Shown: positions 1 through 64,000 of the stretch, in pieces
Layout of the letters: every line of letters starts with the position of its first letter
How positions within the stretch are numbered: the stretch's first letter is position 1
DNA from: Candidatus Omnitrophota bacterium
GTDB lineage: Bacteria; Omnitrophota; Gorgyraeia; Duberdicusellales; 4484-171
Length of the DNA stretch: 64,000 nt
Direction of reading: 5' to 3'
Assembly: GCA_021735655.1 (NCBI GenBank)
Contig: JAIPGM010000003.1
Span: forward strand, 32,001-96,000
Made by a program: the position numbers and the translations under genes
The notes under the pieces: model-generated
Told to the model about the DNA's origin: nothing
Database searches by the model: none
The model's input: only the letters and a program-made list of their open reading frames with translations

Positions 1-2
1 TC

Positions 3-266
3 GGAAAGAACACAATATTAAATACATTATCTTCTATTGACCATGATTGTCAGATTGCAGATTTTGTCCATATTGCTCCCGGTACCAATTTAAGCGGCGG
101 GGTAACTATTGGCAAATTTACTCATATTGGAGTTGGTACAGTTGTTAACCAGGGAATTAATATAGGTTGTAATTGTTTAATCGGTTCAGGCAGCGTAGTG
201 GTTAAAGATATCATTGATAATTTAAAAGCCTTTGGGAATCCTTGTAAAGCTATGGAGAAGAGATGA
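3..266 (+). CDS. Hexapeptide-repeat acyltransferase, 3' fragment (NeuD/PglD-like sugar N-acetyltransferase); 5' end lies outside the window
   Basis: Frame 3 translates to ...HIAPGTNLSGGVTIGKFTHIGVGTVVNQGINIGCNCLIGSGSVVVKD..., the left-handed beta-helix hexapeptide pattern [LIV]-G-x4 found at the C-terminus of NeuD/PglD. It ends at the TGA at 264-266, overlapping the next start as ATGA. Confidence 0.55.
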   Translation, partial: GKNTILNTLSSIDHDCQIADFVHIAPGTNLSGGVTIGKFTHIGVGTVVNQGINIGCNCLIGSGSVVVKDIIDNLKAFGNPCKAMEKR

Positions 267-1159
267 TAAGAATTATACCGCGTCTTGATATTAAAGGTCC
301 TAATCTAGTTAAAGGAGTTCACCTTGAGGGCCTTAGGGTTTTAGGCAAGGCTGAAGATTTTGCTTCAAAATATTATACTGATGGAGCCGACGAGCTTATT
401 TATATTGATGTTGTTGCCAGTCTCTATGGTAGAGAAAATCTTTTAGAGATTGTAAGGAGAACAGCACAAAATATATTTATCCCTTTGACTGCCGGCGGTG
501 GGATAAGGACAATTGACGATATAAAAGAATTATTACGAGCCGGCGCAGATAAGGTAGCAATAAATACTGCTGCCATACGAAATCCAGCCTTTATTAGTGA
601 AGCTGCGAAAGTTTTTGGTTCGCAATGTATTGTTATTTCAATCGAGGCTAAATTTAGAAGTGAAGGTAAGTATGAGGCTTTAACTGATAATGGCAGGGAA
701 AAAACTGATCGTGATGTGTTTGATTGGGTACAGGAGGCGGTTGGCCTTGGTGCCGGAGAACTGCTTATTACTAGTATTGATAAGGAAGGTACTGGTAGAG
801 GATATGATTTGAAGCTAATTAAGAGAATTTCAGAGTCAGTGCCAGTCCCGGTTATTGCCTGTGGCGGTGCTGGAAAGACTAAGCATTTTCTTGAAGTCAT
901 TGAAGACGGTTGCGCCGACGCTATAAGTGCTGCTTCTATTTTTCATTATCATTGTCTAGAAAAGTTGCGCTCCGTTGAAAATTTTAAAGAAGAAGGTAAT
1001 GTTGAGTTCATTAGCCAGAATAGAGAATCATTAGATTTCATGAAAAAGCGGCTTGAACCAGTGGATATTTTAGCTGTTAAAAGATATTTATCTGATTTTG
1101 GTATTGCCTGTAGAGCCATAGAGGCGTTTAGAGAAGTTACAAAAGCAGAAAAGATATGA
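263..1159 (+). CDS. HisF-like imidazole-glycerol-phosphate-synthase cyclase subunit homologue (WbuZ-type, sugar amidotransfer)
   Basis: (beta/alpha)8 HisF motifs: RIIPRLDIKG, DELIYIDV, TAGGGIR and VIACGGAGK. It sits directly beside a HisH-like glutaminase and a PP-loop amidotransferase, as in wbuXYZ/pseA loci. The 298 aa is longer than canonical HisF, indicating a C-terminal extension. Confidence 0.8.
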   Translation: MIRIIPRLDIKGPNLVKGVHLEGLRVLGKAEDFASKYYTDGADELIYIDVVASLYGRENLLEIVRRTAQNIFIPLTAGGGIRTIDDIKELLRAGADKVAINTAAIRNPAFISEAAKVFGSQCIVISIEAKFRSEGKYEALTDNGREKTDRDVFDWVQEAVGLGAGELLITSIDKEGTGRGYDLKLIKRISESVPVPVIACGGAGKTKHFLEVIEDGCADAISAASIFHYHCLEKLRSVENFKEEGNVEFISQNRESLDFMKKRLEPVDILAVKRYLSDFGIACRAIEAFREVTKAEKI

Positions 1160-1848
1160 AAGGATCAAAGCCGATTACTGTGATAGTTGATTATGGAATG
1201 GGCAATCTTTTCAGTCTAGAGAGAGTGATAAGACATCTTGGCGGGACTGCAGTTATATCTTCCGACCCGGAAACTATAGCTTCTGCTGAGCGGGTTATTT
1301 TACCTGGGGTAGGTGCTTTTGGTGATGGTATGGATAAGATAAAAAATCGGGAGTTGGTTGCGCCGATACAAAGAGCTATTGATTCGGGTAAGCCGTTTCT
1401 AGGGATATGTTTAGGCATGCAGCTTCTTATGACCGAGAGTGAAGAGTTTGGTGTTCATGGAGGATTAGATGTTATTTCTGGGTCTGTGCGTAGGTTTTTT
1501 GATTCCAAGGGTGATAAGGCGTCCTATAAGATACCACACGTTGGATGGAACCGCTTGCTTGCTCCTAAGATAGTTGAATTCGGCCAGCCAGTTTCTTGCG
1601 AGGGAAGTAATAAATTTTGGGAGGATACTATTTTAAATACAACTCAAGAGGGTGAATTTGTGTATTTTGTGCATTCGTATACCGTTACCCCTCAGAACCC
1701 TGAGCATATTCTTGCTGAGACTGAATATGGTCAGTCTCGTTTTTGCTCGGCAATACGTTCCAACAATGTGTTTGGCTGCCAGTTTCATCCTGAGGTAAGT
1801 GCGAATGTAGGTTTACGAATCTTAAAAGAGTTTTTATATACTGTTTAA
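1156..1848 (+). CDS. HisH-like class-I glutamine amidotransferase (WbuY-type)
   Basis: VIVDYGMGNLFSL, GVGAFG, a GICLGMQLL catalytic-Cys nucleophile elbow, and a C-terminal FHPE...S motif typical of HisH. The 4-bp overlap with the upstream HisF-like gene suggests translational coupling. Confidence 0.8.
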   Translation: MKGSKPITVIVDYGMGNLFSLERVIRHLGGTAVISSDPETIASAERVILPGVGAFGDGMDKIKNRELVAPIQRAIDSGKPFLGICLGMQLLMTESEEFGVHGGLDVISGSVRRFFDSKGDKASYKIPHVGWNRLLAPKIVEFGQPVSCEGSNKFWEDTILNTTQEGEFVYFVHSYTVTPQNPEHILAETEYGQSRFCSAIRSNNVFGCQFHPEVSANVGLRILKEFLYTV

Positions 1849-1887
1849 GTTTACAAATAGGATTTTTGGCTAGAGAAAGGAGTAATA

Positions 1888-3087
1888 ATGTTATTTCCAG
1901 GAAAAACCTTAGATCGACAGTTGGCAAAAAGCCCCAAAGAGGTTAAATATTGTACAAAGTGCGTGGTTTCAAATCAAAGACCAAGAATTACCTTTGATGA
2001 AAATGGAGTCTGCAGTGCATGTAATTATGCTTATCTTAAGCATAATAAGATTGATTGGGCTAAAAGAGAGAAAATGCTGTTGGAGTTGCTTGATAAGCAT
2101 AGGTCCAGTGATGGAAGTTATGATTGCGTTGTTCCTGGTTCCGGCGGAAAGGATAGTAGTTATGTTGCGCATCAATTGAAATATAAATATCAGATGCACC
2201 CACTTACTGTAACTTGGGCACCTTTTATTTACACAGACGTTGGCTGGCAGAATTATATCGCCTTTAAAGATCATGGGTTTAATAATCTTTTGTGTTTTCC
2301 TGACGGAATAATCCATCGTAAATTAGCTCGTCTTAGTTTTGAATTGTTAGGTGATGCCTGGGAGCCTTTTGCTTATGGGCAAAAGGCATATGCTTTCCAT
2401 ATTGCTACTAAGTTCAAGATTCCTTTAATTTTTTATGGCGAAAGCGGTGAAGTAGAATATGGGGGCTCAACTACTTATATAGATAGTCCGGTAGAGCCAA
2501 CCGATAACTATAGCGAAGTTTATTATAAGGGCTCCGGGGTTGATGAAATTATAAAACATGGTCAAGATGTGGGACTGTTTAGCGAAGAAGAAGTAAAGAG
2601 TAATCCTTTTCAATTTTATCGGATGCCTCCACTTGAGGATGTAGAGAAACTTAAACCACAGATGCACTGGTTTTCTTTTTATAAAAAATGGGTGCCACAG
2701 GAGAATTATTACTACTCTGTTGATCATACTGGTTTTCAAGCAAATTTCGATGGGCGCTCAGAAGGTACCTATTCCAAATATGCTAGCTTAGATGATAAAA
2801 CTGACGGATTCCATTTTTATTTGGCATATATCAAGTTTGGTATTGCCCGAGCTACATCAGATGCTGCGCATGAAATCAGAGACGGGCATCTAACCAGAGA
2901 AGAAGGGGTAGCCTTGGTTCATCGTTACGATGGTGAACTTCCTAAAAAATATTTTAAGGAATTTCTTGAGTATTTAGATATTAAAGAAGAGCAATTCTGG
3001 GAAGTTATTGATTTTTATCGTTCACTTTCTCCCCATCTTTGGGAAAAAATAAATGGTGAATGGAAACTCAAACATAAAGTATTTTGA
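1888..3087 (+). CDS. N-acetyl sugar amidotransferase (WbuX/PseA family, PP-loop ATP pyrophosphatase)
   Basis: PP-loop SGGKDSS at residues 85-91 and a C-x-x-C pair near the N-terminus (CTKCVV...CSACNY). It follows the HisH/HisF pair. An AAGGAG RBS lies 9 nt upstream of the ATG at 1888. Confidence 0.75.
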   Translation: MLFPGKTLDRQLAKSPKEVKYCTKCVVSNQRPRITFDENGVCSACNYAYLKHNKIDWAKREKMLLELLDKHRSSDGSYDCVVPGSGGKDSSYVAHQLKYKYQMHPLTVTWAPFIYTDVGWQNYIAFKDHGFNNLLCFPDGIIHRKLARLSFELLGDAWEPFAYGQKAYAFHIATKFKIPLIFYGESGEVEYGGSTTYIDSPVEPTDNYSEVYYKGSGVDEIIKHGQDVGLFSEEEVKSNPFQFYRMPPLEDVEKLKPQMHWFSFYKKWVPQENYYYSVDHTGFQANFDGRSEGTYSKYASLDDKTDGFHFYLAYIKFGIARATSDAAHEIRDGHLTREEGVALVHRYDGELPKKYFKEFLEYLDIKEEQFWEVIDFYRSLSPHLWEKINGEWKLKHKVF

Positions 3088-3115
3088 AGGTTGAGGATAG
3101 TAAGAAGGATTTAAA

Positions 3116-4195
3116 ATGAAAGACATAAAAAAAATATTTGTAACTAGTAACAATACGATTGAAGAAACTTTAGCTGTTATCCAGCGTGGAGGTGTGGGCA
3201 TAGCTTTGGTTGTAGATAACCAGCAGCATCTAGTTGGCACAATAACTGATGGAGATATCCGTAGGGCTATTTTGAACAAAATCCCTTTAAGTAAAAAAAT
3301 CACTGTCTTGTTTGATTATCGTCCTGAAGACTACCCAGTCCCGGTTTCAATGCCTCATGACATAACTCGTGAAGAGCTCATTGAGATTATGAGTGAGAAA
3401 AAACTAAATCAAATACCGCTCCTCGATAGCGATTCCCACATCGTAGAACTAGCTTTACTTTCGGAGCTTGTCGAAGAAGAGCTTAACTTGCCGGTTAGAG
3501 CAGTAGTTATGGCTGGCGGAAAGGGGCAGCGGTTGCACCCGCTTACTAAAGATACACCAAAACCGATGCTTCTTTTAGAAGATCGTCCCTTGGTGGAACG
3601 TACCATAGCCCAGCTGCGTAGATCAGGAATTACAAAAGTAAATATTTCTACTCATTACAAATCTGATGTGATTATAAAACATTTTGGTAAAGGAGATGCT
3701 TTTGGTGTAGATATTGATTATATTAATGAAGATCAACCATTGGGTACTGCTGGAGCTTTGGGATTAATGAAACCCATTGATGAACCGACTTTAGTTATCA
3801 ATGGAGATGTGTTAACTAAATTAGATTTTCGTAGGTTGCTTGATTTCCATCGCCATCATGATGCGATAATGACTGTAGGGGTGCGCAAGTGCGAGATAGA
3901 GATACCTTACGGAGTTATTGATATTGATGATGTAGTCGTAAAAAAGATTATTGAAAAACCAGTAAAGAATTTTATTGTTAATGCCGGAATTTATTTGTTA
4001 GGACCAATAGCCTATAAGTATATTCCCAAAAATATAAATTTTGATATGACCGATTTAGTTGATGAGTTACTAAAAGCTAAGCATAAAGTAGTCTGCTTTC
4101 CGATACAGGAGTATTGGCTTGACATAGGACATCCTGAAAATTATGAACAAGCAAAGGAGGACATTAAGAATGGCGCACTTCAGCTGGAAAAATAA
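3116..4195 (+). CDS. CBS-domain pair fused to a sugar-1-phosphate nucleotidyltransferase (PtmE-like, possible GlcNAc-1-P guanylyltransferase)
   Basis: The N-terminal ~120 aa look like a CBS pair (VGIALVVDNQQHLVGTITDGDIRRAIL). The C-terminal domain carries the NTP-transferase signature AVVMAGGKGQRLHPLTKDTPKPML. This architecture matches the CBS-nucleotidyltransferase of legionaminic acid pathways. Confidence 0.65.
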   Translation: MKDIKKIFVTSNNTIEETLAVIQRGGVGIALVVDNQQHLVGTITDGDIRRAILNKIPLSKKITVLFDYRPEDYPVPVSMPHDITREELIEIMSEKKLNQIPLLDSDSHIVELALLSELVEEELNLPVRAVVMAGGKGQRLHPLTKDTPKPMLLLEDRPLVERTIAQLRRSGITKVNISTHYKSDVIIKHFGKGDAFGVDIDYINEDQPLGTAGALGLMKPIDEPTLVINGDVLTKLDFRRLLDFHRHHDAIMTVGVRKCEIEIPYGVIDIDDVVVKKIIEKPVKNFIVNAGIYLLGPIAYKYIPKNINFDMTDLVDELLKAKHKVVCFPIQEYWLDIGHPENYEQAKEDIKNGALQLEK

Positions 4196-5171
4196 AAAAG
4201 TTTTTGTTACCGGTGCCGGAGGATTTATCGGAAGTCACTTGTGTGAATGTTTAGTTAAGCTAGGCGCAAAGGTAAAGGCAATGGCAGAGTATAACTCCTT
4301 GGGAAGATGGGGTTGGCTTGATTATTCTAGTTTACATGATGAAATGGATATTTTTTTAGGCGATATCAGAGATAGAGACAGCACCAGAGAAGCTGTTAAG
4401 GGCCAGGATATGGTTTTTCACCTAGCGGCTCTTATAGGTATACCTTATTCTTATATAGCTCCAGCTTCATATATTGAAACTAATATAGCTGGCACTCTTA
4501 ATTTATTGCAAGCAGCAAGAGAGTATGATATCGAATGTTTTTTACAGACCTCAACTAGTGAGACTTATGGAACCGCTCAATATACCCCTATTGATGAAAA
4601 GCATCAACTTCAGGGTCAATCTCCTTATTCAGCTTCGAAAATAGGTGCAGACAAAATGGCAGAGAGTTTTTATCGTTCTTTCAAAGTTCCGGTAGTAACG
4701 GTTAGGCCTTTTAATACCTATGGCCCCAGACAGTCTGCCCGGGCAGTTATACCTACAATTATTACACAAATTTTAGAAAAAGATAAAGTCTGCATTGGTT
4801 CGCTTGCTCCCAGGCGTGATTTGACCTATGTCCAGGATATTGCCTTAGCCTTCATTGGTGCAGCCCAGGCAGGCAAATCTGCCTTTGGTGAAGTGTTTAA
4901 TGTTGGCTCGGGAAAGTCAATATCTATAGGTGAATTAGCCCAAGTGATTGCTAAGCTTATTGGAAAAGAGGTACCCGTAGAAAGCAGTTGCCAGCGTATA
5001 AGGCCAGAGGCTAGTGAAGTAATGTTGTTGATGGCAGATAGTAGTAAAGCTAAAAAAATATTTGGGTGGGAACCAAGCCTTTCTCTAGAAGAAGGACTCA
5101 AGAAAACAATTGAATGGTTTAAGGATAAGGATAATTTAAAGTTATATAAAAATGACCGTTATGTAGTATAA
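4170..5171 (+). CDS. NAD-dependent NDP-sugar 4,6-dehydratase/epimerase (extended SDR, LegB/PseB-like)
   Basis: Rossmann motif VFVTGAGGFIGSHL and catalytic YxxxK (PYSASKIGADK). The start is reassigned to the ATG at 4170, which is preceded by AAGGAGG at 4154-4160; the ORF-track start at 4143 would overlap the upstream gene by 52 nt. Confidence 0.7.
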   Translation: MAHFSWKNKKVFVTGAGGFIGSHLCECLVKLGAKVKAMAEYNSLGRWGWLDYSSLHDEMDIFLGDIRDRDSTREAVKGQDMVFHLAALIGIPYSYIAPASYIETNIAGTLNLLQAAREYDIECFLQTSTSETYGTAQYTPIDEKHQLQGQSPYSASKIGADKMAESFYRSFKVPVVTVRPFNTYGPRQSARAVIPTIITQILEKDKVCIGSLAPRRDLTYVQDIALAFIGAAQAGKSAFGEVFNVGSGKSISIGELAQVIAKLIGKEVPVESSCQRIRPEASEVMLLMADSSKAKKIFGWEPSLSLEEGLKKTIEWFKDKDNLKLYKNDRYVV

Positions 5172-5181
5172 GGTTAAAACA

Positions 5182-6381
5182 ATGAGCTCTATGAATAAAA
5201 AAATTACTGTCAGTACATCAATTAATGACTTAATTCCTTTAAGCGTTCCTGAAATTAAGGGTAATGAATGGAAATATATAAAGGAGTGCCTAGATACCAA
5301 TTGGGTTTCATCAGTAGGAAGTTATGTTGATCAATTTGAAAATGCTGTAGCTGATTATGTTGGGCGCGGTTATGGTGTAGCTTGTGTTAATGGTACATCA
5401 GCCTTGCATGTAGCTCTTTTACTTTCGGGTATAAAATCTCAAGAGGAAGTTTTACTTCCGGCGCTTACCTTTGTCGCACCGGCCAATGCTATTTGCTATA
5501 CTGGGGCAAAGCCAGTTTTTATTGACGTTGATCTTGATAATTGGCAAATAGATACAGGAAAGATTTTAGGGTTTTTGAAAAAAGAGTGTAAATATCAAAA
5601 AGGAAAGTTAATTAATAAGAATACCGGTAGAGTAATTAAAGCAATAATGCCTGTGCATATACTAGGACACCCGGCTGATATGGACGCTATCATGAGCATT
5701 GCCCGAAAATATAAACTAAAAGTTATTGAAGATGCTGCTGAAGGATTAGGGTCAGCCTATAAAAATCGACCTCTGGGAATTTCAGGAGATATTGCTTGTT
5801 TTAGCTTTAATGGAAACAAGATATTAACTACTGGCGGCGGAGGTATGGTTGTTGTTGATAAAAAATCCTGGTCTGATCGGGCCCGTTATCTTATAACTCA
5901 AGCCCGGAATAATGTCTTAGAGAATATTCACAATGAAATTGGCTACAATTACCGCCTGACCAATATTCAAGCTGCTATGGGTTTTGCCCAGATGGAGCAA
6001 CTCGATAAATTTGTTGAGAAAAAGAGAGATATTGCTCGTCGATATAATGAGCAATTAAAAGATGTACCGGGAATCGGCTTACCAAAAGAAGCTTCCTGGG
6101 CTAAATCCAATTACTGGCTATATACAATCTTTGTTGACAGAGCTAAATATAGAATTGATAGCAGAGCTTTATTAGAAAAACTAAAAAGATCTAATATCCA
6201 GACTCGGCCTCTGTGGCACCCTTTACATTCCCTAAAGCCGTTTAAAAAGTGTTTTTCTTACAAGATAAAAGTAGCCAATAAATTGTATAAAAATTGTTTG
6301 AGCTTGCCTTCATCAGTAGGGCTTACCAAGAGCGATCAAAAGAAAGTCATCGACATTATAAAACGCAGTAGGAGCTTGTAA
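5182..6381 (+). CDS. DegT/DnrJ/EryC1/StrS family PLP-dependent sugar aminotransferase (LegC/PseC-like)
   Basis: Fold-type I aminotransferase motifs: a GTSALHVAL, DAAEGLGS, and SFNGNKILTTGGGG in which the PLP lysine is present. Confidence 0.75.
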   Translation: MSSMNKKITVSTSINDLIPLSVPEIKGNEWKYIKECLDTNWVSSVGSYVDQFENAVADYVGRGYGVACVNGTSALHVALLLSGIKSQEEVLLPALTFVAPANAICYTGAKPVFIDVDLDNWQIDTGKILGFLKKECKYQKGKLINKNTGRVIKAIMPVHILGHPADMDAIMSIARKYKLKVIEDAAEGLGSAYKNRPLGISGDIACFSFNGNKILTTGGGGMVVVDKKSWSDRARYLITQARNNVLENIHNEIGYNYRLTNIQAAMGFAQMEQLDKFVEKKRDIARRYNEQLKDVPGIGLPKEASWAKSNYWLYTIFVDRAKYRIDSRALLEKLKRSNIQTRPLWHPLHSLKPFKKCFSYKIKVANKLYKNCLSLPSSVGLTKSDQKKVIDIIKRSRSL

Positions 6382-6393
6382 AAGGAGTAGTCT

Positions 6394-7434
6394 ATGAGCC
6401 CAGACATGAATATAGTGCGTTCCCAGAAACTTGCCGATAAAATTGTTATTGTAGACGGACAACCCGGTTGCGGTAAAACTATGCTTTCACCGATTGTTGC
6501 TGCTTTGGATAGGGTGGAGTTACTTATGTTTGTTTATGAGATAGAATATTTTTGCGCTTTAAGATATTTACAAAAAATGGATAAAGATACAGCCGAAACT
6601 TTAATTAAATTGATTACTGATTTAAGAATTTATAATGCAATGATGTCGCGGGAAGTAAATTTTCGCTTCAGCGATGCTTCAAGCGCCTTTAAAGATATAA
6701 ATCCCCTGAAATACATTAGGAGGCTTTTTCAAAAGGGTGATGACTTGGTCCCTGAAAGAATAAAGAACCAGAGACCAATTTTGCATTTGGCTACCCATGA
6801 TCTCTTAAGCAGGGCCGATTCAGTTTTTGCTGCTTTAGGTGAAAATCTTGTTTTTATAGAGGTGGTGAGGCATCCTTTATACATGCTTAAACAAGAAGCA
6901 GTTAATATGCAGCGGCTATTCTTATCCGATCCTAAGCATTTTGAAGTATATTTTTCTTATAAGGATAAAGAGTTGCCTTATTTTGTTTATGGGTGGGAGG
7001 ATTTATTTTTTTCTTCTAATCATATTGAAAAAGCTATCTATTTAATCAATAGCATGACTGAGAGAACAGAGGCTTTTAAGAATAATGTAGAGGAAAAGTT
7101 GAACGGAGCTAAGTTGATAACAATTCCTTTTGAAGGTTTTGTGATAAGTCCTGAACCTTATTTGAAAGAAATAGAATTAGCTTTAGACACAAAAGTAACT
7201 AAGGCTACGCGTAAAATGATGAAACGTCAGAATGTGCCACGTAAGATGTATGCTCAAGGTGTTAAACTCGATGTTTACGAAAAGTATGGATGGGAGGCAC
7301 CTAAATCAACAGATGAGTATAGTGAATTAAACCTGCGTCGGAAATTTGCCCAAGATAATGCTTCTGAGGATGCAATGGTTGTGCTTGATAGGCTTTCTAA
7401 AAAGTATGAAGATGAATATTTAAATAAAAAGTAA
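6394..7434 (+). CDS. P-loop (Walker A) protein of unknown function inside the nonulosonic-acid module; candidate kinase or sulfotransferase-like enzyme
   Basis: A Walker-A-like VIVDGQPGCGKTML lies near the N-terminus. No other family signature was recognised by eye. The gene is tightly packed between the aminotransferase and the cytidylyltransferase. Confidence 0.3.
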   Translation: MSPDMNIVRSQKLADKIVIVDGQPGCGKTMLSPIVAALDRVELLMFVYEIEYFCALRYLQKMDKDTAETLIKLITDLRIYNAMMSREVNFRFSDASSAFKDINPLKYIRRLFQKGDDLVPERIKNQRPILHLATHDLLSRADSVFAALGENLVFIEVVRHPLYMLKQEAVNMQRLFLSDPKHFEVYFSYKDKELPYFVYGWEDLFFSSNHIEKAIYLINSMTERTEAFKNNVEEKLNGAKLITIPFEGFVISPEPYLKEIELALDTKVTKATRKMMKRQNVPRKMYAQGVKLDVYEKYGWEAPKSTDEYSELNLRRKFAQDNASEDAMVVLDRLSKKYEDEYLNKK

Positions 7435-7448
7435 AAGAGAGGTTTATT

Positions 7449-8111
7449 GTGAAAACAATTGTATTAGTTCCGGCAAAACTTAAAAGTGACAGAGTTCCTT
7501 TTAAAAATATAAAACAGTTAGGTGGAGTTCCTTTAGTCAATTATACCATGCGTACTTTAAATAAACTTTCAGACATTAATGATATTGTTGTTTTTGCCTC
7601 AGAGCCTTCCATATGCGAGTATATACAGCGCGGATTAAAATATACATTCCTGGAGCGTCCGACAGAGCTGGATACTCAAGATACAAAAATACAGGATATT
7701 ATAAGAGAGTTTTTAAACAGAAGTGATGCCGATATAGTTGTCCTAGTGCATATTACTTCACCATTTTTGCAGGCTGAAACAATCTCTGACTGCATAAAAA
7801 AGGTTCATTCTGGTCAGTATCATACAGCTTTCACTGCATATGAAGTTAGAAAATTCTGTTGGTTTCGCGATAAACCGCTTAACTATTCTTTAGATAAACC
7901 TACACCACGCACTCAGGATATAAACCCGGTAGTTGTAGAGCAGGCTAGTTTATATGTATTTAGGAGAGAGGTTTTTGAAAAAACAGGCCAGCGGATTTGC
8001 TCTAAGCCTTATATTAAATATATTGATCATTTCGAGGGCCATGATATTGATACTCCGGAAGACTTTAGGGTTGCAGAATTGATTGTTAATACAGGTCTCT
8101 TTGCAATATAG
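7449..8111 (+). CDS. Acylneuraminate cytidylyltransferase family (CMP-nonulosonic acid synthetase, NeuA/LegF/PseF-like)
   Basis: N-terminal VLVPAKLKSDRVPFKNIKQLGGVPLVNYT matches the CMP-NeuAc/CMP-Kdo synthetase glycine-rich loop. GTG start with an AGAGAGG RBS upstream. Confidence 0.75.
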   Translation: MKTIVLVPAKLKSDRVPFKNIKQLGGVPLVNYTMRTLNKLSDINDIVVFASEPSICEYIQRGLKYTFLERPTELDTQDTKIQDIIREFLNRSDADIVVLVHITSPFLQAETISDCIKKVHSGQYHTAFTAYEVRKFCWFRDKPLNYSLDKPTPRTQDINPVVVEQASLYVFRREVFEKTGQRICSKPYIKYIDHFEGHDIDTPEDFRVAELIVNTGLFAI

Positions 8112-8122
8112 GATGTAATTAA

Positions 8123-9262
8123 ATGGATCAAGAAACAATTTTTAAGAAAATTTACAATGTCGAACTTAACCAGGATAAGTATGACATTGTAATTGGTAAA
8201 GGTTTACTTGAAACTGCTGTTTTAGAAGCCTTAGAGAAACGGACTAAAAATAAGAATGTTGTTTTTGTCTTTGATGTATTTTTTCAAGATAGAAGCAATG
8301 CTTTTATAGATTTTTTATCTAAGGCTGGCTACAAAGTTTACCCATATTATATGGTAGCTGGCAAGCATAATAAAACTATAAGTGAGGCAATAAAAATATA
8401 CGAAATTCTTGAGGCTAACAGTCTATCTAGAGACTCAACTATAGTAGCTTTAGGAGGTGGTGTTCTTGGCGATTTAGCTGGATTCGTAGCAAGCACATAT
8501 CATCGCGGGATGAAGCTTATAAATATACCGACCACCCTTACGGCCATGATTGACAGTAGCATTGGAGGCAAGGTCGCTATAAATTTCAGAAAGACTATTA
8601 ATGCCATAGGAAATTACTATCATCCTATAGCAAATGTTATTGATTTTAAATTTATTAGTACATTACCTCAACGTGACTTTAAGGCTGGACTGGCTGAGAT
8701 AATAAAATGTGCAATTATTAACGATAAAGAACTGTTTGATTATCTTAAATCTAATAGCCAGAAGATTCTTGACCGGGATGAAGATTCTTTATTCAATATC
8801 ATGTGTCGAGCCATAGAGATTAAACTTGTTCATGTATCAGGGGATGTGAAGGAGAAGAATGAGAGACTCAAGCTCAATTACGGCCACACCTTAGGACATT
8901 CCATAGAGATTTCGACCGATGTCTTAGAGGAGATTTATCGCCATGGAGAGGGGGTGTCTCTTGGCATGGTTGCTGCAGCATTTTTGGCAAGAAAATATTT
9001 TGGACAAGGTCAAGATATCTTAGATGCTCATGAGGAGATTCTTAACCAGTATGGCCTTCCAACCCGAGTTCATGCAAAAGATATTGGTTTTGAATATAAG
9101 AGTTTGATTGAAGAATGTATGCGAAATGTTCATAAAGATAAAAAGAAAAAGGATAACAAACTCAGATTTATTCTTCCTGATGAAATTGGTAAATGCCAGG
9201 TCTACGATCGTGTGGCAGATGATGCTATCAGGGAGGCATTTGTTTATCTTATAAAGGAGTGA
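8123..9262 (+). CDS. 3-dehydroquinate synthase-like sugar-phosphate cyclase superfamily protein
   Basis: Signature of the DHQS/2-deoxy-scyllo-inosose synthase family: ALGGGVLGDLAGFVASTYHRGMKLINIPTTLTAMIDSSIGGKVAINF. Metal-binding histidines are in the C-terminal half (NYGHTLGHSIE). Confidence 0.7.
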   Translation: MDQETIFKKIYNVELNQDKYDIVIGKGLLETAVLEALEKRTKNKNVVFVFDVFFQDRSNAFIDFLSKAGYKVYPYYMVAGKHNKTISEAIKIYEILEANSLSRDSTIVALGGGVLGDLAGFVASTYHRGMKLINIPTTLTAMIDSSIGGKVAINFRKTINAIGNYYHPIANVIDFKFISTLPQRDFKAGLAEIIKCAIINDKELFDYLKSNSQKILDRDEDSLFNIMCRAIEIKLVHVSGDVKEKNERLKLNYGHTLGHSIEISTDVLEEIYRHGEGVSLGMVAAAFLARKYFGQGQDILDAHEEILNQYGLPTRVHAKDIGFEYKSLIEECMRNVHKDKKKKDNKLRFILPDEIGKCQVYDRVADDAIREAFVYLIKE

Positions 9263-9263
9263 T

Positions 9264-10025
9264 ATGAAAGAAAAAAAATCTTTAGAAAGAAAAACTTGTA
9301 TTATAACTGGATCTGGTAAGGGAATTGGAAGAGCAGCCGCAGAGCTTTTTTATAATCATGGGGCTAACTTGGCATTGATTACCAGAGATAAACAAGACTT
9401 GATATCCTTAAGGGACGATGTCGGATTTGACGATGAACGAATTTTTCTAAGCCAGGGAGACGTCTCTGATGAGGAAACGGTTAAAAGATTCATACAAGAA
9501 ACTATAGGAAAATTTAAAAAAATAGATGTTCTTATTAATAATGCCGGTATACGTTTCAGGAAAGATTTTTTAGACACCACGACAGAGGAGTGGGATCAAG
9601 TAATTAATAATAACCTCAATAGCACATATCTTTTTTCTAGGGAAGCAGGGCGAAATATGGTTTCAAGAAAAGAGGGCAAAATTGTTAATATTGTATCGAT
9701 TGTAGGTACGCTTGGATTGCCTCAGCTTTCCGCATACGGAGCATCAAAAGGAGGAGTAATCACGCTTACGAAATGCTTAGCTTTAGAGTGGGCCAAATGC
9801 AATATTAATGTTAACGCTATTGCCCCAGGATTTTGCGAAACATCGTATGTAGAAAAGTTTAGAAAAAAAGAAGAACTATATAAATTTACTATAGAAAGGA
9901 CGCCGCAGAAAAAATGGGGAACTTCTCTTGACATAGCAGAAGCCTGTCTTTTCTTATCCACAGAAGCATCTAAGTATATTACTGGTGAAGTGTTAAATGT
10001 TGATGGTGGTTGGAGTGCTTGGTAA
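9264..10025 (+). CDS. Short-chain dehydrogenase/reductase (SDR, FabG/PtmA-like)
   Basis: TGSGKGIGRAAA (TGxxxGxG), NNAG, and YGASKGG (YxxxK). Confidence 0.8.
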   Translation: MKEKKSLERKTCIITGSGKGIGRAAAELFYNHGANLALITRDKQDLISLRDDVGFDDERIFLSQGDVSDEETVKRFIQETIGKFKKIDVLINNAGIRFRKDFLDTTTEEWDQVINNNLNSTYLFSREAGRNMVSRKEGKIVNIVSIVGTLGLPQLSAYGASKGGVITLTKCLALEWAKCNINVNAIAPGFCETSYVEKFRKKEELYKFTIERTPQKKWGTSLDIAEACLFLSTEASKYITGEVLNVDGGWSAW

Positions 10026-10109
10026 AAATAATAAATTAAGAATAAAAAATGTTTTAAGATAGTAGAAAATTATTGTATTTTGTAATTAATATTGAGACAA
10101 ATATTTAAA

Positions 10110-12260
10110 ATGGGAATGAGGGGTGAGGAGAAAAATAATCAGAGAAGTTATTATATACAAAATCTTACAGTCGCTCCTTGGCTAGTATCGATAGCTCCTT
10201 ATCTAATGCGTAATTTTTTCAAGGGGAATAGAAATATCAAAGTTTATTTTATCGATGCTTCAATATGTGGTTTATGGCTGGCGCGCTTCATGTTATTATT
10301 TTTTGGTCTCAAGCTTAATGAGTTGAAATTTCGTTTGGTTGATGTCCATGATGACGATGGTGTTCTTCTGCATCTACGAGTAGATTATTTTGATTCTACG
10401 GTTGTGCAAAAATATATATTGGAAAGGCCTATTTTCTCGGAGCTGTTTTTAAACAAGCCTGCTAAAAGTAGAATAGCTATGTTTTTGGCAAAACGCATTT
10501 TTGCCTCTGCTAGTAAGCCTGAATCGACATTAGATAGAGCAGTTTATCTCATTCAAGTAGTTAAGCAAAAGTCAAAAGAGTATGTAGCTGAATGCTTGCA
10601 GCCTGTTTTGTTTTTGGACAGAAGGTTGTGGATGAATGAAATTAAAAGATATGCGTGCAAGCATAATATATCTGTTATTGGCGCTAAAAGTTTTAATATC
10701 AATTTTAAATATTTTTTATTAGGGTTTTTGGGACCAAAAATAAATATTTTAAAAAATATCTATTTTTGGTTTTTAAGAATAAAAAGAAGTTTTTGCAGTA
10801 AGTATGGCTGGATTGTTAAAAATAAGAAATCAATTTCAATCGTTATCAGACATAAAAAAAATAATGCAGATAATAGCATTATTGGTAGCCAGGTAAAGCT
10901 TGGGGTTAACTATTATGGTCATCTTAATCTTAATAATCCAGAACTGTATTCGGATTTATTTTTTTTACAGCAGTCAGATTTATCAGGAAAAGATATTTTA
11001 ATCGTATCTAATATGCTGTTTGATCCCATTGATGATAAAAAATTAATGGAGATTGCCAAGCATGATATGAATGTAGTTGCGCTTTCAGCAAAGGCAACTA
11101 ATAGTTTTTCCGTGCCGTTTTTTTACCATTGGCCGAGTCGTAGCTCAAATTCATCGTTTAAGTTTATCTCAAAAAATGCTTATAATGGCGATGAGCGCAG
11201 ATGGTTTCTGCGGCAGATGAGAGACTACTATAAGGATTGTAATTATTGGCAGGATTTTTTTGCAAAGCATAATGTTAAGGCATTTATGACTTGGTATAAG
11301 TATGATGCTTCTCACTGTGTTGTTGCCGATGCCATGCGGAATGTTGGAGGAATAATGGCTGTTTATCAACGCGCCTTTGAGGAATTTCCTTCTTGCAAGA
11401 CAACGATTGCGTCTGATGTTGTGTTTGGTTTTTCGCCTGCAAATGCTGAGATTGAACGTCTTTCCGGTTCACAGATTTCCTACCATATTTCTACAGGTTA
11501 TTATGCTGACTACAGGCTACCTTTGCTAAAGGCGCATGCACAGAGGGTGCGCACATCTCTACAGCAAAGAGGAGCTAAACAAATTATTGCTTATTTTGAT
11601 GAAAATTCCGGAGCTGATTCTCGTTGGCATAATGGGCATGAATCTACAATAGCTAATTATGATTTTTTACTTAAAAAAGTTTTATCTCAAAAATGGTTTG
11701 GTCTTATTTTAAAACCTAAGGTTCCCTCAACGTTAAGATTGAGGCTGGGGCTAACGGCAGACTTACTTAAGGAAGCAGAAGCAACTGGAAGGTGTTTTGT
11801 CTTTGAGGCAGGGGCCTTGCATAGTGCCTACCCTCCCGCTATAGCTGCTCTAGCTTCTGATATCGCCATCCACGGTCATCTGTATGCTGCAACAGCTGGG
11901 CTTGAATCAGCGCTTGCAGGAGTCCCTACTCTTTTACTTGATCGTGAAGGCTGGTCGATTAGTAAATTATACCATTTGGGTTTAGGACGGGTAGTTTTTA
12001 CTGATTGGCAAAGTCTTTGGAAAACATATATTGAATATTGGCAGGATTCCAGGAAGGTGCCAGGCTTCGGCGATTGGTCTTCGATGATAAATGATTTAGA
12101 TCCTTTCAGAGATGGCCGAGCAGCAGAAAGAATAGGTACATACTTGAAGTGGTTGCTTGACGGCTTTAAGCAAGGGCTTAAACGAGAAGATATTATGGCT
12201 TCTGCCGCAGAGCGTTATGCTAGGATTTGGGGAAGTGATAAAATAGCTACACTGGGGTAG
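10110..12260 (+). CDS. Large hypothetical protein (about 715 aa); the C-terminal region resembles GT-B glycosyl/phosphoglycosyl transferases of capsule or teichoic-acid type
   Basis: Long + strand ORF. The start is uncertain: the track gives a TTG at 10092, and the first in-frame ATGs are at 10110 and 10116. The C-terminal segment ...EAGALHSAYPPAIAALASDIAIHGHLYAATAGLESALAGVPTLLLDREGW... looks like a GT-B C-terminal nucleotide-binding fold. An AT-rich 85-bp intergenic precedes it. Confidence 0.3.
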   Translation: MGMRGEEKNNQRSYYIQNLTVAPWLVSIAPYLMRNFFKGNRNIKVYFIDASICGLWLARFMLLFFGLKLNELKFRLVDVHDDDGVLLHLRVDYFDSTVVQKYILERPIFSELFLNKPAKSRIAMFLAKRIFASASKPESTLDRAVYLIQVVKQKSKEYVAECLQPVLFLDRRLWMNEIKRYACKHNISVIGAKSFNINFKYFLLGFLGPKINILKNIYFWFLRIKRSFCSKYGWIVKNKKSISIVIRHKKNNADNSIIGSQVKLGVNYYGHLNLNNPELYSDLFFLQQSDLSGKDILIVSNMLFDPIDDKKLMEIAKHDMNVVALSAKATNSFSVPFFYHWPSRSSNSSFKFISKNAYNGDERRWFLRQMRDYYKDCNYWQDFFAKHNVKAFMTWYKYDASHCVVADAMRNVGGIMAVYQRAFEEFPSCKTTIASDVVFGFSPANAEIERLSGSQISYHISTGYYADYRLPLLKAHAQRVRTSLQQRGAKQIIAYFDENSGADSRWHNGHESTIANYDFLLKKVLSQKWFGLILKPKVPSTLRLRLGLTADLLKEAEATGRCFVFEAGALHSAYPPAIAALASDIAIHGHLYAATAGLESALAGVPTLLLDREGWSISKLYHLGLGRVVFTDWQSLWKTYIEYWQDSRKVPGFGDWSSMINDLDPFRDGRAAERIGTYLKWLLDGFKQGLKREDIMASAAERYARIWGSDKIATLG

Positions 12261-12298
12261 TTATCCAAATGTAACAATAGGTTAGAGAAGATATAACT

Positions 12299-13051
12299 GT
12301 GAATATACAAATTTTTATAAAAAAAGTTAAAAATAAACTGAAAACATTTTGGTTGCAAATAGCTACCTTAAGGAGTGCTAATTTGCGTTGGTTGTTTCGG
12401 AATCGTTATTTGCGTATGGATGCTAATGTAACAACAAATCCGGTTGAGAGAAGGATTTTTCATATTGATCGATATAAATTCGCCGTGAATAAACTTAGAA
12501 AAGTTTATAGCGATACAAGGAATTTACTTATTGTTGATGTTGCTTGTGGTACAGGGTATGGCTCGGATATTTTAAAAAAAGTTAATCCGAAAAAAATAAT
12601 AGGTATTGATATTTGTCCTGAGACAGTTAAATATGCTCAAAAAAAATATGGAACGCATCATTGTATTTTTAATACTAGCGATGCTGTCGAAATGAATATT
12701 ATTAAATCAGGAACTGTCGATGTGGTCGTTTCATTTGAAACCATTGAGCATTTAGAGCAGCCGATAATTTTTTTGAAGAACGTAAAAAGGGTATTGAAGA
12801 ATAAAGGATGCTTAATTATTTCCACACCTAATAGTTGGGGAGAAACAAGAGACCATAGGTTTGATTATGATTATCAATTGCTGAAGACTCACCTTGAACA
12901 ATTCTTCACGATAGACTCTATGTATGTTCAAAATAGCGGAAGTATGAATTTATGGATGAATAGAGGTTTTCAGCGGCGGTTAATTCCAGTGAGTCCCGAT
13001 AACGTTAATGAGGCCGAATGTTTTATAGCCATAGCCAGAAATTATTTTTAA
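12299..13051 (+). CDS. Class I SAM-dependent methyltransferase
   Basis: Motif I LIVDVACGTGYGSDIL, and VVVSFETIEHL as a motif II/post-I region. GTG start at 12299; an alternative ATG lies at 12416. Confidence 0.7.
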   Translation: MNIQIFIKKVKNKLKTFWLQIATLRSANLRWLFRNRYLRMDANVTTNPVERRIFHIDRYKFAVNKLRKVYSDTRNLLIVDVACGTGYGSDILKKVNPKKIIGIDICPETVKYAQKKYGTHHCIFNTSDAVEMNIIKSGTVDVVVSFETIEHLEQPIIFLKNVKRVLKNKGCLIISTPNSWGETRDHRFDYDYQLLKTHLEQFFTIDSMYVQNSGSMNLWMNRGFQRRLIPVSPDNVNEAECFIAIARNYF

Positions 13052-13061
13052 TAGTGTTGTT

Positions 13062-14018
13062 TTGTGCAGAGCGAATAAATTTATGAGAAATAAAATTAAT
13101 TTTTTAAAGGGATATGTCAAAAGGTATGTAGTTGCTGCATATAAACGACAGAAGTTACAGGCAGGTGAGTTTCCCCCCCAGCTATGGATAGAGAATACCA
13201 ATCATTGTAATGCAGCGTGTGTCATGTGTCCTCGTGATAAGCATAATCGGTCGCTTGGTTTTATGGAGTTTTCCCTTTTTGAACGTCTGATTAAGGAAAT
13301 AGCTGTACATAAAAATAATGTTTCAGCTGTTCATATGCATAATTATGGCGAACCGCTTATGGATAAAGAATTAATCAAAAAAGTAAAACTAGCTAAGGAT
13401 TATGGGATAAAACATGTTTATTTTGTTACCAACGCAGCATTGTTGACTAGTGATTTATCAGAAAAGCTAATAGCCTCAGGGCTTGATCAATTTAAAATAA
13501 GTTTTTATGGAACCGATAGACAAACATATAACGCTACAATGAGAGGGCTTGATTTTGATCAAACAATGTCTAATGTTAAGCAATTTTTCCAAATACGAAA
13601 GAAGATGAAGTCCCTTCAACCTAAAGTTATAATTCAATACCTTCCTCAGTCTCACAACAAGGCAGAAATTAGCAAATTTAAAAGTATTTTTGATTCCATG
13701 ATTGATTCTAAATTAGGCGATAGGTTGAATATTTATTCTTTGTTGAATTTCGGGGAAGGGAGAAGTTATAATAACTTTGCCAGAAGAATAGTTAGTTCAA
13801 TATGCAATTATCCGTGGAGGACTATGGTGGTATTGCATGATGGCCGGGTTACGGCTTGCTGTATGGATTATAATGGGGTTTTATCTATGGGAAATGTTAC
13901 TCAGAGCACTATAAAGCAAATATGGAATAACCAAACTTATAAAAAAATCAGAGAGGATTTTAAAAAGCTTGATTACAAAGAATACCAGGTTTGTAGAAAT
14001 TGTGATCTTATTTTTTAG
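13062..14018 (+). CDS. Radical SAM enzyme with SPASM-like C-terminal cysteine cluster
   Basis: CNAACVMCPRD carries the CxxxCxxC 4Fe-4S/SAM motif. Additional C-terminal cysteines (ACCMDYNG ... CRNCD) are consistent with an auxiliary-cluster (SPASM/twitch) domain. Confidence 0.65.
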   Translation: MCRANKFMRNKINFLKGYVKRYVVAAYKRQKLQAGEFPPQLWIENTNHCNAACVMCPRDKHNRSLGFMEFSLFERLIKEIAVHKNNVSAVHMHNYGEPLMDKELIKKVKLAKDYGIKHVYFVTNAALLTSDLSEKLIASGLDQFKISFYGTDRQTYNATMRGLDFDQTMSNVKQFFQIRKKMKSLQPKVIIQYLPQSHNKAEISKFKSIFDSMIDSKLGDRLNIYSLLNFGEGRSYNNFARRIVSSICNYPWRTMVVLHDGRVTACCMDYNGVLSMGNVTQSTIKQIWNNQTYKKIREDFKKLDYKEYQVCRNCDLIF

Positions 14019-14028
14019 GTAAATTTTT

Positions 14029-15828
14029 ATGAGAATAATTTGTTTTTTAAATCCAAAATTAATTAGCAGTCACAAAATTCCCGTTTTTAATAAAAATCGT
14101 TATATTATTTCCTATGATGAGTTTAAACCGCGGGAAGCTATTACTAGAGATAGCAACCTTAAACAAATTATAATTTTTCCAATAACAAATCAAGAGCGGG
14201 CCACTTGCGAAAGAGAGTATATCGCTAATGTTTCAAAATTATCCGAGATTTTTGATTCATTGGAGTGGTGGGCGAATCCAATTTCTGAGAAAAATGAACA
14301 TTCTTCTATACAGTATAAAGATTTGTGTTTATTTTTTTCTTTAATAAAAACTATAGATAAACATAGGGATGAACGATGCGACATTTTGGTTTATGGGGAC
14401 GGTAGTATTTATAATATTCTGAGAAAGCATTATTCGAACAAGGGGATACAGGTAGTATTCATAGGTAGCAAACTCTTTAGAAACATCCAAAGTTTTATAT
14501 ACCAGATACTAAAAATCGTATTATTATTTTTTAAAATTATTTCACGCAAGTTATTTTTGAGGAAAATAGCCAGTAAACTAAGGAAACAATTAAGTAACAA
14601 AAGCTGTTATTATGTAATAAGGACATGGCTTTATAATCAACCAGATGCTAATTTCAGAAATGATGCTTTTTTTGGAAGATTGCCTGAATACGCAGCGAAT
14701 CGAGGCAATAAAGTATTACTGCTAGGTGGAATTATTGATAATTATCGAAAGATTTTGCAAAAAATATTAAAGTCTGATGGTAAAACTATTGTTATTCCGG
14801 AAGAGTATTTTTTAAAATATTCAGATATTTTTAAGTTATTCGTTTATTTTAAATTTAAAATCAGGAAGCTTGATAGCAAAATTATTTTTAAGGGAATTGA
14901 TGTAACAGATTACTATTCTCAAGAGATTTTTAAAGGATTTTGGCAAGACTCATATATTTATAATATTATTCGTTATATGATTGCAAAGCGTTTTGGCGAA
15001 ACTGTTAATTTTAATGTTTTCCTGCAGACTTTTGAAAATTATGCTTGGGAAAAAGTGACCATTAAAGGGATTAAGGCGGCAAGGAGCAATTGTAGGGTAT
15101 TAGGATTTCAGCATGCCTTCGTGTCAAGGAATTCATTTAAGTATTTTCCTGGACAACAGGAATTAGACAGGATTCCTTTACCAGATAAAATTATTACTAT
15201 GGGTGAGAGGACAAAAGAGATTTTGCAAAATTACGGAGCTTATCGCAAAGAACAAATCGTAGTTGGTTGTGCTTTACGCCAACAGTATCTCGATGATTTG
15301 TCTTTTATAGAGAGGCGGCGTTGCAATAAAATACTAGTACCATTGACAATGGTTACTCAGGAGTCAATCAGAATTATTAAGTTTCTTTGCGACTCTAATA
15401 TTTCTAAGACAAATAAAAATATTGTTATTAGGCCTCATCCAGCACGGGATTTTAAATCAGTAAAAGAAAAGATTCCATTTGAAATACCCAGTAATTTTAT
15501 AATTAATAATTGTAAGACGATGAAGGAAGAGTTATCTGATGCAGGTATGGTTTTGTATACTTGGTCAACGATTTCTGCCGAAGCATTAAGATTGGGGTTG
15601 CCGGTAATTTATCTGGATATATTAAGGCCACTTTATGTTGATCCTTTATTTGAATGTGATGCTCTTAAAAGAAAGGTTAGTGAGGCTGATGAGCTTGTGC
15701 CGGCAGTTGACAGCCTTTATGGGATAAGTAATGATGATTTTGAAATTGAACGGAAGATGGCCAGTGAGTATAGTAAAAGTTATTTTTATCCAGTAACAGA
15801 AAGTAATTTAGCACATTTTTTTTCGTAA
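14029..15828 (+). CDS. Large hypothetical protein (599 aa), possibly glycosyl/phosphoglycosyl transferase-like
   Basis: Long ORF in the operon. The C-terminal region ...IVIRPHPARDF...DAGMVLYTWSTISAEALRLGLPVIY... resembles the C-terminal Rossmann half of GT-B enzymes. No definitive motif was identified. Confidence 0.3.
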   Translation: MRIICFLNPKLISSHKIPVFNKNRYIISYDEFKPREAITRDSNLKQIIIFPITNQERATCEREYIANVSKLSEIFDSLEWWANPISEKNEHSSIQYKDLCLFFSLIKTIDKHRDERCDILVYGDGSIYNILRKHYSNKGIQVVFIGSKLFRNIQSFIYQILKIVLLFFKIISRKLFLRKIASKLRKQLSNKSCYYVIRTWLYNQPDANFRNDAFFGRLPEYAANRGNKVLLLGGIIDNYRKILQKILKSDGKTIVIPEEYFLKYSDIFKLFVYFKFKIRKLDSKIIFKGIDVTDYYSQEIFKGFWQDSYIYNIIRYMIAKRFGETVNFNVFLQTFENYAWEKVTIKGIKAARSNCRVLGFQHAFVSRNSFKYFPGQQELDRIPLPDKIITMGERTKEILQNYGAYRKEQIVVGCALRQQYLDDLSFIERRRCNKILVPLTMVTQESIRIIKFLCDSNISKTNKNIVIRPHPARDFKSVKEKIPFEIPSNFIINNCKTMKEELSDAGMVLYTWSTISAEALRLGLPVIYLDILRPLYVDPLFECDALKRKVSEADELVPAVDSLYGISNDDFEIERKMASEYSKSYFYPVTESNLAHFFS

Positions 15829-15852
15829 GTATAAAAAGGAAATTAAGGTTAG

Positions 15853-16737
15853 ATGAAAATACTAATTACAGGGGCAGCGGGCATGCTTGCTGAGGAAGTG
15901 GTATCTAATTTATTAAAGCATGGGCACAAGGTTGTTCAAGCAGACATAAACCAACGTCTTCCAGATATATTAAAAATTAATATTCAAGATCGTGATGGTG
16001 TCATGAGGTTGGTAGAAAAAGAGAGCCCGGATTATATTTTCCATCTTGCTGCTGAGACTGATGTCGATTTATGTGAAGAAGATCCCGATCATGCTTTTAG
16101 AGTGAATAGCCAGGGAACCGAGAATATTGCTCTAGTTTGTTTGGAGCATAAGATACCTTGTCTATATATTAGCACAGGGGCAGTTTTTTCTGGAGTTAAG
16201 CAAGAGCCTTACACAGAGTTCGATACACCTTTACCAGTAAGTGTTTACGGTAGGAGTAAGCTAAAGGGCGAAGAGATAGTTAAAAATACTTTAAATAAAT
16301 ATTTTATAATTCGTGCTGGATGGATGGTTGGTGGTTGGGAACTTGACAAAAAGTTTGTTTATAAGATAGTTCAACAGCTAAAAAAAGGCCAAAAGCAATT
16401 ACGTGTAGTTGCTGATAAATTTGGTTCACCTACCTTTACAAAAGATTTTGCAAATAATCTTATGAGTGTTATTAATAGTAAGCGCTATGGATTGTATCAT
16501 ATGGCAAATACAGGTACATGTTCACGTTATGATATGGCAGTAAAGATAGTTGAATATATGGGGTTGAATGGTCAAGTAACAATTGAGCCTGTTAGCTCTG
16601 AACAATTTCCTTTATCTGCCCCCCGTGCTCGTTCAGAAATGATGCAAAATCACAAGTTGCAATTGTTAGGACTCAACAATATGCCACGTTGGGAAGATTC
16701 TCTCAAAAACTACATTAAAGAGAATAAATGCAGATAA
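15853..16737 (+). CDS. RmlD-like NAD(P)-dependent reductase (dTDP-4-dehydrorhamnose reductase family)
   Basis: ILITGAAGMLA near the N-terminus, catalytic YGRSKLKGE, and FGSPTFTKDFANNL typical of the RmlD substrate-binding family. About 294 aa. Confidence 0.7.
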   Translation: MKILITGAAGMLAEEVVSNLLKHGHKVVQADINQRLPDILKINIQDRDGVMRLVEKESPDYIFHLAAETDVDLCEEDPDHAFRVNSQGTENIALVCLEHKIPCLYISTGAVFSGVKQEPYTEFDTPLPVSVYGRSKLKGEEIVKNTLNKYFIIRAGWMVGGWELDKKFVYKIVQQLKKGQKQLRVVADKFGSPTFTKDFANNLMSVINSKRYGLYHMANTGTCSRYDMAVKIVEYMGLNGQVTIEPVSSEQFPLSAPRARSEMMQNHKLQLLGLNNMPRWEDSLKNYIKENKCR

Positions 16738-16738
16738 A

Positions 16739-17683
16739 ATGACAGAGTCAAAAAAAATAGATATTATTATTCCTGCTTACAATAAAGCAGATTTAACAGT
16801 TAAGGCCATTGATAGCGTATTGCAGCAAACTTACAATAATATAGAAATAATAGTAGTCGATGATGGTTCAACGGATGAAACTAAAAAGTTAATTTCATCC
16901 GTTAAAGATAAAAGCAAGGTAAAGTATATCTATAAAGATAATGGTGGTGCTTGTAGCGCTAGAAATTTAGGTATAAAAGTTTCTCAAGCTCAGTACATCG
17001 GATTTCTCGATTGCGATGATATGTACTTACCTCAAAAGGTGGAATTAAGTCTTGCTTATCTAGAGGATAACCCCGATATTGGGTTTGTTCATACGGCAGC
17101 TTATTTTATAGACGAGAACGACACTATTTTGCGTCAATTTTCTCCTAAGATAAGCACTAAAGTGGGCAAAATTAAAGATAATCTTGTTTTACGTAATTTT
17201 ATTTGTCCATCAACTACGATTATTAGAAAATCGTGCATCGATGAAGTTGGTTACTTTGATGAGTCAATTTTTACTCCGGCAGATTGGGATATGTGGCTAA
17301 GGTTGACAGAAAAATTTAAAGCTAGCTATATTGATATCCCTTTAACTATGTATAGAGTTTCAGATAGCTACATTTTAAGCAATCTAATTCAATCAGAGAA
17401 AGAAGAGCAGATAGTGCTAGATAAGCTATTTGTGAGAAATCTTCAAATTAATGATTTCACTAAAAGCAAAGCAATCTCTAATATGTATCTACGCTCGGCT
17501 ATAAATTACCTAATGACTGGAGATTTGCCTTCATCTAGGAGTAAGTTCCTTGCATCGTTAAGAGAAAACAGATTGAATTTCAAGGCTTTAGCGATGTTCA
17601 TATACTTTACTTTGGCTAAGCAAAACCTAAGAGCAAAAGTGACGAAAAAAATATTCGCTAAAGATTATTTCTCTGACGCATGA
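16739..17683 (+). CDS. Family 2 glycosyltransferase
   Basis: IIIPAYNKADLTVKAIDSVLQQTYNNIEIIVVDDGSTDET and a DCDD (DxD) motif. Confidence 0.8.
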   Translation: MTESKKIDIIIPAYNKADLTVKAIDSVLQQTYNNIEIIVVDDGSTDETKKLISSVKDKSKVKYIYKDNGGACSARNLGIKVSQAQYIGFLDCDDMYLPQKVELSLAYLEDNPDIGFVHTAAYFIDENDTILRQFSPKISTKVGKIKDNLVLRNFICPSTTIIRKSCIDEVGYFDESIFTPADWDMWLRLTEKFKASYIDIPLTMYRVSDSYILSNLIQSEKEEQIVLDKLFVRNLQINDFTKSKAISNMYLRSAINYLMTGDLPSSRSKFLASLRENRLNFKALAMFIYFTLAKQNLRAKVTKKIFAKDYFSDA

Positions 17684-17709
17684 TCAGGAGGATAATTTAA
17701 TTTAACGGT

Positions 17710-19431
17710 ATGGTTTTTACTAATTTTAAAAATAAAAATACCCTTGAAACTTTAATAAACACAACAGGGTTATTGGCTCTTGGTTTAGCCTCTTTTTTAT
17801 ACTGCATTCTTCATAGAAACTTTGCTGAATTAAACCTAAAATTATCCTTTTTGGATTTTCCCATCTTTATTGGGGAAGTACTATTAATTTTTTGTTTACT
17901 TTTTTTAGCAATAAAGCTGACTCTTAATTTTCCCAGATTTAACCGAGGGCATTGTTTAGTATTAATTTATTTTTTATTTATATTAATAAAAGCCTTTTGG
18001 GGATACTCTAAATGGGGACCGCTTGCCTTTCGGCACGCAGCTTTATTTTACTACCCCCTATTTTTTATCTTTGGCTATAAATTTTACCAGAAAAGTTTTT
18101 TTAACAAGTACACAATCCCGATTATATTTTTATTTTTGGTGTACAACACCCGTCAGACTACTTTAGTTTCACTTCTGCTTGCAGTTGTCCTTTTGATTGC
18201 TTATTGGAGGAAAAGTAAGCTATCCTACGTTCTCCTTTTAGGTCTTTTATCCTTTACACCCTTTCACTTGCTCTATAAAAGCTCACGAACAGCAATGATT
18301 AGCAGTTTCCTTACCATACTTTTCATTCTGGCTGCTTTGCTTTTTATATCTAAGCTAAAAATAAGGTATAAAATTTACCTCTTGATAGCTTCTTTTGTTT
18401 TCTCCCTGTTAGTTTTATTTAAGGTTTCACCGACCAATGAATTAAAATCTTTAGTGTCGTTTAAGCATTTACTTAATGGATATAAACTAGAACGCCAAAG
18501 AATAGCTGAAAGAGAGATTAATTTTGGAATTCAGGATATAAAAGTAGCCCTATACAATCCAGAGGTTAAGCAAAATGGCTTAAAACAGACTATTCAAGTA
18601 AAGCCAGATGAACCTCAGGTAGACTTAGAAAGAGTTAAGCCGGCCTTAGAAGAAATAGTAGTTGTTAGCAGCAGTCTTAAAGATCCAGAGGCCGAGGTAA
18701 TACAAGCAAGAATAAGAGAGCTTAAGGATAAGGTGGGAAAAAATGAAGCCACATTATCTAAAAACCAATTGAACACTCAAGAGGGCCTCAATAGCCTATA
18801 TAGAAATGCTAAGGGTGTAGTTCGTATTTTAGAAGATAAATCGAGCATACTTTCTTTGGAGGATATAAGGAAGATTGAGCGAGCTAAGACTTTGCTTGGT
18901 GAACTTTCAGTTATAATCGATAAATCCCAAGCAAAGAGTAAGGCTAAACCAATTACCCGCAATCTAGACGGAGCCAATACTAGTTCTTTGTTTAGGATTT
19001 TTATTTGGGAAGATATGATAAAGCAACTCATAGAAGAAAAACCGCTTTTGGGATTTGACTTTGGCAAACCCCTGCGCTCAAAGAATATTGAAATATTATA
19101 TTTGGCTGAAGCCGATTGGAAAGCCTGCGGTTGGATAACTCCACACAACTCTTATCTTCATGCTGTCTACAGGGCTGGGGTTGTAGGACTATTGTACGTA
19201 ATTATAATTTATATTTTTCTGCTGATAATGATAAAAAACTTTATTTCTTTACGTTCAGTTAAAGGCATACTACTGTCGGGGAGCGTAATGGTTTGGTTGA
19301 TAGCAGCTAATTTTTTTGTTATTTTTGAATTGCCTTATAGTGCTATTCCTTTTTGGAGTCTATTCGGTATGAGCTGGGCTTATCTAAGCGGTCTCAATAG
19401 AAAACTTAACAGTCAGAGGAGGAAGATGTAG
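17710..19431 (+). CDS. O-antigen ligase/polymerase family (Wzy_C) membrane protein with a large, charged, coiled-coil-like periplasmic loop
   Basis: Multiple hydrophobic TM segments at both ends. Wzy_C signature GFDFGKPLRS...PHNSYLHAVYRAGVVGLL. A roughly 220-aa hydrophilic K/E-rich insertion lies between the TM blocks. Confidence 0.6.
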   Translation: MVFTNFKNKNTLETLINTTGLLALGLASFLYCILHRNFAELNLKLSFLDFPIFIGEVLLIFCLLFLAIKLTLNFPRFNRGHCLVLIYFLFILIKAFWGYSKWGPLAFRHAALFYYPLFFIFGYKFYQKSFFNKYTIPIIFLFLVYNTRQTTLVSLLLAVVLLIAYWRKSKLSYVLLLGLLSFTPFHLLYKSSRTAMISSFLTILFILAALLFISKLKIRYKIYLLIASFVFSLLVLFKVSPTNELKSLVSFKHLLNGYKLERQRIAEREINFGIQDIKVALYNPEVKQNGLKQTIQVKPDEPQVDLERVKPALEEIVVVSSSLKDPEAEVIQARIRELKDKVGKNEATLSKNQLNTQEGLNSLYRNAKGVVRILEDKSSILSLEDIRKIERAKTLLGELSVIIDKSQAKSKAKPITRNLDGANTSSLFRIFIWEDMIKQLIEEKPLLGFDFGKPLRSKNIEILYLAEADWKACGWITPHNSYLHAVYRAGVVGLLYVIIIYIFLLIMIKNFISLRSVKGILLSGSVMVWLIAANFFVIFELPYSAIPFWSLFGMSWAYLSGLNRKLNSQRRKM

Positions 19432-20160
19432 ATGCAAGAGAAAGCTTCAGTAGTTGGAATGGATAAATTTTGCAAGAATTCTTTTGATGCTTTCTTTCAA
19501 AAGATACCTTTTTTGTGGCTTAAAAAGTTACTAGATAGAAATAACATTGATTTAAATGAAAAGTCGGTCTTAATCGCTGGATGTGGGATAGGCCGTGACA
19601 TTTACCACTTGCAAGATTTTTATAAATTTGACAGATTGTACGCCTCCGACATTAGTATCGATTCGCTTAAATCAACTATTTCTTCTTTTCCTTTGGCCAA
19701 AGGAGTAATTGTCGATAATCAACGGTTAGGATTGGAAACTGATTCTGTTGATTATGTTTTTGTGGGAACCTCTTTGCATCATTTGAAGGAACCATTGAGA
19801 GGGCTATATGAGCTATTGAGAGTTGCTAAAAAAGGACTGATAGTTATGGAGCCTAACGATACTTGGCTTACCAGACTTTTTGAGAAATTAGGCTTGGCTC
19901 AGGAATACGAAATTGAACATAAAAATTATGTTTATCGATTTAGGAAAAGAGAGGTAGCCAAGATAAGCAATGCCTTATTTTTCAAATACGATCTTTGCCG
20001 TTTTTTTGCTACCCATAGGGCACCAACAACAAAGATAGAGTTTTGTGCCCTAAAAATTATACACAGATTATCTAATTTATTTTTTCCTAGTTTTGGAAAT
20101 CATATTGTGTTTATAATCAAAAAAGAAAAGTTACTTCCTAGATGCTTGCAAGCTAAGTAA
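19432..20160 (+). CDS. SAM-dependent methyltransferase (class I)
   Basis: LIAGCGIGRD (motif I), VFVGTSLHHL and LIVMEP. Confidence 0.6.
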   Translation: MQEKASVVGMDKFCKNSFDAFFQKIPFLWLKKLLDRNNIDLNEKSVLIAGCGIGRDIYHLQDFYKFDRLYASDISIDSLKSTISSFPLAKGVIVDNQRLGLETDSVDYVFVGTSLHHLKEPLRGLYELLRVAKKGLIVMEPNDTWLTRLFEKLGLAQEYEIEHKNYVYRFRKREVAKISNALFFKYDLCRFFATHRAPTTKIEFCALKIIHRLSNLFFPSFGNHIVFIIKKEKLLPRCLQAK

Positions 20161-20167
20161 TGTTTGA

Positions 20168-21343
20168 ATGAAGATTCTTCAGGTTCATAATTATTATAAA
20201 CAGTCCGGAGGTGAGGATGAGGTTTTTGCTGCTGAAACAGAAATCTTACGTCAGAATGGGAACGAAGTTTTAACCCAGACAACTTGCAATAGCTCAATCG
20301 ATGAAATGTCGCGGCCAAGACTGGCTTTGCACACTATATGGTCAGAGAGCTCTAGGAATAATTTCTTTCAATTATTAAAGAATAATCGGCCAGACATAGT
20401 CCACTTTCATAATATTTTTCCTCTTATTTCTCCCTCGGTCTATTACGTTTGCAAGCAGCTTAAAATTCCAACAGTCCAGACTCTCCATAATTATCGGCTG
20501 ATATGCCCGGCGGCTATTCTTTTTAGAGATTCAGCGATATGTGAGGATTGTTTTAATTCTTGTTGTTTTTGTCCCGGGATTCGACATGGCTGTTATCATG
20601 ATTCACATTTACAGACAGCGGTTATTTCTAGTATGTTAATTTCCCATCGTTTATTTGGAACTTGGAAAAACAAGGTTAATTTTTACATAGCTCTTACTGA
20701 ATTTTCACGGAAAAAATTTATCCAAGGGGGCTTGCCAAAAGATAAGGTGGTAGTCAAACCTAATTTTATTTATCCTGAGATAGAATCGGGTAAAAGCAAA
20801 AACAGATATATTCTTTTCGTCGGTCGCCTTTCTCCGGAAAAAGGAATAATGACACTTCTTGGGGCTTGGAAGCTTCTAAAAAATGTTCCTTTAAAGATTG
20901 TTGGGGGAGGACCTCTGGAGAAAACAGCCTTAGAAAACTTAGAAGCAGAAGGTTTAAAAGATATAGAGTTTTTAGGACGGAAGTCTCACCAAGAGACAGT
21001 TGAATTAATAAAGAAGGCTTATTGCTTAATATTTCCTTCAAATTGGTACGAATGTTTTCCGATGGTAATAATTGAGTCTTTTGCTAGTTCAACTCCAGTG
21101 ATTGCTTCTAGACTGGGAGCAATGGAAGATATTATCGATGAGGGCAGAAATGGAATTTTCTTTGAGCCGCAAAATCCTAAAGATCTTGCCCAGAAAGTAA
21201 ACTATGTTTGGAATAATAGTGACAAAATTGCTATAATGGGACAAGAAGCCAGGAAAGACTACCAGGATAAATATTCTGCCAATAGGAACTATAAGCTACT
21301 TATGGATATTTATTATAGAGCTATTGATCAAGCTAATGCTTAA
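20168..21343 (+). CDS. GT-B glycosyltransferase, family 4 type
   Basis: C-terminal EX7E-like region FPSNWYECFPMVIIESFASSTPVIASRLGAMEDIIDEG and FVGRLSPEKG. Confidence 0.8.
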   Translation: MKILQVHNYYKQSGGEDEVFAAETEILRQNGNEVLTQTTCNSSIDEMSRPRLALHTIWSESSRNNFFQLLKNNRPDIVHFHNIFPLISPSVYYVCKQLKIPTVQTLHNYRLICPAAILFRDSAICEDCFNSCCFCPGIRHGCYHDSHLQTAVISSMLISHRLFGTWKNKVNFYIALTEFSRKKFIQGGLPKDKVVVKPNFIYPEIESGKSKNRYILFVGRLSPEKGIMTLLGAWKLLKNVPLKIVGGGPLEKTALENLEAEGLKDIEFLGRKSHQETVELIKKAYCLIFPSNWYECFPMVIIESFASSTPVIASRLGAMEDIIDEGRNGIFFEPQNPKDLAQKVNYVWNNSDKIAIMGQEARKDYQDKYSANRNYKLLMDIYYRAIDQANA

Positions 21344-21480
21344 CTTATGACAAGAAACAATTATAGGAGTTATATATTTTTATTTGATGTTTATTGTTTT
21401 ATTGTTGCCGCTATATATGTAGGGTGGAGAATATTTATTTTTCTAAAAAGATATTTTTAGGATACTGTTTAATCAATAAA

Positions 21481-23127
21481 ATGTTATCGAAAAAGACAAA
21501 TTCCTTTAGTAGCTTTTCAAACCTGCTTCATTTACCTAGTTTTGCATTGATCATAGGCTATATAATTTATTGGTTTGAGATATATTTTTTTAAAAAAGGC
21601 CAAGGTTTAAGCTCACCATTAGCTACCTGTTTGCTTGCCGTTCTTGCTATATATTTATTTTTCGGACAAAGAAAGCTATTTTTCTCAGCAGTTGATTGGT
21701 GCATTAAGGAATATAAACAAGAGAGTAAAATAAGAAAAGCCGTAATATTGCTGGCTTGTTGTATTGTCTTTTTAATACTGTTGACTACATTTTTTGCACT
21801 TTTACTACCGCCGCATCTAGCTCAGGAGTTTGATGCCTTGAATTATCATTTGACGCTTCCTCGGCAGCATTTGATTTTAGGTTCCTTTTCGCATATTCAC
21901 TGGTCTGCGGCCGATTTATTTCCTTTGCCGATACAGTTTGCGCTGGCTCCCTATTGGCTAATTAAGGAGATTCCTAGTAAGTTTATCCATATATTGTTTG
22001 TTTTTGGGTTATTAGCGATTTCTTTAAATCTTATAAGGTGTTTTAGCAACAACAATTTTTTGTCTTTATTTATCGGATTAATGGCTATCTTGGGTTCTCA
22101 TAATGTGGGCATACAAATTCCGATTCTGATGCTTGATATTGTTATATGTTATCTATTTTTAGCTAGTATTGATAGTTTTTTAGAGGGAAAAATTATCCTC
22201 GGGTCTATAGAGTTATCTTTCTTTATATGGTCAAAGTCTTTTGTCCCATTTCAAATGTTGGCAATTTTAACTATAATTTTTCTGATCGGATTACTTTTGA
22301 AAAAGCTTGGGGCCAATAATAGAAGTTGGGTTTTTGAAAAAACTTCTTACGATAAGTTACTCTCCAGAAAATATCTTAAGAAGAGTGTATTGTATCTATT
22401 TCTATCTAGTATGCTTGTCGGCGGACCTTTTATGGCTAAGTCGCTACTTAAGTCAGGAACGCCCTTGTTTCCTTTTTCTCCCGGTCTTCTAAAGACATCT
22501 TCAGTTGACCAAAAAACACCGCATTGGCGATCAATCGTAGCTTCTTCAGAAAGGCATTTTTCCACCAAAGATGCTTATGGATCAGGAAGGTCAATATTAG
22601 AATTCTTACGGCATCTATGGCTTATAGCTGTGCCCGAAGATCAGACTACAAATCGTTACGACTACCCCCTCGGTTTGCCTTATTTACTTTTTCTTGCCCC
22701 TTTTATTTACTTTGTTTTTATATCTTTTAAAAAGAAACAGCTTGTTTTGTTACCTTTATTTGCAGTTAGTTTTTGGATGCTTTGGTGGTTTGGTTCCCAG
22801 CAAGCCAGGTTTCTTTATATTCCTTTATTGATTATTTTTATCAGTGTGGCGGCTAAAATAAAACAACCAAGAAATTCATTTATTTACGCCTTAGTTATCG
22901 CATTACTCTTTAATTTTATATCTATTTTTAGAGCTCACTCAGGTGATCTCTTCAAGCCTTCAGTAAAGGTGTTGCGAACCAAAGACAAACAGCTGATAGA
23001 AATGAATAAAAAGTATCGTGATAGATCTAGTTTGAGTCCAGTAGTTTTAGATTATTATGATGTTGCTTATGCCAATTTTCCTTTAAAGATTGTTGGCAAA
23101 AACCGTTTTTGGGTTTTAGAGGAGTAG
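21481..23127 (+). CDS. Polytopic membrane protein, candidate GT-C-like glycosyltransferase or polymerase (hypothetical)
   Basis: At least 10 predicted hydrophobic helices. The first extracytoplasmic loop has an acidic motif (EFDALNYH). The start is reassigned to the ATG at 21481, in frame with the track start at 21394; a 135-bp intergenic precedes it. Confidence 0.4.
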   Translation: MLSKKTNSFSSFSNLLHLPSFALIIGYIIYWFEIYFFKKGQGLSSPLATCLLAVLAIYLFFGQRKLFFSAVDWCIKEYKQESKIRKAVILLACCIVFLILLTTFFALLLPPHLAQEFDALNYHLTLPRQHLILGSFSHIHWSAADLFPLPIQFALAPYWLIKEIPSKFIHILFVFGLLAISLNLIRCFSNNNFLSLFIGLMAILGSHNVGIQIPILMLDIVICYLFLASIDSFLEGKIILGSIELSFFIWSKSFVPFQMLAILTIIFLIGLLLKKLGANNRSWVFEKTSYDKLLSRKYLKKSVLYLFLSSMLVGGPFMAKSLLKSGTPLFPFSPGLLKTSSVDQKTPHWRSIVASSERHFSTKDAYGSGRSILEFLRHLWLIAVPEDQTTNRYDYPLGLPYLLFLAPFIYFVFISFKKKQLVLLPLFAVSFWMLWWFGSQQARFLYIPLLIIFISVAAKIKQPRNSFIYALVIALLFNFISIFRAHSGDLFKPSVKVLRTKDKQLIEMNKKYRDRSSLSPVVLDYYDVAYANFPLKIVGKNRFWVLEE

Positions 23128-23128
23128 G

Positions 23129-23920
23129 ATGGAGAAAGATATTGAGGCTATTAGCATCTTAGGCACTAAGCTTAACATTATCCAAATCCCAGGAGTTATT
23201 GATATCATGGAGCGTTGGATTAAGGAGGTTGAAACCGGCAATTATATTGTTATAGCCAATGCTAATGATGTAATGATGGGTAGAAAGTATCAAGCTGTTA
23301 ATCAGTCCATTAATGAAAGTAGCCTTTCGGTTGCCGATGGAATTTCTTTAGTTTGGGCAGCCAGAGTTCAAGGTCGGCATCTAGAACGACGGGTCTACGG
23401 CCCGGACCTAATGCTTGAATTTTTAAAAACTAGTTGCCATAAAGAATATTCGCATTTTTTCTATGGTTCCGATCCAGACACTTTAAAAACAATGGTAGAT
23501 AAAATAAAGACAAAATTTCCACAAATAAAAATAAGCGGGTTTTATTCTCCGCCTTTTAGGAAACTGACCGATAGCGAAGATGAGGCTGTAGCTAAGATGA
23601 TTAATCAGTCTTGTCCTGACGTGTTATGGGTGGGGTTGGGTTGTCCCAGACAGCAACTTTGGATGCATGAGCATAGAGATAAACTAAAAGTTCCGGTCAT
23701 GGCAGGGGTGGGGGCGGCTTTTGACTTTATAGCTGGGACTAAGTTACAAGCTCCCCAATGGATGCGTAACAATGGATTTGAATGGTTATTTCGTTTAGTC
23801 ACCGAGCCCAAGAGGTTGTGGAAGCGATATTTGGTTGGTAATTTTATATTTTTATGGTTATACTTAAAAGAGTTAGTTAAAATAAAGTTTTTAAAGTTTT
23901 CGCAGCAATTTAAACCTTAG
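23129..23920 (+). CDS. WecB/TagA/CpsF family glycosyltransferase (GT26)
   Basis: Family-typical N-terminus ILGTKLNIIQIPGVIDIMERWI, a ...VIANANDVMMG region, and a GFYSPPF...LWVGLGCPRQQLWM core. Confidence 0.75.
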   Translation: MEKDIEAISILGTKLNIIQIPGVIDIMERWIKEVETGNYIVIANANDVMMGRKYQAVNQSINESSLSVADGISLVWAARVQGRHLERRVYGPDLMLEFLKTSCHKEYSHFFYGSDPDTLKTMVDKIKTKFPQIKISGFYSPPFRKLTDSEDEAVAKMINQSCPDVLWVGLGCPRQQLWMHEHRDKLKVPVMAGVGAAFDFIAGTKLQAPQWMRNNGFEWLFRLVTEPKRLWKRYLVGNFIFLWLYLKELVKIKFLKFSQQFKP

Positions 23921-23990
23921 GGGTAAATTAAAACTAGGAAGGGTTAAACATGAAGAAAGCTTTAAAGGCTAAAGTTTAGGAGGTTAGTAA

Positions 23991-24776
23991 ATGAAAGCAG
24001 TAATATTATGTGGAGGAAGAGGGACAAGAATTAGAGATGCCTCAGAAGTTTTACCTAAGTCAATGCTTCCGGTGGGCAATATGCCCTTGCTTTGGCATAT
24101 AATGAAAATTTACGCTCATTATGGGATAAAAGATTTCGTTTTATGCCTTGGTTATAAAGGGTGGGCGATAAAAGAGTTTTTTTTAAATTATCAAGCTAAG
24201 GTTTTTGATGTAGTGTTGAAGTTAGATAAAGAAAATTCAATAATTTATGGCCAAAACCATCATGAAAAGTTAGATTGGAAAATCTCGCTTGTAGAAACAG
24301 GCGAAGAATCACAAACCGGAGCAAGAATTTGGAATGCACGCAAATATTTAGAAGATTGTGATATGTTTTGTGTAACTTATGGTGACGGTGTTGGCAATAT
24401 CGACATCAAATCTTTAATAGAAGTTCATAAAAAATCGGGTTTACTTGGCACAATAACTGGAGTTCATCCTTCAGGCCGTTTTGGCGAAATAGAGACAAAA
24501 GGTAAGATTATTTCTTCTTTCGCAGAGAAGCCAAATGTAAGCTTTGGTTCTTATAATGGCGGGTTTATGGTTTTTGATAGAAAAGTTTTAGGAAAATATT
24601 TTAGATCTGGAAAAGATTTGATATTGGAGGCAGAAACTTTGCCTAATATGGTGAATGACAAGCAGTTAGGAATATATGAGCATAATGGTTTTTGGCAATG
24701 TGTTGACACTAATCGGGAATTAGAAATATTGGAGGGTTTATGGAATTCTTCTAATCCTCCTTGGAAAGTATGGTGA
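23991..24776 (+). CDS. rfbF: Glucose-1-phosphate cytidylyltransferase
   Basis: MKAVILCGGRGTRIRDASEVLPKSMLPVGNMPLLWHIMKIYAHYGIKDFVLCLGYKGWAIKEFF is highly similar to the RfbF/DdhA N-terminus (AVILAGGLGTRL...KPILWHIMKIYS). It is followed by a 4,6-dehydratase and the E1 dehydrase. Confidence 0.85.
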   Translation: MKAVILCGGRGTRIRDASEVLPKSMLPVGNMPLLWHIMKIYAHYGIKDFVLCLGYKGWAIKEFFLNYQAKVFDVVLKLDKENSIIYGQNHHEKLDWKISLVETGEESQTGARIWNARKYLEDCDMFCVTYGDGVGNIDIKSLIEVHKKSGLLGTITGVHPSGRFGEIETKGKIISSFAEKPNVSFGSYNGGFMVFDRKVLGKYFRSGKDLILEAETLPNMVNDKQLGIYEHNGFWQCVDTNRELEILEGLWNSSNPPWKVW

Positions 24777-25753
24777 ATACGCAAGTAAAATTTTGGAAAG
24801 GCAAAAGAGTCTTGATTACGGGCTATGAAGGATTCTTAGGATCTAATCTTGCTAAAGTTCTGCTAAACTTTGGTGCAAAGATATCGGGTTTGGATATTTT
24901 GACTAGAAGAAAAGATACAATCCTTACTCAAAAAGAATTAGCCAAGATAAAGATAATTAAAGGAAATGTTGATAATTTATCTTTAGTAAAGAGGATTTTA
25001 AGGAATGATAAAATAGAGGTTATTTTTCATCTCGCTGCAGAGGCTTTAGTTGGCGAGTGTCTAAAAAGACCAGTCAAAGGATTTTCGACCAATATTAAGG
25101 GAACTTGGAATATTTTAGAAGCTTGGCGGCAAACAAAAATAGCCAAAGCAATAGTTGTAGCTTCAAGCGATAAAGCCTACGGAAGTCATTCTAAGCTTCC
25201 TTATAAAGAAGATAGTGCGCTTTGCGGTTTGCATCCCTATGATGTTTCGAAGTCATGTGCTGACTTAATTGCTCATGCTTATCATAATACCTATGGAGCG
25301 CCGGTAGTGATAACTCGCTGTGGTAACATTTTTGGTCCGGGAGACTTCAATTTTTCCAGAATTGTTCCTGAAACCTTACGTTCGGTAATTAGAAATAAAA
25401 CTTTGGTTATTCGTAGTGATGGAAAGTTCACTCGTGATTATGTATATGTTGATGATATTGTAGCCGGATATATAAACTTAGCTCAAAAATCTAAAAAGTT
25501 AAAACTATTTGGCCAGGCTTTTAATTTTAGCGCCGAGCAGCCGCTTTCAGTTTTAGCTTTGGTAAAGTTGATTTATAAATTAGCTGACAGAAGATCTAAC
25601 TATAAAATCTTAAAACAGGCGAAATATGAAATTAAGCATCAATATCTTTCATCTAGGAAGGCTGCTAGAGTTCTTGGCTGGAAACCAAAGCTGAAGCTAG
25701 ATAAGGCTTTGGAGAAAACTTACCAGTGGTATAAAGATAATCTAAGCAAATGA
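24761..25753 (+). CDS. rfbG: CDP-glucose 4,6-dehydratase
   Basis: Extended SDR with VLITGYEGFLGSNL and YDVSKSCADL (YxxxK). Its position immediately after rfbF fits the assignment. Confidence 0.75.
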   Translation: MESMVNTQVKFWKGKRVLITGYEGFLGSNLAKVLLNFGAKISGLDILTRRKDTILTQKELAKIKIIKGNVDNLSLVKRILRNDKIEVIFHLAAEALVGECLKRPVKGFSTNIKGTWNILEAWRQTKIAKAIVVASSDKAYGSHSKLPYKEDSALCGLHPYDVSKSCADLIAHAYHNTYGAPVVITRCGNIFGPGDFNFSRIVPETLRSVIRNKTLVIRSDGKFTRDYVYVDDIVAGYINLAQKSKKLKLFGQAFNFSAEQPLSVLALVKLIYKLADRRSNYKILKQAKYEIKHQYLSSRKAARVLGWKPKLKLDKALEKTYQWYKDNLSK

Positions 25754-26490
25754 AGATAAATTTTTTAGGAACAAATGGATGGTACGATACTGATACCGGA
25801 AATACTCTTTGTATTCTTATTGAAACTAAAAAAGAATATATTATTCTCGATGCCGGAGGCGGTTTTTACAAAATTGGTCAATATATAAAGAAAAAGAAGC
25901 CAATTTATCTTTTCTTAAGCCATTTTCATCTCGACCACATTATTGGACTTCATACCTTATTGCTAGGTAACTTTTCTCAGGGGATTAAGCTTTACGGACC
26001 ACCGGGAGTAAAGAAATACTTATCACAAATAGTAAATTATCCTTATACAGCGCCAATTTCTAAGTTAAAAACAAAGGTTATCGTTAATCAAATTAAAAAA
26101 GAAGTACGTTTTCCTTTTAAGGTTGAGTTTGGCAAGCTGCTTCATCCTTCATTATGTTACGGCTATCGGTTTAATTTGGAAGGCAAAACAATTGTTTATT
26201 GCACCGATACCGGAATTTGCAGTAATTTATATAAGTTAGCTAGGGATTCTGATTTATTTATTACTGAATGCTCGGCGACTGCCGGAAAAAAGGAAAAGGA
26301 TTGGCCTCATTTAACGGCTCAGGATGCAGCTAAGGTTGCTAAGAAATCCCAAGTAAAAAAATTATTTTTAGTTCATTTTAATGCTTCCTTATTTAAAACT
26401 GAAAAGCAACGCAATATGGCTAAGGCACAAGCAAAAGAGATATTTGGGAATACTTTTGCGGCCAGTGACGGACAAGTAGTTAATTTATAA
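25750..26490 (+). CDS. MBL-fold metallo-hydrolase (RNase Z/PhnP-like fold)
   Basis: LSHFHLDHIIGL (HxHxDH) and downstream His/Asp ligands. Embedded in the CDP-sugar module. Confidence 0.6.
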   Translation: MKINFLGTNGWYDTDTGNTLCILIETKKEYIILDAGGGFYKIGQYIKKKKPIYLFLSHFHLDHIIGLHTLLLGNFSQGIKLYGPPGVKKYLSQIVNYPYTAPISKLKTKVIVNQIKKEVRFPFKVEFGKLLHPSLCYGYRFNLEGKTIVYCTDTGICSNLYKLARDSDLFITECSATAGKKEKDWPHLTAQDAAKVAKKSQVKKLFLVHFNASLFKTEKQRNMAKAQAKEIFGNTFAASDGQVVNL

Positions 26491-26501
26491 AGCTTTAAAT
26501 A

Positions 26502-27386
26502 ATGAAGAAAACACCCGTAGCTATAATTGGTACTGGAAATATTGGTACTGATCTTTTAATTAAGATCCAGCGTTCGTCAATTTTAGAATGTGTTCTTTTT
26601 ACTGGCCGGCGTCTAGATTCACGGGGCATGCAAAGAGCAAGGTTGCTTGGCGTACCCATTTCCGATCAATCAATAAAAGCCATTCAGAGAAATCATAATA
26701 TTTGCGATATAGTCTTTGACGCAACCTCAGCTAAAGCTCATCAATATCACGCACCAATTTTAAAGAAATTAGGTAAGATCGCTATAGACTTAACGCCTTC
26801 AAAAGTTGGCAAGATGTGTATACCGGTTATTAACATGAACCAATGTTTAGATGAAAATAATGTGAATTTGGTTACTTGCGGCGGTCAAGCAGCTATTCCA
26901 ATAGCTCATGCAATTATGAGGGTGCATCCGGAGACCGAATATATAGAAGTTGTAGCAAGTATTGCTTCTAAATCCGCGGGCCTTGGGACTAGAGATAATA
27001 TTGATGAGTTTACTCAGACTACCGGTGATGCTATTTTAAATTTTACCGGAGTTCCTCGGGCAAAGGCAATTATTATTTTAAATCCGGCTGAACCACCAGT
27101 TTTAATGCACAATACCATTTATGCCCAGATTACTAAGCCAAAGATCAAAAAAATGACTGCGGCAATAAATGATATTGTTAACAAGGTTCAAAAATATGTT
27201 CCTGGTTATAAAGTAACTGTGGGTCCAGTGGCCGAGGGCAATCGGGTAACGGTTATGATTGAGGTGGTGGGTTTGGGCGATTTTCTTCCTAAATATTCCG
27301 GCAACTTAGATATTATTACCTGCGCTGCTGTGAATATTGCGGAAAGTTTTGCTCAAAAAAAGATAAGAGGCAAAGTGCCTTTATGA
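26502..27386 (+). CDS. Acetaldehyde dehydrogenase (acylating), DmpF/MhpF family
   Basis: VAIIGTGNIGTDLLIKI, DIVFDATSAKAH and IDLTPSKVGKMCIPVINM with the catalytic Cys align closely with MhpF (VAIIGSGNIGTDLMIKI...DIVFDATSAGAH...IDLTPAAIGPYCVPVVN). Confidence 0.75.
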   Translation: MKKTPVAIIGTGNIGTDLLIKIQRSSILECVLFTGRRLDSRGMQRARLLGVPISDQSIKAIQRNHNICDIVFDATSAKAHQYHAPILKKLGKIAIDLTPSKVGKMCIPVINMNQCLDENNVNLVTCGGQAAIPIAHAIMRVHPETEYIEVVASIASKSAGLGTRDNIDEFTQTTGDAILNFTGVPRAKAIIILNPAEPPVLMHNTIYAQITKPKIKKMTAAINDIVNKVQKYVPGYKVTVGPVAEGNRVTVMIEVVGLGDFLPKYSGNLDIITCAAVNIAESFAQKKIRGKVPL

Positions 27387-28435
27387 AAAAAAGGAAAAAG
27401 ATTTTATTCTTTGATTCTACTTTGCGCGATGGGTCTCATGCAATTAGCCATCAGCTGAAAGCTTCCCAGATTAAGCAATATTGTAAGTATGCAGATGACT
27501 CAGGGTTACATACAATTATTGTCGGCCATGGAAATGGTCTAAGTGCCTCATCTTTGCAGGTAGGGTTGTCGGCTCTTTCTGATACAGAGATGATTGTAAC
27601 TGCTCGCAAGAATCTTAAAGCTACGAAATTGGGAGTTTTTTTGATTCCTGGTTTTGGTACAATTAAGGATGATCTTGCTCCGGCAATTGATCAAGGGGTT
27701 GATTTAGTTTGTGTTGCTTCTCATTGTACCGAGGCTAATGTTACTCGTCAACATATCGAATACGTAAGAAAACGAGGCAAAGCCGCTTATGGGGTTTTAA
27801 TGATGCAGCATATGGCTTCAGCCGAACGTTTATCCGAAGAAGCTCACAAAATGCAAGATTATGGCGCATTGGGTGTTATTTTAATGGATTCTGCCGGAGC
27901 TTCTCATCCGGAGATGGTTTCAGAGCGGGTTGGCCTACTAGTTAAGAATCTTGATTGTCAAGTTGGATTCCATGCTCATAATAATTTAGGTTTAGCGATT
28001 GCTAATTCATACAGTGCAATTAAAGCTGGGGCTACAATTATTGATGGAACAGTTAGGGGTTTTGGGGCTGGGGCCGGGAATTGTCAAATTGAAGTTTTAG
28101 CAGGATTGCTCTATAAAATTGGCGTAAAGACAGGTCTAGATTTATATAAATTGATGGATGTTGGTGATGAAGTAGTAACTAAATTGAGTGAGAAATCTCA
28201 AGGTGTGAGCTCAATTAGCCTAATTAGCGGAATAACTGGGGTTTTTTCGGGTTTTTCTAAACATGTTGAGAAAGCAGCTAAGCGATTTGGCGTTGATCCG
28301 CGAGATATTTTTATGGAGTTAGGAAAAAGAAAAATGGTAGCCGGGCAGGAAGATTATATTGTTGACGTGGCAATGTATTTAGCTCAGAAGAAAACTGGCC
28401 AGAAAGACAGCTATCAGATAGAATCACTTTCTTAA
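27383..28435 (+). CDS. 4-hydroxy-2-oxovalerate aldolase-like (DmpG/MhpE family, DRE-TIM metallolyase)
   Basis: DSTLRDGSHAISHQ (DxxLRDG), FHAHNNLGLAIANSYSAIKAGATIIDGTVRGFGAGAGN and ELGKRKMVAGQEDYIVDVA match the MhpE/DmpG catalytic and communication-domain motifs. Confidence 0.75.
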   Translation: MKKRKKILFFDSTLRDGSHAISHQLKASQIKQYCKYADDSGLHTIIVGHGNGLSASSLQVGLSALSDTEMIVTARKNLKATKLGVFLIPGFGTIKDDLAPAIDQGVDLVCVASHCTEANVTRQHIEYVRKRGKAAYGVLMMQHMASAERLSEEAHKMQDYGALGVILMDSAGASHPEMVSERVGLLVKNLDCQVGFHAHNNLGLAIANSYSAIKAGATIIDGTVRGFGAGAGNCQIEVLAGLLYKIGVKTGLDLYKLMDVGDEVVTKLSEKSQGVSSISLISGITGVFSGFSKHVEKAAKRFGVDPRDIFMELGKRKMVAGQEDYIVDVAMYLAQKKTGQKDSYQIESLS

Positions 28436-28448
28436 TAAGGAGTAGACA

Positions 28449-30230
28449 ATGAGAGTGGCCGATTACATTTTTAATTTTTTAGTCGATAAAGGCGTAAGAA
28501 ATGTTTTTATGGTTTCCGGCGGCCAAGCTATGTTTTTGGTTGATGCTGTTGGACGTCAAAAAGAAATAGAAGTTGTTTGTACACATCATGAACAGGCAGC
28601 TGGGATGGCAGCTGAAGCTTATGGGCGAGTAACTCAAAAATTAGGAGTAGCTTTAGTTACTGCCGGGCCGGGCAGTATGAATATTGTAAATGCGGTAGCC
28701 GGAGGCTGGACAGATTCATCACCAATGATGGTTATTTCCGGCCAATCATCTTTATCATATGTACAGTATCAAGAAGAAACTAATATTCGACAGTATGGAA
28801 TTCAAGGAATTTACATTAAGCCAATAGTTCAGAATATTACTAAGTATTTTGTTACTGTTGATGATCCAGCAAAAATTTTATTTTATCTTCAAAAAGCTTA
28901 TTATTATGCAACTACTGGGCGTCCTGGCCCGGTTTGGATCGATGTTCCGATTGATGTGCAAAAGATGGAGGTTCCCGATCGCTTATTAGAAGAGTTTGAA
29001 CCACCGCTTGAGGCTTATCTTCCCGATGAGCTAACAGATAGTGTTGAGCTGTTATTGACGACAATTTCCAAAGCTAAGCGGCCAATATTTTTAGTTGGCC
29101 AGGGTGTTCGCTTGGGCGGTGCGGTTGATCAGTTTTATCAAGTTCTTGAAAGATTAGCGATTCCGGTATTAACCTCGCGTCTGGGAATAGATTTAATTAA
29201 TAGTGATCATCGTCTTTATGTCGGTCGTCCAGGAATTTATGGTGAGCGAGCAGCTAACTTTGCAATTCAGAATGCTGATGTTATAGTGGCTGTTGGCTCG
29301 CGCTTAGCAACAGCATTAGTTGGCTATGATTCTAAAAACTTTGGTAAACAGGCTTATAAAATAGCTGTTGATATTGATAAAAAAGAGCTAAATAAGATCG
29401 GCGTTGAAATAAATTTGCGAATTCATGCTGATGTAAAAGATTTTTTTAAAGAAATCCAGCGGCAGCTAGTTTCGGTTTCAGTTGGCGATTTTAGTCAATG
29501 GATTAAACAATGTAATGATTGGAAAAAGAACTATCCGGTAGTTTTGCCGTCTTATGAGAAGGAGAAACCAGTCAATTCTTATTATTTTACTGAAAAGCTA
29601 TCTCAGGTTACACCTTCTGAGGTAATGGTTTTGGTTGATACTGGTTCTTGTTTTCATGTGGCTTGTCAGGCTTGGAAGATTAAAACCGGGCAACGTTTTC
29701 TTACTACTGGGGGTCTTTCTTCGATGGGTTATTGGGCTGCAGTTTTGGGGGTTTGCGAGGCCAACAATCGAAAGAATACGATTGTTATTACCGGTGATGG
29801 TAGCTTACAGATGAATTTACAGGAATTAGCAACAATTAAACATTACAATTTTCCGATTAAAGTTATTATTTTCAATAACAACGGTTATCTTTTAATAAGG
29901 CATACACAGAAGAACTACATGAATAGTCGTTTTTGCGGTGAAGGGCCGGATAGCGGTGTTTGGTGTCCGGATTCTTTAAGGATAGCCGAGGCCTATGGGA
30001 TTAAAGGTGTCCGCATAGATTCAGTTAAAGGGCTTAGTGAAAAAATTAAAGAAGTAATTGAATATCCCGGCCCGGTGGTTTGCGATGTAATGACTCCTGA
30101 GTGGCAATTACTTATTCCTCGAGTTTCTTCAGAAAAAAAGCCCGATGGAACATTGGTTTCAAAACCCTATGAAGATATGTACCCGTTTTTGAGTAAAAAA
30201 GAATTAAAACAAAACATGCTTTTTGAATAA
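28449..30230 (+). CDS. Thiamine-diphosphate-dependent enzyme of the acetolactate-synthase-large-subunit family (YerE-like candidate C-C branching enzyme)
   Basis: N-terminal Pyr domain (VFMVSGGQAMFLVDA...THHEQAAGMAAEAYGR). ThDP-binding GDG-X24-NN motif ITGDGSLQMNLQELATIKHYNFPIKVIIFNNNGY. Confidence 0.7.
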   Translation: MRVADYIFNFLVDKGVRNVFMVSGGQAMFLVDAVGRQKEIEVVCTHHEQAAGMAAEAYGRVTQKLGVALVTAGPGSMNIVNAVAGGWTDSSPMMVISGQSSLSYVQYQEETNIRQYGIQGIYIKPIVQNITKYFVTVDDPAKILFYLQKAYYYATTGRPGPVWIDVPIDVQKMEVPDRLLEEFEPPLEAYLPDELTDSVELLLTTISKAKRPIFLVGQGVRLGGAVDQFYQVLERLAIPVLTSRLGIDLINSDHRLYVGRPGIYGERAANFAIQNADVIVAVGSRLATALVGYDSKNFGKQAYKIAVDIDKKELNKIGVEINLRIHADVKDFFKEIQRQLVSVSVGDFSQWIKQCNDWKKNYPVVLPSYEKEKPVNSYYFTEKLSQVTPSEVMVLVDTGSCFHVACQAWKIKTGQRFLTTGGLSSMGYWAAVLGVCEANNRKNTIVITGDGSLQMNLQELATIKHYNFPIKVIIFNNNGYLLIRHTQKNYMNSRFCGEGPDSGVWCPDSLRIAEAYGIKGVRIDSVKGLSEKIKEVIEYPGPVVCDVMTPEWQLLIPRVSSEKKPDGTLVSKPYEDMYPFLSKKELKQNMLFE

Positions 30231-31188
30231 TAAAGGACAAATTTTGATTAAGAAAAAAAACGTACTAGTTACTGGTGCTCGTGGATTCATTGGAAAAAAT
30301 ATTGTTGAACATTTCAAAGCTAACCTTTCAAACAATTATACTGTTTTTTCTCCCTATCATAATGAGTTAGAACTGCTTGATTCTCAAGTGGTTATTTCGT
30401 TTATTAAGAGTAAATCAATAGATCTTATTATTCATTGTGCTAATATTGGGGGATCACGTAAAACTGCCTACGATCAAGATCGTACTGATGTGGTATATAA
30501 AAATTTAGCGATGTTTTTTAATCTAGTCGGTGCAATGAATAAAGACACTCGAATGGTATTTTTTGGTAGCGGCGCAGAGTATGCCAGAGCCTATTATAAG
30601 CCCAAGATGAAAGAAGATTATTTCGATGAACACATACCGGAAGATAGCTACGGTTTTTCAAAATACGTATGTTCTAAGTATATAGAAAGTTCTGAGAAAA
30701 TAGTAAATTTGCGTCTTTTCGGAGTTTTTGGAAAGCACGAAGATTATGAGTTTAAATTTATATCTAATGCTATTGTTAAAAATTTATTAGGTTTACCAAT
30801 CACCATAAATCAAAATATTTATTTTGATTATTTGTATATAAACGATTTTTTAAAGATAGTTGAGTATTTTATAGATAAAATGCCTAAACAAAAGTTTTAT
30901 AACGCTGCTAGAGGCCAAACAATTGACTTGGTAACGATAGCTAAAGAAATTAATAAAGTTTCCGAAAAGCAGTCGGAGATAATTGTTAAACATGAAGGTT
31001 TGAATACCGAGTATAGTGCCGATAATTCAAGACTTTTAAAAGAAATCGGTAATTTTGACTTTACTCCTTTTGACCAAGCAATAAAGGAGTTGTATCTTTG
31101 GTATAAATCTAATTTGAATAAAATTAATAAAGCCAAAATTACCAAAGATGAATATATTAAGTATTGTCACATAGATAGCCAACAGTAA
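30223..31188 (+). CDS. NAD(P)-dependent sugar epimerase/reductase (extended SDR; possible 4-ketoreductase of the branched dideoxy pathway)
   Basis: VLVTGARGFIGKNI Rossmann motif and YGFSKYVCSK (YxxxK). Confidence 0.65.
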   Translation: MNNKGQILIKKKNVLVTGARGFIGKNIVEHFKANLSNNYTVFSPYHNELELLDSQVVISFIKSKSIDLIIHCANIGGSRKTAYDQDRTDVVYKNLAMFFNLVGAMNKDTRMVFFGSGAEYARAYYKPKMKEDYFDEHIPEDSYGFSKYVCSKYIESSEKIVNLRLFGVFGKHEDYEFKFISNAIVKNLLGLPITINQNIYFDYLYINDFLKIVEYFIDKMPKQKFYNAARGQTIDLVTIAKEINKVSEKQSEIIVKHEGLNTEYSADNSRLLKEIGNFDFTPFDQAIKELYLWYKSNLNKINKAKITKDEYIKYCHIDSQQ

Positions 31189-32498
31189 TGAATAACCAGA
31201 AGTTATTGCGAAAACAAATCCTTAAAAAGGTGAAGGACTTTCAAGTCAAAAGTCCAAAGTCTAAATTTGTTCCCGGCGAAACTTATATTAACTATGCTGG
31301 GCGTATTTTTGACCATGAAGAACTCATCAATTCAGTTGATGCTTCTTTAGATTTTTGGTTAACTTCTGGACGATTCGCTTGTGAGTTTGAGAAGGAGTTA
31401 GCAAGATTTTTAGGAATTAAACATTGCATGTTAACAAATTCCGGTTCTTCGGCCAATCTTTTAGCTATTTCAGCGTTAAAGTCACCGTTATTAAAGAAAC
31501 GAAGTTTGAAGGCAGGCGATGAAGTTATTACCACTGCTTGCGGATTCCCGACAACTTTAAATCCAATTTTACAAAATAATCTTGTTCCGGTTTTTGTTGA
31601 TTTGGAGTTGGGTACCTATAATATTGATGTTACTAAAATAGAGCGAGCAATTTCTAAGAAAACAAAGGCTATTTTTGTTGCTCATACCTTAGGTAACCCG
31701 GTTGAACTAGATGCAATTATGAAAATAGTTAAAAAGCATAATTTATTTTTTATCGAAGATAATTGCGACAGTCTAGGTTCTAAATATAATGATAAATATA
31801 CCGGCAGTTTTGGTCAAATTTCAACTTGTAGTTTTTATGCCAGCCATCATATCACTATGGGAGAGGGCGGAGCGGTTTTAACCAATGACCCTTTACTTCG
31901 CAAGATAATTCTTTCTTTACGCGATTGGGGCCGTGATTGTTTTTGTGAACCAGGCCGGGATAATAGTTGTGGTAAGCGGTTTTCTAAAAAGCAGGGTAAG
32001 CTCCCCTTAGGGTATGATCACAAGTATATATATTCACATATTGGTTATAATTTAAAAATTACTGATATGCAGGCAGCAATTGGTTTAGCACAACTTAAGA
32101 AACTTAAGAACTTTATTTCTATTCGCAGAAAAAACTTTGACTATCTTTATAAAAATTTATCACAATATGATAAGTATATTGCTTTTCCTAAAGTTAGCAA
32201 TAAGTCTAAGGTTAGCTGGTTTGGATTTCCTGTTTTGATAAAATCTGATGCGCCTTTTAAGCGGATTGAGCTAGTAAGGTACCTAGAGAAAAATAAAATT
32301 GCTACTCGTATGTTATTCGGAGGAAATTTAACTAAGCAACCGGCTTATCAAGGCATAAAATATAGAGTTTCCGGAAGCTTAAATAATACTAACTTAGTTA
32401 TGGACAATCTTTTTTGGATTGGTGTGTACCCAGGCATCACCAAAGATAAGCTTGATTATATAGCAAAAATATTCTCATACTTTTTTAAGAAATTATGA
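31188..32498 (+). CDS. rfbH: CDP-6-deoxy-D-xylo-4-hexulose 3-dehydrase (E1; DdhC/RfbH)
   Basis: DegT-fold protein of 436 aa in which the PLP-lysine position reads SFYASHHITMGEGG. The replacement of Lys by His is the hallmark of E1 PMP-dependent dehydrases. The other three DegT paralogues in this window keep the Lys (SFNGNK, SFYANK, SFYPGK). A CFCEPGRDNSCGKRF cysteine cluster is consistent with the E1 [2Fe-2S] site. Confidence 0.8.
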   Translation: MNNQKLLRKQILKKVKDFQVKSPKSKFVPGETYINYAGRIFDHEELINSVDASLDFWLTSGRFACEFEKELARFLGIKHCMLTNSGSSANLLAISALKSPLLKKRSLKAGDEVITTACGFPTTLNPILQNNLVPVFVDLELGTYNIDVTKIERAISKKTKAIFVAHTLGNPVELDAIMKIVKKHNLFFIEDNCDSLGSKYNDKYTGSFGQISTCSFYASHHITMGEGGAVLTNDPLLRKIILSLRDWGRDCFCEPGRDNSCGKRFSKKQGKLPLGYDHKYIYSHIGYNLKITDMQAAIGLAQLKKLKNFISIRRKNFDYLYKNLSQYDKYIAFPKVSNKSKVSWFGFPVLIKSDAPFKRIELVRYLEKNKIATRMLFGGNLTKQPAYQGIKYRVSGSLNNTNLVMDNLFWIGVYPGITKDKLDYIAKIFSYFFKKL

Positions 32499-33199
32499 AG
32501 CTTTCGGTAATCATAACTTGCTTTAATGAGAAGGCTACTATCCTGGCAGCCATAGAGGAAGCCAGGCAGTTAGATATCGATAAAGAGATAATTGTTATTG
32601 ATAATTGCTCTAGTGATGGCACGAAACAGATTCTAGAAGGGTTAGGCGATAAAACTTTACAGATTGTATTTCAACCTAAGAATTTTGGTGTCGGGCAATC
32701 AGTTAAGCTTGGTGTTGAAATGGCAACCGGCGATTGTTGTTATAGCCCTTGCGCTGATTTAGAGTATAGGATGAATGATGTTTTTAAAATGATTAAAAAA
32801 ATGGAGCAAAATAATTTAGATGCTGTTTTTGGGTCGCGTATTGCTGATAGAAAGAATATTTCAAAATTAGTAATTATTAAAGAAAGACCATACTATGCCG
32901 CAACAATCGTGGCAACGTATCTTATCAATAAGTGGTATGGAAGAAATTTCACGGATATTATTGCTCCGAAGCTTATTAAAGCAGATATTTTTAAAAAACT
33001 AGCTATTAGTTCTAACGGCCAAGCTTTTGAGTTTGAGTTAGTCAGCAGGTTGTGTGAAGTTGGTTGTAGAATAGCTGAAGTGCCTATTTATTATAAGCCT
33101 CGGTCAGCAAAGCAAGGTAAAACTATTAAGCCTTGGGATTTTATTCCTGCTTTGTTAGCTATGATTAAAGTGAGGCTATCTAGAAAAAATAAATCATGA
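32495..33199 (+). CDS. Family 2 glycosyltransferase (DPM1-like)
   Basis: LSVIITCFNEKATILAAIEEARQLDIDKEIIVIDNCSSDGT. Confidence 0.75.
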   Translation: MKLSVIITCFNEKATILAAIEEARQLDIDKEIIVIDNCSSDGTKQILEGLGDKTLQIVFQPKNFGVGQSVKLGVEMATGDCCYSPCADLEYRMNDVFKMIKKMEQNNLDAVFGSRIADRKNISKLVIIKERPYYAATIVATYLINKWYGRNFTDIIAPKLIKADIFKKLAISSNGQAFEFELVSRLCEVGCRIAEVPIYYKPRSAKQGKTIKPWDFIPALLAMIKVRLSRKNKS

Positions 33200-34611
33200 T
33201 TCATTCTTCGAGAAAAATCTATCCTTTTTATATTTTAACTGATGTGTTTTTTATCGTTTTAAGTTTTTTTATACCTTACCTGTTAAAGTATGGCTCTTCG
33301 CAGATATCCTCTAGTTTAAATATTAAACTGCCGAATTTTGAAGAATATGTAGTGATATTTATACTTTGGGGTTTATTTATAATTATTACCTTAAATCGAA
33401 AAGGTTTCTACGCTACTGATCGCTCGCTGAGTATTCCTAAAGAAGCTTTCCGAGTATCAATAAATATTTTATATGTTAGTATTTTTGTGGCCGGATTGAT
33501 ATTTTTTACTAAGTATCAGTTTTTCTCTCGTGAAATATTCTTTAGCAACTTTGTTTTGCTTTGTGTCTTGTTATCTGGATGGAGAGCGCTTAAAAGATTA
33601 GTTTTACGAAAGTTAATATCTCAGGGATTCAAAAATGTAAATGTTTTAATTGTCGGCGCTGGAAAGATTGGTGAGAGTATTGCTGCAGAAATTTACAAAA
33701 ATCCTTATTGGGGATTTAAAATTTCAGGATTTCTTGATGATAGTAAAGTCAAGGCAGTTAGCGACTTACCGATTTTGGGAACCCTGAGTAACTTTATTTC
33801 TGTGGCCAAGAAGTACTTTATTGATGAAGTAATTATATCTATTCCTTCGGAAAGGAAAGCTGTTTCAGAACTAATCAAACAGGCCCAGAAGATGAACTTG
33901 GGTTTAAGAATCATTCCTGATAGTTTTGAAGAACCGCTTCCGGTGGTAGAGATAACTAATCTTGGGTTAATTCCTTTACTTACTTATAAAGAGAGGAAGC
34001 ACCATCCGGCAGAGTTTGCTTTAAAGCGGTTATTTGATATTTTAGTGTCTTTAATTTTGCTGATTTTATTGTTACCGGTTTTTTTAATAGTTTCAATATT
34101 AATAAAAATAGATTCAAAAGGTCCGGTTTTTTATATTCGTAAGCGCTCTGGTTTTAAAGGGAAAATATTTAGTTTTTATAAATTTCGCTCTATGGGTCAA
34201 GACGCCGATAAGCAAAAAGCCGATCTTTTGAGTAAAAATGAATCTAAAGGCAACCTTATTTTTAAGATGAAAAAAGATCCGCGAGTTACTTCGGTAGGTA
34301 AGTTTTTGCGCCGCTATAGCCTAGATGAATTACCTCAAATATTTAATGTTTTAAAGGGTGATATGAGTTTGGTTGGGCCGCGGCCTTTTCCGGTAGAAGA
34401 AAGCGATAAATTTCAGTATGAACATCTCCAGCGGTTGACGGTGCGCCCGGGAATAACCGGTTTAGCCCAGATTAGAGGCCGTTCAGACCTTTCGGTTTAC
34501 CGTTGGATTAAATGGGACCTTTGGTATGTGAACAACTGGTCTTTTCGGCTGGATTTTTTGATTCTTTGGTGGACAATTCCAGTAGTTTTAAAAGGAAGAG
34601 GAGCCTATTAA
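33196..34611 (+). CDS. Undecaprenyl-phosphate hexose-1-phosphate transferase (WbaP/CpsE bacterial sugar transferase family; initiating enzyme)
   Basis: N-terminal TM helices, a central Rossmann-like VLIVGAGKIGE, and the C-terminal catalytic domain KFRSMGQDAD...PRVTSVGKFLRRYSLDELPQIFNVLKGDMSLVGPRP. Confidence 0.8.
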   Translation: MIHSSRKIYPFYILTDVFFIVLSFFIPYLLKYGSSQISSSLNIKLPNFEEYVVIFILWGLFIIITLNRKGFYATDRSLSIPKEAFRVSINILYVSIFVAGLIFFTKYQFFSREIFFSNFVLLCVLLSGWRALKRLVLRKLISQGFKNVNVLIVGAGKIGESIAAEIYKNPYWGFKISGFLDDSKVKAVSDLPILGTLSNFISVAKKYFIDEVIISIPSERKAVSELIKQAQKMNLGLRIIPDSFEEPLPVVEITNLGLIPLLTYKERKHHPAEFALKRLFDILVSLILLILLLPVFLIVSILIKIDSKGPVFYIRKRSGFKGKIFSFYKFRSMGQDADKQKADLLSKNESKGNLIFKMKKDPRVTSVGKFLRRYSLDELPQIFNVLKGDMSLVGPRPFPVEESDKFQYEHLQRLTVRPGITGLAQIRGRSDLSVYRWIKWDLWYVNNWSFRLDFLILWWTIPVVLKGRGAY

Positions 34612-34693
34612 TCTGCGTAATCTCTGCAAAAGATTTATTTTTTCCAAACCGACCATTTTTTTCGCAATATTTATCTTAGTTTCTAGTTCATTC

Positions 34694-35140
34694 ATGCGTC
34701 AGGTGATGAATTTTGTTAAGGCTAATATTGGAGAATTTGGGTTTAGAACTTTAATAAGCTTAATTTTACTAGCTGTCGGATTAGTTTTTGTAGTTTTTGC
34801 AATAAAGAAAATACCGAGCTTAGGGAGAGGTTTTTTTCTTGTTGGACTAACAGCTGTTAGTTTATTATTAGTTTGGCAGATAGAGATAGCTGAGGAAAAA
34901 ATTCATTTATTTGAGTTTGCAGTTTTAGGTTGGCTAGCTTTTAAAGATACTTGGAGTAAAGATAAAAAATCTAAAGGAGTTATTTTAGCTTTAGTTTTTA
35001 CCTTTGCTGTGGGCGTTCTAGATGAAGGATTTCAGGCGGTACTACCCTATCGTTATTTTCAAGGCTGGGATATTTTTTTGAATTGTTTAGGGGGTCTTTG
35101 GGGGGTGCTGTCATTTTTAATTTTCAGAGGCGCAAGATGA
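34694..35140 (+). CDS. VanZ-like small membrane protein
   Basis: Four hydrophobic segments and a GVLDEGFQAVLPYRYFQGWDIFLNCLGGLWG pattern typical of VanZ. Confidence 0.5.
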   Translation: MRQVMNFVKANIGEFGFRTLISLILLAVGLVFVVFAIKKIPSLGRGFFLVGLTAVSLLLVWQIEIAEEKIHLFEFAVLGWLAFKDTWSKDKKSKGVILALVFTFAVGVLDEGFQAVLPYRYFQGWDIFLNCLGGLWGVLSFLIFRGAR

Positions 35141-35979
35141 GAAAGTCTCTATTTTTCTTTTTGTTCACATTTTTCGTTTTTTCTTTTTCTGTTTTCGCTG
35201 ATCAGCAATTAGAAATTCATTTTATTGATGTCGGAGAAGGTAATTCCATTTTTATCGAAACGCCCGGCGGCGAAGTAGTCTTAATTGATGCTGGAAATTT
35301 AATTAGTGGATTTAAGTTGTCGAAATATCTAAAAAAGAATAAAGTTGAAAAAATAGATCATCTTATCTTTACTCATCCTCATCTTGATCATATTGGCGGC
35401 AGTTTTTTCGTAACTCAAGAGTTTCAGATAGAGAATACTTATGATAGCGGAGAGGATTTATTGAATCTGGCTAAAGAGCAAGATGTCTATCGTTGGTATG
35501 CGGATTTAGTAAGAGAGGATAGCAGATATCGAGTTTTAACGGCTGGCGATGGACTTTTAACTGGTGAGGTAAGCTTTAAGGTGCTATGGCCTCGGGATCT
35601 ATCGCTAGGGTCTGATTTTAATATTAATTCTTTAGTGATTATGATAAAATATAAAGATTTTAGATGCCTTTTAATGGCTGATGCGACTATTGAGGCTGAG
35701 CGAGAACTTCTTAAAAGAGGAGAAGTTTTGGGAGCCGATATTCTAAAAGTTGGTCATCACGGTTTTCGTGATGCGTCTTCAGAGCAGTTTTTAGGGGCGG
35801 TATCAGCTGATGTGGCCATAATTAGTGTTAACAAGGATAATCTTCGCGGTTATCCTTCATTAGAGGTTTTAGAGCGCCTAAAAAAAGAAAAAGCCGTAAT
35901 TTATCGAACTGATAAAAGTGGAACTATAGTTATTGAAGTAAATTCTAAAGGGGAATTTTTAGTTAAGGAGGAGTTTTGA
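35137..35979 (+). CDS. Secreted MBL-fold hydrolase (ComEC C-terminal-like metallo-beta-lactamase domain)
   Basis: Signal-peptide-like N-terminus MRKSLFFFLFTFFVFSFSVFA. HFIDVGEGNSIFIETPGGEVVLIDAGN...HPHLDHIGG. The start is set at the ATG at 35137, which overlaps the VanZ stop as ATGA. Confidence 0.6.
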   Translation: MRKSLFFFLFTFFVFSFSVFADQQLEIHFIDVGEGNSIFIETPGGEVVLIDAGNLISGFKLSKYLKKNKVEKIDHLIFTHPHLDHIGGSFFVTQEFQIENTYDSGEDLLNLAKEQDVYRWYADLVREDSRYRVLTAGDGLLTGEVSFKVLWPRDLSLGSDFNINSLVIMIKYKDFRCLLMADATIEAERELLKRGEVLGADILKVGHHGFRDASSEQFLGAVSADVAIISVNKDNLRGYPSLEVLERLKKEKAVIYRTDKSGTIVIEVNSKGEFLVKEEF

Positions 35980-37235
35980 CTGAAAGCCAAAAAATGAAGA
36001 TAGTAGATATAATCGATAGGATTGCTGTTTTTTTCTTTGCAGTTTTAATATTTTTTCTTCCTATTTCTAATGCTGCGATTGAGTCTTGTTTTGGGTTTAT
36101 TTACTTATGCTTCATAACCAGATGTTTTTTTAAGCGGCCGACCCTAAGAGCAATAAGAGAGTTTTTTGCCAATAGGGTAAATTTGTCGTTATTGGTTTTT
36201 TATTGCATTGCCGGAATATCAATGTTAGCCACAGGGTCTTTAATTGGTAAAAGTTTTAATGCTTGGTTCTTTAAATGGGGTGAGGGATTTTTACTATTTT
36301 ATTTTGCTCAAGTTTTTATAAAAAAGGAACATATAAAATATTTATTAGTAGTATTTTTCTGTTCTGCTTTTTTGATTTGCATCAATGGCATATATCAAAA
36401 AATATTTTATTCTGGTTTTATAAGAAATTTCAACCTGTCCATTTTATCAAGTAATTCCGGAATCGCTGCGGTTAGGTCTACTTTTCTTCATTATAATGAT
36501 TTTTCTAGTTATCTAACAGTTATATTTTTTTTGACTTTAGGATTTTTTCTTGACGAAAAAAAAATTATTCGAAGATTATTTATTTTTTGTTTATTCTCGG
36601 TGCTATTAGTTAATTTGTTATTTACACTTTCGCGAGGAGCTTGGCTAGCTTTAATAGTCGTTAGCTTTTTTTCAATAATTATTTTTTTTAGTAAAAGAAG
36701 GATAGCATTATCTTTATTTATTTTGGCCATTCTTGCGGGTACTTTATTCTTAATTCCAGGGTTTAACGGTAGGCTTGTGAGTATTTTCCAAGTTGGCGGT
36801 GATGCTGGTAGATTTTTTATATGGAAAACAGCGATGCTTATGTTTAAGGAATCCCCGTTACTAGGAAGAGGCCCAGGGTTATTCATGGATTATATGAATA
36901 GCTATCAATATCGAGGTATGAGCGGCCTAGGCTTTGCAAGCCCTCTGTATGCCCATAACTGTTACTTGCAAATTCTGGCTGAAATGGGAATATTTGGATT
37001 GTTGTCGTTTTTTTGGTTTTTGGGAGAGTTATTAAAGAAAGGCTATCGTAGGACAAGAAAGAGTGGAGACTTTTTGCTTTTAGGAATATTATTAGCCTTA
37101 GTTGCCTTTTTAATTCATTCTTTTTTTGATACCCAATTCTATTCATTAAAGTTATCGATTTTATTTTGGTTGCTTGTTTCGTTTCTTGGAGTGTGTATTA
37201 CAAAAGAGTCGCCAAAGGTAATTACTAGAAATTAA
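35976..37235 (+). CDS. O-antigen ligase family membrane protein (WaaL/Wzy_C)
   Basis: Polytopic. Signature LSRGAWLALIVVS...YAHNCYLQILAEMGIFGLL. Confidence 0.7.
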   Translation: MTESQKMKIVDIIDRIAVFFFAVLIFFLPISNAAIESCFGFIYLCFITRCFFKRPTLRAIREFFANRVNLSLLVFYCIAGISMLATGSLIGKSFNAWFFKWGEGFLLFYFAQVFIKKEHIKYLLVVFFCSAFLICINGIYQKIFYSGFIRNFNLSILSSNSGIAAVRSTFLHYNDFSSYLTVIFFLTLGFFLDEKKIIRRLFIFCLFSVLLVNLLFTLSRGAWLALIVVSFFSIIIFFSKRRIALSLFILAILAGTLFLIPGFNGRLVSIFQVGGDAGRFFIWKTAMLMFKESPLLGRGPGLFMDYMNSYQYRGMSGLGFASPLYAHNCYLQILAEMGIFGLLSFFWFLGELLKKGYRRTRKSGDFLLLGILLALVAFLIHSFFDTQFYSLKLSILFWLLVSFLGVCITKESPKVITRN

Positions 37236-37239
37236 AGAA

Positions 37240-38598
37240 ATGTTTTTTAAACCGAGAAAGAAAAAAGCATTTGTTATTGGCCTAGATTGTGCTCCGCCGA
37301 GACTTCTCTTTGATAAATTTAAAGATGAGCTGCCTAATTTCAAGATGATGCTAGATAAAGGGGTTCATTGTCCTATGCGTTCAGTGCATCCGCCGATTAC
37401 AATTCCAGCCTGGATGAGCATGTGCTCTGGCTTGGATGTTGGCGAGATTGGCGTTTATGGGTTTAGAACCCGAAAAGATAATTCTTATACAGAATTTGAT
37501 ATCTCTACTTCTAAAAAGTTTTCTCAAATCGATAAGATTTGGGATATTTTAGCAAAATTAAAAAAGAAAAGTGTTCTTGTAGGTGTTCCTCCAAGTTACC
37601 CAACTTATCATATTGATGGAGGTATGATTTCGGGATTTATTTGTCCTGACGCAGCCAGTAATTTTACTTATCCTGAAAGCTTAAAGGGTGAAATTGAAGA
37701 GTTAGTTGGAGAATATAAACTTGATGTGGTGTTTAGAACCGAAGATCGAGATAAGCTAATAAAATCTGCCTGGGAGATGACCGAGAAGAGATTCAAGGTT
37801 ATTGAGTACTTAATAAAAAATAAACAGTGGGATTTTTTTATGTTCGTTGAGATTGGCGTAGACAGAATTCAGCATGCTTTTTGGAAATATTATGATCCGT
37901 CACACCATCTTTATCAACCTGAGCATAAGTATAAAAACGTCATTTTCGATTACTATAAATTTATTGATCAAAAAGTTGGAAAGATTCTTTCAGTTTTGGA
38001 TAAAGATACTACTGTTTTTACAGTATCCGATCACGGGGCAAAGTCAATGAAAGGAGTTTTTTGTCTTAATGAATGGCTTATTGATAAAGGTTATTTAGTG
38101 TTAAATAAATATCCTGATAAGATAGCCAGCTTCAATCAGCTAGATGTTGATTGGCAAAAAACTCGGGCCTGGGGTTGGGGAGGCCATTGTGGAAGGATTT
38201 TTATTAATAAAAAGAACCGCGAAACTCAAGGGTTAGTTAGAGATTCTGAATATGAGAGTTTGCGCGACGGTCTAATTAAGGAGTTAGAAAATGAAACCGA
38301 TCCTTTAGGTAAACCTTGGAATACGAAAGTTTATAAGCCTAAGGATGTCTATAAAGTGTTAAATGGAACCCCTTCGGACCTTGTGGCTTATTTTGATGAC
38401 TTAGCATATAGGGGTGCAGGTACCGTAGGGCATAAAAAGATTTTTCTAGAAGAAAACGATACTGGTCCTGACGATGCCGCACATGATTGGCAAGGTGTAT
38501 TTATTGAGTATAGTCCTTTAAGTAAAAGTGCAGAAGAATTAAACCAAATAAGCATCCTTGATTTCAAAGATAGAGTATTAAAGAGCATGGGAATATGA
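37240..38598 (+). CDS. Alkaline-phosphatase-superfamily enzyme, type I phosphodiesterase/nucleotide pyrophosphatase (NPP, PF01663-like)
   Basis: VIGLDCAPPRLL...VHPPITIPAWMSMCSGLDVGEIGVYGF is comparable to the NPP nucleophile region (PTxTFPNHYxxVTGLYPESHGI). A distal metal-site motif VSDHGA is also present. Confidence 0.55.
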   Translation: MFFKPRKKKAFVIGLDCAPPRLLFDKFKDELPNFKMMLDKGVHCPMRSVHPPITIPAWMSMCSGLDVGEIGVYGFRTRKDNSYTEFDISTSKKFSQIDKIWDILAKLKKKSVLVGVPPSYPTYHIDGGMISGFICPDAASNFTYPESLKGEIEELVGEYKLDVVFRTEDRDKLIKSAWEMTEKRFKVIEYLIKNKQWDFFMFVEIGVDRIQHAFWKYYDPSHHLYQPEHKYKNVIFDYYKFIDQKVGKILSVLDKDTTVFTVSDHGAKSMKGVFCLNEWLIDKGYLVLNKYPDKIASFNQLDVDWQKTRAWGWGGHCGRIFINKKNRETQGLVRDSEYESLRDGLIKELENETDPLGKPWNTKVYKPKDVYKVLNGTPSDLVAYFDDLAYRGAGTVGHKKIFLEENDTGPDDAAHDWQGVFIEYSPLSKSAEELNQISILDFKDRVLKSMGI

Positions 38599-39668
38599 AA
38601 TCATTTTTAATTATTAATCCTTTTGGTATCGGTGATGTTTTGTTTTCTACACCGTTGATAAGGAACATTAAGGAAAACTTGCCTGAAAGTAAGATTTTCT
38701 ACCTTTGCAATCGACGCGCCCAACCGATTCTAGAAAATCACCCCTTAATAGATAAGTGTTTTATCTATGAAAGGGATGAATTCGAAGCCATAAGAAAGAG
38801 ATCAAAGATAAGCTGGTTTAAAAAAATATTAAGTTTTATATCTGAAATAAAAAAAGAGAAAATTGACGTTGCTTTAGACCTGTCTTTAAATCCGCAATTT
38901 GGATTTTTATCTTTTATTGCCGGGATAAAAGAGCGAGTTGGTTATGATTATAAACGGCGGGGTCGATTTTTAACTAAAAAAATTAAGTTTTCCGGCTATA
39001 AGGATAAACATGTCATTGAATATTACCTTGATCTTCTAAAATACATTAATTTAGAACCAATTCATCGAAAAACCGAGCTATTTTTGAGTAAAATAGATAA
39101 AAACAAGTTAGATCTTTGGCAAAGATATAATTTATCTGAAACTAATTTAAATATAGTTATAGCGCCTTGTGGCGGTGCAAGTTGGGGTTTAGAGGCAGGT
39201 TATAAACATTGGAACCTTGAGAAATTTGCTCAGCTAGCCGATAGAAGTATAAGCGAGCTTAAAGCTAGAGTAATCTTAGCCGGCAGTAGACAGGAAAAGG
39301 AAGCCATTGAAAAGGTTGAACGGTTAATGAGCAATAAGCCTCAGAAAGCGATCGGTCTAGAACTTGAAGATTTCCTTGCTATCTTAGCCAAAAGTCAGCT
39401 GGCAGTAGTCAATGACGGTGGAGTATTGCATATGGCCGTAGCCTTGGGGATTAAAACTGTATCTATCTTTGGTCCGGTCAATGAAGTAGTCTATGGGCCT
39501 TACCCGATTGATTCTAGTAAGCATGTTGTGCTTAAGGTTGATATAGGTTGTCGGCCGTGCTATGTAAATTTTCGTTTGCCAGAATGTGTTTATAATAAAA
39601 AATGTTTGAACGATCTCGAAGTCAGTGAAGTTTTTAAAGCGGTTAAGTCTTTAATGGATAAAAAATAG
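38595..39668 (+). CDS. GT9 glycosyltransferase (LPS heptosyltransferase family)
   Basis: IINPFGIGDVLFSTPLIRNIKENLPESKIFYLCN... and a C-terminal GGVLHMAVALGIKTVSIFGP motif. Confidence 0.8.
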   Translation: MKSFLIINPFGIGDVLFSTPLIRNIKENLPESKIFYLCNRRAQPILENHPLIDKCFIYERDEFEAIRKRSKISWFKKILSFISEIKKEKIDVALDLSLNPQFGFLSFIAGIKERVGYDYKRRGRFLTKKIKFSGYKDKHVIEYYLDLLKYINLEPIHRKTELFLSKIDKNKLDLWQRYNLSETNLNIVIAPCGGASWGLEAGYKHWNLEKFAQLADRSISELKARVILAGSRQEKEAIEKVERLMSNKPQKAIGLELEDFLAILAKSQLAVVNDGGVLHMAVALGIKTVSIFGPVNEVVYGPYPIDSSKHVVLKVDIGCRPCYVNFRLPECVYNKKCLNDLEVSEVFKAVKSLMDKK

Positions 39669-39696
39669 TCTGAAGTTAATTTAATAATTTAAGCTA

Positions 39697-41565
39697 ATGG
39701 ATATTTTTATTATTGGAATATTGTGGGCTGCGGCGACTTTTTTTCTTTTTGGGGTCATTGTTGGGATAGGAATAAGTTTTCTAAATAGGTTTAATTTTTC
39801 CTTTATTGGAAACCTATGGTTTTATTTTCTGACCGGCCTTTCCTATATAGCTTATTTAGGCGTAAGAATTATACCCTTGGCTGGTTTGTTGGGATTAATA
39901 TTGGAGGGGTTGCTTGGCATATCAAGATCTGCAGTTATTTTAGTATATCTTGGCTGCACGATTAATCTTCTGACTTACTTTTTTGCCAAATGGTATATTA
40001 CTGGAAAAGAAATACCCTCGACCGTCATAAGTTTCATCCCGGTGGTTCTTTTGGTAATTTTTCGTGAAAGTTTTTCATTGAAAATTATTACTTCTTTGGG
40101 TGCGGTTTGGCTGAGCTTAGTAATTTCAATTAGCTTTCTGGCAGCTTTAATAAGAACTTTTTTTCGTAAGAAAACTACTGGCCAAAAAAGCCAAATTAAA
40201 CCTAATAATTCTTTAAAGCCGGAAGTCAACCAGGTTAATAAAAAAGTAGCTTTTATAGGATTAGATGGTTGCGATTGGCAGTTATTAAAGAGATTTATAG
40301 ATCAAGGTAAATTGCTTACTTTCCGAAGGCTTATTGACGGGGGGGCGTCAGCTAGGCTTAAAACTATTCAGCCGACTCTCTCGCCTTTAATTTGGAACTC
40401 TATACTTACTGGCAAATCGCCTTCCGATCACGGTATCGCCCATTGGTATAAAACTAAATTTCCCCTTCTGCCTCCAGTCGTAGGGGATATTGTCCATCCG
40501 CGCTATTGCCGTTCGAAGCGGATTATTTTATGGTTAATAAAGAAAAATCTGATTAGAAGAATTCCTTTTTCAACCGAGGATAGAGGAGTTAAGGCCATTT
40601 GGAATATATTATCTGATTACGATAAGAGCTCTATTAACGTAGGGTGGATTTTTAGCTGGCCAGCTGAAAAGATTAGGGGGGTTCAGGTAAGTTGGCTTTT
40701 TTATCCTTTTGAGGAGGCAGCTCAAGGTTTTAAAAGATTTAGCTCAAGCAAATTGCCTCAAAGAGTCTATCCGGAAAGTCTATTTGCTGATCTTGAGCGT
40801 TTCATTGTTAGGCCTTCTGATTTAGCCGATGCTGAGTTACGCAGTATGCATTTTACAACCGAAAGTATTAATCCTGAGAAACTTTATGTTGATAAGTTAA
40901 GTCCCTGGGATTATACTAAAGACAAAACTTTTTTACAGGTTAGCAGTTATTTGCTCGACCAAAATAAAGAGTTTGATTTTTTCTCTTTATATCTTTATGG
41001 AATTGACGCCGTTTGTCATAATTACTGGCCATTTTCTAAAGATGCAAGCAACAATCAAAAGCATAAAAACGAGCTACTTTCAGTTAGCGACAGCGAAAAA
41101 TTTAAAAAAGAGGCTGAATCGTTTGATAAATGTATTTTGCGTTATTATGAATATTTAGATAGTGAAATTGCTAAACTTTTAAGTAAGCTTGGTCAAGATT
41201 GCAATATAGTCATAGCTTCTGACCACGGATTTAATTTAGACGGTAGTGAACATGAGAATGCCCCCGATGCGGTGTTGATTGCTTATGGACCTTATATCGC
41301 TAAGGGTAAAAACTTAAGTTCTCTTTCGATATATGATGTTTTGCCTACGGTTTTATGCTTGTTGGGCTTACCATTGGCAAATGATATGCCGGGCAGGGTA
41401 GCTAAGGAGTTGTTTAGCGATCAATTTTTGAATGCTTTTCCTTTTAACTATATTGATAGTTACGAACACACTAGCGATAAGTTAAATGATAGGAGCTTTA
41501 AATTGGATGAGGCTAGCCGCAAAGGTATAGAAGAACGCCTTAGGTCCTTAGGTTATATAGATTAA
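39697..41565 (+). CDS. Membrane-anchored alkaline-phosphatase-superfamily (NPP-type) enzyme
   Basis: About 170 aa of N-terminal TM helices, then VAFIGLDGCDWQLL...PTLSPLIWNSILTGKSPSDHGIAHW and ASDHGF. It is a paralogue of the 37240 gene. Confidence 0.55.
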   Translation: MDIFIIGILWAAATFFLFGVIVGIGISFLNRFNFSFIGNLWFYFLTGLSYIAYLGVRIIPLAGLLGLILEGLLGISRSAVILVYLGCTINLLTYFFAKWYITGKEIPSTVISFIPVVLLVIFRESFSLKIITSLGAVWLSLVISISFLAALIRTFFRKKTTGQKSQIKPNNSLKPEVNQVNKKVAFIGLDGCDWQLLKRFIDQGKLLTFRRLIDGGASARLKTIQPTLSPLIWNSILTGKSPSDHGIAHWYKTKFPLLPPVVGDIVHPRYCRSKRIILWLIKKNLIRRIPFSTEDRGVKAIWNILSDYDKSSINVGWIFSWPAEKIRGVQVSWLFYPFEEAAQGFKRFSSSKLPQRVYPESLFADLERFIVRPSDLADAELRSMHFTTESINPEKLYVDKLSPWDYTKDKTFLQVSSYLLDQNKEFDFFSLYLYGIDAVCHNYWPFSKDASNNQKHKNELLSVSDSEKFKKEAESFDKCILRYYEYLDSEIAKLLSKLGQDCNIVIASDHGFNLDGSEHENAPDAVLIAYGPYIAKGKNLSSLSIYDVLPTVLCLLGLPLANDMPGRVAKELFSDQFLNAFPFNYIDSYEHTSDKLNDRSFKLDEASRKGIEERLRSLGYID

Positions 41566-41566
41566 T

Positions 41567-42436
41567 ATGAAAATAGCTTTAATTTACAATAAGGATAATA
41601 ATTCTACTACTGGTATCTATATCGAGAAGGTATTTCAGGAAAATAGAATCAACTATAGTCATTTCTGGACCAAAGATGCGGATAATATTCCAAAACAGTT
41701 TGATCTTTACTTGCGAATCGATCACGGCGATTACAAATATGATCTTCCTGAGGATCTCCGTCCGGCCGTATTTTATGTTATCGATACCCATTTAAAAAAG
41801 CCTTATAAAAAAATCCGGCGACAAGCAAGACATTACGATGTAGTGTTTTGTTCAGAAAAAACTGGTTTGTTGTCTTTGCGTCGGCAGGTGAGGAATGTTG
41901 ATTTTCAGCGGCTTCCGCTCTCTTGTGATCCCCAGATTCATAAAAAATTAAACTTACCTAAAAAATATGATATCGGCTTTGTTGGTTCCCAAGCCCGTAA
42001 GTTTCCTCGCGGACGCCTGATAGATGTTTTGAGAGAGAAGTACCCGAATAGTTATATCAAGGGGGCAAAGTTTAAACAGATGAGTGAGATCTATAGCTCT
42101 TCTAAAATTGGCTTTAACTATGCTATTGCTAACGGTGTTAATATGCGTAATTTTGAGATAATGTCTTGTGGTTGTTTTTTGTTGACGAATCGGATAAAAG
42201 ATAACGGCTTTTACGAACTATTTGAAGAAGGAAAGCACCTTGTTACCTATAGCAATGAAAAAGAACTTTTGCGATTAATTGAGTATTATTTACATAATGA
42301 TAGCGAGCGAGAGCGTATTGCTCAGGCCGGGTTTGAGCTGGTGACTGAAAGACACACTTATTATCATCGGGTTCAAACCTTGTTTAATTATCTTGCTTTT
42401 AAATGGGGCGGAAAATTTAATCAGTTGAGGATATAG
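41567..42436 (+). CDS. CgeB-like glycosyltransferase domain protein (Glyco_trans_1_2-like)
   Basis: C-terminal FNYAIANGVNMRNFEIMSCGCFLLTNRIKD...HLVTYSNEKELLRLIEYYLHNDSERERIAQAGFELV matches the CgeB-family C-terminal domain. Confidence 0.5.
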   Translation: MKIALIYNKDNNSTTGIYIEKVFQENRINYSHFWTKDADNIPKQFDLYLRIDHGDYKYDLPEDLRPAVFYVIDTHLKKPYKKIRRQARHYDVVFCSEKTGLLSLRRQVRNVDFQRLPLSCDPQIHKKLNLPKKYDIGFVGSQARKFPRGRLIDVLREKYPNSYIKGAKFKQMSEIYSSSKIGFNYAIANGVNMRNFEIMSCGCFLLTNRIKDNGFYELFEEGKHLVTYSNEKELLRLIEYYLHNDSERERIAQAGFELVTERHTYYHRVQTLFNYLAFKWGGKFNQLRI

Positions 42437-42456
42437 GACATATATGAGTAAATGTG

Positions 42457-42485
42457 TTGCCAATACATTATAAATTGGTTAATAT
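42457..42485 (+). promoter_or_regulatory. Candidate sigma70-type promoter for the downstream cupin-aminotransferase-GT2-rSAM-ArnT-like operon
   Basis: -35 TTGCCA at 42457-42462, a 17-nt spacer, then -10 TAATAT at 42480-42485. It lies in the only sizeable intergenic region of this part of the locus. Confidence 0.4.
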
Positions 42486-42495
42486 AAGGAATTTA

Positions 42496-42590
42496 ATCCC
42501 TCGCAGAAATACCCGGGCTTTAGCCCGAGGGATGAATGCTCTTTTAGGATTTCTGCTCGGGAGGAAGCCCCCGGCCTTTTAGTCCGGGGA
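42496..42590 (+). promoter_or_regulatory. GC-rich structured 5' leader with mutually exclusive helices (candidate attenuator or riboswitch-like element)
   Basis: Helix 1: ATCCCTCG (42496-42503) pairs with CGAGGGAT (42526-42533), enclosing an inner GGGC-TTTA-GCCC hairpin. Helix 2: CCCCGG (42569-42574) pairs with CCGGGG (42584-42589). Alternative pairing: GCAGAAAT (42503-42510) is the exact reverse complement of ATTTCTGC (42549-42556) and extends imperfectly to CCCTCG/TCGGGAGG. This alternative competes with helix 1 or forms a pseudoknot. The element sits between the candidate promoter and the RBS/ATG at 42619. Confidence 0.4.
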
Positions 42591-42618
42591 GTCTTCACAA
42601 ATAAAAGAGAGGTAATTT

Positions 42619-43071
42619 ATGAAAGAACGCATAGAACATAAAGGTGAACTTTTAGGCCTTATTATAAGAGGAGACTATAATCCTTCTCAGACTGAGTTTT
42701 TTACACCTAATGAATTTAAGCAACAGGTTGGATATATATTTTACGATACCGGTCAGGAGGTGGCAGCTCATATTCATCATAATATGCCGCGTAGCCTTGA
42801 GGGTACTTCTGAAGTTTTAATTCTTAAAACCGGCCATGCCCGGATTGATTTTTATTCTCAAGATAAACAATATTTAGAAAGCCGGGAGATATTTCCCGGT
42901 GATATTATTATTTTAGTTTTTGGTGGGCATGGTATTCATTTTTATGAACCAAGTTTACTTCTGGAAATAAAACAAGGTCCTTATATCGGAGTTCAGGAAA
43001 AGGAAAGGTTTCCCTCGGCTTACCCAGAGCAAGAAAAGCTAAAGAAGGATGGTGAACCATTATCCCCGTAA
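42619..43071 (+). CDS. Cupin-fold protein (possible NDP-sugar ketoisomerase, FdtA/QdtA-like)
   Basis: 150 aa with a VAAHIHHNMP...E and ...VFGGHGIHF two-motif cupin signature. It lies immediately upstream of a DegT aminotransferase, the arrangement seen for 3,4-ketoisomerase/transaminase pairs. Confidence 0.4.
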   Translation: MKERIEHKGELLGLIIRGDYNPSQTEFFTPNEFKQQVGYIFYDTGQEVAAHIHHNMPRSLEGTSEVLILKTGHARIDFYSQDKQYLESREIFPGDIIILVFGGHGIHFYEPSLLLEIKQGPYIGVQEKERFPSAYPEQEKLKKDGEPLSP

Positions 43072-43079
43072 ATGAACCA

Positions 43080-44222
43080 TTGCTGCCGGGCAATGAATTA
43101 AAGTACGTTTCCGAGTGTCTTAAGACTAATTGGATTTCTTCTTCTGGCAGTTTTCTTGAGCGTTTCGAATCCGAATGGGCAAAGTATTGCGGTCAAAAAT
43201 ATGGTATTGCTGTTTGTAACGGAACGGTTGCTTTAGAGTTAGCTGTAGATGCTTGCAATTTTCCTAAGGGAAGTGAAATAATTCTACCTAGTTTTACTAT
43301 TATTTCTTGCGTCCAGGCGGTTACTAAAGCTGGTTGTAAGCCAGTGCTTGTTGATTGTGATTCGGAAACTTACTGTATGCAAGTAAGCCGGATAGAAGCA
43401 AAAATTACTGACCGGACCGTGGCAATTATGCCGGTACATATGTACGGACATCCAGTTGAAATGAAGCCAATAATGGACATTGCTCAGAAACACGGTCTTG
43501 TTGTTATTGAAGATGTGGCTCAGACCCAGGGAGGTGAATATCGAGGAAAAAAATGCGGTAGTTTTGGTAAGCTTTCCTGTTTTTCATTCTATGCAAATAA
43601 AAATATAACTACTGGCGAAGGAGGTATGGTTTTAACCTCTGATACTGTAATTGCTCAACGTTTGCGTAAGCTCAAAAATCTTTGTTTTTTAAAATCACCA
43701 AGATTTTTGCATTACCGGCTAGGCTATAACTATCGAATGACTAATATCCAAGCTGCTTTAGGCTTAGCCCAATTAGAGAATATCGATAGGTTCATTGAAC
43801 GTAAAATTGACATGGCCAAAAAGTATTCGCAGGCCTTAGTAAATTTACCGCTTCAATTACCTATGGAGCATAAATGGGCCAAGAATGTTATTTGGATGTA
43901 TAATGTGCTCCTTAAGGAAGATAAACAAAGCCAGGAGTTTTTTGAAAAAGACTGGAAAAATATAAGTCCAGAAGAGTATTTTAGATGGCCGGCATACAAG
44001 CTAATGAAAGTTTTAGAGCAGGCTGGAGTACAAACTCGTCCCTTTTTTATTGGAATGCATGAGCAGCCTGTGTTTCATGAGCAGGGGCTGTTTAAGGGTG
44101 AGAGATACCCGGTTACTGAAAAAATTGCTCGTTCTGGTTTTTATCTTCCTAGTGGCCAAGCGATAACTGATTTTCAGATAGATGAAGTTTCGCGAGCTTT
44201 AAAGGAGATATTTAATGAATAA
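43080..44222 (+). CDS. DegT/DnrJ/EryC1 family PLP-dependent aminotransferase (ArnB-like)
   Basis: CNGTVALELAV, DVAQTQG, and SFYANKNITTGEGG with the PLP Lys. Apparent TTG start at 43080. Confidence 0.75.
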   Translation: MLPGNELKYVSECLKTNWISSSGSFLERFESEWAKYCGQKYGIAVCNGTVALELAVDACNFPKGSEIILPSFTIISCVQAVTKAGCKPVLVDCDSETYCMQVSRIEAKITDRTVAIMPVHMYGHPVEMKPIMDIAQKHGLVVIEDVAQTQGGEYRGKKCGSFGKLSCFSFYANKNITTGEGGMVLTSDTVIAQRLRKLKNLCFLKSPRFLHYRLGYNYRMTNIQAALGLAQLENIDRFIERKIDMAKKYSQALVNLPLQLPMEHKWAKNVIWMYNVLLKEDKQSQEFFEKDWKNISPEEYFRWPAYKLMKVLEQAGVQTRPFFIGMHEQPVFHEQGLFKGERYPVTEKIARSGFYLPSGQAITDFQIDEVSRALKEIFNE

Positions 44223-44967
44223 ACATTTATCACTTTCAGTAATTTTGCCTACTTACGATGAGGCTGAAAATATAAGACCTTTGATAGAAAGCATAGCTGA
44301 GGCCACTGAGCATCTTCAGGAAATAATAGTTGTTGATGATGATTCTCCTGATGGGACGGCTGATGTTGTTGAAGATATGATCGAAAGCGGAAAATACCCT
44401 TTTCTAAAACTGGAAAGAAGGCTTAAAAACCCTAGCTTAAGAAATAGTATTTGGAGAGGCATAGAGCTAGCTAGCGGAGATACTGTTGGCTGGATGGATT
44501 GCGATTTTTCCATGCCACCTAGATACTTTCCGGTACTTCTATCTTTAGTAAATGCAGATTATGATATAGCTTTAGGTTCTCGTTTTGTTTTAGGGGGTAC
44601 TTGGAGAGAAGAAACTTTGGAGGATTCAGATACGATTTTAGCGGCTTCAGGTAGCAGGCTGATGAATTTTTTTATTCAGATTTTTCTTGACCACAGAGTT
44701 AGGGATTATACCAGTGGTTTTGTAGTTGCCCGGCGCGATATTTTTAAACGGATTAAATTAAGGGGTGATTATGGTGAGTATTTCATTGATTTTATATATC
44801 GGGCCTTAAAGTTAAGGTATCGGGTGGTTGAAATTCCCTATGTTTGGGCTTCCAGAAGAAGGGGATATTCTAAAACAGGTAATAACCTTAAGGATTATTT
44901 TAAGCGAGGAAGAAAGTATATAGCTACAGTCTTGCGTTTGTTGCTTACGCGAAATTATGAATATTAA
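44215..44967 (+). CDS. GT2 polyprenyl-phosphate sugar transferase (ArnC/DPM1-like)
   Basis: LSVILPTYDEAENIRPLIESIAEATEHLQEIIVVDDDSPDGT. The short soluble GT2 form is typical of Und-P/Dol-P sugar synthases. Confidence 0.65.
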   Translation: MNKHLSLSVILPTYDEAENIRPLIESIAEATEHLQEIIVVDDDSPDGTADVVEDMIESGKYPFLKLERRLKNPSLRNSIWRGIELASGDTVGWMDCDFSMPPRYFPVLLSLVNADYDIALGSRFVLGGTWREETLEDSDTILAASGSRLMNFFIQIFLDHRVRDYTSGFVVARRDIFKRIKLRGDYGEYFIDFIYRALKLRYRVVEIPYVWASRRRGYSKTGNNLKDYFKRGRKYIATVLRLLLTRNYEY

Positions 44968-46396
44968 AAAAAATATGAAACCTAAAGTTTTATTAATTAG
45001 TCCTCCTTTTGAGCATGAAGAAGAGTCAGTAGGCAAAACTAAAAGCATTATAAAGGTGTTAAATATTGTGCCGCCTTTAGGGATTGCTTATATTGCTGCG
45101 GTTTTAGAAAGAATCGGGATAGAAGTAAAAATAGTCGATTGTGCTACCGGAATTTCTTTCGACAGTCTTTTTAATAGCATAAAAATAGAATCTCCGGATG
45201 TAGTTGGTCTCACAGTTACTACTCCGGCATTTCTCAAAGCCAAAAAGGTAGCAGCTTTTGTCCGAAAAAATCTTCCTCAAGCAAAGATTTTGATCGGAGG
45301 CGCTCAGGTAACAGCTTTACCTAAAGAGACCCTAGAGACCGGTCTTTTTGATATTGGAATAATCGGTGAGGGAGAGTTAATTATTGAGCAGTTATTTAAA
45401 AATTATAAAAATGAAGGATTTGAGAATTTAAAAGAAGTTCCTGGTATTATTTATAGAGATGATCAAGGCATTCATCAAAATGAAAAACAGGCTTTTGTTG
45501 AGGATTTAGATTCTTTACCACTCCCGGCAAGGCATCTTTTGCCACATCCTAAATTTTATCGTCCTACTCCAGCTTCTTGTCGTAAAGTCCCTTATGTTGT
45601 GATTATGACTTCTCGTGGTTGTCCTTCAAAATGTACTTTTTGTGATCGAAAAATATTCGGTGAACGCTGCCGGATGAGAAGTGTAGCTAATATTTTTGAA
45701 GAGATAGAAGAGGTAGTATCAAAATATGGAGTAAAAGAGATAAGGTTTTTTGATGATACTTTTACTTTGGATAAAAAAAGAGTTTATAAAATTTGCGATG
45801 AATTTGAAAAGCGAAAACTTAAGCTTGCTTGGACCTGTCTTACCAAAGCAGCCTGCGTGGATGGTCCGCTACTAAAGCGAATGAGGCAGGTTGGTTGTTG
45901 GCAAGTTTTATATGGTTTTGAATCTGGTGATGACCGAGTCCTCAAACTGCTTAAAAAAGGCAATACTGTAGAGTTGAACAAAAGAGCAGTTCGTTTGACT
46001 AAAGAAGCTGGCCTTGAAGTGAGAGGGGATTTTATCGTTGGAACCCCTGGTGAAACTTGGGAGAGTTTAGAGAGAACCGTGCGTTTTGCTATAGATATGG
46101 ATTTAGATTACGCCCATTTTAATAAATTCATACCTTTTCCGGGAACAGAATTGTACCAGAATCTTAGGCAGCAGGGATATTCTTTTGATTTTTCTAAGAG
46201 TACTATATTAGACCACACTCAAATTCATTATGTTAATGAAGGTATGACTGCGGAGGGGTTTTCTCGATTTTTAGATAAAGCTAATAAAAGGTTTTACTTA
46301 AGATGGAAATATATATTAAAAAGACTATTTTCTATCCGAACTTTTCACCAGTTAAAAGGCCAAATAAACGGATTTTTTGCTATTTTTGAGATTTAA
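44957..46396 (+). CDS. B12-binding-domain radical SAM enzyme (class B rSAM, methyltransferase-like)
   Basis: N-terminal cobalamin-binding-like Rossmann domain (KVLLISPP...LGIAYIAAVLERIGIEVKIVDCATG), then CPSKCTFCDRK (CxxxCxxC) and a rSAM core. Confidence 0.75.
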   Translation: MNIKKNMKPKVLLISPPFEHEEESVGKTKSIIKVLNIVPPLGIAYIAAVLERIGIEVKIVDCATGISFDSLFNSIKIESPDVVGLTVTTPAFLKAKKVAAFVRKNLPQAKILIGGAQVTALPKETLETGLFDIGIIGEGELIIEQLFKNYKNEGFENLKEVPGIIYRDDQGIHQNEKQAFVEDLDSLPLPARHLLPHPKFYRPTPASCRKVPYVVIMTSRGCPSKCTFCDRKIFGERCRMRSVANIFEEIEEVVSKYGVKEIRFFDDTFTLDKKRVYKICDEFEKRKLKLAWTCLTKAACVDGPLLKRMRQVGCWQVLYGFESGDDRVLKLLKKGNTVELNKRAVRLTKEAGLEVRGDFIVGTPGETWESLERTVRFAIDMDLDYAHFNKFIPFPGTELYQNLRQQGYSFDFSKSTILDHTQIHYVNEGMTAEGFSRFLDKANKRFYLRWKYILKRLFSIRTFHQLKGQINGFFAIFEI

Positions 46397-47897
46397 AATG
46401 AAAAAAGACGTTGTTTTAATTTTACTTTGTTTTTTTGCAGTGGTAATCCTATTTACTAATTTAGGAGGCACCTATCTTTGGCAAGATGAAGCCACAACCG
46501 CAGTTTTAGGTAGGAACACGTTAAACTTTGGAATCCCTAAGGCTTTTGATGGAAAAAATCTTATTCTCAACATCTATGAAGATCCTTGTGTCGATAAGGG
46601 TTGGAAGTATGCTCCCTGGCTTCAATTTTATCTTGTGGCTGGATCATTTTGGTTATTAGGAGAAACCACCTTTGCTGCTCGCTTGCCTTTTGCTATATTT
46701 GGCGTTGGTGCTTTACTGTTGTGCTTTTTATTGGCCGAGCGGCTGTTTAAAAATAGATTAGTTTCAAGAATTGCTTGCGCCTTCATGGCTTTTTCCAGTA
46801 TTTTTTTCCTCTATATGCGTCAAGCCAGGTGGTATCCACTTACCACTTTTTTCACCCTTTGGCTGCTAGTTTCGTACTTAGATTTAGTCAAAAGTAAGAA
46901 GAAAGCTATTTTAGGTTTTGTGCTTAGCGCTGTATTACTTTTTCACTCTAATTACGGAATTTTCTTTTCCGTATTCTTAGGTCTAGCTTCTCATTTCTTT
47001 ATTTTTAACAGAAGTAACATTAAGGCGATTGGGATAAAAAAGATAGTATTTTGTCTTTTTATGATTACCATATTAACTTTACCTTCTTTATTGTATCTTG
47101 GTAGTGTGGAGTATAGCGGAAAGATAACCTTCGAGCGGACAGAGGACCATTTAGAATTCTATTTTCGTTCACTTAATAAGTATATTTTTCCTGTAGGATT
47201 TTTATTCTTCAGTTTAACTTTTTTTAGCTTCTTTAGGAAAAAAGTTTTTCCAATATTGGGCAAACCGTTAGATAAGCAAAACCTTTGGCTTTTGATTTGT
47301 GTATTTATTTCTACTATTTGTTTTCTTCTTTTGGCCGATGAGAGGCAATTAAGATATCTCGTGCATTTATTGCCAATTTTTTCTATTATCCTAGGAGTTT
47401 TAATTGTCGGATGGTTAAAGATAAATAAAATAGCTGCGGTTTTACTTTTTGTTATTATTTGTTTTACAAATATATTTAATCGGGGAAGTTTCTCTCATAA
47501 TAAACTATCGATTCATCCGGTTAATATAGTTTATGAATTAACCCATGATTATGACGGTCCGGTAGAAGGAATAGTAAAGTTTTTAAATCGCCAGGCAAAG
47601 CCAACAGATACGGTTAAGCTAATTTATGGTGATTATGCTACGATTTTTTATACTGATCTTCGTGTCGACAATAGTTGCTTTAAGTGTAAAACCTTTCCAG
47701 AATGGATTGTTATCAGAGATGGTTGGTTTCCTTTGAAGAATTTAGACAAAGATTATCTTAGAGAGATAAATGAGAGATATCAAAAAATAATACTGGATTA
47801 TCCTGACATAATGTGGGAGAATCGGCCCGACCCTGGTTATCATAAATTCAAAACAGTATCAGATTGGCCGCCGGTTGTAATATATAAGAAAAAATGA
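46377..47897 (+). CDS. ArnT/PMT-family GT-C glycosyltransferase (GT39/GT83-like)
   Basis: LLCFFAVVILFTNLGGTYLWQDEATTAVLGRN in the first periplasmic loop carries the conserved DE-type motif of ArnT/PMT. Multiple TM helices are followed by a C-terminal soluble domain. Confidence 0.7.
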   Translation: MLFLRFKMKKDVVLILLCFFAVVILFTNLGGTYLWQDEATTAVLGRNTLNFGIPKAFDGKNLILNIYEDPCVDKGWKYAPWLQFYLVAGSFWLLGETTFAARLPFAIFGVGALLLCFLLAERLFKNRLVSRIACAFMAFSSIFFLYMRQARWYPLTTFFTLWLLVSYLDLVKSKKKAILGFVLSAVLLFHSNYGIFFSVFLGLASHFFIFNRSNIKAIGIKKIVFCLFMITILTLPSLLYLGSVEYSGKITFERTEDHLEFYFRSLNKYIFPVGFLFFSLTFFSFFRKKVFPILGKPLDKQNLWLLICVFISTICFLLLADERQLRYLVHLLPIFSIILGVLIVGWLKINKIAAVLLFVIICFTNIFNRGSFSHNKLSIHPVNIVYELTHDYDGPVEGIVKFLNRQAKPTDTVKLIYGDYATIFYTDLRVDNSCFKCKTFPEWIVIRDGWFPLKNLDKDYLREINERYQKIILDYPDIMWENRPDPGYHKFKTVSDWPPVVIYKKK

Positions 47898-48916
47898 GCT
47901 GCGACATTATTATTCCGGTTTGGAATCTGATTGATTTTACAAGAGATTGTATAGAGAGCGTATTGAGCCAGACAGAATACCCTTTTCATTTGATTGTTAT
48001 TGATAACGGCAGCGATAGTGAAACTAAAGAATATTTATTCAAGTTGGCTCAACAAAGAAAGAACGAAATTACCCTGATTAGAAATGAAAATAATCTAGGA
48101 TTTATTAAAGCAACTAATCAGGGAATAAGAGCCTCTAAGGCCCCTTATTTATGTCTTTTAAATAACGATACAATAGTCACTAAGGGTTGGCTTAGAGAAA
48201 TGGTTAAATTGGCAACTAGCAGAGAAGATATAGGCATAGTCAATCCTAGTAGTAATACTTTAGGTTGTAATCCAAAGCGCGGAGATTCTTTGGAGTCGTT
48301 TGCCGAGGAGCGGAAATCTTACTCGGGAGAATATTCTGAACTAGCCTGGGCAACTGGATTTTGTATGTTGATTAAACGTAAAATTATTGAAGAGGTAGGG
48401 TTGCTTGATGAAGTATATGGAATGGGTAATTTCGAAGACGCTGATTTTTGCAAAAGAGCTCAAAAACAAGGTTATCTATCTGTTTGCGCCAAGGCTGCCT
48501 ATGTTCATCATCAAGAAAGACGTTCATTTATAAGATTTAAGAAATTCAACCAGAACTTTGAGGACAATAAACAGACCTTCTATGCTAAATGGGGAAGCTT
48601 AAAGCGCATACTTTATGTTTTGAATAAAGAAGACCATCTTTATATAGAAAGAATAGGAGCCGAAGCTTTAAAATTGGCCCGTGAGGGAAATATTGTTTGG
48701 ATTTTTTCAAAAGGCAGAGATAAGTTAGAGATTAGAAAGCACTCTAATATTTATGTCTATAATCGCCCAAAGCCTTTTTTTAATTTAACTAATTTTTTGA
48801 TTATTTTGAAACGTAAGAAGAAATTTGATAAGATATACGTAAATAGCAAGAGTTATGCTAAAAGGTTAAACAGTTTTAAATATATTCATAAAGCAGAGGT
48901 GATCTGCGCAGAATAA
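47894..48916 (+). CDS. Family 2 glycosyltransferase with C-terminal extension
   Basis: IIIPVWNLIDFTRDCIESVLSQTEYPFHLIVIDNGSDSET and an NND (DxD-like) motif. Confidence 0.7.
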   Translation: MSCDIIIPVWNLIDFTRDCIESVLSQTEYPFHLIVIDNGSDSETKEYLFKLAQQRKNEITLIRNENNLGFIKATNQGIRASKAPYLCLLNNDTIVTKGWLREMVKLATSREDIGIVNPSSNTLGCNPKRGDSLESFAEERKSYSGEYSELAWATGFCMLIKRKIIEEVGLLDEVYGMGNFEDADFCKRAQKQGYLSVCAKAAYVHHQERRSFIRFKKFNQNFEDNKQTFYAKWGSLKRILYVLNKEDHLYIERIGAEALKLAREGNIVWIFSKGRDKLEIRKHSNIYVYNRPKPFFNLTNFLIILKRKKKFDKIYVNSKSYAKRLNSFKYIHKAEVICAE

Positions 48917-48966
48917 GGCCTTATATTTTAAAAGAGCATACAAAGAAGCCTTTAAGGGAGAAAAAA

Positions 48967-49974
48967 ATGAAGAGAATTGGAATTATCGGTTGTGGACATT
49001 GGGGCCCGAATTATCTGCGTAATTTTAGTCAGTTAGAAGATTCATCAGTATTAGTTTGTTGTGACTTATCAAAAGATAATTTAGATAAGGTTAAGAAACA
49101 CTACAGATCGATAGAGGTTGTTGAAGATTACAAGGATGTGCTTAGGGACAAGCGTATTGATGCGGTTGTCATTGCTACTCCTGCTCGAACTCATTATAAA
49201 ATCGCTAAAGATGCACTTTCAGCCGGTAAGCATATTTTATTAGAAAAGCCAATGGCTTTAAACTATGCAGATTGTAAAAAGTTGGTCAATTTGGCAAAAG
49301 AAAAGAAAAGAATCCTTATGGTTGGTCACACTTTTTTGTTTAATCCGGCTGTAAGAAAGTTGAAGGATTATATAAAAAAAGGTGCTGTGGGAAAGATTTA
49401 TTATTTGCATGCAACCAGGACACATTTAGGTTTAGTCCGTAACGATGTAAATGTGAGTTGGGATTTAGTACCACATGATATATCTATATTTTCTTATTTA
49501 TTAGGAGAAATGCCGATTAGTGTTTCAGCTTTGGGCGGATCCTTTTTGAGAAGTCCGAAACAAGATGTAGTGTTTATTAATTTAATTTACCCGAAGGGTA
49601 TAATTGCTAATATTCATGCTAGCTGGGCCGATTCCAATAAGGTTAGAGAAATTCAGGTAATCGGCAGTCGGGCCAGAGTGGTTTTTGATGATTTAAATAG
49701 TATGGAAAAGATAAAACTGTACAAGAAAGGAATATCTGTAGATAAGTCATATGCCAATTTTGGTGAATTCCAATTACTTTTAAGAGACGGCGATATTCTT
49801 AGTCCCAAAATTGGTCCCGAGGAACCGCTACGACTTCAATGCCAACATTTTTTAAACTGTCTTAAAAACGGAAAGAAGCCATTTGTTGATGGAGAAGACG
49901 GTGCGAGTGTTGTTAAGATAATGAATGCAATAAATAAATCTTTAGTATTGGGAGCTAGGGTGGTTAAAGTATGA
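48967..49974 (+). CDS. Gfo/Idh/MocA family NAD-dependent sugar-nucleotide oxidoreductase (WbpB/GnnA-like)
   Basis: MKRIGIIGCGHWGPNYL Rossmann start and a central EKPMA motif. Confidence 0.75.
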   Translation: MKRIGIIGCGHWGPNYLRNFSQLEDSSVLVCCDLSKDNLDKVKKHYRSIEVVEDYKDVLRDKRIDAVVIATPARTHYKIAKDALSAGKHILLEKPMALNYADCKKLVNLAKEKKRILMVGHTFLFNPAVRKLKDYIKKGAVGKIYYLHATRTHLGLVRNDVNVSWDLVPHDISIFSYLLGEMPISVSALGGSFLRSPKQDVVFINLIYPKGIIANIHASWADSNKVREIQVIGSRARVVFDDLNSMEKIKLYKKGISVDKSYANFGEFQLLLRDGDILSPKIGPEEPLRLQCQHFLNCLKNGKKPFVDGEDGASVVKIMNAINKSLVLGARVVKV

Positions 49975-50579
49975 AAACGAAGAATTTCTTAATTGGAAAA
50001 AATTCTAAAATTGATAAATCGGTAATCTTAGGTGAGAAAACAGGCAGGAAAATTAAGATTTCAAAGACGATTATCGGAAAAGATGCAAGGGTAAGGTCAA
50101 ATACGGTTATTTATTCAAATACTAAGATTGGCGATGGATTGGAGACAGGGCACAATGTTGTGATTCGCGAACAAAACAAAATCGGCAATAATTTAAGTAT
50201 TTGGAATAACTCTACCATTGATTATGGATGTGAAATTGGCAATAATGTTAAGATCCACGCCAATACTTATGTAGCTCAGTTTACTGTCATTGAAGATGAT
50301 GTTTTTCTAGCTCCCGGGGTAATGATTGCAAATGATCCTCATCCTATCTGTACAAAATGCATGAAAGGCCCATTAATAAAAAAAGGGGCACGGATCGGGG
50401 TGAATGTTACGCTTTTACCTAATATTGTAATTGGGGAAAATTCTTTAGTTGGAGCCGGCAGCGTTGTCACTAAGGATGTTGCGGCTAACGTGGTAGTTTT
50501 TGGCTCACCGGCAAAAGTAGGCGGAAGAATTAAAGATTTAAAGTGCAAAGCAAGAATAAAGGATAGAGCCTATGAGTAA
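49971..50579 (+). CDS. Hexapeptide-repeat N-acetyltransferase (WbpD-like)
   Basis: Repeated [LIV]-G-x4 hexapeptides throughout ([31 protein letters not shown]...[13 protein letters not shown]...). Confidence 0.75.
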
Positions 50580-51693
50580 TAATAAGATGAACGTTCCTTT
50601 TGTGGATTTACAGATTCAATATCGTAAGTTGAGCAAGGAAATCAATCAACGGTTAATTGAAACAGTTGAAAGCGGTTCTTTTATTTTAGGTGAAAGTGTT
50701 CAAAAGTTTGAGCAGGAATTTGCTAATTATTGTGGCGCAAAACATGCTGTAGGTATTGCTTCGGGAACTGCTGCTTTATTTTTGTCTCTAAAAAGCTTAG
50801 GAGTCGGCAGGGGAGATGAAGTAATTACTCCGGCAAATACATTTATTGCAACAGCCTTAGCTATTTATTATACCGGAGCAAAGATTATCTTAGTAGACAT
50901 AGATGAAGAAACCTATAATTTAGATATAAAAAAGACAGAAGCGGTAATAAATAGCAAAACCAAAGCTATCCTACCAGTGCATCTTTATGGTCAACCGATA
51001 GATTTAGAGCCTTTACTTGCTTTAGCTAAGAAACACAACTTAATAGTTGTTGAGGATGCTTGCCAGGCTCACGGTGCTGAATATAAAGGCAAAAAGGTGG
51101 GAGGATTCGGTAACGCTGCAGCCTTTAGCTTTTATCCTGGTAAAAATTTAGGTGCTTTTGGTGATGCCGGTATAGTAGTGACTAACGATGAAAAGGTTAA
51201 AGATGAATTGATCATGTTGAGAAACTATGGCCAGAAACAAAAGTATCATCATTTAGTAAAAGGGTATAATTCTCGTTTAGATACAATTCAGGCAGAAATA
51301 TTGAGAGTTAAGCTTGGCTATTTAGACCAATGTAATGAAGAGCGAAGAAAAAGTGCTCAAGTTTATAAAACCTTGCTTCAAAGCATCAGTGACCGTATCT
51401 TAATTCCTAAAGAAATGTCATCAGTAAAACATGTTTGGCATCTTTATGTAATTAGGGCAGAAAAAAGAGATGACTTACAGGAATATCTTAAAAAGGCAGG
51501 GATTAGTACCGGTATACATTATCCTATTCCGATTCATTTGCAGCCGGCTTTTTCTGATTTAGATTATAAGAAGGGAGACCTTCCTGTTACAGAAAAGACT
51601 GCTGATCAGATTCTTTCTTTGCCGATGTACCCAGGGTTAAAAGAAGAGCAAATTGAATATGTTGTGAAAAAAATAAGTGATTTTTTGCAGTAA
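50572..51693 (+). CDS. DegT family aminotransferase (WbpE/GnnB-like)
   Basis: [29 protein letters not shown], and [15 protein letters not shown] with the PLP Lys. Confidence 0.8.
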
Positions 51694-51709
51694 GCAACCT
51701 AGTTGATAA

Positions 51710-52807
51710 ATGAAGCTATTTTTTAAATCTTGGCAGAAAAAAAGTAAAAAGAAGAGAATTCTTTTTGCTGGAGTCTGCCATGCTAATTTCATACAGTTTA
51801 GGCCAATTTATGAGATCCTTAAGCAGGATCCAAGAGTTGAAATTTTATTCTCTGGTATGTATCAAAGTAAAGACCGGCCGCGTGAACTCTATAAACCTTT
51901 TAATATAGATAAGAAATTCATCATAAGAGAAAAGTTCGCAAAAACTTTGAGTTTTGACATCTATATTAGCCCAGATTATCACATGATTGACAATAACTAT
52001 TCTTCAACTATTCAGTTTTTTCACACCACTTCTTTTAGAAATTTCTCAGTTAGTGAAGAGGCAAAAAGCTTTGATCAGATTTTTTTAATTGGGCCGTACA
52101 TGAAGCGTAAGTTTATCGAGGCAGGTATTTTTGAAGTTGATGATCCGAGATTAAAAGAAGTAGGCATGCCGCAAACAGATGCTCTTTTAGATAATATCGA
52201 CACTGGTTTGTCTGAGAGACTTGGCTTAGATAAGAGTCTTCCGACTATACTTTACGCTCCAGTCTGGGCGCCGATAGAGAGCTTTCTTGAAGATGTTCAA
52301 ACAACACTTAAAACTTTAACCTCAATTAAGGCTAATCTTCTTCTTAAGTTGCACGATAAATTTTATTATCAACAGGTAAATAAAATTAGATGGCGGGAGT
52401 TTTTGAATTTGGTGCTAAGCGAGAATAAGAATGTACATTTAATAGATGATTTTGATATTATACCTTACATGAAAATTAGTGATTTGCTTGTCAGCGACGT
52501 TAGTGCTGTTGTACATCAGTTTTCTATATTAGATAAGCCAATAGTATGCATGAAGGTAGATGTTGATGAGTTTAAAAAGTTCTGGCCAGGGCTTGATCAT
52601 AAAGCCTATTTAGATCGCGCGGTAATAGAAGCTTCTCAAGGAGAGGCTTTAAAAGAGGCAGTTTTGGGAGAACTTGCTAATCCTGGCAATTTGAGTCAAA
52701 AACGGATAGCCATGAGTAAAGAGTATTTTTATAATATTGGGTTTTCTGCAAAATGCGCAGTTTCGCAAATTTATCAGTCTTTTAATCTAAAGAATACAGA
52801 TGAATAA
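51710..52807 (+). CDS. CDP-glycerol glycerophosphotransferase family protein (TagB/TagF-like)
   Basis: The TILYAPVWAP segment resembles the TagF-family ...LYAPT[WF]R core. It is followed by a GT-B-like C-terminal half. Confidence 0.5.
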   Translation: MKLFFKSWQKKSKKKRILFAGVCHANFIQFRPIYEILKQDPRVEILFSGMYQSKDRPRELYKPFNIDKKFIIREKFAKTLSFDIYISPDYHMIDNNYSSTIQFFHTTSFRNFSVSEEAKSFDQIFLIGPYMKRKFIEAGIFEVDDPRLKEVGMPQTDALLDNIDTGLSERLGLDKSLPTILYAPVWAPIESFLEDVQTTLKTLTSIKANLLLKLHDKFYYQQVNKIRWREFLNLVLSENKNVHLIDDFDIIPYMKISDLLVSDVSAVVHQFSILDKPIVCMKVDVDEFKKFWPGLDHKAYLDRAVIEASQGEALKEAVLGELANPGNLSQKRIAMSKEYFYNIGFSAKCAVSQIYQSFNLKNTDE

Positions 52808-53903
52808 AAAGCCGCTTTCCTCAAAAAATAGTTTCTTAGTTAAACTGAAAGTCAGCCAAGAAATCCTTATGGATGCCGAGCAAATAGCTATAGGTGGGTA
52901 CGCTCCAGTTGATGGTTTTATGGGAAAGGCTGACTTTGAATCAGTTTTGAATAATATGCGCCTTGTAAAAGGTGATGTTTGGACTTTGCCAATAGTGTTA
53001 GATATAAGTAAAAAAGAAGCAGCATCAATTAAAATCGGGGATGAAATATTGCTTGGTGACGGCCAGGATCAGGAAAATTTTCTTTTTTCTGTGGAAGATA
53101 TTTATGAACATGATAAATCTTTGTATTGCGATAAGGTTTATGGTACTAAAGATGTAGCTCATTCAGGAGTAGCAAAGGTGCTTAAGATGGGAGAGGTCCT
53201 TGTAGGGGGCCGGGTTATATCGGTTTTAAATAATTTTGATTTTGATATGCGTAAATTCACCATGACCCCGAAAGAGACAAAAGCCCAGTTTGAAAAAAAT
53301 AATTGGAAAACGGTTGTTGCTTTTCATACCCGGAATGTGGTGCACAGAGCCCATGAGTATCTTCAGCGCTGTGCTATGGAATATGCCGATGGAATTTTGA
53401 TCCATCCTGCGGTTGGCTTTACAAAACCCGGTGATTTCAAGAAAGAGCTTATAATAAAGGGCTATCAAAGTTTAATTGATAACTATTATCCAAAAAATAA
53501 AGCTCTTCTCTCGGCTTTGGGCATAGGCATGAAATTTGCCGGGCCAAGAGAAGCTGTATTTCATGCCTTGGTGCGGAAAAATTATGGTTGTACACATATA
53601 ATTATTGGTAGAGATCATGCTGGCGTAGGCGGATACTATGAGAAGTATGCCGGACATAAGATATTTTCTAGTTTGCCATCTTTGGGCATAACCCCTTTAT
53701 TATTTAAGGGACCGTTTTATTGCAATAAATGTGAAGCTATGGCTACCGAAAGCACCTGCTCGCATGATGAGTCTTATAGGTCAGAAGTCAGCGGAACATT
53801 AGCTCGTAAATTCATAAAGGAAAAGAAAAAGCTCCCTAAGTGGCTGATGCGTCCTGAAATCGCAAACTTGCTTGAAGACCTCGGTGAAAGCGTTTTTTCT
53901 TAA
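52800..53903 (+). CDS. sat: Sulfate adenylyltransferase (ATP sulfurylase)
   Basis: FHTRNVVHRAHEYL (QTRN...HRAH motif) and IIIGRDHAGVGGYY (GRDHAG motif) are diagnostic of ATP sulfurylase. No APS-kinase domain is fused or adjacent. Confidence 0.8.
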   Translation: MNKKPLSSKNSFLVKLKVSQEILMDAEQIAIGGYAPVDGFMGKADFESVLNNMRLVKGDVWTLPIVLDISKKEAASIKIGDEILLGDGQDQENFLFSVEDIYEHDKSLYCDKVYGTKDVAHSGVAKVLKMGEVLVGGRVISVLNNFDFDMRKFTMTPKETKAQFEKNNWKTVVAFHTRNVVHRAHEYLQRCAMEYADGILIHPAVGFTKPGDFKKELIIKGYQSLIDNYYPKNKALLSALGIGMKFAGPREAVFHALVRKNYGCTHIIIGRDHAGVGGYYEKYAGHKIFSSLPSLGITPLLFKGPFYCNKCEAMATESTCSHDESYRSEVSGTLARKFIKEKKKLPKWLMRPEIANLLEDLGESVFS

Positions 53904-53926
53904 AACTTAAATAAGGAGTAAACAAG

Positions 53927-54469
53927 ATGTTAATAATTTCACAACATGCAAGATTGTTGCATATTCCTTTTCCTGATACTGCTGTATTTAGGGTAAATGT
54001 TGCTTGGATTAAAAGTCAGGAAGAGTTATTCAGCTTACTAAAGCAAATTAAGAATGATGTATTTTTGGATTTTCCTGAAGGGCGATTCAAACCGCCGATC
54101 CCTATTTTAGGTTTAGACGATTTATTGGGAGCCATGGATAGGTTTGACAATATAAAATATTTTGGGGTGACCAATGTGACAGCAGCCGAACAAATTATTG
54201 AAATGAGAAAGAAAGTTCCTCAGAGAGTAATATTAATACCTAAGGTGGAGTCAAGAGAAGGAATAGACAATTTAGAAAAGATACTTGGCCAGCTAGAAAA
54301 GGGTGAAAAATTTATAATGCTAGATAAAGAGGATCTATATACTGATTTAAAGGAGCATAAGGAATTATTTGAACAATATGTTCAGTTGGTAAAAGATAAA
54401 TGCAGGAAAAATAATATTAGCGTGCTTGAGTTGCAAGGTGTGATATTTGCAGCGAATGAAGACTTATAA
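53927..54469 (+). CDS. Hypothetical 180-aa protein; LIPKVESREGIDNLEKIL resembles the active-site strand of the pyruvate-kinase/HpcH TIM-barrel superfamily
   Basis: ORF with an AAGGAG RBS. The motif is comparable to pyruvate kinase IISKIEN.EGV.N.DEIL, but the protein is too short to be a complete barrel. Confidence 0.3.
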   Translation: MLIISQHARLLHIPFPDTAVFRVNVAWIKSQEELFSLLKQIKNDVFLDFPEGRFKPPIPILGLDDLLGAMDRFDNIKYFGVTNVTAAEQIIEMRKKVPQRVILIPKVESREGIDNLEKILGQLEKGEKFIMLDKEDLYTDLKEHKELFEQYVQLVKDKCRKNNISVLELQGVIFAANEDL

Positions 54470-54481
54470 GAGGATTATGGA

Positions 54482-55231
54482 ATGTCGGATATATCCGTAG
54501 TTATCGTTACCGAGAATGCTCAAGACACTATCAAAGACTGTCTTGATTCAGCAAGCTGGGCTGATGAAATTGTTGTTGCAGATGCTGAAAGCAGTGACCA
54601 AACAATTGAGATTGTTACTAAATATACAGATAGAATAGTCAAGATCGACCCACAGCTTAATTCTGGACAGCGGTGGAATCAAGCTATAGCCGCAGCAAGT
54701 AAAAATTGGATATTTTTGCTTGAATCCGACAAAAGAATACCGTTGGCTCTAAGGCTTGAATTAGAAAAGAGAGTTAAAGAAAATAAGTTAAAGGATGCAG
54801 ATGGGTATTTAATTAATACAAGAAATTATTTTTTGAACCATTGGGTTAAGACGGCCGGTTTTTATCCCGATCGTAAATTATATATTTTTAGAAAAGGTAT
54901 GGCTAAATTCCAAGAGCGACAACGTGGCTGTATTGTTTTTGAAGGCAAGATTGATAATCTAAACGGGTATATTGAACATTACGTTTATAGATCTTTAGAA
55001 CAGTGTTTTTCTAAAGTAAATAAAGAGTCAGATAATTTGGCAGAAGAATTTTTTGGCCAGGGGTTAATTTTTAAAAAGCGGTTTGTAATCACAAAACCCT
55101 TGAGAACATTTAAAAAACAATACTTTCGTCATCGGGGCTCAAAGCAAGGGATGGCAGGGTTGTTGATTTCTCTTGTCGCTGCTTTTGAATGTTTTTTTGT
55201 CTATATAAAGGTGTGGGCAATTAGGAGATAG
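54482..55231 (+). CDS. GT2 glycosyltransferase, KdtX/WaaE-like (LPS core)
   Basis: SVVIVTENAQDTIKDCLDSASWADEIVVADAESSDQTIEIV parallels the KdtX N-terminus. Confidence 0.65.
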   Translation: MSDISVVIVTENAQDTIKDCLDSASWADEIVVADAESSDQTIEIVTKYTDRIVKIDPQLNSGQRWNQAIAAASKNWIFLLESDKRIPLALRLELEKRVKENKLKDADGYLINTRNYFLNHWVKTAGFYPDRKLYIFRKGMAKFQERQRGCIVFEGKIDNLNGYIEHYVYRSLEQCFSKVNKESDNLAEEFFGQGLIFKKRFVITKPLRTFKKQYFRHRGSKQGMAGLLISLVAAFECFFVYIKVWAIRR

Positions 55232-55232
55232 A

Positions 55233-55997
55233 GTGAAAACAAGGTTGAGTTTTTCAGCGGTTATAATCACTAAGAATGCAGAGGCTAAGATAAGAAATTG
55301 CCTCGAGAGTATAAAATGGGCAGATCAGGTGGTAGTGGTTGATGGATTCTCGACCGATTCGACGGTCGATATTTGTAAAGAGTATGGCGCTAAGATCGTT
55401 CAAAGAAAATTCGAAGGTTTTGATAAAGAAAGAAACGCCGGCATTGAACATGCTTCTGGAGATTGGATTCTTCAGTTAGACGCTGATGAGGTAGTGAGCG
55501 AAGATATGCGCAAGGCTGTAAAGGAAGTGCTTAGTGGTGATGAAAAATATAATGCCTATAAATTTCGCAGGCAGAATTTCTTTTTAGGTAAAGCCATGCG
55601 GTATGGAGGATGGTACCACTACTCTGCTCATTTTTTAAGGAAAGGCAAGGCTCATTATGAAGGCAGCATTCATGAAACTCTTGTTGTTGATGGTCCGATT
55701 GGTAAGTTGGAGGCAGCAGTAGAGCATTATCCTTTTGACAATATATCGGATTTCATCAGGCGTCAAAACAGATACACTAACCTTCAGTCACAAAGGATGC
55801 TCGATGATTTAGGCATTAAAGATGATAAATTTATAAAAAAGAATCTTTTAAAACGAATGCGTAAGGTATTTTGGAAGACTTACATAAAGAAAAAAGGGTT
55901 CAAGGAAGGAATGCATGGTTTAGTATTCAGTATTCTTTTTGTTTGGGTGGAATTTATTAAATGGGCAAAGTATTGGGAACTAGTCAGTAAAAAGTGA
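55233..55997 (+). CDS. GT2 glycosyltransferase, KdtX/WaaE-like (tandem paralogue)
   Basis: SAVIITKNAEAKIRNCLESIKWADQVVVVDGFSTDSTVDICKEYGAKIV. GTG start with an AGGAG RBS. Confidence 0.65.
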   Translation: MKTRLSFSAVIITKNAEAKIRNCLESIKWADQVVVVDGFSTDSTVDICKEYGAKIVQRKFEGFDKERNAGIEHASGDWILQLDADEVVSEDMRKAVKEVLSGDEKYNAYKFRRQNFFLGKAMRYGGWYHYSAHFLRKGKAHYEGSIHETLVVDGPIGKLEAAVEHYPFDNISDFIRRQNRYTNLQSQRMLDDLGIKDDKFIKKNLLKRMRKVFWKTYIKKKGFKEGMHGLVFSILFVWVEFIKWAKYWELVSKK

Positions 55998-56938
55998 AAA
56001 AAGTTTTATTCATTCGTTCAGACAGATTGGGAGAGTTTTTATTGAGCCTCCCAGCAATTAAACTTTTCAAACTTAATTATCCTCAAAGTGATGTTTACCT
56101 TTTGGCTCAAAAAACTAATATTGAGCTAACCAAGGATGTCGACTTCATCGATTATTTTTTAGAATATAAAGAAAATAGCTTTTCTGGCTTTAAAGGAGTT
56201 TTTCGTTTAGCAGCCTGCTTAAGAAAAGAAAAAATAGACTGTTTAGTGGCTATGAACCCTAAAAAGGAGTTTCATCTAGCTGCTAAGCTAGCCGGTATAC
56301 CTTTACGGGTTGGCTATGATCGAAAGTGGGGCTGGTGTTTAAATAAAAAAATTAAAGATAAAAAGTATTTGGAAGAGAAACACGAGGTTGAATATAATAT
56401 AGAATTAGTAAGGTTGATTTGTGGGGATTTGCCAGCGCTCGAAGTTGATCTTAAGGTCGACGGGCAAGAGTCACTAGATTTTTTAAAAGAAGATTTAGAT
56501 ATCTCAAGTTCTTATTTAATAGTTCATCCATTTACTTCTAATCCCTTAAAGAAGGTTTATTTTGAGTTCTGGCGAAGCTTAATAAGACGGTTAAAAGAAA
56601 AAGGCTTTGAAAATATTGTACTTATTGGCGCAACCAGCGAAAAAGAAGAGGCTAAGGAATTAGCAGCTGAGCTGGGAATTATTGACTTAGTTGGAACTAT
56701 GAGCTTGCGTAATCTAGCTGCTTTTATGAAATATAACTGCTCAGCCTTTGTTGGGTTAGATTCGGGGCCAATGCATTTAGCCAGTTTATTCAAAATTCCG
56801 GTGGTAAGCTTATTTACCACTTCAAATCCTAAACGTTGGGGTCCCTGGAAAACCAAGTCTTTGGTTTTTGAGCTAAAACCAAAAGAGGATTTTTCTAATC
56901 AAGTTACTGAGGCAGTAAATTTTATCCTTAAACAATAA
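55994..56938 (+). CDS. GT9 glycosyltransferase (LPS heptosyltransferase family)
   Basis: VLFIRSDRLGEFLLSLPAIKLFKLNYPQSDVYLLAQ... and a C-terminal GLDSGPMHLAS motif. Confidence 0.75.
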   Translation: MKKVLFIRSDRLGEFLLSLPAIKLFKLNYPQSDVYLLAQKTNIELTKDVDFIDYFLEYKENSFSGFKGVFRLAACLRKEKIDCLVAMNPKKEFHLAAKLAGIPLRVGYDRKWGWCLNKKIKDKKYLEEKHEVEYNIELVRLICGDLPALEVDLKVDGQESLDFLKEDLDISSSYLIVHPFTSNPLKKVYFEFWRSLIRRLKEKGFENIVLIGATSEKEEAKELAAELGIIDLVGTMSLRNLAAFMKYNCSAFVGLDSGPMHLASLFKIPVVSLFTTSNPKRWGPWKTKSLVFELKPKEDFSNQVTEAVNFILKQ

Positions 56939-56946
56939 TTTTAATT

Positions 56947-58290
56947 ATGGATAGTTTATTCAATATCCCTAAAGTCTACACAGTTTTAGAACTTAATAAT
57001 ACTGTTCGTTCGGCTATTAAAGATAAGTTTCCTGAACAGGTTTGGGTTTGTGGTGAAATTCAAGGATTGCGTCCTGATCGCGGCAAAAGACACACTTACT
57101 TTGAATTAGTTCAAAAGGGTTCTGAAGTTGAAGGAATTGTAGCTAAAGTTAAGGTTGCTCTTTTTGCCGGGCGTAAACCAGTGATTGATCGGAGAATTCA
57201 AGAAACCAAAGGAGCTTTTGAACTCAAGAACGATATTGAGGTAAAGTTTTTATGTGAAGTTAGTCTACATGCTCCGACTGGTCAATATAGCATTGTAATT
57301 GTTGACATTGATACGGTTTATACTTTAGGTAAGGTTGCCCAGAATAGATTAAAAATAATTGAAGAGTTAAAGCAAAAGGGGGCTTTTGAGAAGAATAAGC
57401 TACACCAATTGCCGCTTTTGCCTTTGAAGGTCGGCTTGATCACTGCTTATGATTCAGCTGCTTATCATGATTTTACCAATGAATTAAGCTTAAGCGGCTT
57501 TGCTTTTAAGGTTTTAGCTATTAACTGTCATATGCAGGGCGCCTTAGTCGAGGCTGATTTGCTCAAAGGGTTAGATTTCTTTAACAAATTGAGCCCTAGT
57601 GAGTTAGACGTTGTTATTGTTACCCGAGGTGGTGGCTCAGTAGCTGATTTGAGCTATTTTGATAATAAAAAGATTGCTGAGGCCATAGCTGATTTAAATT
57701 TTCCGGTTATTTCGGCTATCGGGCATCAGATAAACACTACGATTACTGATATGGTTGCTCATACTTTTTGTAAAACTCCGACTAAGGCTGCTCAGGTTTT
57801 AGTTGAAAAGATGCAGGAGCTTTCACAAAAGCTGGATAATTTAGAAAAGGATATCTTAACTAAAGGAGAAAGTTTAGTTGAAAGCGCTAAGAGTCAGCTT
57901 CAAAACGTAGCCATTAGTATTGACTCGATTGTTTCGCGTTATTTTGTGGTTCATCGTGAAGATATTTTAGAAAAGATGCATTCGATAGCAGCAATTTTAA
58001 GAGTTAGTTTAGCTCAGCAAAATGAATTTTTAAAGAGTACTGTTTTGACTCTTAAGACAGCCTTGCCCAATGTTTTTAGAAGTCTTTTTGAGCAGTTGAG
58101 CCATTTAGAAGAGAAGGTGAGCATATTAGATCCGAAACAGGTCTTGCGGCGCGGTTATTCCTTAACTTATAAGAATGGGCAGATATTTAAGTCAATTAAA
58201 GATGTTGAGGTTGGTGATCGGGTTACTACAGTTCTTTATGATGGTAAAATAGATTCTGAAGTTAAGAAAAAGGAGAAAACAAATGAGTAA
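56947..58290 (+). CDS. xseA: Exodeoxyribonuclease VII large subunit
   Basis: N-terminal OB-fold LSELNNTVRSAIKDKFPEQVWVCGEIQG, a central catalytic region (VITRGGGS), and a C-terminal coiled coil. Confidence 0.85.
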   Translation: MDSLFNIPKVYTVLELNNTVRSAIKDKFPEQVWVCGEIQGLRPDRGKRHTYFELVQKGSEVEGIVAKVKVALFAGRKPVIDRRIQETKGAFELKNDIEVKFLCEVSLHAPTGQYSIVIVDIDTVYTLGKVAQNRLKIIEELKQKGAFEKNKLHQLPLLPLKVGLITAYDSAAYHDFTNELSLSGFAFKVLAINCHMQGALVEADLLKGLDFFNKLSPSELDVVIVTRGGGSVADLSYFDNKKIAEAIADLNFPVISAIGHQINTTITDMVAHTFCKTPTKAAQVLVEKMQELSQKLDNLEKDILTKGESLVESAKSQLQNVAISIDSIVSRYFVVHREDILEKMHSIAAILRVSLAQQNEFLKSTVLTLKTALPNVFRSLFEQLSHLEEKVSILDPKQVLRRGYSLTYKNGQIFKSIKDVEVGDRVTTVLYDGKIDSEVKKKEKTNE

Positions 58291-58495
58291 AAAACCCACC
58301 AAGTATCGCGAAGCCATAGTTGAGCTACAGGCTATCCTTAATGGTCTTGAATCTGAGCAGATCGATGTCGATGAAGTTTCACAAAAGGTAAAGCGAGCAG
58401 TTGAGCTGATTAAGCTATGCCGGGAAAGAATTGAAAGTACTGAATTAGAGGTTAGAAAGATAGTAAAAGAGTTCGAAAAGGATCCGGCGAAGTAG
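58283..58495 (+). CDS. xseB: Exodeoxyribonuclease VII small subunit
   Basis: 70-aa helical protein (YREAIVELQAILNGLESEQIDVDEVSQKVKRAVELIKLCRERI) that overlaps xseA by 8 nt. Confidence 0.75.
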   Translation: MSKKPTKYREAIVELQAILNGLESEQIDVDEVSQKVKRAVELIKLCRERIESTELEVRKIVKEFEKDPAK

Positions 58496-58508
58496 ATATT
58501 TAATCTAC

Positions 58509-58537
58509 TTGACCTAATTTGAAGCTTTTGTTATAAT
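58509..58537 (+). promoter_or_regulatory. Strong sigma70-like promoter upstream of rpsO-pnp
   Basis: -35 TTGACC at 58509-58514, a 17-nt spacer, then a perfect -10 TATAAT at 58532-58537. A 110-nt leader follows before the rpsO ATG. Confidence 0.5.
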
Positions 58538-58649
58538 ACCTTCCTACGGTGGCTTCCCGCTTCCTTTCCCAATTTCAATTTTTTTGAAGTGAGGGTTGAG
58601 AAGGTAAGCAAAAGTAGTTAATTAGAGTAGTTAATTAAGGTGATTTATT

Positions 58650-58913
58650 ATGATTGAAAAGAGCAAAAAGAAGAAATTAATTGAGAAATTTAAGGTGCAT
58701 GTTGAGGATACTGGTTCAGCAACGGTCCAGATAGCTCTGCTAAGTGAGAGGATAAATTATCTTACCGATCACCTTAAAAAGCACAAGAAAGATTTTCATT
58801 CCCGCCGTGGCCTGTTAACTCTTGTTGGAAGACGTCGTCGCCTCTTGAGTTATCTCGCTATAAAAGAACCTCAAAGCTATGCTGAGGTCACGAAGGAGCT
58901 TAAACTTAAATAA
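58650..58913 (+). CDS. rpsO: 30S ribosomal protein S15
   Basis: [49 protein letters not shown]. Confidence 0.9.
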
Positions 58914-58914
58914 T

Positions 58915-61008
58915 ATGACCGCTTCAGTATCTACTTCCAAATTAGGAAAGAGTACACTTAGTTTTTCTACCGGACAGTGGGCCAAACAAGCTCATGGAAG
59001 CGTTTGTGCTTCTTTGGGTGATACTTTAGTTTTAACCACGGCCTGTATGTCTAAGGAGCCTTCTCCGGGAAGAGGTTTTTTCCCGCTTACCGTTGAATAT
59101 CAAGAAAGAACCTATGCAATGGGAAAGATACCGGGAGGTTTTTTCAAGAAAGAGGGAAGGTCCAAGGATGATGAAATCTTAACTGCCCGTCTTATTGATC
59201 GACCCTTAAGGCCACTTTTTCCTAAAGGATTAACTAATGAAGTTCAGTTAATCAACATGGTTTTATCTAGTGACGGAGTAAATGATCCGGATATCTTGGC
59301 GGTTAATGCAGCAAGTTGCGCCTTAGTTATTTCTGATATTCCTTTTGATAATCCAGTTGGCGCAGTGAGAGTTTCAAGATTAGAGAATAAGTTAATAATT
59401 AACCCTAGCTATGAACAGAGGACATCTTCGGATATGGACTTAGTAGTAGTGGGGACTGATTCAAAGATTGTGATGCTTGAGGGAGGTCTAAAAGAGGTTG
59501 CTGAAAAAGATGTTTTAGAAGCAATTAATTTTGCCCATCCATTTATAAAAGAAATCATTACTTTACAGAAGGATTTAGCTAAAAAGGTTGGTAAAAAGAA
59601 ACGTCAGCCGGAATTATCCAAGATAAATGAGGATTTACTTAAGCAGGTTAAGGTTAAGGCTAGTGCCAAGCTTGAGAAAATTTACGCCGTTGTTGATCGC
59701 GACCAAAAACATCTTCAGTCAGAGGAAGTTCTTTCTTTTTTGGTTGAAGAGTTAATAACTGAAGATTCTGAAATAACCGAAACAGACATAAAGAATGCAT
59801 TGGAAGTTGTTGAAGAAGATATTTTACGTGAAAAGATCCTTAAAGAAGGTAAGCGACCGGATGGTCGGTCGATAACTGATATTCGTAATATTGAATGTAA
59901 GGTCGGGGTTTTGCCAAGAACTCATGGTTCAGCAACCTTTACCCGCGGTCAGACTCAATCCTTAGCTGTGGTTACTTTGGGTACCAGTTCTGATGAGCAG
60001 CTGATTGAGACTTTAGAAGGAAAAGATTATAAGAATTTTATTTTTCATTATAGTTTCCCGCCTTTTAGTGTTGGTGAAGTTAAATTTATGCGTGGCCCCT
60101 CAAGAAGAGAAGTTGGCCATGGTGCCTTAGCTGAGAAATCACTAACACCGTTAATTCCTTCCAAGGAAGATTTTCCTTACACGATAAGGCTAGTTTCAGA
60201 AATTCTAGAATCAAATGGTTCTTCAAGCATGGCTTCAGCTTGTGCAGCTTCGCTTTCATTGATGGATGCTGGAGTTCCGATAGAGGAGCTAGTTTCCGGA
60301 ATTGCTATTGGTATGGTCACTAAGGGTGAGGAATATAAAATTCTTACTGATATTGCTGGAGCCGAAGATCATTATGGTGATATGGATTTTAAGGTGGCCG
60401 GGACTAAAAATGGTATTACGGCAATTCAACTTGATACAAAAATTGATGGATTAAATTTTAAGATGATTGAAGATACTCTTGCTCGGGCCAAAGAAGCCCG
60501 GGCTAAAATATTAGAGCATATGGTTAAAGCTATATCAGCACCTCGGGAATCTCTTTCTGAATATGCACCGAAGATAAAGTCATTTGATATAAATCCTGAG
60601 AAAATTGGTGCGATTATCGGGCCCGGTGGAAAGATTATTAAAAGAATTCAGCGTGAAAATAATGTTACTGTTGATATTTCTGATGAGACCGGTACAGTTT
60701 CAGTTGCTGCTCAGACTACAGCAGAATTAGAAAAAGCAGTTAGGCAAATCGAAAACCTAGTCAAAGAAGTAGAGGTTGGCGAAATCTATGAGGCTACCGT
60801 CGAGCGTATTGTTAGCTTTGGTGCCTTTTGTGAAATTGCCCCGGGTAAGTCTGGATTAGTACACGTTTCAGAGCTAGCCGATGGATTTGTCAAAGACGTA
60901 AACGAATTTTTGAAACTGGGTGACGTAGTAACCACAAAAGTAATCGGAATAGACCCTCAGGGCAAAATTCGCCTGAGTATTAAACAAGCAAAGCCAGAAA
61001 ACTCATAA
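58915..61008 (+). CDS. pnp: Polyribonucleotide nucleotidyltransferase (PNPase)
   Basis: Two RNase PH domains, then KH (IGAIIGPGGKIIKRI) and S1 (GEIYEATVERIVSFGAFCEI) domains. The start is set at the ATG at 58915, 1 nt after the rpsO stop; the track start at 58879 overlaps rpsO. Confidence 0.9.
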   Translation: MTASVSTSKLGKSTLSFSTGQWAKQAHGSVCASLGDTLVLTTACMSKEPSPGRGFFPLTVEYQERTYAMGKIPGGFFKKEGRSKDDEILTARLIDRPLRPLFPKGLTNEVQLINMVLSSDGVNDPDILAVNAASCALVISDIPFDNPVGAVRVSRLENKLIINPSYEQRTSSDMDLVVVGTDSKIVMLEGGLKEVAEKDVLEAINFAHPFIKEIITLQKDLAKKVGKKKRQPELSKINEDLLKQVKVKASAKLEKIYAVVDRDQKHLQSEEVLSFLVEELITEDSEITETDIKNALEVVEEDILREKILKEGKRPDGRSITDIRNIECKVGVLPRTHGSATFTRGQTQSLAVVTLGTSSDEQLIETLEGKDYKNFIFHYSFPPFSVGEVKFMRGPSRREVGHGALAEKSLTPLIPSKEDFPYTIRLVSEILESNGSSSMASACAASLSLMDAGVPIEELVSGIAIGMVTKGEEYKILTDIAGAEDHYGDMDFKVAGTKNGITAIQLDTKIDGLNFKMIEDTLARAKEARAKILEHMVKAISAPRESLSEYAPKIKSFDINPEKIGAIIGPGGKIIKRIQRENNVTVDISDETGTVSVAAQTTAELEKAVRQIENLVKEVEVGEIYEATVERIVSFGAFCEIAPGKSGLVHVSELADGFVKDVNEFLKLGDVVTTKVIGIDPQGKIRLSIKQAKPENS

Positions 61009-61010
61009 CC

Positions 61011-63236
61011 ATGAAGCATCTCTCTTCTTTTCTGAAGAGTGTTACTTTATTCCTCGCTTCAATTCTGATTCTCTTCAGTCTTATATCTTACAATCCTGTT
61101 GATATTTCTTTTTTAACAGCCCCAAAAGCAGCCGCAATTACCAATCTTATTGGTATTGGTGGAGCCTATTTGGCATTCTTACTATTTTTTCTTATCGGCT
61201 ATACAGCTTATTTTATTCCGGTCTATCTTTTTTTAACTGGTTTTAATACTTTGGGGATTGTGCGTTCTACCGGTTTAGCTAGTCGAAAGACAATCAGTCT
61301 ATTTGCTTTTATATTTTTTGTTTCTTTCCTTGCGGCTTTTATTGGGGTATTTCCTCAAAGCCAGGTCGATATATTTAGTGCTTCTGGGATTATTGGTTTT
61401 TCTTTAGCTTCATTTTTTAAGAAATATCTTGGGACCCACGGCGCCTTACTTACTTTATTTCTACTTATAGCGGTAAACGCAACTCTTTTATTTGGTTTTT
61501 TCTTTGTCGATCTAGTTAAGGCAATTAAAGCTTTAATCATTAGTTTAGTTTCTTTTATTAGAGATCGAAAGGCTAATCAAGGAGAAGGACCTGAATTAGT
61601 ACGCAAGAAAAAGAAATTGATAACACCGGCTAAAATATTTGAAAAAATAAAACCGGAGATAAAAGTATATGCGCCTAAGGTTGAAACTGATTCTAATTTA
61701 ACTTCTCAGCGGGCCAGTAAAGAAGAGCTTAAGCTTAAAAGTGCTAGTTTAAGAGCTTCAGTTGGTAACAAAGATTCTGCCAATAGCGGTTTTGATCCTC
61801 AAAATGAGCAGCCGGGGAAACCTTTTGATCCGCGTAACTACAAGTTGCCTCATCCATCATTGATAAAGTTGCCCCCTTATTCTGATCAACGTCAGTCCAA
61901 AGATGATATAAAGTCTAAGATTAAGGAGTTAGAGAAAACCTTACTTGATTTCGGTGTTGAAGCCAAAGTGGTTAGTGTCCAGAAGGGGCCGGTGGTTACT
62001 ATGTACGAAGTTTCTCCTCAGTCAGGTACGAAAATTCAGAAAATTTCAGTACTCGCTGATGATATAGCTTTATCAATGAAGTCTTCGCATGTTCGGATAG
62101 TCGCTCCGATTCCTGGAAAGGGGACGGTTGGTGTTGAGATTCCTAACAGCGTAAAGAACTTTGTATTTTTAAGAGAAGTTATTGAAGAAAAAGCTTTTAC
62201 TAACGCTACCTCGAAACTCAGCGTTGCTATTGGAAAAGATGTTTCGGGGAATCCGGTGGTTGCCGATCTTACTGAGATGCCGCACCTTTTAATTGCCGGC
62301 GCAACCGGTGCCGGAAAAACCATCTGCGTTAACTCTTTAATTTCATCAATTCTTTTTAAAGCTCGACCGGATGAGGTTAAATTCATAATGGTTGATCCAA
62401 AAATGGTCGAACTAGCAATATTTTCCGGAATTCCTCATCTTATCCATCCGATTATCTCCGAAGCCAAAAAAGCATTTTTAGCTTTGAACTGGGCAACTGA
62501 AGAGATGGAAAGAAGATACCAGCTCTTGGCTGATGAAGGTTGTCGCAATATACAGGCTTACAATAAAAAAGGTAAAAAACTTCCTTATATCGTTATTATT
62601 GTTGATGAGTTGGCCGATTTAATGATAGTTGCTCGTGATAGCATTGAGACTACGATTCAAAGATTGGCTCAGCTTTCCCGGGCAGTAGGTATTCACTTGG
62701 TTTTAGCTACCCAGCGGCCATCAGTGGATGTTATTACCGGAGTAATTAAAGCTAACTTTCCTTCACGTATTTCTTTTAAGGTAGCTTCTAAGGTTGACTC
62801 GCGTACGGTTTTGGATTCAATGGGGGCTGATAAACTTCTTGGTAATGGAGATTTACTTTTCTTAAAGCCAGGCGCTTTAAAGTTAATTCGAGCTCAAGGT
62901 TCTTTTCTTGACGATGAAGATATCGAGATTCTTGCTAATTTTGTCAAAGTTCAAGGAAGGCCAGTTTATGAAGAGGCAATTTCTGAAGCTGAAAAGAAAG
63001 CTAAAACTAATCTAGGTAGCGATGAGCTATTTGATGATGCGGTAAAGGTTATTCTCGGTGCTCGTCAGGCTTCAGCTTCGATACTGCAACGAAGAATGCG
63101 GGTTGGTTATACCCGAGCCGCCCGATTGCTAGATATAATGGAGCAGGAGGGAATTGTTGGTCCGTTTTGCGGAAGCAAGGCTAGGGAGATTATAGTTGAG
63201 CCTGAGAAGTACTTAGCTGAAAGGGGTTGGTTATGA
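61011..63236 (+). CDS. ftsK: DNA translocase FtsK
   Basis: Four N-terminal TM helices and a low-complexity linker. Motor domain with Walker A GATGAGKT and Walker B IVIIVDELAD. C-terminal gamma winged-helix (ILQRRMRVGYTRAARLLDIME). Confidence 0.85.
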   Translation: MKHLSSFLKSVTLFLASILILFSLISYNPVDISFLTAPKAAAITNLIGIGGAYLAFLLFFLIGYTAYFIPVYLFLTGFNTLGIVRSTGLASRKTISLFAFIFFVSFLAAFIGVFPQSQVDIFSASGIIGFSLASFFKKYLGTHGALLTLFLLIAVNATLLFGFFFVDLVKAIKALIISLVSFIRDRKANQGEGPELVRKKKKLITPAKIFEKIKPEIKVYAPKVETDSNLTSQRASKEELKLKSASLRASVGNKDSANSGFDPQNEQPGKPFDPRNYKLPHPSLIKLPPYSDQRQSKDDIKSKIKELEKTLLDFGVEAKVVSVQKGPVVTMYEVSPQSGTKIQKISVLADDIALSMKSSHVRIVAPIPGKGTVGVEIPNSVKNFVFLREVIEEKAFTNATSKLSVAIGKDVSGNPVVADLTEMPHLLIAGATGAGKTICVNSLISSILFKARPDEVKFIMVDPKMVELAIFSGIPHLIHPIISEAKKAFLALNWATEEMERRYQLLADEGCRNIQAYNKKGKKLPYIVIIVDELADLMIVARDSIETTIQRLAQLSRAVGIHLVLATQRPSVDVITGVIKANFPSRISFKVASKVDSRTVLDSMGADKLLGNGDLLFLKPGALKLIRAQGSFLDDEDIEILANFVKVQGRPVYEEAISEAEKKAKTNLGSDELFDDAVKVILGARQASASILQRRMRVGYTRAARLLDIMEQEGIVGPFCGSKAREIIVEPEKYLAERGWL

Positions 63237-63979
63237 TTAAAGAGCTATGTCATAGGTTGAAAGAGAAGCGTTGTGCTCTCGGCTATAGCATTGAATATAC
63301 GGTTGAGAAAACCAAGATCCATCCTTCAGCGATTAGAGATATTGAATCCGGTGATCTTACTAATATAAGCCCGATCTACTTAAGGGGTTTCATGAGAATC
63401 TATGCAGAGTTTCTGGGGGTAGATTTAGGTACGGCCTTAGAAGAAATAAATTCTCTCAGTATTCCGAATAAGAAAGCTAAGTTTATCCGAAAAGTTCCAG
63501 TTGCCAAGGTAGGCCAAGAGGCTAAACCCAAACCAGCTAAGATATCACCGGAATTAAAAAAGAAAATCTTACTTATAGTTTTAGGTCTGGTTTTGCTTTG
63601 GATTTTAGTTGTAGTCGGCGGGAAAATTATTGGCGGAATAGCAAAAATATTTAAAGGTAAACCAAAACAGGAAACAATAGTCCAAACTGAGAATATAACT
63701 ACCCCCTTAGTCACTAAGGGCGAACTTTTAGTTTCTCTGACCGTTAAACGAAAGTGTTTTTTAAGGGTAGTTGTTGATGGTACATTATACTTTGACGGAC
63801 TTCTTGCTAAAGGGGCCCGGGAAAGTTGGAAAGGAAAAAAAGAGATAGAACTCAAGATAAGCGATGGTTCTGCAGTCTATTTAGAAGTGAACGGAAAGTC
63901 AATTCCCACCCTGACATCTCTACGAAAGCCGATAAAGAGCCTTAAGGTCACACATTCGGGCATCTCGGTTGATAAATAA
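63233..63979 (+). CDS. rodZ: RodZ-like cytoskeleton-associated protein (XRE-type HTH, TM segment and C-terminal domain)
   Basis: N-terminal HTH (LKEKRCALGYSIEYTVEKTKIHPSAIRDIESG), a basic linker, a single TM (ILLIVLGLVLLWILVVVGG) and a C-terminal beta domain. Start at the ATG at 63233. Confidence 0.55.
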   Translation: MIKELCHRLKEKRCALGYSIEYTVEKTKIHPSAIRDIESGDLTNISPIYLRGFMRIYAEFLGVDLGTALEEINSLSIPNKKAKFIRKVPVAKVGQEAKPKPAKISPELKKKILLIVLGLVLLWILVVVGGKIIGGIAKIFKGKPKQETIVQTENITTPLVTKGELLVSLTVKRKCFLRVVVDGTLYFDGLLAKGARESWKGKKEIELKISDGSAVYLEVNGKSIPTLTSLRKPIKSLKVTHSGISVDK

Positions 63980-64000
63980 CTCGTACCAAAATGTCTAAAA

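Follow-up and report, generated by a model that had tools for sequence, protein, structure and literature searches.

A candidate lipid-carrier amino-sugar decoration cassette with a B12-binding radical SAM enzyme in Omnitrophota and other phyla

On one strand of a 64,000-nucleotide stretch of Omnitrophota DNA (the window), five consecutive genes encode a cupin, a DegT aminotransferase, a short GT2 glycosyltransferase, a B12-binding radical SAM enzyme (rSAM) and a membrane glycosyltransferase of the GT-C type. We estimate a probability of about three in four that this cassette is a lipid-carrier system that attaches a modified amino hexose, carried on polyprenyl phosphate, to an envelope glycoconjugate on the extracytoplasmic side of the membrane. 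By analogy, its logic would be that of the Arn pathway and of the Gtr and CsbB-YfhO "three-component" systems. The reading draws its support from tight gene packing, the residues that the GT2 shares with dolichol-phosphate-mannose synthase (DPMS), the fold of the GT-C, a recurring GT2-DegT-rSAM triad whose proteins co-vary and the GT-C genes that accompany it. Against it stand a GT2 without Gln93 or a membrane anchor and the lack of an identified flippase in the cassette, where no GtrA- or GtcA-like protein was seen.

Organization and recurrence of the cassette

The first-pass annotation had placed the five genes between positions 42619 and 47897, and both open reading frames and family searches bear out their presence and order (Table 1). 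Neighbouring genes overlap or are separated by no more than 9 nt. The radical SAM gene had also been described as overlapping both neighbours, a detail that depends on the start codons chosen. At the rSAM/GT-C junction, TTG 46377 gives a 20-nt overlap while ATG 46398, the choice of the NCBI and Logan gene calls, leaves a 1-nt gap, and the overlap with the GT2 gene vanishes when rSAM starts at Met7; the packing is tight either way. The start called for DegT, TTG 43080, is probably wrong. A conserved N-terminus (TIIPVNEPL) is encoded upstream of it, and when read in that frame, none of the five nucleotide changes relative to the 90%-related locus L008 alters the protein, which argues for ATT 43059, overlapping the cupin stop codon, as the likely true start.

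Table 1. Features of the cassette and its flanks, in window coordinates.
Feature	Position	Strand	Remark
Leader, intergenic, 183 nt	42437..42618	+	5' of the cassette
Sigma-70-like site, TTGCCA-17-TAATAT	42457-42485	+	Motif in the leader
GC-rich structured insert, ~105 nt	about 42495-42600	+	Within the leader
Cupin-fold protein, 150 aa, accessory	42619..43071	+	Fold from AF2 model
DegT aminotransferase, core	43059..44222 (likely start; ORF call from TTG 43080)	+	PF01041, 363 bits
GT2, 250 aa, DPMS-like, core	44215..44967	+	98 bits
B12-binding rSAM, 479 aa, signature member	44957..46396	+	PF02310, 78 bits; PF04055, 96 bits
GT-C, polytopic membrane glycosyltransferase	46398..47897 (alternative TTG 46377)	+	ArnT/PMT_2-related
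Conventional GT2, 340 aa	47894..48916	+	PF00535, 104 bits

The hexamers of the sigma-70-like site are kept in L008, and the site may mark the start of a transcription unit at the cassette. The structured insert that follows (MFE z-score -2.2) is missing from L008, occurs once in the window and has no match in Rfam. At the other end, the 340-aa GT2 gene overlaps the GT-C stop by 4 nt and probably belongs to the same operon without being a core member; an orthologue comes after the GT-C gene in both L008 and L011, and L013 has one located about 6.7 kb downstream.

Two further Omnitrophota MAG loci (L008 and L010) have the full gene order, and four more (L009, L012, L013 and L015) have variations of it. 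Orthologues of GT2, DegT and rSAM occur together in 29 of the 83 fetched loci, with hosts in at least eight phyla that span Omnitrophota, Desulfobacterota, the PVC group, Chloroflexi and several archaeal phyla. Because the order and the triad recur in this way, the arrangement is not a product of chance and the triad is a conserved unit. Of the core members of this cross-domain cassette, the radical SAM enzyme, first taken for an insertion into an Arn-like module, turns out to be the best conserved. Its relatives are found in 249 species genomes, DegT is its commonest partner (54 of 79 loci), and one subclade shows a 4-nt overlap of the DegT gene with the rSAM start in 10 of 23 cases.

The triad usually has a GT-C membrane transferase nearby. 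Of the 56 polytopic membrane proteins within 2.5 kb of rSAM, 24 match PMT_2; others match ALG9-like, GT87, YfhO, PTPS-related or STT3 families, and only one is Wzx-like. In the archaeal and Anaerolineales cassettes checked, the flanking GT-Cs are PMT_2, ALG9-like, GT87/PIG-M-like or YfhO, and a Chloroflexi locus (L006) has a PMT_2 GT-C adjoining the cassette. The mannose-utilising families among these GT-Cs take polyprenyl-phosphate-mannose as donor.

The cassette sits in a surface-glycan island that takes up about 58 kb of one strand of the window; the window has some 50 same-strand glycan genes, with four further DegT genes, many glycosyltransferases and a number of independent sugar pathways. 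Such a setting would suit a reading in which the five genes form no dedicated unit and are mere neighbours, each serving a different glycan. We consider this highly improbable. In Desulfobacterota the triad, with or without a GT-C, forms a stand-alone block between unrelated housekeeping genes (nirS-type cytochromes to one side, serA/hisS to the other), and it is also present in archaea; these blocks and the recurrence of the triad largely refute the idea. The distance matrices of the three triad proteins are correlated as well (Mantel r 0.75-0.82), as is partly expected from a common genome history.

The cupin is an accessory gene rather than a core one. A homologue adjoins the cassette in 8 of 83 loci, archaeal ones included, and relatives also lie directly upstream of DegT in clusters without rSAM. 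The protein has no significant Pfam match and no significant sequence match in the PDB, and its sole family match is to TIGR04366 (WbuC cupin, E 9e-4). Its AF2 model (pLDDT 84) has a cupin fold; at E<=1e-3 the model gave 256 Foldseek matches, and all 50 among the matches listed are cupins. His51, His53, Glu65 and His104 are invariant. An initial suggestion that the protein is a ketoisomerase is plausible from its position beside DegT but gains nothing from the specificity of the fold. We propose that this accessory protein modifies or binds sugars and that its translation is coupled to that of DegT; a role as sugar isomerase or epimerase is one possibility.

Transferases and the comparison with Arn

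The short GT2 had been assigned to the polyprenyl-phosphate sugar synthases, and the family profile agrees: the best match in the PDB, across the full catalytic domain, is Pyrococcus furiosus DPMS (5mlz, 8.6e-56), followed by ArnC (6e-25) and GtrB (5e-22). In alignment, the GT2 keeps all DPMS residues for polyprenyl phosphate binding and A-loop closure. The DXD motif (D95/D97), R123 and S147 (the dolichol-phosphate phosphate-binding Arg117 and Ser135 of DPMS) and R214, K220 and E16 (the equivalents of A-loop Arg202, Lys208 and Glu12) are invariant. No hydrophobic segment or transmembrane helix was found, and the protein thereby resembles human DPM1, which is likewise short and has no membrane helix. 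Other positions depart from DPMS. All cassette GT2s have Ser, Ala or Thr in place of Gln93 of the DxDLQ/DADLQH motif, the position of His94 is variable, that of Arg131 is Ala in the window protein and that of Lys178 is Glu in a HMMER alignment that is ambiguous there. These changes point to a donor sugar that is probably other than plain mannose.

DegT retains its PLP lysine in all 56 cassette sequences. Its best match in the PDB is GDP-perosamine synthase (3bn1, 2e-81), ahead of ArnB (7e-45), while the best NCBIfam match is to the LegC family at 308 bits against a cut-off of 420. Perosamine synthase and LegC are both GDP-sugar enzymes. Judged by these alignments, GT2 and DegT look closer to enzymes of the GDP-mannose pathway than to ArnC and ArnB.

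The assignment of the membrane transferase to the ArnT/PMT type is supported. Although PMT_2 is narrowly missed (25.8 bits, cut-off 26.1), the family profile has ArnT (5ezm, 7e-10) as its sole significant match in the PDB, and the AF2 model (pLDDT 82, pTM 0.87) has a GT-C fold for which Foldseek ranks ArnT 5f15 first (9e-8), followed by ALG9/12, PglB, STT3, DPY19, Emb and Pmt4. An invariant D30-E31 pair follows the first transmembrane helix and the C-terminal domain is predicted to be soluble. The protein shares 100% identity with a Ca. Omnitrophica protein at NCBI that carries the annotation GT39, and it is homologous to two paralogues of about 570 aa in Desulfobacterota cassettes that have no Pfam match.

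The first-pass annotation had read the locus as an Arn-like module. That reading could have failed on a GT2 lacking the hallmarks of polyprenyl-phosphate synthases or on a GT-C grouping with unrelated families; both points were examined and neither is the case. The logic is indeed that of Arn (PmrHFIJKLM), in which undecaprenyl-phosphate-linked L-Ara4N is made and transferred to lipid A by ArnT: an aminotransferase of the DegT family, a GT2 that loads polyprenyl phosphate and an extracytoplasmic GT-C. Among solved structures, the GT-C is most closely related to ArnT, and the GT2 has ArnC as its second closest relative. The locus is not, however, an arn operon. Membership of the Arn families was rejected, since every equivalog cut-off is missed (ArnB 200 of 631 bits, ArnC 53 of 529, ArnT 17 of 567). 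As first noted, ArnA (oxidative decarboxylase and formyltransferase) and ArnD are absent, here from the whole 64 kb window, and the cassette also does without ArnE/F. It differs further in having a cobalamin-type rSAM as a core member and in the resemblance of GT2 and DegT to GDP-mannose-pathway enzymes. Lipid A, the first acceptor proposed, is excluded as a general one because archaea and one Chloroflexi genome, organisms without lipid A, carry the cassette.

The three-component systems (GtrA/GtrB/GtrX, CsbB-GtcA-YfhO, PpgS-Rv3779, FlmF2-NaxD-FlmK and LgmABC) likewise pair a GT2 that makes a polyprenyl-phosphate monosaccharide with a GT-C that decorates a pre-formed envelope polymer, and their PMT_2, YfhO and GT87 partners are also met around the cassette. 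Their sugar, however, is a common one, unmodified or N-acetylated and sometimes deacetylated later, whereas the cassette has a built-in aminotransferase and radical SAM enzyme.

The radical SAM enzyme

The rSAM carries the cluster motif CPSKCTFC, and the three cysteines of its CxxxCxxC motif (C222, C226 and C229) are invariant in 79 of 79 sequences together with C294 and C314. In its two-domain architecture it resembles HpnJ, BchE, AprD4 and OxsB, non-methylating B12-domain enzymes of which HpnJ and AprD4 have amino-sugar substrates while BchE and AprD4 generate ketones. Among NCBIfam models it scores highest with HpnJ (225 bits against a cut-off of 578) and BchE (208 bits against 481), with the methylase models lower (P-methylases 168 and 139, HpnR 110, KedN5 76 bits), and its best matches in the PDB are AprD4 (3e-34) and OxsB (9e-26). 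These scores fall two- to five-fold under the HpnJ, BchE and AprD4 cut-offs, and therefore none of the three is a close guide; the partners, a DegT, a DPMS-like GT2 and a GT-C, also set the cassette apart. AprD4 converts a diol into a 4-oxo-3-deoxy sugar and does not bind cobalamin. BchE is a cobalamin-dependent rSAM that installs a ketone anaerobically (PMC13598231). In alignment, the N-terminal domain of the cassette enzyme matches the true cobalamin-binding domains of OxsB, TokK, CysS and MetH rather than the cobalamin-free domain of AprD4, while its Cys294 and Cys314 motifs are shared with AprD4 and are lacking in OxsB.

Tentatively, we lean towards a role for rSAM in supplying the carbonyl on which DegT acts. 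SDR, GFO oxidoreductase and nucleotidyltransferase genes are all missing within 7 kb in 22 of the 29 triad loci, leaving them without a nearby keto-sugar source. The frequency of DegT as a partner and its overlap with rSAM, the ketone chemistry of BchE and AprD4, the Cys294 and Cys314 motifs shared with AprD4 and the non-methylating nature of the nearest families lend further support, and BtrN with BtrS is a known precedent in which an rSAM dehydrogenase works alongside a DegT enzyme. In BtrN/BtrS, DesI-DesII-DesV-DesVI and GenD1/GenS2/GenN, an rSAM, a DegT and sometimes an N-methyltransferase act sequentially on a sugar or cyclitol. Those are soluble secondary-metabolite pathways of Actinobacteria and Bacillus, in which BtrN and DesII are not B12-domain enzymes and none is coupled to a polyprenyl-phosphate synthase and a GT-C.

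The first-pass annotation had predicted a probably C-methylated amino sugar, which would make rSAM a cobalamin-dependent C-methyltransferase resembling GenK or GenD1, with the GT2 and GT-C steps unchanged and the keto precursor made by an NDP-hexose 4,6-dehydratase that is a housekeeping enzyme or is encoded at a distance. Most characterised cobalamin-dependent rSAMs are methylases, and the true cobalamin-type N-terminal domain with its Pfam B12-binding score speaks in the same direction. Gentamicin biosynthesis is a precedent in which an aminotransferase, an N-methyltransferase and a cobalamin-dependent C-methylase act on one sugar; ten cassettes, though not that of the window, include a class I methyltransferase. 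GMD-like SDRs also lie 1.5-6 kb away in 7 of the 29 triad loci, three of them archaeal, and a housekeeping 4,6-dehydratase may exist elsewhere in the genome; the window itself has three SDR dehydratase or epimerase genes, all in other sub-clusters. Nevertheless HpnJ and BchE outscore every methylase model, most cassettes have no nearby keto-sugar source and the close coupling of DegT and rSAM fits consecutive steps, though it is compatible with methylation. C-methylation finds no specific support and is slightly less probable than carbonyl supply.

Still less probable is another radical rearrangement, either an HpnJ/Cds-like reaction that contracts the ring of a lipid-linked hexose and leaves a cyclitol, or an epimerisation with a conserved cysteine as hydrogen donor; the product would be an amino-carbasugar linked to the lipid or an epimeric form of the amino sugar. 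HpnJ, the top NCBIfam match, has been proposed to remodel a lipid-linked glucosamine installed by the GT2 HpnI, and the invariant C294 and C314 could donate hydrogen atoms. The cyclitol phosphate left by ring contraction would be no glycosyl donor, yet GT-Cs dominate the neighbourhood; the HpnJ score is far below its cut-off, no HpnK-like deacetylase is present and the invariant cysteines also occur in the dehydratase AprD4.

Proposed pathway and significance

With rSAM as the source of the carbonyl, the cassette may work as follows. A common NDP-hexose would enter, most likely of the GDP-mannose type since the GT2 resembles dolichol-phosphate-mannose synthase and DegT resembles GDP-perosamine synthase. 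By abstracting a hydrogen atom from the sugar, rSAM would create a carbonyl through oxidation, or through an AprD4-like dehydration to a deoxy-keto sugar, thereby standing in for the NAD-dependent dehydrogenase or 4,6-dehydratase missing from the cassette. DegT would transaminate this carbonyl, probably at C4, and in some genomes the class I methyltransferase would N-methylate the amine. At the cytoplasmic face, the GT2 would place the sugar on polyprenyl phosphate; alternatively, rSAM and DegT may act on a sugar that is already lipid-linked. After flipping, the ArnT-like GT-C would pass the lipid-borne sugar to an extracytoplasmic acceptor, for which LPS core, lipid A and other envelope glycans are candidates in the Omnitrophota genome of the window.

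In the literature, neither a characterised member of the cassette nor a publication on it was found. Many uncultured bacteria and archaea have its triad core, which includes a B12-type radical enzyme and has gone unstudied.

Gene layout and starts of the cassette

The window has a GC content of about 36%, and nearly all of its open reading frames (ORFs) of at least 100 amino acids lie on the + strand. A single surface-glycan island extends from about 0.3 kb to 57 kb, with the housekeeping genes xseA, pnp, ftsK and rodZ beyond it at the window end. Within the island, five tightly packed genes encoding a cupin, a DegT aminotransferase, a family 2 glycosyltransferase (GT2), a B12-domain radical SAM enzyme (rSAM) and a GT-C glycosyltransferase form the cassette, and a 183-nt gap lies upstream of the block.

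Genes of the cassette and the gene adjoining its end (window coordinates)
Feature	Coordinates	Strand	Product	Remark
Cupin	42619-43071	+	150 aa	
DegT aminotransferase	43080-44222	+	380 aa	start as called
GT2	44215-44967	+	250 aa	
B12-binding and Radical_SAM enzyme (rSAM)	44957-46396	+	479 aa	
GT-C	46377 or 46398-47897	+	~500 aa	
Further GT2	47894-48916			overlaps cassette end by 4 nt

An identical copy of the rSAM protein is encoded on a Logan contig, and a 279-kb contig from a metagenome-assembled genome (MAG), listed at NCBI as 'Candidatus Omnitrophica bacterium', encodes proteins identical to the GT-C and the cupin. The first-pass annotation, made from the sequence alone, had described the rSAM and GT-C genes as overlapping; this holds with the alternative start TTG 46377 and not with the start used by NCBI and Logan, ATG 46398, which lies 1 nt past the rSAM stop. 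The start of DegT also deserves revision. A conserved N-terminus, TIIPVNEPL, is found upstream of the called TTG and behind an in-frame TGA (43053), and in this upstream frame all five nucleotide differences from L008, a 90%-related locus, are synonymous; locus L012 is in the same situation. On account of the conserved N-terminus and the synonymous differences, the true start is likely ATT 43059, overlapping the cupin stop. More generally, the region 43053-43080 points to a non-canonical start, ATT or ATC, in overlap with the stop codon of the cupin gene.

Rfam returned nothing for the whole window, nor for the 183-nt leader when scanned permissively; there is no cobalamin riboswitch and no other riboswitch. 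A promoter and terminator scan of the window found sites no more numerous than in shuffled sequence, the sole noteworthy one being a promoter-like site at 42457-42485 that is kept in L008. Upstream of the cupin, at about 42495-42600, the leader contains an insert of about 105 nt that is GC-rich and strongly structured (MFE z-score -2.2). L008 lacks it, no second copy exists in the window and Rfam gives no match. It may have a regulatory role or be a small mobile element.

Several other gene sets in the window bear on surface glycans. Positions 263-10025 hold a set that resembles those for synthesis of legionaminic or another nonulosonic acid, made up of a HisF/HisH-like pair, a nucleotidyltransferase with a CBS domain, a dehydratase, a DegT and a cytidylyltransferase; behind it lie a 3-dehydroquinate-synthase-like gene and an SDR. 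At 12299-14018, the island has a class I methyltransferase gene with a SPASM-domain radical SAM gene after it. The set at 23991-32498 begins with a nucleotidyltransferase, an NDP-hexose 4,6-dehydratase, an MBL-fold protein and an acylating acetaldehyde dehydrogenase (DmpF-like) and continues with an HMGL/DmpG-type aldolase, a TPP-dependent enzyme, an epimerase and a DegT; the set has the look of a pathway to a branched-chain (yersiniose-type) amino sugar, an unusual find in a glycan cluster. At 37240-41565, two genes of the type I phosphodiesterase/alkaline phosphatase superfamily surround a GT9 heptosyltransferase II-like gene, with O-antigen-ligase-like, VanZ-like and MBL genes just upstream, and this may be machinery adding phospho-substituents to the LPS core. 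Lastly, 48967-53903 carries a WbpB/WbpD/WbpE-like trio (GFO oxidoreductase, hexapeptide acetyltransferase and DegT) and, behind it, a gene of the CDP-glycerol glycerophosphotransferase family and an ATP sulfurylase. The products might be 2,3-diacetamido sugars and glycans bearing sulfate or glycerophosphate.

A predicted lipid-carrier route and its enzymes

The cassette is best read as a lipid-carrier monosaccharide decoration system, for which we put the probability at about three in four. A modified amino hexose would be made in the cytoplasm, loaded onto polyprenyl phosphate by the GT2, flipped across the membrane and moved by the GT-C to an acceptor outside it. The same logic operates in the Arn and Gtr/CsbB-YfhO three-component systems.

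A profile of 12 cassette GT2 orthologues matches the dolichyl-phosphate-mannose synthase of Pyrococcus furiosus (PfDPMS) across the whole catalytic domain (E 8.6e-56), followed by ArnC (6e-25) and GtrB (5e-22). The GT-A domain has its DXD motif, D95-x-D97, at the position of PfDPMS Asp89/Asp91 in 12/12 sequences. In PfDPMS an acceptor-phosphate site (Arg117, Ser135) and an A-loop lock (Glu12, Arg202, Lys208) have been defined (PMC5526996), and the corresponding positions R123, S147, E16, R214 and K220 are likewise invariant in all 12. PfDPMS Asp39 is also kept in the family, as is Gly122 in 11/12; Arg131 is kept in half (6/12, with Ala in the window GT2) and the His94 position varies. The DxDLQ motif is not matched, since Ser, Ala or Thr takes the place of Gln93 in each of the 12 cassette GT2s; PfDPMS and ArnC have Gln there, the GtrB motif reads DADLQD, and this glutamine coordinates the metal and the beta-phosphate (PMC5526996). 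From these mapped residues, the GT2 retains a predicted polyprenyl-phosphate acceptor machinery and differs at donor-contacting positions. With the DXD, the acceptor-phosphate site and the A-loop lock all kept on alignment, the earlier assignment to the polyprenyl-phosphate sugar synthase type stands. No hydrophobic segment was detected in the 250 residues of the protein, and so there is no C-terminal anchor as in type III DPMS, GtrB and ArnC. Human DPM1, which is soluble, comparably has no membrane anchor.

The GT-C had been proposed to be ArnT/PMT-like (families GT83 and GT39), and both profile and structure searches agree. When a profile of 18 family members was compared with the PDB, ArnT alone was matched (7e-10). 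The AF2 model (pLDDT 82, pTM 0.87) has a GT-C fold; in Foldseek the best 40 PDB matches are all GT-C enzymes, with ArnT first (E 9e-8, TM 0.58) and ALG9/12, PglB/STT3, DPY19, Emb/Aft and Pmt4 after it. Against PMT_2 the window protein scores 25.8 bits for a cut-off of 26.1, and most of its relatives carry a precomputed PF13231 assignment. Right behind TM1, the motif W28-x-D30-E31 is invariant in 18/18 sequences and is also present in paralogues from Desulfobacterota; enzymes of the ArnT/PMT type have such an acidic motif (DE/DxD) in their first extracytoplasmic loop and, judging from the model, the loop bearing it here probably faces outward.

In the DegT family (PF01041, 363 bits here), a lysine at the PLP position marks an aminotransferase and a histidine a dehydratase. 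The lysine, in the motif SFYANK-NITTGEGG, is found in 56/56 cassette sequences. The nearest solved relative is GDP-perosamine synthase (2e-81), ArnB reaching 7e-45, and the nearest NCBIfam model is that of the LegC family, under its cut-off.

The small first ORF was correctly suspected to be a cupin: structure search confirms the fold, though the sequence has no significant match in Pfam or the PDB. Its family of about 235 proteins, every one named 'hypothetical', has His51, His53, Glu65 and His104 invariant. The best 50 Foldseek matches listed include generic metal cupins, CapF and phosphomannose isomerase, and the NDP-sugar 3,4-ketoisomerases FdtA and QdtA are not among them; the structure search does not favour sugar ketoisomerases. 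Relatives with about 45% identity lie directly upstream of DegT in clusters that have no rSAM, one of which also contains two 4,6-dehydratase-type SDRs and a hexapeptide acetyltransferase, a context resembling the FdtA/QdtA ketoisomerase pathways. The cupin is an accessory gene, and a role as a putative sugar isomerase or epimerase is plausible.

The relation to Arn needs care. As the first-pass annotation had noted, there is neither an ArnA nor an ArnD here: a search of all ORFs of at least 100 amino acids across the 64-kb window turned up no domain of a formyltransferase, a UDP-GlcA decarboxylase or a polysaccharide deacetylase. None of the Arn equivalog cut-offs is reached, be it that for ArnB (NF008658, 200 of 631 bits), ArnC (NF007986, 52.8 of 529) or ArnT (NF009784, 17.3 of 567), the scores being 3- to 30-fold too low. 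The cassette thus works like Arn without being a member of it. The accompanying picture of an rSAM inserted into an Arn operon has to be abandoned, because no other element is as conserved as the rSAM and genes specific to Arn are missing. The GT2 and GT-C core is also common to three-component glycosylation systems; dedicated steps of radical chemistry and transamination set the cassette apart from them, and no flippase of the GtrA type was seen. Literature searches on this gene combination and on envelope glycans of Omnitrophota brought up no account of the cassette, and the database names of its members are generic or misleading ('BchE', 'YgiQ', 'GT39', 'hypothetical').

Distribution and constant partners of the radical SAM enzyme

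The rSAM belongs to a large family whose best 120 database matches, spread across phyla, share 53-92% identity. A scan of one genome per species recovered relatives in 249 genomes, and the 80 loci fetched from it, all from MAGs or single-cell genomes, bring identity down to about 40%. The fetched bacterial loci come from Omnitrophota, Planctomycetota and the PVC group, Desulfobacterota, Elusimicrobia, Verrucomicrobiota, Myxococcota, Anaerolineae and Gaiellales, and the archaeal ones from Bathy-, Woese-, Nano-, Alti- and Hydrothermarchaeota and Methanosarcinales. Unbiased clustering of the genes within 7 kb of the rSAM in 83 loci identified DegT (54 loci) and GT2 (44) as neighbours, together with GT-Cs of the window family (15), GT9-like genes (14), class I methyltransferases (10) and cupins (8). 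Small SPASM-type rSAMs are neighbours in 23/83 loci and are reported as the fourth most frequent neighbour.

An orthologous triad of GT2, DegT and rSAM is present in 29 of the 83 loci. Pairwise distance matrices of the three enzymes correlate (Mantel r 0.75-0.82), which fits inheritance or transfer of the triad as a block, some correlation being expected of any co-resident genes. Chance adjacency within a big glycan island was rejected as an explanation on the strength of Desulfobacterota, where the cassette is free-standing between nirS-type cytochrome genes and serA/hisS. There it consists of two paralogous GT-Cs, rSAM, methyltransferase, DegT and GT2, and the GT-Cs have no Pfam match yet are full-length homologues of the window GT-C. 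A 'Chloroflexi' MAG has the order PMT_2 GT-C, GT2, DegT, rSAM and methyltransferase. Among the 56 polytopic membrane proteins encoded within 2.5 kb of the rSAM, 24 match PMT_2 and others are ALG9-like, GT87, YfhO, PTPS-related or STT3, with just one Wzx-like; the archaeal and Anaerolineales cassettes checked are flanked by PMT_2/ALG9-like, GT87/PIG-M-like or YfhO proteins.

Some variations on this arrangement were also observed. A second rSAM subclade (L041, L053, L059, L062, L063, L068, L070-72, L075 and L077, all loci in other genomes) has no DPMS-like GT2; a more distant DegT lies directly upstream, its stop overlapping the rSAM start by 4 nt (ATGA) in 10/23 cases, and a SPASM rSAM is often downstream. 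In this subclade the same pair of DegT and rSAM may serve as the base of a different pathway. An inspection of loci with long DegT-rSAM gaps revealed a conserved Cys-rich ORF of about 100 amino acids, with a weak match to PF03692 CxxCxxCC (YkgJ-like), that lies beside the rSAM in about ten loci (L017, L019, L020, L023, L027, L035, L050, L056, L073 and L083), for example at L050 9667-9981. It may encode a metal or Fe-S partner. As it is absent from the window, it was rejected as a hidden core gene between DegT and rSAM and is considered accessory. Several loci, L006 (14076-15593), L086, L009 and L010 among them, have 2-5 further B12-domain rSAM genes in the same glycan cluster, paralogues with about 30% identity to the cassette rSAM, which suggests extensive radical tailoring of surface sugars in the uncultured lineages that have them.

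Radical chemistry, sugar and acceptor

The rSAM combines PF02310 (78 bits, cut-off 32) with PF04055 (96 bits, cut-off 29.5), and the cysteines C222, C226 and C229 of its CxxxCxxC motif are invariant in 79/79 sequences. HpnJ (224.7 of 577.6 bits) and then BchE (207.9 of 481) are its best NCBIfam models, AprD4 scores 109 of 500, and all of these equivalog cut-offs are missed. Among solved structures it comes closest to AprD4 (3e-34, over the radical SAM core only) and OxsB (9e-26, over both domains). An auxiliary Fe-S cluster was considered and set aside for insufficient evidence: the extra conserved cysteines number just two, perhaps three (Cys294 and Cys314, both 79/79, and C280, 71/79), and Cys294 and Cys314 are shared by AprD4, which is not known to have a second cluster, and not by OxsB.

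For the reaction itself, the tentative preference is that the rSAM would generate a carbonyl feeding DegT, by oxidation or by an AprD4-like dehydration. In conventional amino-sugar operons the aminotransferase normally has a dehydratase or dehydrogenase gene beside it. In 22/29 triad loci, no SDR, GFO oxidoreductase or nucleotidyltransferase lies within 7 kb, which argues for a carbonyl role, as does the fact that DegT is the most constant and most tightly coupled partner of the rSAM. BtrN and BtrS offer a further argument as a precedent of an rSAM dehydrogenase paired with a DegT enzyme. The nearest families, moreover, are non-methylases, and the AprD4 diol-dehydratase reaction makes a ketone. 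So does BchE (PMC13598231).

Cobalamin-dependent C-methylation, the first-pass preference, is a credible and close competitor, though on balance doubtful. Most cobalamin-type rSAMs are methylases, the N-terminal domain aligns with genuine cobalamin domains, and the remaining 7/29 triad loci have a GMD-like SDR a few kb away. There is also the gentamicin pathway, in which an aminotransferase, an N-methyltransferase and a cobalamin-type rSAM C-methylase are reported to act on one sugar (PMC4340712). B12-type domains can be cobalamin-free, as in AprD4 and ArsL (PMC12931638), and BchE, OxsB and HpnJ illustrate that the chemistry of cobalamin-type rSAMs need not be methylation. An HpnJ-like ring contraction or an epimerisation is distinctly improbable because a cyclitol phosphate would not serve as a GT-C donor.

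From the relatives of the rSAM's partners we infer that the sugar is probably mannose-type, for example perosamine-related. The best relative of the GT2 uses GDP-mannose, the best relatives of DegT use GDP-sugars, and several of the partner GT-C families use polyprenyl-P-mannose. As for the acceptor, LPS-type GT9 heptosyltransferase-like and O-antigen-ligase-like genes flank the cassette, which makes LPS core, lipid A and O-antigen candidates in this genome; the window itself contains no lpx genes. The earlier proposal of lipid A survives as one of these local candidates and fails as a general acceptor, since archaea and Chloroflexi carry the cassette.

Returning to the carbonyl role, it can be extended into a wider and, as a joint claim, rather unlikely scenario. 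This would be a cross-domain, horizontally spread anaerobe cassette in which a cobalamin-type rSAM replaces the NAD-dependent dehydrogenase or dehydratase and makes the carbonyl, the perosamine-synthase-like DegT aminates it and diverse GT-Cs attach the sugar. The product would be an undescribed polyprenyl-phosphate-linked aminodeoxy-mannose-type sugar, and the acceptors would be envelope glycans or proteins in Bacteria and Archaea. If true, the radical route would represent a new reaction class for B12-domain rSAMs on primary cell-surface sugars, together with a new lipid-linked donor.

Lipid-carrier monosaccharide decoration (Arn, Gtr, YfhO, PpgS) controls cationic-peptide resistance, envelope charge and phage receptors. 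Where such a system is conserved and brings rSAM and aminotransferase steps of its own, an undescribed lipid-linked amino sugar donor is implied, which would occur in many uncultured anaerobic bacteria and archaea, among them Omnitrophota, the PVC group, Desulfobacterota, Chloroflexi and Bathy-, Woese- and Nanoarchaeota. The rSAM family sits nearest to the poorly understood non-methylase cobalamin-type rSAMs HpnJ and BchE. With DegT and a DPMS-like GT2 as fixed partners, it offers an unusually clear hint at the substrate, and its reaction is therefore testable in vitro.

Follow-up and report, generated by a model that had tools for sequence, protein, structure and literature searches.

The radical SAM gene and its neighbors

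The window analyzed here, a 64-kb stretch of a contig from a Candidatus Omnitrophota bacterium, carries a gene predicted to code for a class B (cobalamin-type) radical SAM enzyme (rSAM). The genes and features of the locus are listed below.

42619..43071, + strand: small protein of 150 aa resembling cupins, a lineage-specific addition to the module
43080..44222, + strand: DegT/DnrJ/EryC1-family PLP sugar aminotransferase (DegT), perosamine-synthase-like (PF01041, E=2e-108)
44215..44967, + strand: small soluble GT2 of the polyprenyl-phosphate sugar synthase type, 250 aa (PF00535, E=6e-28)
44957..46396, + strand: class B (cobalamin-type) radical SAM enzyme, 479 aa, probable true start at 44975
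45047..45394, + strand: B12-binding Rossmann domain of rSAM, residues 31-146 (G84-x-T86-x-T88, G114-G115, G139-E140)
45620..45643, + strand: CxxxCxxC [4Fe-4S]/SAM cluster motif of rSAM (C222, C226, C229, then D230-R231)
46398..47897, + strand: polytopic membrane glycosyltransferase with a GT-C fold, ArnT/PMT-like (GT39-type), whose first loop has an invariant W-x-D-E
47894..48916, + strand: second GT2, 340 aa (PF00535, E=1e-29), overlapping the GT-C stop codon

Homology searches retrieved relatives of rSAM with up to 92% identity at E=0 and more than 3600 proteins at E<=1e-20. Because such strong homologues exist, the gene is real, and a chance or artefactual ORF was ruled out. A second, independent assembly carries the same locus. 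The stop codon of DegT (44220-44222) overlaps the ATG of the small GT2 at 44215, which is preceded 6 nt 5′ by AAGGAG, and the rSAM ORF opening at ATG 44957 overlaps the end of GT2 (stop codon 44965-44967) by 11 nt. Downstream, a single nucleotide separates the rSAM stop codon (46394-46396) from the ATG of the GT-C gene at 46398. The tight packing of rSAM between the two glycosyltransferase genes agrees with the description in an earlier note on this DNA. An alternative ATG at 44975 (Met7) lies 7 nt past the GT2 stop codon; since it is placed after this codon and agrees with how the homologues begin (MxKVLLI; the relative with 92% identity is 473 aa long), it is more likely than 44957 to be the true start. 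The TTG at 46377, listed as the ORF start of the GT-C gene, is probably not used either; from ATG 46398 the product is 499 aa long and 100% identical to an NCBI protein annotated as 'glycosyltransferase family 39 protein'.

Pfam analyses revealed a B12-binding domain (PF02310, residues 31-146, E=5e-22, model positions 5-120 of 121) followed by a Radical_SAM domain (PF04055, residues 218-378, E=4e-27) containing the motif CPSKCTFCDRK at residues 222-232, in the order that had been read from the sequence. The three cysteines C222, C226 and C229 are invariant in 78/78 relatives, and D230-R231 are invariant in the family. The base-off cobalamin-binding motifs derived from the structures of OxsB, TsrM and TokK consist of G-x-S/T-x-X after β3, Gly-Gly on β4 and Gly-Glu at the start of α5 (PMC9204698). 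Among the 78 relatives, G84 is kept in 77, T/S86 in 77, T88 in 71, G114 and G115 in all 78, and G139 and E140 in 77 each. The near-invariance of the G-x-T-x-T, GG and GE motifs makes cobalamin binding by rSAM credible and, with both domains present, upholds the class B architecture originally assigned to it. At the lower face, the cobalamin motif of rSAM has a small Thr where TsrM and TokK have a bulky Arg or Trp. According to the same review (PMC9204698), no sequence signature distinguishes the methylases of class B from the non-methylases.

The AF2 model of rSAM (pLDDT 88.4, pTM 0.87) matches the class B structures AprD4 (TM 0.75), CysS (0.73), TsrM (0.71), TokK (0.69) and MgmA (0.66); OxsB is also among the structures matched. 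[quoted passage not shown] No gene for cobalamin synthesis or uptake was found within the 64-kb window.

DegT, the most conserved partner of rSAM (see below), lies two genes upstream of it and had been overlooked in the earlier note. Among solved structures it is closest to GDP-perosamine synthase (3bn1/3dr4, E ~2e-81); ArnB was also retrieved (E=7e-45). The best NCBIfam matches, the LegC family and PseC, both fall below their cut-offs. The SFYANK lysine motif is kept at residue 169. The family profile of the small GT2 matches the DPMS of P. furiosus (5mlz, E=5.6e-56), then ArnC (~1e-26 to 1e-28) and GtrB (3e-24), in agreement with its previous description as an Und-P/Dol-P-sugar synthase-like protein; no TM segment was predicted in it. 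The GT-C protein has 8 predicted TM segments and scores 25.8 bits against PMT_2, slightly below the cut-off of 26.1, and most of its homologues carry PF13231 or PF02366. A profile search of PDB sequences returned ArnT alone (E=0.4), and the assignment was settled by the fold search: with an AF2 model of pLDDT 86.3, the best Foldseek match was ArnT (5f15/5ezm), then ALG9/12, PglB/STT3, Emb and Pmt, the top 33 matches all being GT-C enzymes. The modeled fold therefore supports the earlier designation of this gene product as a GT-C transferase.

The cupin-like protein has no Pfam match and no relative among PDB sequences, and its NCBIfam match to the WbuC cupin is weak (E=8.6e-4, 19 bits compared to a cut-off of 42), which leaves a role as an FdtA/QdtA-type ketoisomerase without support. 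Its homologues lie upstream of DegT in 8 loci, from Omnitrophota and some archaea. Homologues of the second GT2 were found near rSAM in only a few Omnitrophota or Planctomycetia loci (L009, L012, L014 and L083), and judging from this distribution it is a lineage-specific neighbor outside the conserved core.

Family placement of the radical SAM protein

Class B radical SAM enzymes form a very large family in which reactions are known for only a few dozen members. Most of the characterized ones are methylases. By sequence comparison, rSAM belongs to a distinct, previously uncharacterized clade that occupies at least 249 places in species-representative genomes, with identities ranging from 40 to 92% across bacterial and archaeal phyla; all of the 80 members examined come from uncultured bacteria and archaea. 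No paper describing the function of this clade was found. The searched literature, which included the Omnitrophota genome paper, holds no role for a B12-dependent radical SAM enzyme in NDP-sugar or polyprenyl-phosphate-sugar pathways of the cell envelope.

None of the curated NCBIfam families was reached by rSAM, every score being less than half of its cut-off, and the assignments to HpnJ, BchE, AprD4, PhpK/Sden_1168, MgmA (QCMT) and the ladderane family were rejected on these scores. The top match was HpnJ (TIGR03471, 224.7 bits compared to a cut-off of 577.6); BchE (TIGR02026) scored 207.9 bits compared to 481.35, the AprD4 family (NF033070) 109.3 bits compared to 500, and ladderane-lipid and RiPP enzymes 110-170 bits. 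Other members of the clade scored 189-204 bits against HpnJ. HpnJ and BchE are the nearest curated families in the three members tested (189-229 bits, all distant), and BchE ranks first or second in every one. In a distance tree with reference sequences from plasmid records, namely hpnJ, bchE and two unnamed rSAMs of glycan clusters, HpnJ is the nearest characterized outgroup of the clade. Identity of rSAM to the products of a real hpnJ gene (from Mycetohabitans) and of real bchE genes (plasmid-borne) is about 29%.

These nearest families differ from the clade in motifs, substrate or genomic context. HpnJ is a proposed non-methylase of hopanoid cyclitol-ether formation, its proposed substrate being a lipid-linked glucosamine. 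It resembles rSAM as a class B enzyme with a putative lipid-linked amino sugar substrate and a gene adjoining a GT2 gene, but its GG/GE region is degenerate whereas that of the rSAM clade is intact, and the hpnI-hpnJ-hpnK context of the real gene has no counterpart in the window, which lacks hopanoid genes (hpnI, hpnK and shc). BchE, the anaerobic Mg-protoporphyrin IX monomethyl ester cyclase, also a non-methylase, shares the canonical cobalamin motifs with the clade but acts on a tetrapyrrole; real bchE genes are flanked by bchJ, puhE or hemN, and no bacteriochlorophyll or photosynthesis gene context exists at the rSAM locus. AprD4 (6fd2), the diol-dehydratase of apramycin C3′ deoxygenation, is the nearest solved structure by sequence (E=1e-25) as well as by fold. 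Its substrate is an amino sugar and its product a keto sugar. Unlike the rSAM clade, which keeps the cobalamin motifs, AprD4 binds no cobalamin, and its sequence alignment begins at rSAM residue 154, leaving the N-terminal domain unaligned. Methylation had been assumed in the earlier note; the nearest curated families, HpnJ and BchE, are non-methylases and the nearest structure is that of a dehydratase, all of them distant.

Conservation of the module across genomes

We examined 52 loci flanked on each side by 3 kb or more of sequence, and counted a partner if it lay within 5 kb of rSAM. Of these loci, 43 have a DegT aminotransferase and 29 a small GT2. Among the 23 loci of clade A, to which the window belongs, 20 have DegT, 19 have GT2 and 19 have some large polytopic membrane protein, while a GT-C of the window type is limited to 6. 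DegT co-diverges with rSAM (300-350 bits in clade A compared to 100-140 bits in clade B), and the association of rSAM with a sugar aminotransferase persists over four clades and two domains of life. Orthologues with 53-56% identity in Desulfobacterota and Chloroflexota lie beside DegT, a small GT2, GT-C-like membrane proteins and a class I methyltransferase (MTase), the latter being absent from the window. Absence of the gene from orthologous loci had been named as evidence against the initial reading; the gene is kept in such loci across phyla.

In clade B, a separate SPASM-type rSAM accompanies the DegT-rSAM pair in 13/18 loci, and most loci carry rSAM without GT2. When this SPASM protein was considered as a candidate BtrN-type dehydrogenase, its best solved relative proved to be the sugar decarboxylase BlsE, at just E=7e-9. 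An SDR dehydratase was found near rSAM in only 4/52 loci and a nucleotidyltransferase in 0/52. The recurrent neighbors left unlabelled are Wzz-like, arylsulfotransferase-like, PMT_2 GT-C, AsnB-like amidotransferase, Wzy_C ligase, MurB and TPR/GDSL proteins, with no oxidoreductase found among them.

Taken with the partner identities, this conservation makes it very probable that rSAM is a sugar-tailoring enzyme within a conserved amino-sugar module, of which its clade is the hallmark. From the standing association of the clade with enzymes of amino-sugar synthesis and lipid-carrier loading, it follows that rSAM probably modifies a sugar of the cell surface, and does so in many anaerobic bacteria and archaea known only from uncultured sources. 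Many class B enzymes act on lipids, such as HpnP/HpnR and the ladderane enzymes, or on tetrapyrroles or peptides; ladderane-lipid and RiPP enzymes appear in the NCBIfam list of rSAM, and additional B12-rSAM paralogues cluster in 9/23 clade A loci. An enzyme acting on the chain of a polyprenyl or membrane lipid, or on a peptide or protein, with its linkage to glycan genes a matter of operonic convenience, would fit these observations. The persistence of the aminotransferase association over such distances, the co-divergence of the two proteins and the finding that neither precursor peptide nor lipid-synthesis genes recur in rSAM neighborhoods all argue against it, and we regard it as the least probable of the explanations considered.

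A proposed pathway for amino sugar tailoring

If rSAM is a sugar-tailoring enzyme, the stage at which it acts can be approached from the partners it keeps. DegT co-occurs with rSAM more widely than GT2 or the window-type GT-C, which leads us to favor, by a modest preference, an NDP-sugar rather than a lipid-linked substrate. The lipid-carrier sugar pathway envisaged at the outset is well supported as a setting, with the conservation of DegT shifting the likely substrate from the lipid-linked to the NDP-sugar stage. DegT would convert an NDP-keto sugar, probably of the GDP-4-keto-6-deoxyhexose type, into an NDP-amino sugar, which rSAM would next tailor. The likeliest reaction would be the methylation of an unactivated ring carbon, SAM serving as the radical source and, through methyl-cobalamin, as the methyl donor. 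The DPMS/ArnC-like GT2 would then put the finished sugar on polyprenyl phosphate and, after flipping, the ArnT-like GT-C would move it to an envelope acceptor on the external side of the membrane. Of this scheme, the domain architecture, cofactor motifs, partner identities and module conservation come directly from the analysis, and the order of steps, the NDP-sugar stage, the methyl transfer and the acceptor are inferred. As a whole, this proposal of an amino sugar tailored, most likely by C-methylation, before lipid loading and GT-C transfer is the explanation we prefer but tentative, and C-methylation in itself is no firmer a suggestion: the non-methylase character of HpnJ and BchE, the dehydratase activity of AprD4 and the small Thr at the lower-face cobalamin position all count against methylation, and the module, which hardly ever carries a gene for the oxidoreductase or dehydratase required by DegT, counts against the proposal.

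Action of rSAM on the polyprenyl-phosphate-linked sugar itself, HpnJ-like ring contraction included, would be a rarer variant. GT2 would first put the amino sugar on polyprenyl phosphate or another membrane lipid, and rSAM would then rearrange it, for example by a ring contraction that gives an aminocyclitol-type head group, the reaction proposed for HpnJ, which acts after the GT2 HpnI. The position of HpnJ as top NCBIfam match and nearest characterized outgroup is consistent with this, as are the adjacency of hpnJ to the GT2 gene hpnI, the requirement of HpnJ for a lipid-borne amino sugar and the frequency of GT2 in clade A. Such an HpnJ-like rearrangement nevertheless seems quite improbable to us: identity and score are far from those of true HpnJ proteins, the GG and GE motifs kept in the rSAM clade are missing from HpnJ in their canonical form, GT2 is missing from most clade B loci, and a carbocyclic product on a phosphate carrier would presumably not be transferable by a GT-C, yet GT-C-like proteins accompany the module.

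The scarcity of SDR dehydratases fits another explanation, according to which rSAM itself generates the keto sugar. Standing in for the usual NAD-dependent SDR dehydratase, it would oxidize or dehydrate a common NDP-hexose, by BtrN-like alcohol oxidation or AprD4-like 1,2-diol dehydration, possibly using cobalamin as an electron sink, and the adjacent DegT would transaminate the product. DegT requires a keto substrate, and a source for it is rarely encoded nearby: besides the near absence of SDR and nucleotidyltransferase genes, the remaining recurrent neighbors are not oxidoreductases, and a minimal Desulfobacterota cassette with unrelated flanking genes holds no other redox enzyme. Three other DegT genes in the window each adjoin an SDR or Gfo/Idh/MocA enzyme; for the rSAM-linked DegT there is only rSAM. 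The same explanation draws on AprD4, the maker of a 4′-oxo sugar, as best PDB match by sequence and structure, on BchE, a top profile match that installs a keto group, and on rSAM and DegT being the most conserved association. Against it, known radical SAM oxidases or dehydratases of sugars such as AprD4 are cobalamin-free, whereas the cobalamin motifs are strongly conserved here. NAD-dependent dehydratases would do such chemistry cheaply, in anaerobes as well, and GDP-4-keto-6-deoxymannose and the like can be supplied in trans, three SDR dehydratases lying elsewhere in the window. Moreover, the SPASM rSAM that accompanies the DegT-rSAM pair in clade B could be the oxidant, leaving another role to the B12-rSAM. 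We consider a keto-sugar-generating rSAM unlikely, though distinctly less so than an HpnJ-like rearrangement.

Tailoring of the NDP-amino sugar by C-methylation has parallels in antibiotic biosynthesis. GenK, GenD1 and Fms7 methylate aminoglycoside sugars and MoeK5 acts in moenomycin biosynthesis, offering examples of the cobalamin-dependent radical SAM sugar tailoring proposed for rSAM; they belong, however, to actinomycete secondary metabolism rather than to the synthesis of envelope-glycan precursors, and are likened to rSAM by their described activities. In gentamicin biosynthesis, the oxidoreductase GenD2, the transaminase GenS2, the N-methyltransferase GenN and the Cbl-rSAM C-methylase GenD1 act in this order, GenD1 methylating the carbon beside the amine newly installed by GenS2, with the class I enzyme GenN acting in between. 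The DegT, class I MTase and B12-rSAM genes of loci L001 and L007 mirror GenS2, GenN and GenD1. Unlike the rSAM module, the gentamicin set has its own oxidoreductase, and the MTase is absent from the window. In view of HpnJ (lipid-linked glucosamine), MoeK5, GenK, GenD1 and Fms7, the earlier suggestion of an undescribed substrate class was too strong. To our knowledge, all class B rSAMs with known sugar substrates come from antibiotic pathways; what has no precedent in the literature searched is the envelope-glycan and lipid-carrier setting of a B12-rSAM.

The order of the remaining steps would be that of the Arn (ArnB, ArnC, ArnT), PpgS/Rv3779 and GtrA/B/C type systems, in which the NDP-amino sugar made by a DegT-family aminotransferase is loaded by a small GT2 on polyprenyl phosphate and, outside the cytoplasm, is transferred by a GT-C. 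For both transferases of the module, the Arn counterpart (ArnC or ArnT) ranks among the best matches by sequence or structure. However, the Arn equivalogs of NCBIfam are not reached (ArnB, 200 bits compared to 631; ArnC, 53 compared to 529), and neither an ArnA-like dehydrogenase/formyltransferase nor an ArnD-like deformylase is adjacent in the window or recurrent in the 52 related loci. Since monoderm-type Chloroflexota and archaea have the module too, lipid A cannot be its general acceptor. We know of no lipid-carrier aminoglycosylation system that includes a radical SAM enzyme.

The likely substrates are GDP- or NDP-keto and amino sugars and their polyprenyl-phosphate derivatives, and because the reactions of the Per-like, DPMS-like and ArnT-like partners are easy to predict, these compounds are open to synthesis and direct testing. 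Once solved, the reaction would give a function to a widespread orphan clade of radical SAM enzymes and reveal a new modified amino sugar on the surfaces of Omnitrophota, Desulfobacterota, Chloroflexota, PVC bacteria and DPANN archaea. The answer would establish either B12-dependent C-methylation in primary envelope glycan synthesis or a radical route to amino sugars. The latter, if rSAM generates the keto sugar, would be a previously unknown route in lipid-carrier surface glycosylation, used by many anaerobic bacteria and by DPANN and other archaea.

The radical SAM gene and its partners in the glycan cluster

The earlier note placed a gene coding for a class B (cobalamin-type) radical SAM enzyme, referred to here as rSAM, at 44957-46396, and this ORF proved to be real and as described. 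Its product carries a B12-binding domain (residues 31-146, E=5e-22) and a Radical_SAM domain (residues 218-378, E=4e-27) in Pfam, with the motif CPSKCTFCDRK at residues 222-232. Homologues are strong (E=0, identity up to 92%) and numerous, with more than 3600 proteins below 1e-20, and a second, independent assembly carries the same locus. The surrounding glycan-assembly cluster, encoded on a single strand, spans about 57 kb at roughly 36% GC, and after it come xseA, pnp, ftsK and a rodZ-like gene. rSAM and its immediate neighbours are:

43080-44222 (+), DegT aminotransferase
44215-44967 (+), small GT2 glycosyltransferase, 250 aa
44957-46396 (+), rSAM, 479 aa; B12-binding then Radical_SAM
46398-47897 (+), GT-C glycosyltransferase

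The junctions between these genes are very tight. The end of DegT overlaps the start of GT2 (ATG at 44215, preceded by AAGGAG), rSAM read from its ATG at 44957 shares 11 nt with the end of GT2, and a single nucleotide separates the rSAM stop from the GT-C ATG at 46398; the protein read from the last of these ATGs shows 100% identity to an NCBI glycosyltransferase family 39 protein from a Candidatus Omnitrophica MAG. An alternative rSAM ATG at 44975, 7 nt past the GT2 stop, agrees with the N-termini of all homologues and is for this reason more likely to be the true start than 44957.

GT2 has no predicted transmembrane segment, and its family profile matches the Pyrococcus dolichol-phosphate mannose synthase (E=5.6e-56), then ArnC and GtrB, indicating an enzyme of the polyprenyl-phosphate sugar synthase type. 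The predicted structure of the protein downstream of rSAM (pLDDT 86.3) has a GT-C fold, with ArnT as best match and polyprenyl-phosphate-dependent GT-C enzymes as all of its top 33 matches; its first loop contains an invariant W-x-D-E. The closest solved relative of DegT, encoded two genes upstream of rSAM, is GDP-perosamine synthase (E ~2e-81), and DegT retains the PLP lysine motif.

The cluster contains several other unusual features. It starts with a HisF-like and HisH-like (glutamine amidotransferase) pair at 263-1848, followed by genes for a CBS-domain nucleotidyltransferase, a 4,6-dehydratase, a DegT and a cytidylyltransferase, a region that resembles a legionaminic/pseudaminic-acid-type pathway with an amidino or amido modification. 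A 3-dehydroquinate-synthase-like protein (sugar-phosphate cyclase type) is encoded at 8123-9262 between a CMP-type cytidylyltransferase (7449-8111) and an SDR (9264-10025); such a gene is unusual in a polysaccharide locus and could point to a carbocyclic or unusual nonulosonic/octulosonic acid-type component. A second radical SAM enzyme, of the SPASM type (13062-14018, 318 aa), adjoins a class I methyltransferase (12299-13051) and two large ORFs lacking a Pfam match (10092-12260, 722 aa; 14029-15828, 599 aa). The interval 26502-30230, with sugar dehydratase/epimerase genes on one side and an RfbH-size DegT (31188-32498) on the other, codes for an acetaldehyde-dehydrogenase-like protein (DmpF type), an HMGL/DmpG-like aldolase and a TPP-dependent acetolactate-synthase-like enzyme, a set reminiscent of the enzymes that build yersiniose-type sugars with a two-carbon branch. 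Type I phosphodiesterase/nucleotide-pyrophosphatase proteins are encoded at 37240-38598 and, with an N-terminal membrane region, at 39697-41565, on either side of a GT9 heptosyltransferase-like gene; both may transfer or trim phospho-substituents of the glycan. The interval 52800-54469 holds an ATP sulfurylase gene and an unassigned 180-aa ORF, and PVC-group loci (L030, L032, L033 and L040) have an arylsulfotransferase-like gene directly after the GT2-DegT-rSAM triad, which hints at sulfated surface glycans.

Distribution and conserved neighbourhood of the family

Relatives of rSAM are encoded at 249 or more places in species-representative genomes, as judged by a scan of these. The 80 loci that we fetched come from uncultured lineages only, both bacterial (Omnitrophota, Planctomycetota and PVC, Desulfobacterota, Anaerolineae, Elusimicrobia, Myxococcota) and archaeal (Nano-, Woese-, Bathy-, Alti- and Hydrothermarchaeota, Methanosarcinales). 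Orthologues with 53-56% identity in Desulfobacterota and Chloroflexota MAGs are accompanied by DegT, a small GT2, a class I methyltransferase and GT-C-like membrane proteins; the Desulfobacterota version forms a six-gene island with unrelated genes on either side. Complete genomes with the module include CP070780.1 (Omnitrophota), CP129479.1 (Thermodesulfobacteriota) and CP070811.1 (Anaerolineales).

Neighbours were counted by unbiased clustering of neighbourhood ORFs, and the counts were resolved by clade, for those 52 loci whose flanks both extend over 3 kb or more. Within 5 kb of rSAM, a DegT gene was found in 43/52 loci; a large polytopic membrane protein accompanies 38, a small GT2 29 and an SDR dehydratase or epimerase 4 of the 52.

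Neighbours of rSAM family members by clade
Clade A (the window's own), n=23: DegT 20; small GT2 19; large polytopic membrane protein 19; window-type GT-C 6; methyltransferase 6; cupin 5; SDR 2
Clade B (sister clade), n=18: DegT 14 (divergent type); small GT2 3; large polytopic membrane protein 9; SPASM-type rSAM 13
Archaeal clade, n=5: DegT 3; small GT2 4; large polytopic membrane protein 5
Deep clade, n=6: DegT 6; small GT2 3; large polytopic membrane protein 5

Given these counts and the co-divergence of DegT and rSAM, this pair is the core of the system, with GT2 as a further member in clade A and in archaea. The precise type of GT-C differs between lineages; some GT-C-like protein (PMT_2, YfhO or an unassigned protein with 9-10 transmembrane segments) is usual. 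Comparative genomics and fold evidence back the sugar and lipid-carrier context that the earlier note had proposed, and we consider it very improbable that the substrate of rSAM is not a sugar.

Individual loci vary around this core. In clade B (L071, L063, L042 and others), the family member is 44-50% identical to rSAM and is flanked by a divergent PseC-like DegT and, in 13 of 18 loci, a SPASM-type radical SAM enzyme, for which the closest relative of solved structure is the sugar decarboxylase BlsE. This is a distinct three-enzyme set from which the small GT2 is mostly missing; the SPASM-type enzyme at 13062-14018 of the window is only weakly similar to the clade B SPASM-type protein. Of the 23 clade A loci, 9 have further, paralogous B12-binding radical SAM genes (453-559 aa, ~25-30% identical) beside the family member, as many as three in a single locus (examples are L014, L011, L018, L017 and L007), and one glycan may undergo several radical tailoring steps there. 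An AsnB-type (asparagine-synthase-like) glutamine amidotransferase encoded near rSAM in three loci (L020, L024 and L063) may amidate a uronic acid or carboxylate of the same sugar. Eight loci (including L018, L020, L036, L051 and L074) code for a small Cys-rich protein of 100-123 aa immediately beside rSAM, which weakly matches the CxxCxxCC (YkgJ-like) putative Fe/Zn-binding domain. This protein, which the window lacks, could serve as dedicated electron donor or as cluster carrier.

Family placement and predicted cobalamin site

rSAM was assigned to no curated NCBIfam family, every match being far below threshold. The best were HpnJ, of hopanoid synthesis (224.7 bits, cut-off 577.6), and BchE, of bacteriochlorophyll synthesis (207.9 bits, cut-off 481), also the top two for two other family members, followed by ApyD, the Sden_1168 and PhpK P-methyltransferases, the MCR glutamine methylase and others. 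Genuine bchE and hpnJ genes from annotated plasmid records show only ~29% identity to rSAM. The family is a single clade in a neighbour-joining tree of 84 sequences, with HpnJ and an HpnJ-like enzyme from a Lawsonia glycan cluster as nearest outgroup and BchE further out; this tree, which carries no bootstrap support and includes no known methylase, speaks for distinctness rather than for chemistry. The earlier note had pointed to methylation as typical of class B enzymes. No named family is closer than HpnJ and BchE, of which BchE is non-methylating and HpnJ is proposed to be so; yet both are far removed and HpnJ itself is proposed to act on a lipid-linked sugar, so that this placement weakens the methylase idea without refuting it. 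An HpnJ-like rearrangement, here of a lipid-linked amino sugar, appears improbable.

The Lawsonia enzyme (L090; L. intracellularis plasmid 1, NC_008012.1, 7998-9461) scores 375.8 bits on the HpnJ model, under the same 577.6 cut-off. Its plasmid glycan cluster, devoid of hopanoid genes, also codes for GT2s, GalE, a SIS-domain protein, a second radical SAM enzyme and five class I methyltransferases. The enzyme apparently works on a non-hopanoid glycoconjugate in a pathogen.

Among solved structures, the best sequence match of rSAM is AprD4 of apramycin synthesis (E=1e-25), then MgmA/9CCB, then OxsB. Its AF2 model (pLDDT 88.4, pTM 0.87) has a generic class B fold, with AprD4 (TM 0.75), CysS (0.73), TsrM (0.71), TokK (0.69) and MgmA (0.66) as structural matches. 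Since AprD4 and ArsL, of the same similarity network, bind no cobalamin, it was worth asking whether rSAM uses it. The hallmarks of base-off cobalamin binding are G-x-S/T-x-X after β3, Gly-Gly on β4 and Gly-Glu starting α5 (PMC9204698). In the family, the first motif is kept as G84 (77/78), T/S86 (77/78) and T88 (71/78), and the others as G114 and G115 (both 78/78), G139 and E140 (both 77/78), giving strong sequence-level support for a functional cobalamin site. As usual in class B, rSAM has no His ligand; the lower-face position is occupied by a small Thr, compared to a bulky Arg in TsrM and Trp in TokK. Candidate substrate-binding residues are those that the family keeps invariant and that HpnJ and BchE lack: D230-R231, C294, C314-W315-Q316, R356, D358, H387-x-N389-K390 and H420.

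Proposed role and chemistry of rSAM

We propose with good confidence that rSAM is the sugar-tailoring enzyme of a module that would make a modified amino sugar, load it on polyprenyl phosphate and transfer it outside the cytoplasm, following the logic of the Arn, PpgS and Gtr systems with the addition of a radical enzyme. A substrate at the nucleotide-sugar stage is slightly favoured over a lipid-linked one, since the aminotransferase is a universal companion of rSAM and most clade B loci lack GT2.

As for the reaction, C-methylation of the sugar is tentatively ranked first since the family strictly conserves the cobalamin motifs, methylation is what most characterised class B enzymes catalyse, and a close pathway precedent exists. 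In gentamicin biosynthesis, the transaminase GenS2 and the N-methyltransferase GenN work with GenD1, a cobalamin radical SAM C-methylase acting beside the new amine, and the trio of DegT, class I methyltransferase and rSAM in other phyla mirrors this set. The main rival, that rSAM produces the keto sugar for DegT, is rather unlikely. In its favour, a dehydratase or oxidoreductase is hardly ever encoded within the module, no hidden oxidoreductase was found among the recurrent neighbours of family loci, and the window's other three DegT genes each adjoin an SDR or Gfo/Idh/MocA enzyme whereas the rSAM-linked DegT has only rSAM; moreover, AprD4 (the closest structure) and BchE (a top profile match) both install keto groups. 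However, known cases of such chemistry work without cobalamin, dehydratases encoded elsewhere can supply keto sugars, and in clade B the separate SPASM-type enzyme could be the oxidant.

The earlier note's view that a polyprenyl-phosphate-linked sugar or an NDP-sugar would be an undescribed substrate class for these enzymes was overstated, as HpnJ, MoeK5 (moenomycin), GenK, GenD1 and Fms7 already tie class B enzymes to sugars or lipid-linked sugars. Our literature search found no paper on the rSAM family and no report of a class B enzyme in envelope NDP-sugar or polyprenyl-phosphate-sugar pathways. rSAM genuinely belongs to a large clade of cobalamin-type radical SAM enzymes, conserved and as yet uncharacterised, and is encoded within an Arn-like amino-sugar/lipid-carrier module. 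Orphan B12-dependent radical SAM enzymes are plentiful and rSAM will not startle specialists, but it is unusually tractable because its partner enzymes narrow the candidate substrates to a short list.

Follow-up and report, generated by a model that had tools for sequence, protein, structure and literature searches.

Three adjacent genes from an uncultured Omnitrophota bacterium lie in a surface-glycan locus of the window, by which we mean the whole 64-kb stretch of DNA analyzed here. These genes and their neighbors are as follows:

48967..51693, + strand: GFO/IDH/MocA oxidoreductase, hexapeptide acetyltransferase and DegT aminotransferase (Pfam)
51710..52807, + strand: TagF-like phosphotransferase, 365 aa (PF04464)
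52800..53903, + strand: ATP sulfurylase, Gln176His variant ("sat-H"), 367 aa (PUA_2 and ATP-sulfurylase domains)
53927..54469, + strand: "mini-PK", 180 aa, pyruvate-kinase-fold barrel (AlphaFold2 fold)
54482..56938, + strand: two GT2 glycosyltransferases and a GT9 heptosyltransferase-like gene (Pfam)

The three open reading frames were found on the plus strand exactly where the original prediction had placed them, and the translational coupling proposed for the sat and the TagF-like gene was confirmed, as the stop of the latter and the start of the former overlap by 8 nt (ATGAATAA). This overlap is kept in the window and in the related loci L026 and L027. An AAGGAG ribosome-binding site is located approximately 7 nt 5′ of the mini-PK ATG. 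The GT2/GT2/GT9 genes end the glycan locus, which is followed by xseA/xseB; this segment is syntenic in L007, an 83%-identical relative, and no promoter- or terminator-like site above chance level was detected between its genes (54482–56938). The CPR loci L010 and L013 likewise have oxidoreductase, acetyltransferase and aminotransferase families next to the cassette; in the sat-H locus L026, the first two of these families recur beside it. The genes at 48967..51693 probably make an acetamido sugar built into the glycan, which may be the carrier of the decoration considered below.

The three proteins

The assignment of the first gene as TagF-like survived a profile search (PF04464 Glyphos_transf, 63.4 bits against a cut-off of 22.1), and the catalytic domain of S. 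epidermidis TagF (PDB 3l7i) was matched at E 1.5e-7. Candidate motifs for the catalytic histidines of TagF (H444 and H584) were located by eye as IQFFHTT and LLLKLHD; the HMMER alignment covered only the H584 region, slightly out of register. The closest relatives among the compared loci are those of L027 (41% identity) and L026 (34%), both beside His-variant sats, and identity to the CPR TagF-likes is 24–30%. By sequence comparison, the TagF-likes adjoining sat-H are a subgroup of their own. A separate glycerol-phosphate decoration, as originally proposed for this enzyme, became doubtful, since no TagD-type (PF01467) gene is present in any frame of the window (phmmer, seeds from related loci) and the TagF-like gene is coupled to the sat and co-varies with it. 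The Pfam list covering approximately 60 kb of the window contains general NTP_transferase and CTP_transf_3 genes and no TagD-type gene; a synthase dedicated to CDP-glycerol or CDP-ribitol was likewise not recognized in the window. The TagF-like protein is more likely a putative transferase for the sat product than a separate glycerol-phosphate enzyme.

The second protein was identified as an ATP sulfurylase, as had been predicted, with HRAH at residues 182–185, GRDHAG at 270–275, and PF14306 (PUA_2, 132 bits) and PF01747 (ATP-sulfurylase, 278 bits) domains. It scored above the NCBIfam cut-offs for sulfate adenylyltransferase (PRK04149, 443 versus 387 bits; TIGR00339, 356 versus 323), and the M. 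thermolithotrophicus enzyme (8a8d) matched it at 332 bits. A point overlooked in the original prediction is that this sat reads FHTRNVVHRAH where characterized enzymes read FQTRN; the QTRN motif was present in the three solved ATP sulfurylases aligned, and HTRN was found in its place here. The Gln and Arg of QTRN bind sulfate in the yeast and Penicillium structures. Judged from this alignment, Gln176His alters one of the three sulfate ligands, with the Arg of (Q/H)TRN being kept. Among the 120 best sat homologs, residue 176 is His in 22 and Gln in 97, and this column alone strictly discriminates the two types. K190R is a further distinguishing column, although the Gln-type Thermus enzyme also has Arg there. 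All eight His-variant sats examined, including that of the window, have a PK-like neighbor gene, which ties the 180-aa protein functionally to the sat, as had been suspected; none of the eight has an APS kinase within 6–10 kb. In approximately 60 related loci, the slot of sat-H is held by a small HIGH-type nucleotidyltransferase. We propose sat-H as the predicted adenylyltransferase step of the cassette.

The third protein had been described as pyruvate-kinase/HpcH-like. Its AlphaFold2 model (pLDDT 93.5) supported the PK part of this call, giving a PK A-domain fold, whereas the sequence gave only sub-threshold matches to HpcH_HpaI (PF03328, 23.7 versus 25 bits), PK (PF00224, 15.4 versus 30) and TIGR01064 (15.7 versus 306). 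An HpcH/HpaI aldolase or citrate lyase beta identity was hence not supported by the PF03328 score, nor a full pyruvate kinase by the PK scores and the presence of the A domain alone in the model. Compared with the approximately 470 residues of pyruvate kinase, the mini-PK has 180, forming 7 strands; the B and C domains are both absent, as is strand/helix 8. Much of the ADP site of PK is built from the B domain together with strand/helix 8. The phosphoryl-transfer and metal-binding residues of PK are retained, and D-K-E-D-L replaces the A-R-G-D-L of PK. PK-like partners elsewhere constitute a reduction series starting from PK with A and B domains: the one in L105 still has its B domain, and almost every catalytic motif of PK is preserved in the larger forms. 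We propose that the mini-PK is a PEP-linked phosphotransferase that would set the chemistry or provide its driving force.

Distribution of the mini-PK and its neighbors

The mini-PK family is rare: after de-duplication, 101 groups were found, from CPR bacteria, DPANN archaea, Omnitrophota and viral contigs. A HIGH-type nucleotidyltransferase or a sat lies within 5 kb of it in 78 of these groups and within 150 nt in 65, the codons frequently overlapping; in 55 groups, the 5-kb range contains TagF, LicD or a sulfotransferase. The order TagF, NT/sat, mini-PK is common to the window, L007, L009, L010, L012–14 and L016. A Saganbacteria mini-PK that is paired with a small nucleotidyltransferase is 67% identical to that of the window. 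The two activities are also linked by fusions of the nucleotidyltransferase with mini-PK (L022/L068) and of PK with NTP_transf_3 (L025–27, L105); the latter four loci hold both sat-H and the NTP_transf_3 domain, an apparent redundancy. The adjacent nucleotidyltransferase is missing from the DPANN loci, in which the mini-PK sits among housekeeping genes, and from about a quarter of all groups. The small nucleotidyltransferases scored best on RfaE domain II, an adenylyltransferase (100–120 bits; equivalog cut-off, 181.5), which makes an adenylylated donor plausible in all loci. Their assignment as TagD was rejected, as they reached only 50–60 bits on that model.

Sulfation genes are found in part of this family. 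Viral contigs carry either the three-gene set of nucleotidyltransferase, mini-PK and LicD, or a nucleotidyltransferase, an APS-kinase-like gene, mini-PK and a sulfotransferase. In L020 and L023, mini-PK is accompanied by a complete PAPS pathway, made up of a sulfotransferase, CysQ and a sat-APS kinase with the canonical FQTRNP, and in L064 a Sulfotransfer_3 enzyme occupies the TagF slot beside sat-H and mini-PK. Mini-PK relatives accompany three sulfotransferase families (Sulfotransfer_1, _2 and _3), and some related loci have a nucleotidyltransferase–APS-kinase fusion or an APS-kinase-like neighbor, often with methyltransferases. Since operons containing sat-APS kinase, sulfotransferase and CysQ also hold relatives of the 180-aa protein, the link to sulfate-type activation chemistry is real. 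In the 64-kb window itself, the absence of an APS kinase and a sulfotransferase noted originally was confirmed by phmmer with related-locus seeds in all frames and by the Pfam list over approximately 60 kb; CysQ was not found by the same searches, so that none of the three PAPS-pathway companions of the sat is present. Ordinary APS-to-PAPS sulfation, as originally inferred, is made doubtful by the lack of an APS kinase within 6–10 kb of any His-variant sat examined, by the change of the sulfate ligand from Gln to His, and by the filling of the slot in most related loci with an RfaE-domain-II-like adenylyl/cytidylyltransferase acting on phosphate esters. The P-loop frame at 6394–7434, once a candidate for a missing step, is doubtful in that role; it has a Walker A motif and no family match, and its neighbors, at a distance of 45 kb from the cassette, are nonulosonic-acid genes.

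Judged from this recurrence, the three genes belong to a widespread cassette across CPR, DPANN, Omnitrophota and viruses, of which no published description was found in the literature. Its probable role is to produce a charged decoration, either sulfate-like or phosphate-linked, and to attach it.

A make–activate–transfer reading and its rivals

Our preferred reading, held tentatively and with rather less than even confidence, is that the genes form one cassette in which a phosphoryl anion from the PK-like protein is adenylylated by the sat variant and then passed to the glycan by the TagF-like enzyme. The mini-PK would stand where pathways of the LicA/LicC/LicD or HldE type have their kinase, and use phosphoenolpyruvate (or a nucleotide triphosphate) to give a phosphoryl-bearing anion, Y-P. 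Sat-H would accept Y-P in its altered sulfate pocket and join AMP from ATP to it, yielding an APS-like donor, AMP-P-Y, and pyrophosphate. A sugar hydroxyl would then attack the distal phosphorus on the TagF-like enzyme, releasing AMP and leaving sugar-O-P(O2)-Y on the glycan of the locus. For Y, we regard two candidates as about equally likely: a small mimic of sulfate, for example phosphoramidate, on the model of Campylobacter O-methyl-phosphoramidate, and either PEP itself or a pyruvate-like 2-phospho-hydroxy-acid, on the phospholactyl/enolpyruvyl model of F420.

This reading is supported by the constancy of the mini-PK beside activating and transferring enzymes, by the replacement of the small nucleotidyltransferase with a sat in an otherwise identical gene order, and by Gln176His with its PK-like neighbor, and no APS kinase within 6–10 kb, in all eight cases examined. 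In the minimal viral cassettes, a mere ATP regenerator would be superfluous, and the window, which has no PF01467 gene, offered the TagF-like enzyme no other source of a donor. Against it, the sat passes equivalog-level cut-offs for a true sulfate adenylyltransferase, and His is still able to hydrogen-bond sulfate. With one strict discriminating column only, the pocket is not visibly enlarged, which argues against a bulky Y-P. The complete PAPS pathway with mini-PK in L020/L023 is poorly explained by the preferred model; the B domain of L105 and the PK motifs of the larger forms are compatible with ordinary ADP and PEP; and the groups lacking an adjacent nucleotidyltransferase, as well as the sat-H/NTP_transf_3 redundancy, also count against it. 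Two precedents count in its favor. The MeOPN pathway runs through 3′-phospho-cytidine diphosphoramidate (PMC6429109; PMC3907429), a case in which enzymes of the sulfate-assimilation type handle an anion of phosphorus, and the TagF-like FtaD uses CDP-N-methylthreonine, i.e., a non-polyol donor (bioRxiv 10.64898/2026.02.12.704994).

The main rival is a PAPS-independent sulfation, which we consider possible but somewhat unlikely. The sat variant would make APS, the TagF-like enzyme (in L064, the Sulfotransfer_3 protein) would move the sulfuryl group to the glycan with release of AMP, and the PK-like protein would spend PEP to regenerate ATP from ADP/AMP, or to otherwise pull the very unfavorable sulfurylase equilibrium in place of APS kinase. 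The equivalog scores and the kept HRAH, GRDHAG and Arg of (Q/H)TRN agree with this, as do the recurrence of mini-PK with sat-APS kinase, CysQ and three sulfotransferase families, the L064 arrangement, and the PK motifs of the larger partners, one with its B domain; with no APS kinase by the examined His-variant sats, something else must pull the reaction. However, it needs a TagF-family sulfotransferase, and none is known; the residue changed is the universally conserved sulfate-binding Gln; and the RfaE-II/TagD-like nucleotidyltransferases in the slot of approximately 60 related loci belong to a family acting on phosphate esters, not sulfate. Moreover, the mini-PK lacks much of the ADP site of PK, and a virus gains little from an ATP regenerator. 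The sat as a housekeeping gene placed in the glycan locus by chance is very improbable: its sequence is that of a good ATP sulfurylase, but the trio recurs jointly in diverged genomes whose sats are only 44–52% identical, and the coupling to the TagF-like gene and the active-site substitution speak against a stray copy, in agreement with the original prediction.

A loose association of the genes is unlikely as well. The mini-PK would then be a minimal pyruvate kinase or a substitute for NDP kinase that tops up NTPs in small-genome organisms, as glycolytic kinases replace NDP kinase in Mollicutes; the TagF-like enzyme would use CDP-glycerol or CDP-ribitol from elsewhere, and the sat would serve an unidentified sulfotransferase or sulfur assimilation. 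The DPANN copies among housekeeping genes without any nucleotidyltransferase and the reduction series from PK fit such a role, but it leaves aside the tight adjacency in 65 of the 101 groups with overlapping codons and fusions, the TagF–sat overlap kept in three loci, the separate TagF-like subgroup, the tracking of Gln-to-His with the PK-like neighbor (8/8), and the lack in the window of a TagD-type gene or recognizable CDP-polyol synthase. Equally improbable in our estimate is a nucleotidyltransferase-first order, in which the sat variant or small nucleotidyltransferase adenylylates PEP to ADP-enolpyruvate, as FbiD/CofC make EPPG; the PK-like barrel would move the ADP-phosphoryl group to Y-H (e.g., ammonia or an alcohol) with the enol ester leaving, and the resulting ADP-Y, formed with pyruvate, would be used by TagF, LicD or sulfotransferase-fold enzymes. 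This would account for the absence of any conserved X-phosphate source nearby other than PEP. Q176H and K190R each bring in a group that can bind an additional carboxylate, an active site opened by loss of the B domain could admit nucleotide-substituted PEP, and the PK–NTP_transf_3 fusions pair the PK domain with a fold family that includes the PEP guanylyltransferase of F420 biosynthesis. The scheme is entirely inferential, however: K190R is conservative and shared with Thermus, a nucleotide-bearing phosphodiester has no known precedent as a PK-fold substrate, and the PAPS-operon contexts are left unexplained, as in the preferred reading.

Known pathways and significance

The cassette shares its three-step logic with TagD/TagF, LicA/LicC/LicD, pneumococcal Gtp1-3 with WchX, and C. 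difficile FtaABCD, CDP-activated pathways in which X-phosphate is coupled to a nucleotide with release of PPi and then transferred by a TagF- or LicD-like enzyme to a glycan hydroxyl. One gene of the CDP-2-glycerol pathway encodes a kinase. CDP-2-glycerol has a dedicated three-gene pathway (PMC1391919). The cassette differs in that its nucleotidyltransferase is an ATP sulfurylase variant, the RfaE-II-like enzyme of its relatives falling well below the TagD cut-off; its "kinase slot" is filled by a PK-fold barrel, reported in none of those pathways; and its donor is probably AMP-linked, not CMP-linked. HldE (RfaE) also fuses a kinase to a nucleotidyltransferase, and its domain II is the best match of the small nucleotidyltransferases; however, their scores remain far below the cut-off, the HldE kinase is PfkB-type instead of PK-fold, and the enzymes of the later pathway steps are phosphotransferases, not heptosyltransferases. 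In the F420 branch, CofC/FbiD nucleotidylate PEP or 2-phospho-lactate, and CofD/FbiA move the phospho-acid to a hydroxyl with release of NMP. A ligand of this PEP/pyruvate type would suit a PK-fold site, although the enzyme families differ except for the NTP_transf_3 of the fusion proteins, the cassette acceptor is a glycan, and F420 genes are absent.

Textbook sulfation by Sat, CysC, a PAPS sulfotransferase and CysQ is resembled in the full domain set and catalytic motifs of the sat and in the APS kinase, CysQ and Sulfotransfer genes beside mini-PK in related loci; it differs in the three companions missing from the window and the His at the sulfate ligand, has no role for a PK-like partner, and expects a sulfotransferase where the TagF-like enzyme sits. 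For O-methyl phosphoramidate of Campylobacter jejuni (Cj1415–Cj1418, Cj1421/22), a sulfate-mimicking phosphorus anion is first coupled to a nucleotide; phosphorylation at the 3′ position by a homologue of APS kinase and transfer to capsule sugars follow (PMC3907429, PMC6429109). The related mini-PK loci with APS-kinase-like fusions or neighbors and methyltransferases are similar, whereas the window has a nucleotidyltransferase-like step and a transferase with no APS-kinase-like gene, no glutamine kinase or amidase homologue was recognized with the cassette, and its activator is a sulfurylase or HIGH-type nucleotidyltransferase, not Cj1416. A nitrogen source and a P–N bond in the cassette would be pure conjecture.

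More broadly, the cassette may represent a hitherto unknown PEP-driven route for sulfate-like glycan groups, a doubtful but possible generalization in which a minimal 7-stranded PK-fold enzyme makes, or supplies the energy to form, an activated anion that mimics or contains sulfate, sat-H or a tiny HIGH-type transferase gives an AMP-linked donor without APS kinase, and a TagF- or LicD-like enzyme transfers it. If so, the route would be common to CPR bacteria, DPANN archaea, Omnitrophota and their viruses, and the TagF-/LicD-like enzymes would either transfer phosphoramidate or be APS-dependent sulfotransferases, the first with these folds, extending their donor range to AMP-linked donors. The mini-PK would be the smallest known PK-fold phosphotransferase, and its family would belong to a single type of pathway in ultra-small bacteria and archaea and in the viruses of these hosts. 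Gln-to-His would likewise be a one-residue marker of a natural specificity variant of ATP sulfurylase, and could serve the re-annotation of "sulfate adenylyltransferase" genes in metagenomes, which may mislead when counted as evidence of sulfate assimilation. As the three proteins are small and look soluble, these hypotheses are directly testable in vitro. The cassette points to an anionic surface decoration on cells of CPR, DPANN and Omnitrophota, for whose lifestyle cell–cell attachment and phage recognition are central.

The three-gene unit and the mini-PK protein

Three tightly packed genes of the window were annotated as follows.

51710-52807, + strand: TagF-like protein, 365 aa; PF04464 (Glyphos_transf) at 63.4 bits against a cut-off of 22.1
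52800-53903, + strand: ATP sulfurylase (sat), 367 aa; PUA_2 and ATP-sulfurylase domains
53927-54469, + strand: 180-aa pyruvate-kinase (PK)-fold protein (mini-PK), closely following the other two ORFs

The TagF-like assignment, which the original prediction had exposed to profile searches, survived them at the score listed, and the ORF also matched the catalytic domain of S. epidermidis TagF. The stop codon of this gene and the start codon of sat overlap in ATGAATAA, as expected from the translational coupling previously claimed, and an AAGGAG ribosome-binding site precedes the 180-aa ORF. A promoter and terminator scan inside the operon gave no site above chance. The ATP sulfurylase identity was likewise confirmed: the domains are complete, the protein scored above both NCBIfam cut-offs for sulfate adenylyltransferase, and the HRAH and GRDHAG motifs begin at residues 182 and 270, respectively. 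Seed and Pfam annotation agreed with the earlier statement that the window holds neither an APS kinase nor a sulfotransferase; CysQ and TagD-type (PF01467) genes were also absent from it.

Searched by sequence against PDB, Pfam and NCBIfam, mini-PK gave only sub-threshold PK and HpcH matches. An AlphaFold2 model computed from a 31-sequence alignment reached a pLDDT of 93.5 and exhibited a seven-stranded beta/alpha structure of PK type, in keeping with the PK-barrel-like character suspected from the sequence. Its invariant residues fall on four PK motifs.

R22 and N24: RLNFSH
D48, R53 and K55: LDTKGPEIR
K106 and E108: KIEN
D133-K-E-D136: ARGD

From this alignment and from what is known of PK, we take them to correspond to the phosphoryl- and Mg-binding residues of that enzyme. 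A short GRxKPPxP loop stands in place of the PK B domain, and strand 8, helix 8 and the C domain are missing. The family is rare: a search of 1.84 billion proteins at E<1e-30 yielded 111 representatives. Mini-PK had no match in INPHARED (cultured phages), PLSDB (plasmids), PHROGs or the structures of BFVD. A role as a phosphonate (PEP mutase) enzyme was rejected because the fold and motifs are of PK type and a real PEP mutase is encoded separately in a Peregrinibacteria locus, L015. An alternative APS 3'-kinase was set aside because an APS kinase is also encoded in L015, in two further loci (L020 and L023) and in several viral ones.

Mini-PK loci in bacteria, viruses and archaea

Related mini-PK loci were sampled, 18 from one-genome-per-species contigs, 73 from metagenomes and 45 from IMG/VR viral contigs, and their neighbouring genes were annotated using phmmer seeds checked against Pfam and NCBIfam. 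De-duplication at 90% identity left 101 mini-PK groups. A HIGH-superfamily nucleotidyltransferase (NTase) or sat gene was located within 5 kb of mini-PK in 78 of these groups and within 150 nt in 65, usually directly upstream and often overlapping it. A TagF-like, LicD-family or sulfotransferase gene occurred within 5 kb in 55 of the 101, many contigs being short. It is firmly supported that mini-PK is the invariant member of a cassette family in which the other two parts vary, that in the window the nucleotidyltransferase slot is held by sat, and that the TagF-like, sat and mini-PK genes belong together.

CPR bacteria most often have the gene order TagF-like, small NTase, mini-PK, and the last two are fused in two loci (L022 and L068). 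The small NTases matched RfaE domain II (adenylyltransferase) best, at 100-120 bits but below the cut-off, and reached only 50-60 bits, again below the cut-off, against TagD. In several loci a sulfotransferase gene lies directly 3' of the mini-PK gene or overlaps it; a sat-APS kinase and CysQ come next in L020 and L023, and L015 encodes a separate APS kinase and CysQ on the opposite strand. Mini-PK is encoded on 44 viral contigs (L106-L149). These include NTase, mini-PK and LicD triads, some near a capsid gene; in one group (e.g., L125:4922-9082) a PF19821 phage capsid gene is found approximately 3 kb upstream of the triad. A second viral set combines an NMNAT-like mini NTase, an APS-kinase-like gene, mini-PK and Sulfotransfer_2. 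Here, L136 (labelled as a giant-virus MAG), L138 and L139 encode a carbamoyltransferase, the NMNAT-like NTase, the APS-kinase-like protein and mini-PK consecutively, followed by Sulfotransfer_2 in L138 and L139.

The archaeal (DPANN) copies (L003-L005, L019, L021 and L054; e.g., L003:8001-8789) lie among housekeeping genes, beside an uncharacterised ORF of 77-98 aa and translation-factor genes, and no nucleotidyltransferase or glycan genes were seen near them. This suggests a different or more general role of mini-PK in DPANN.

Two side observations concern the neighbours of mini-PK. Small PQ-loop/SemiSWEET-like membrane proteins occur within NTase/mini-PK cassettes of 15 de-duplicated groups, and FNT-family channels also recur there (examples of the two kinds are L044:7179-7586, L023:9502-9996 and L008:10556-11380), a hint that the pathway may involve uptake or release of a small solute. 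At L015:7009-13917, a PEP mutase-NTP_transf_3 fusion and a phosphonopyruvate decarboxylase diverge from mini-PK and Sulfotransfer_1 with the APS kinase and CysQ close by, so that phosphonate and sulfation-type genes share one locus.

The His-variant sulfurylase and a candidate pathway

The best solved relative of the window sulfurylase is the Methanothermococcus thermolithotrophicus enzyme. The FQTRN motif of solved and ordinary ATP sulfurylases is FHTRN in the window protein; its Gln is one of the three sulfate ligands in the yeast and Penicillium structures. Among the best 120 homologs, this site is Gln in 97 and His in 22, including all 12 closest ones, and position 176 is the only column that strictly discriminates the two types. 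K190R was treated as a weak second marker, since the Gln-type Thermus enzyme also has Arg there. A rough NJ tree divided the His-type enzymes (sat-H) into four groups. A PK-like gene adjoins all eight sat-H genes with readable surroundings, and no APS kinase was found near any of the eight within the 6-10 kb seen. The partners are listed below.

Window, L007 (the 83%-identical relative) and L064: mini-PK
L104, 6331-7071: 246-aa PK without B domain
L025, 9389-10864: B-domain-less PK-NTP_transf_3 fusion
L026, 8087-9529: B-domain-less PK-NTP_transf_3 fusion
L027, 8146-9570: B-domain-less PK-NTP_transf_3 fusion
L105, 388-2040: PK keeping the B domain, fused to NTP_transf_3

The mini-PK profile aligned with the PK domains of these partners at 97.6% probability. 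In a multiple alignment they formed a reduction series that starts with the A and B domains of PK and ends with mini-PK; its steps are the B-domain PK-NTP_transf_3 fusion, the B-less fusion, the 246-aa B-less PK and the 180-aa protein. About 35 proteins are closely related to the 246-aa form (identity of 74% or more), and the source records label some of them "pyruvate kinase". In L064, a Sulfotransfer_3 gene sits between mini-PK and sat-H. In the window, L007, L025, L026 and L027, sat-H overlaps or directly adjoins a TagF-like gene; the window TagF-like protein is closest to those of sat-H loci (41% and 34% identity), and those of CPR bacteria are 24-30% identical to it. The conserved synteny of the trio firmly supports that the window sat is neither a housekeeping copy nor there by chance, the reading that would have followed from the refuting condition of the original prediction.

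Our preferred, still tentative reading is a glycan-decorating pathway in which the PK-like enzyme would supply a phosphoryl anion, the sat variant would adenylylate it, and the TagF-like enzyme would move the activated anion to the glycan. We favour it because the succession of kinase, nucleotidyltransferase and transferase is standard logic, the gene fusions and minimal viral cassettes fit it, the sole change in sat falls in the sulfate pocket, and no other donor source was found for the TagF-like enzyme, a type known to use unusual donors (bioRxiv 10.64898/2026.02.12.704994). The candidate anion may be a small sulfate mimic, favoured by the recurrence of APS-kinase-like and sulfotransferase-fold genes and by a sat pocket that is not enlarged; phosphoramidate is the one natural precedent for a phosphorus anion being handled by sulfate-assimilation-type enzymes (PMC3907429, PMC6429109). 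The PK fold and the monocarboxylate-type transporters would instead favour an about equally likely candidate, a pyruvate-like 2-phospho-acid or PEP.

The strongest rival is sulfation proper at the APS level, in which the TagF-like enzyme would serve as the sulfotransferase, assisted by the PK-like enzyme at the expense of PEP. This reading accounts best for complete PAPS operons with a mini-PK in them and for the nearly unaltered PK motifs in the larger sat-H partners. It needs the RfaE-II-like NTases to act unlike sat in an otherwise identical cassette, and we consider it rather unlikely. A variant of the preferred mechanism in which the NTase acts first, via ADP-enolpyruvate, is improbable, as is a loose association with mini-PK regenerating NTP, which leaves both the gene coupling and the His change unexplained. 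Chance placement of sat in the glycan locus is excluded by the conserved synteny and deserves almost no credence.

A literature search found no description of the cassette, the mini-PK family or the His-variant sulfurylase, nor of glycan clusters combining sat, PK and TagF, PK-like and TagF-like, or PK and cytidylyltransferase genes; nor did it reveal to which fold family the MeOPN transferases of Campylobacter (Cj1421/22) belong. The pathway logic is known and the parts list new; there is a real chance, though less than even, that the chemistry of the cassette is itself new.

Further features of the glycan locus

Approximately 60 kb of the window form one co-directional glycan locus, which holds nonulosonic-acid genes, a CDP-sugar block with a TPP enzyme and an aldolase, Bac_transf, two Wzy_C-domain genes, a B12-radical-SAM gene and many glycosyltransferases, and ends at xseA/xseB, rpsO and pnp. 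Three of its ORFs have no Pfam family: 6394-7434 (346 aa), 10092-12260 (722 aa) and 14029-15828 (599 aa). The first had been proposed to fill the missing APS kinase or sulfotransferase step; it was dropped, as it offers a Walker A motif (GQPGCGKT) only, belongs to no Pfam or PDB family and is dissimilar to the APS-kinase and sulfotransferase seeds.

Two NPP-family "Phosphodiest" genes (37240-38598 and 39697-41565) have counterparts beside sat-H in L025, L026 and L105, where sulfatase-family and B12-radical-SAM genes sometimes also occur; their products might act as additional transferases for this decoration or trim it. At 23991-30230, NTP_transferase, dehydratase/epimerase, metallo-beta-lactamase-fold, acetaldehyde dehydrogenase, HMGL-like aldolase and TPP-enzyme genes stand in a row that looks like a branched-chain (yersiniose-like) sugar pathway. 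All long ORFs and nearly all ORFs of at least 120 aa lie on the + strand (1-64000), and all 2-kb bins show positive GC skew, as would fit a single replichore arm carrying a very long co-directional gene array.
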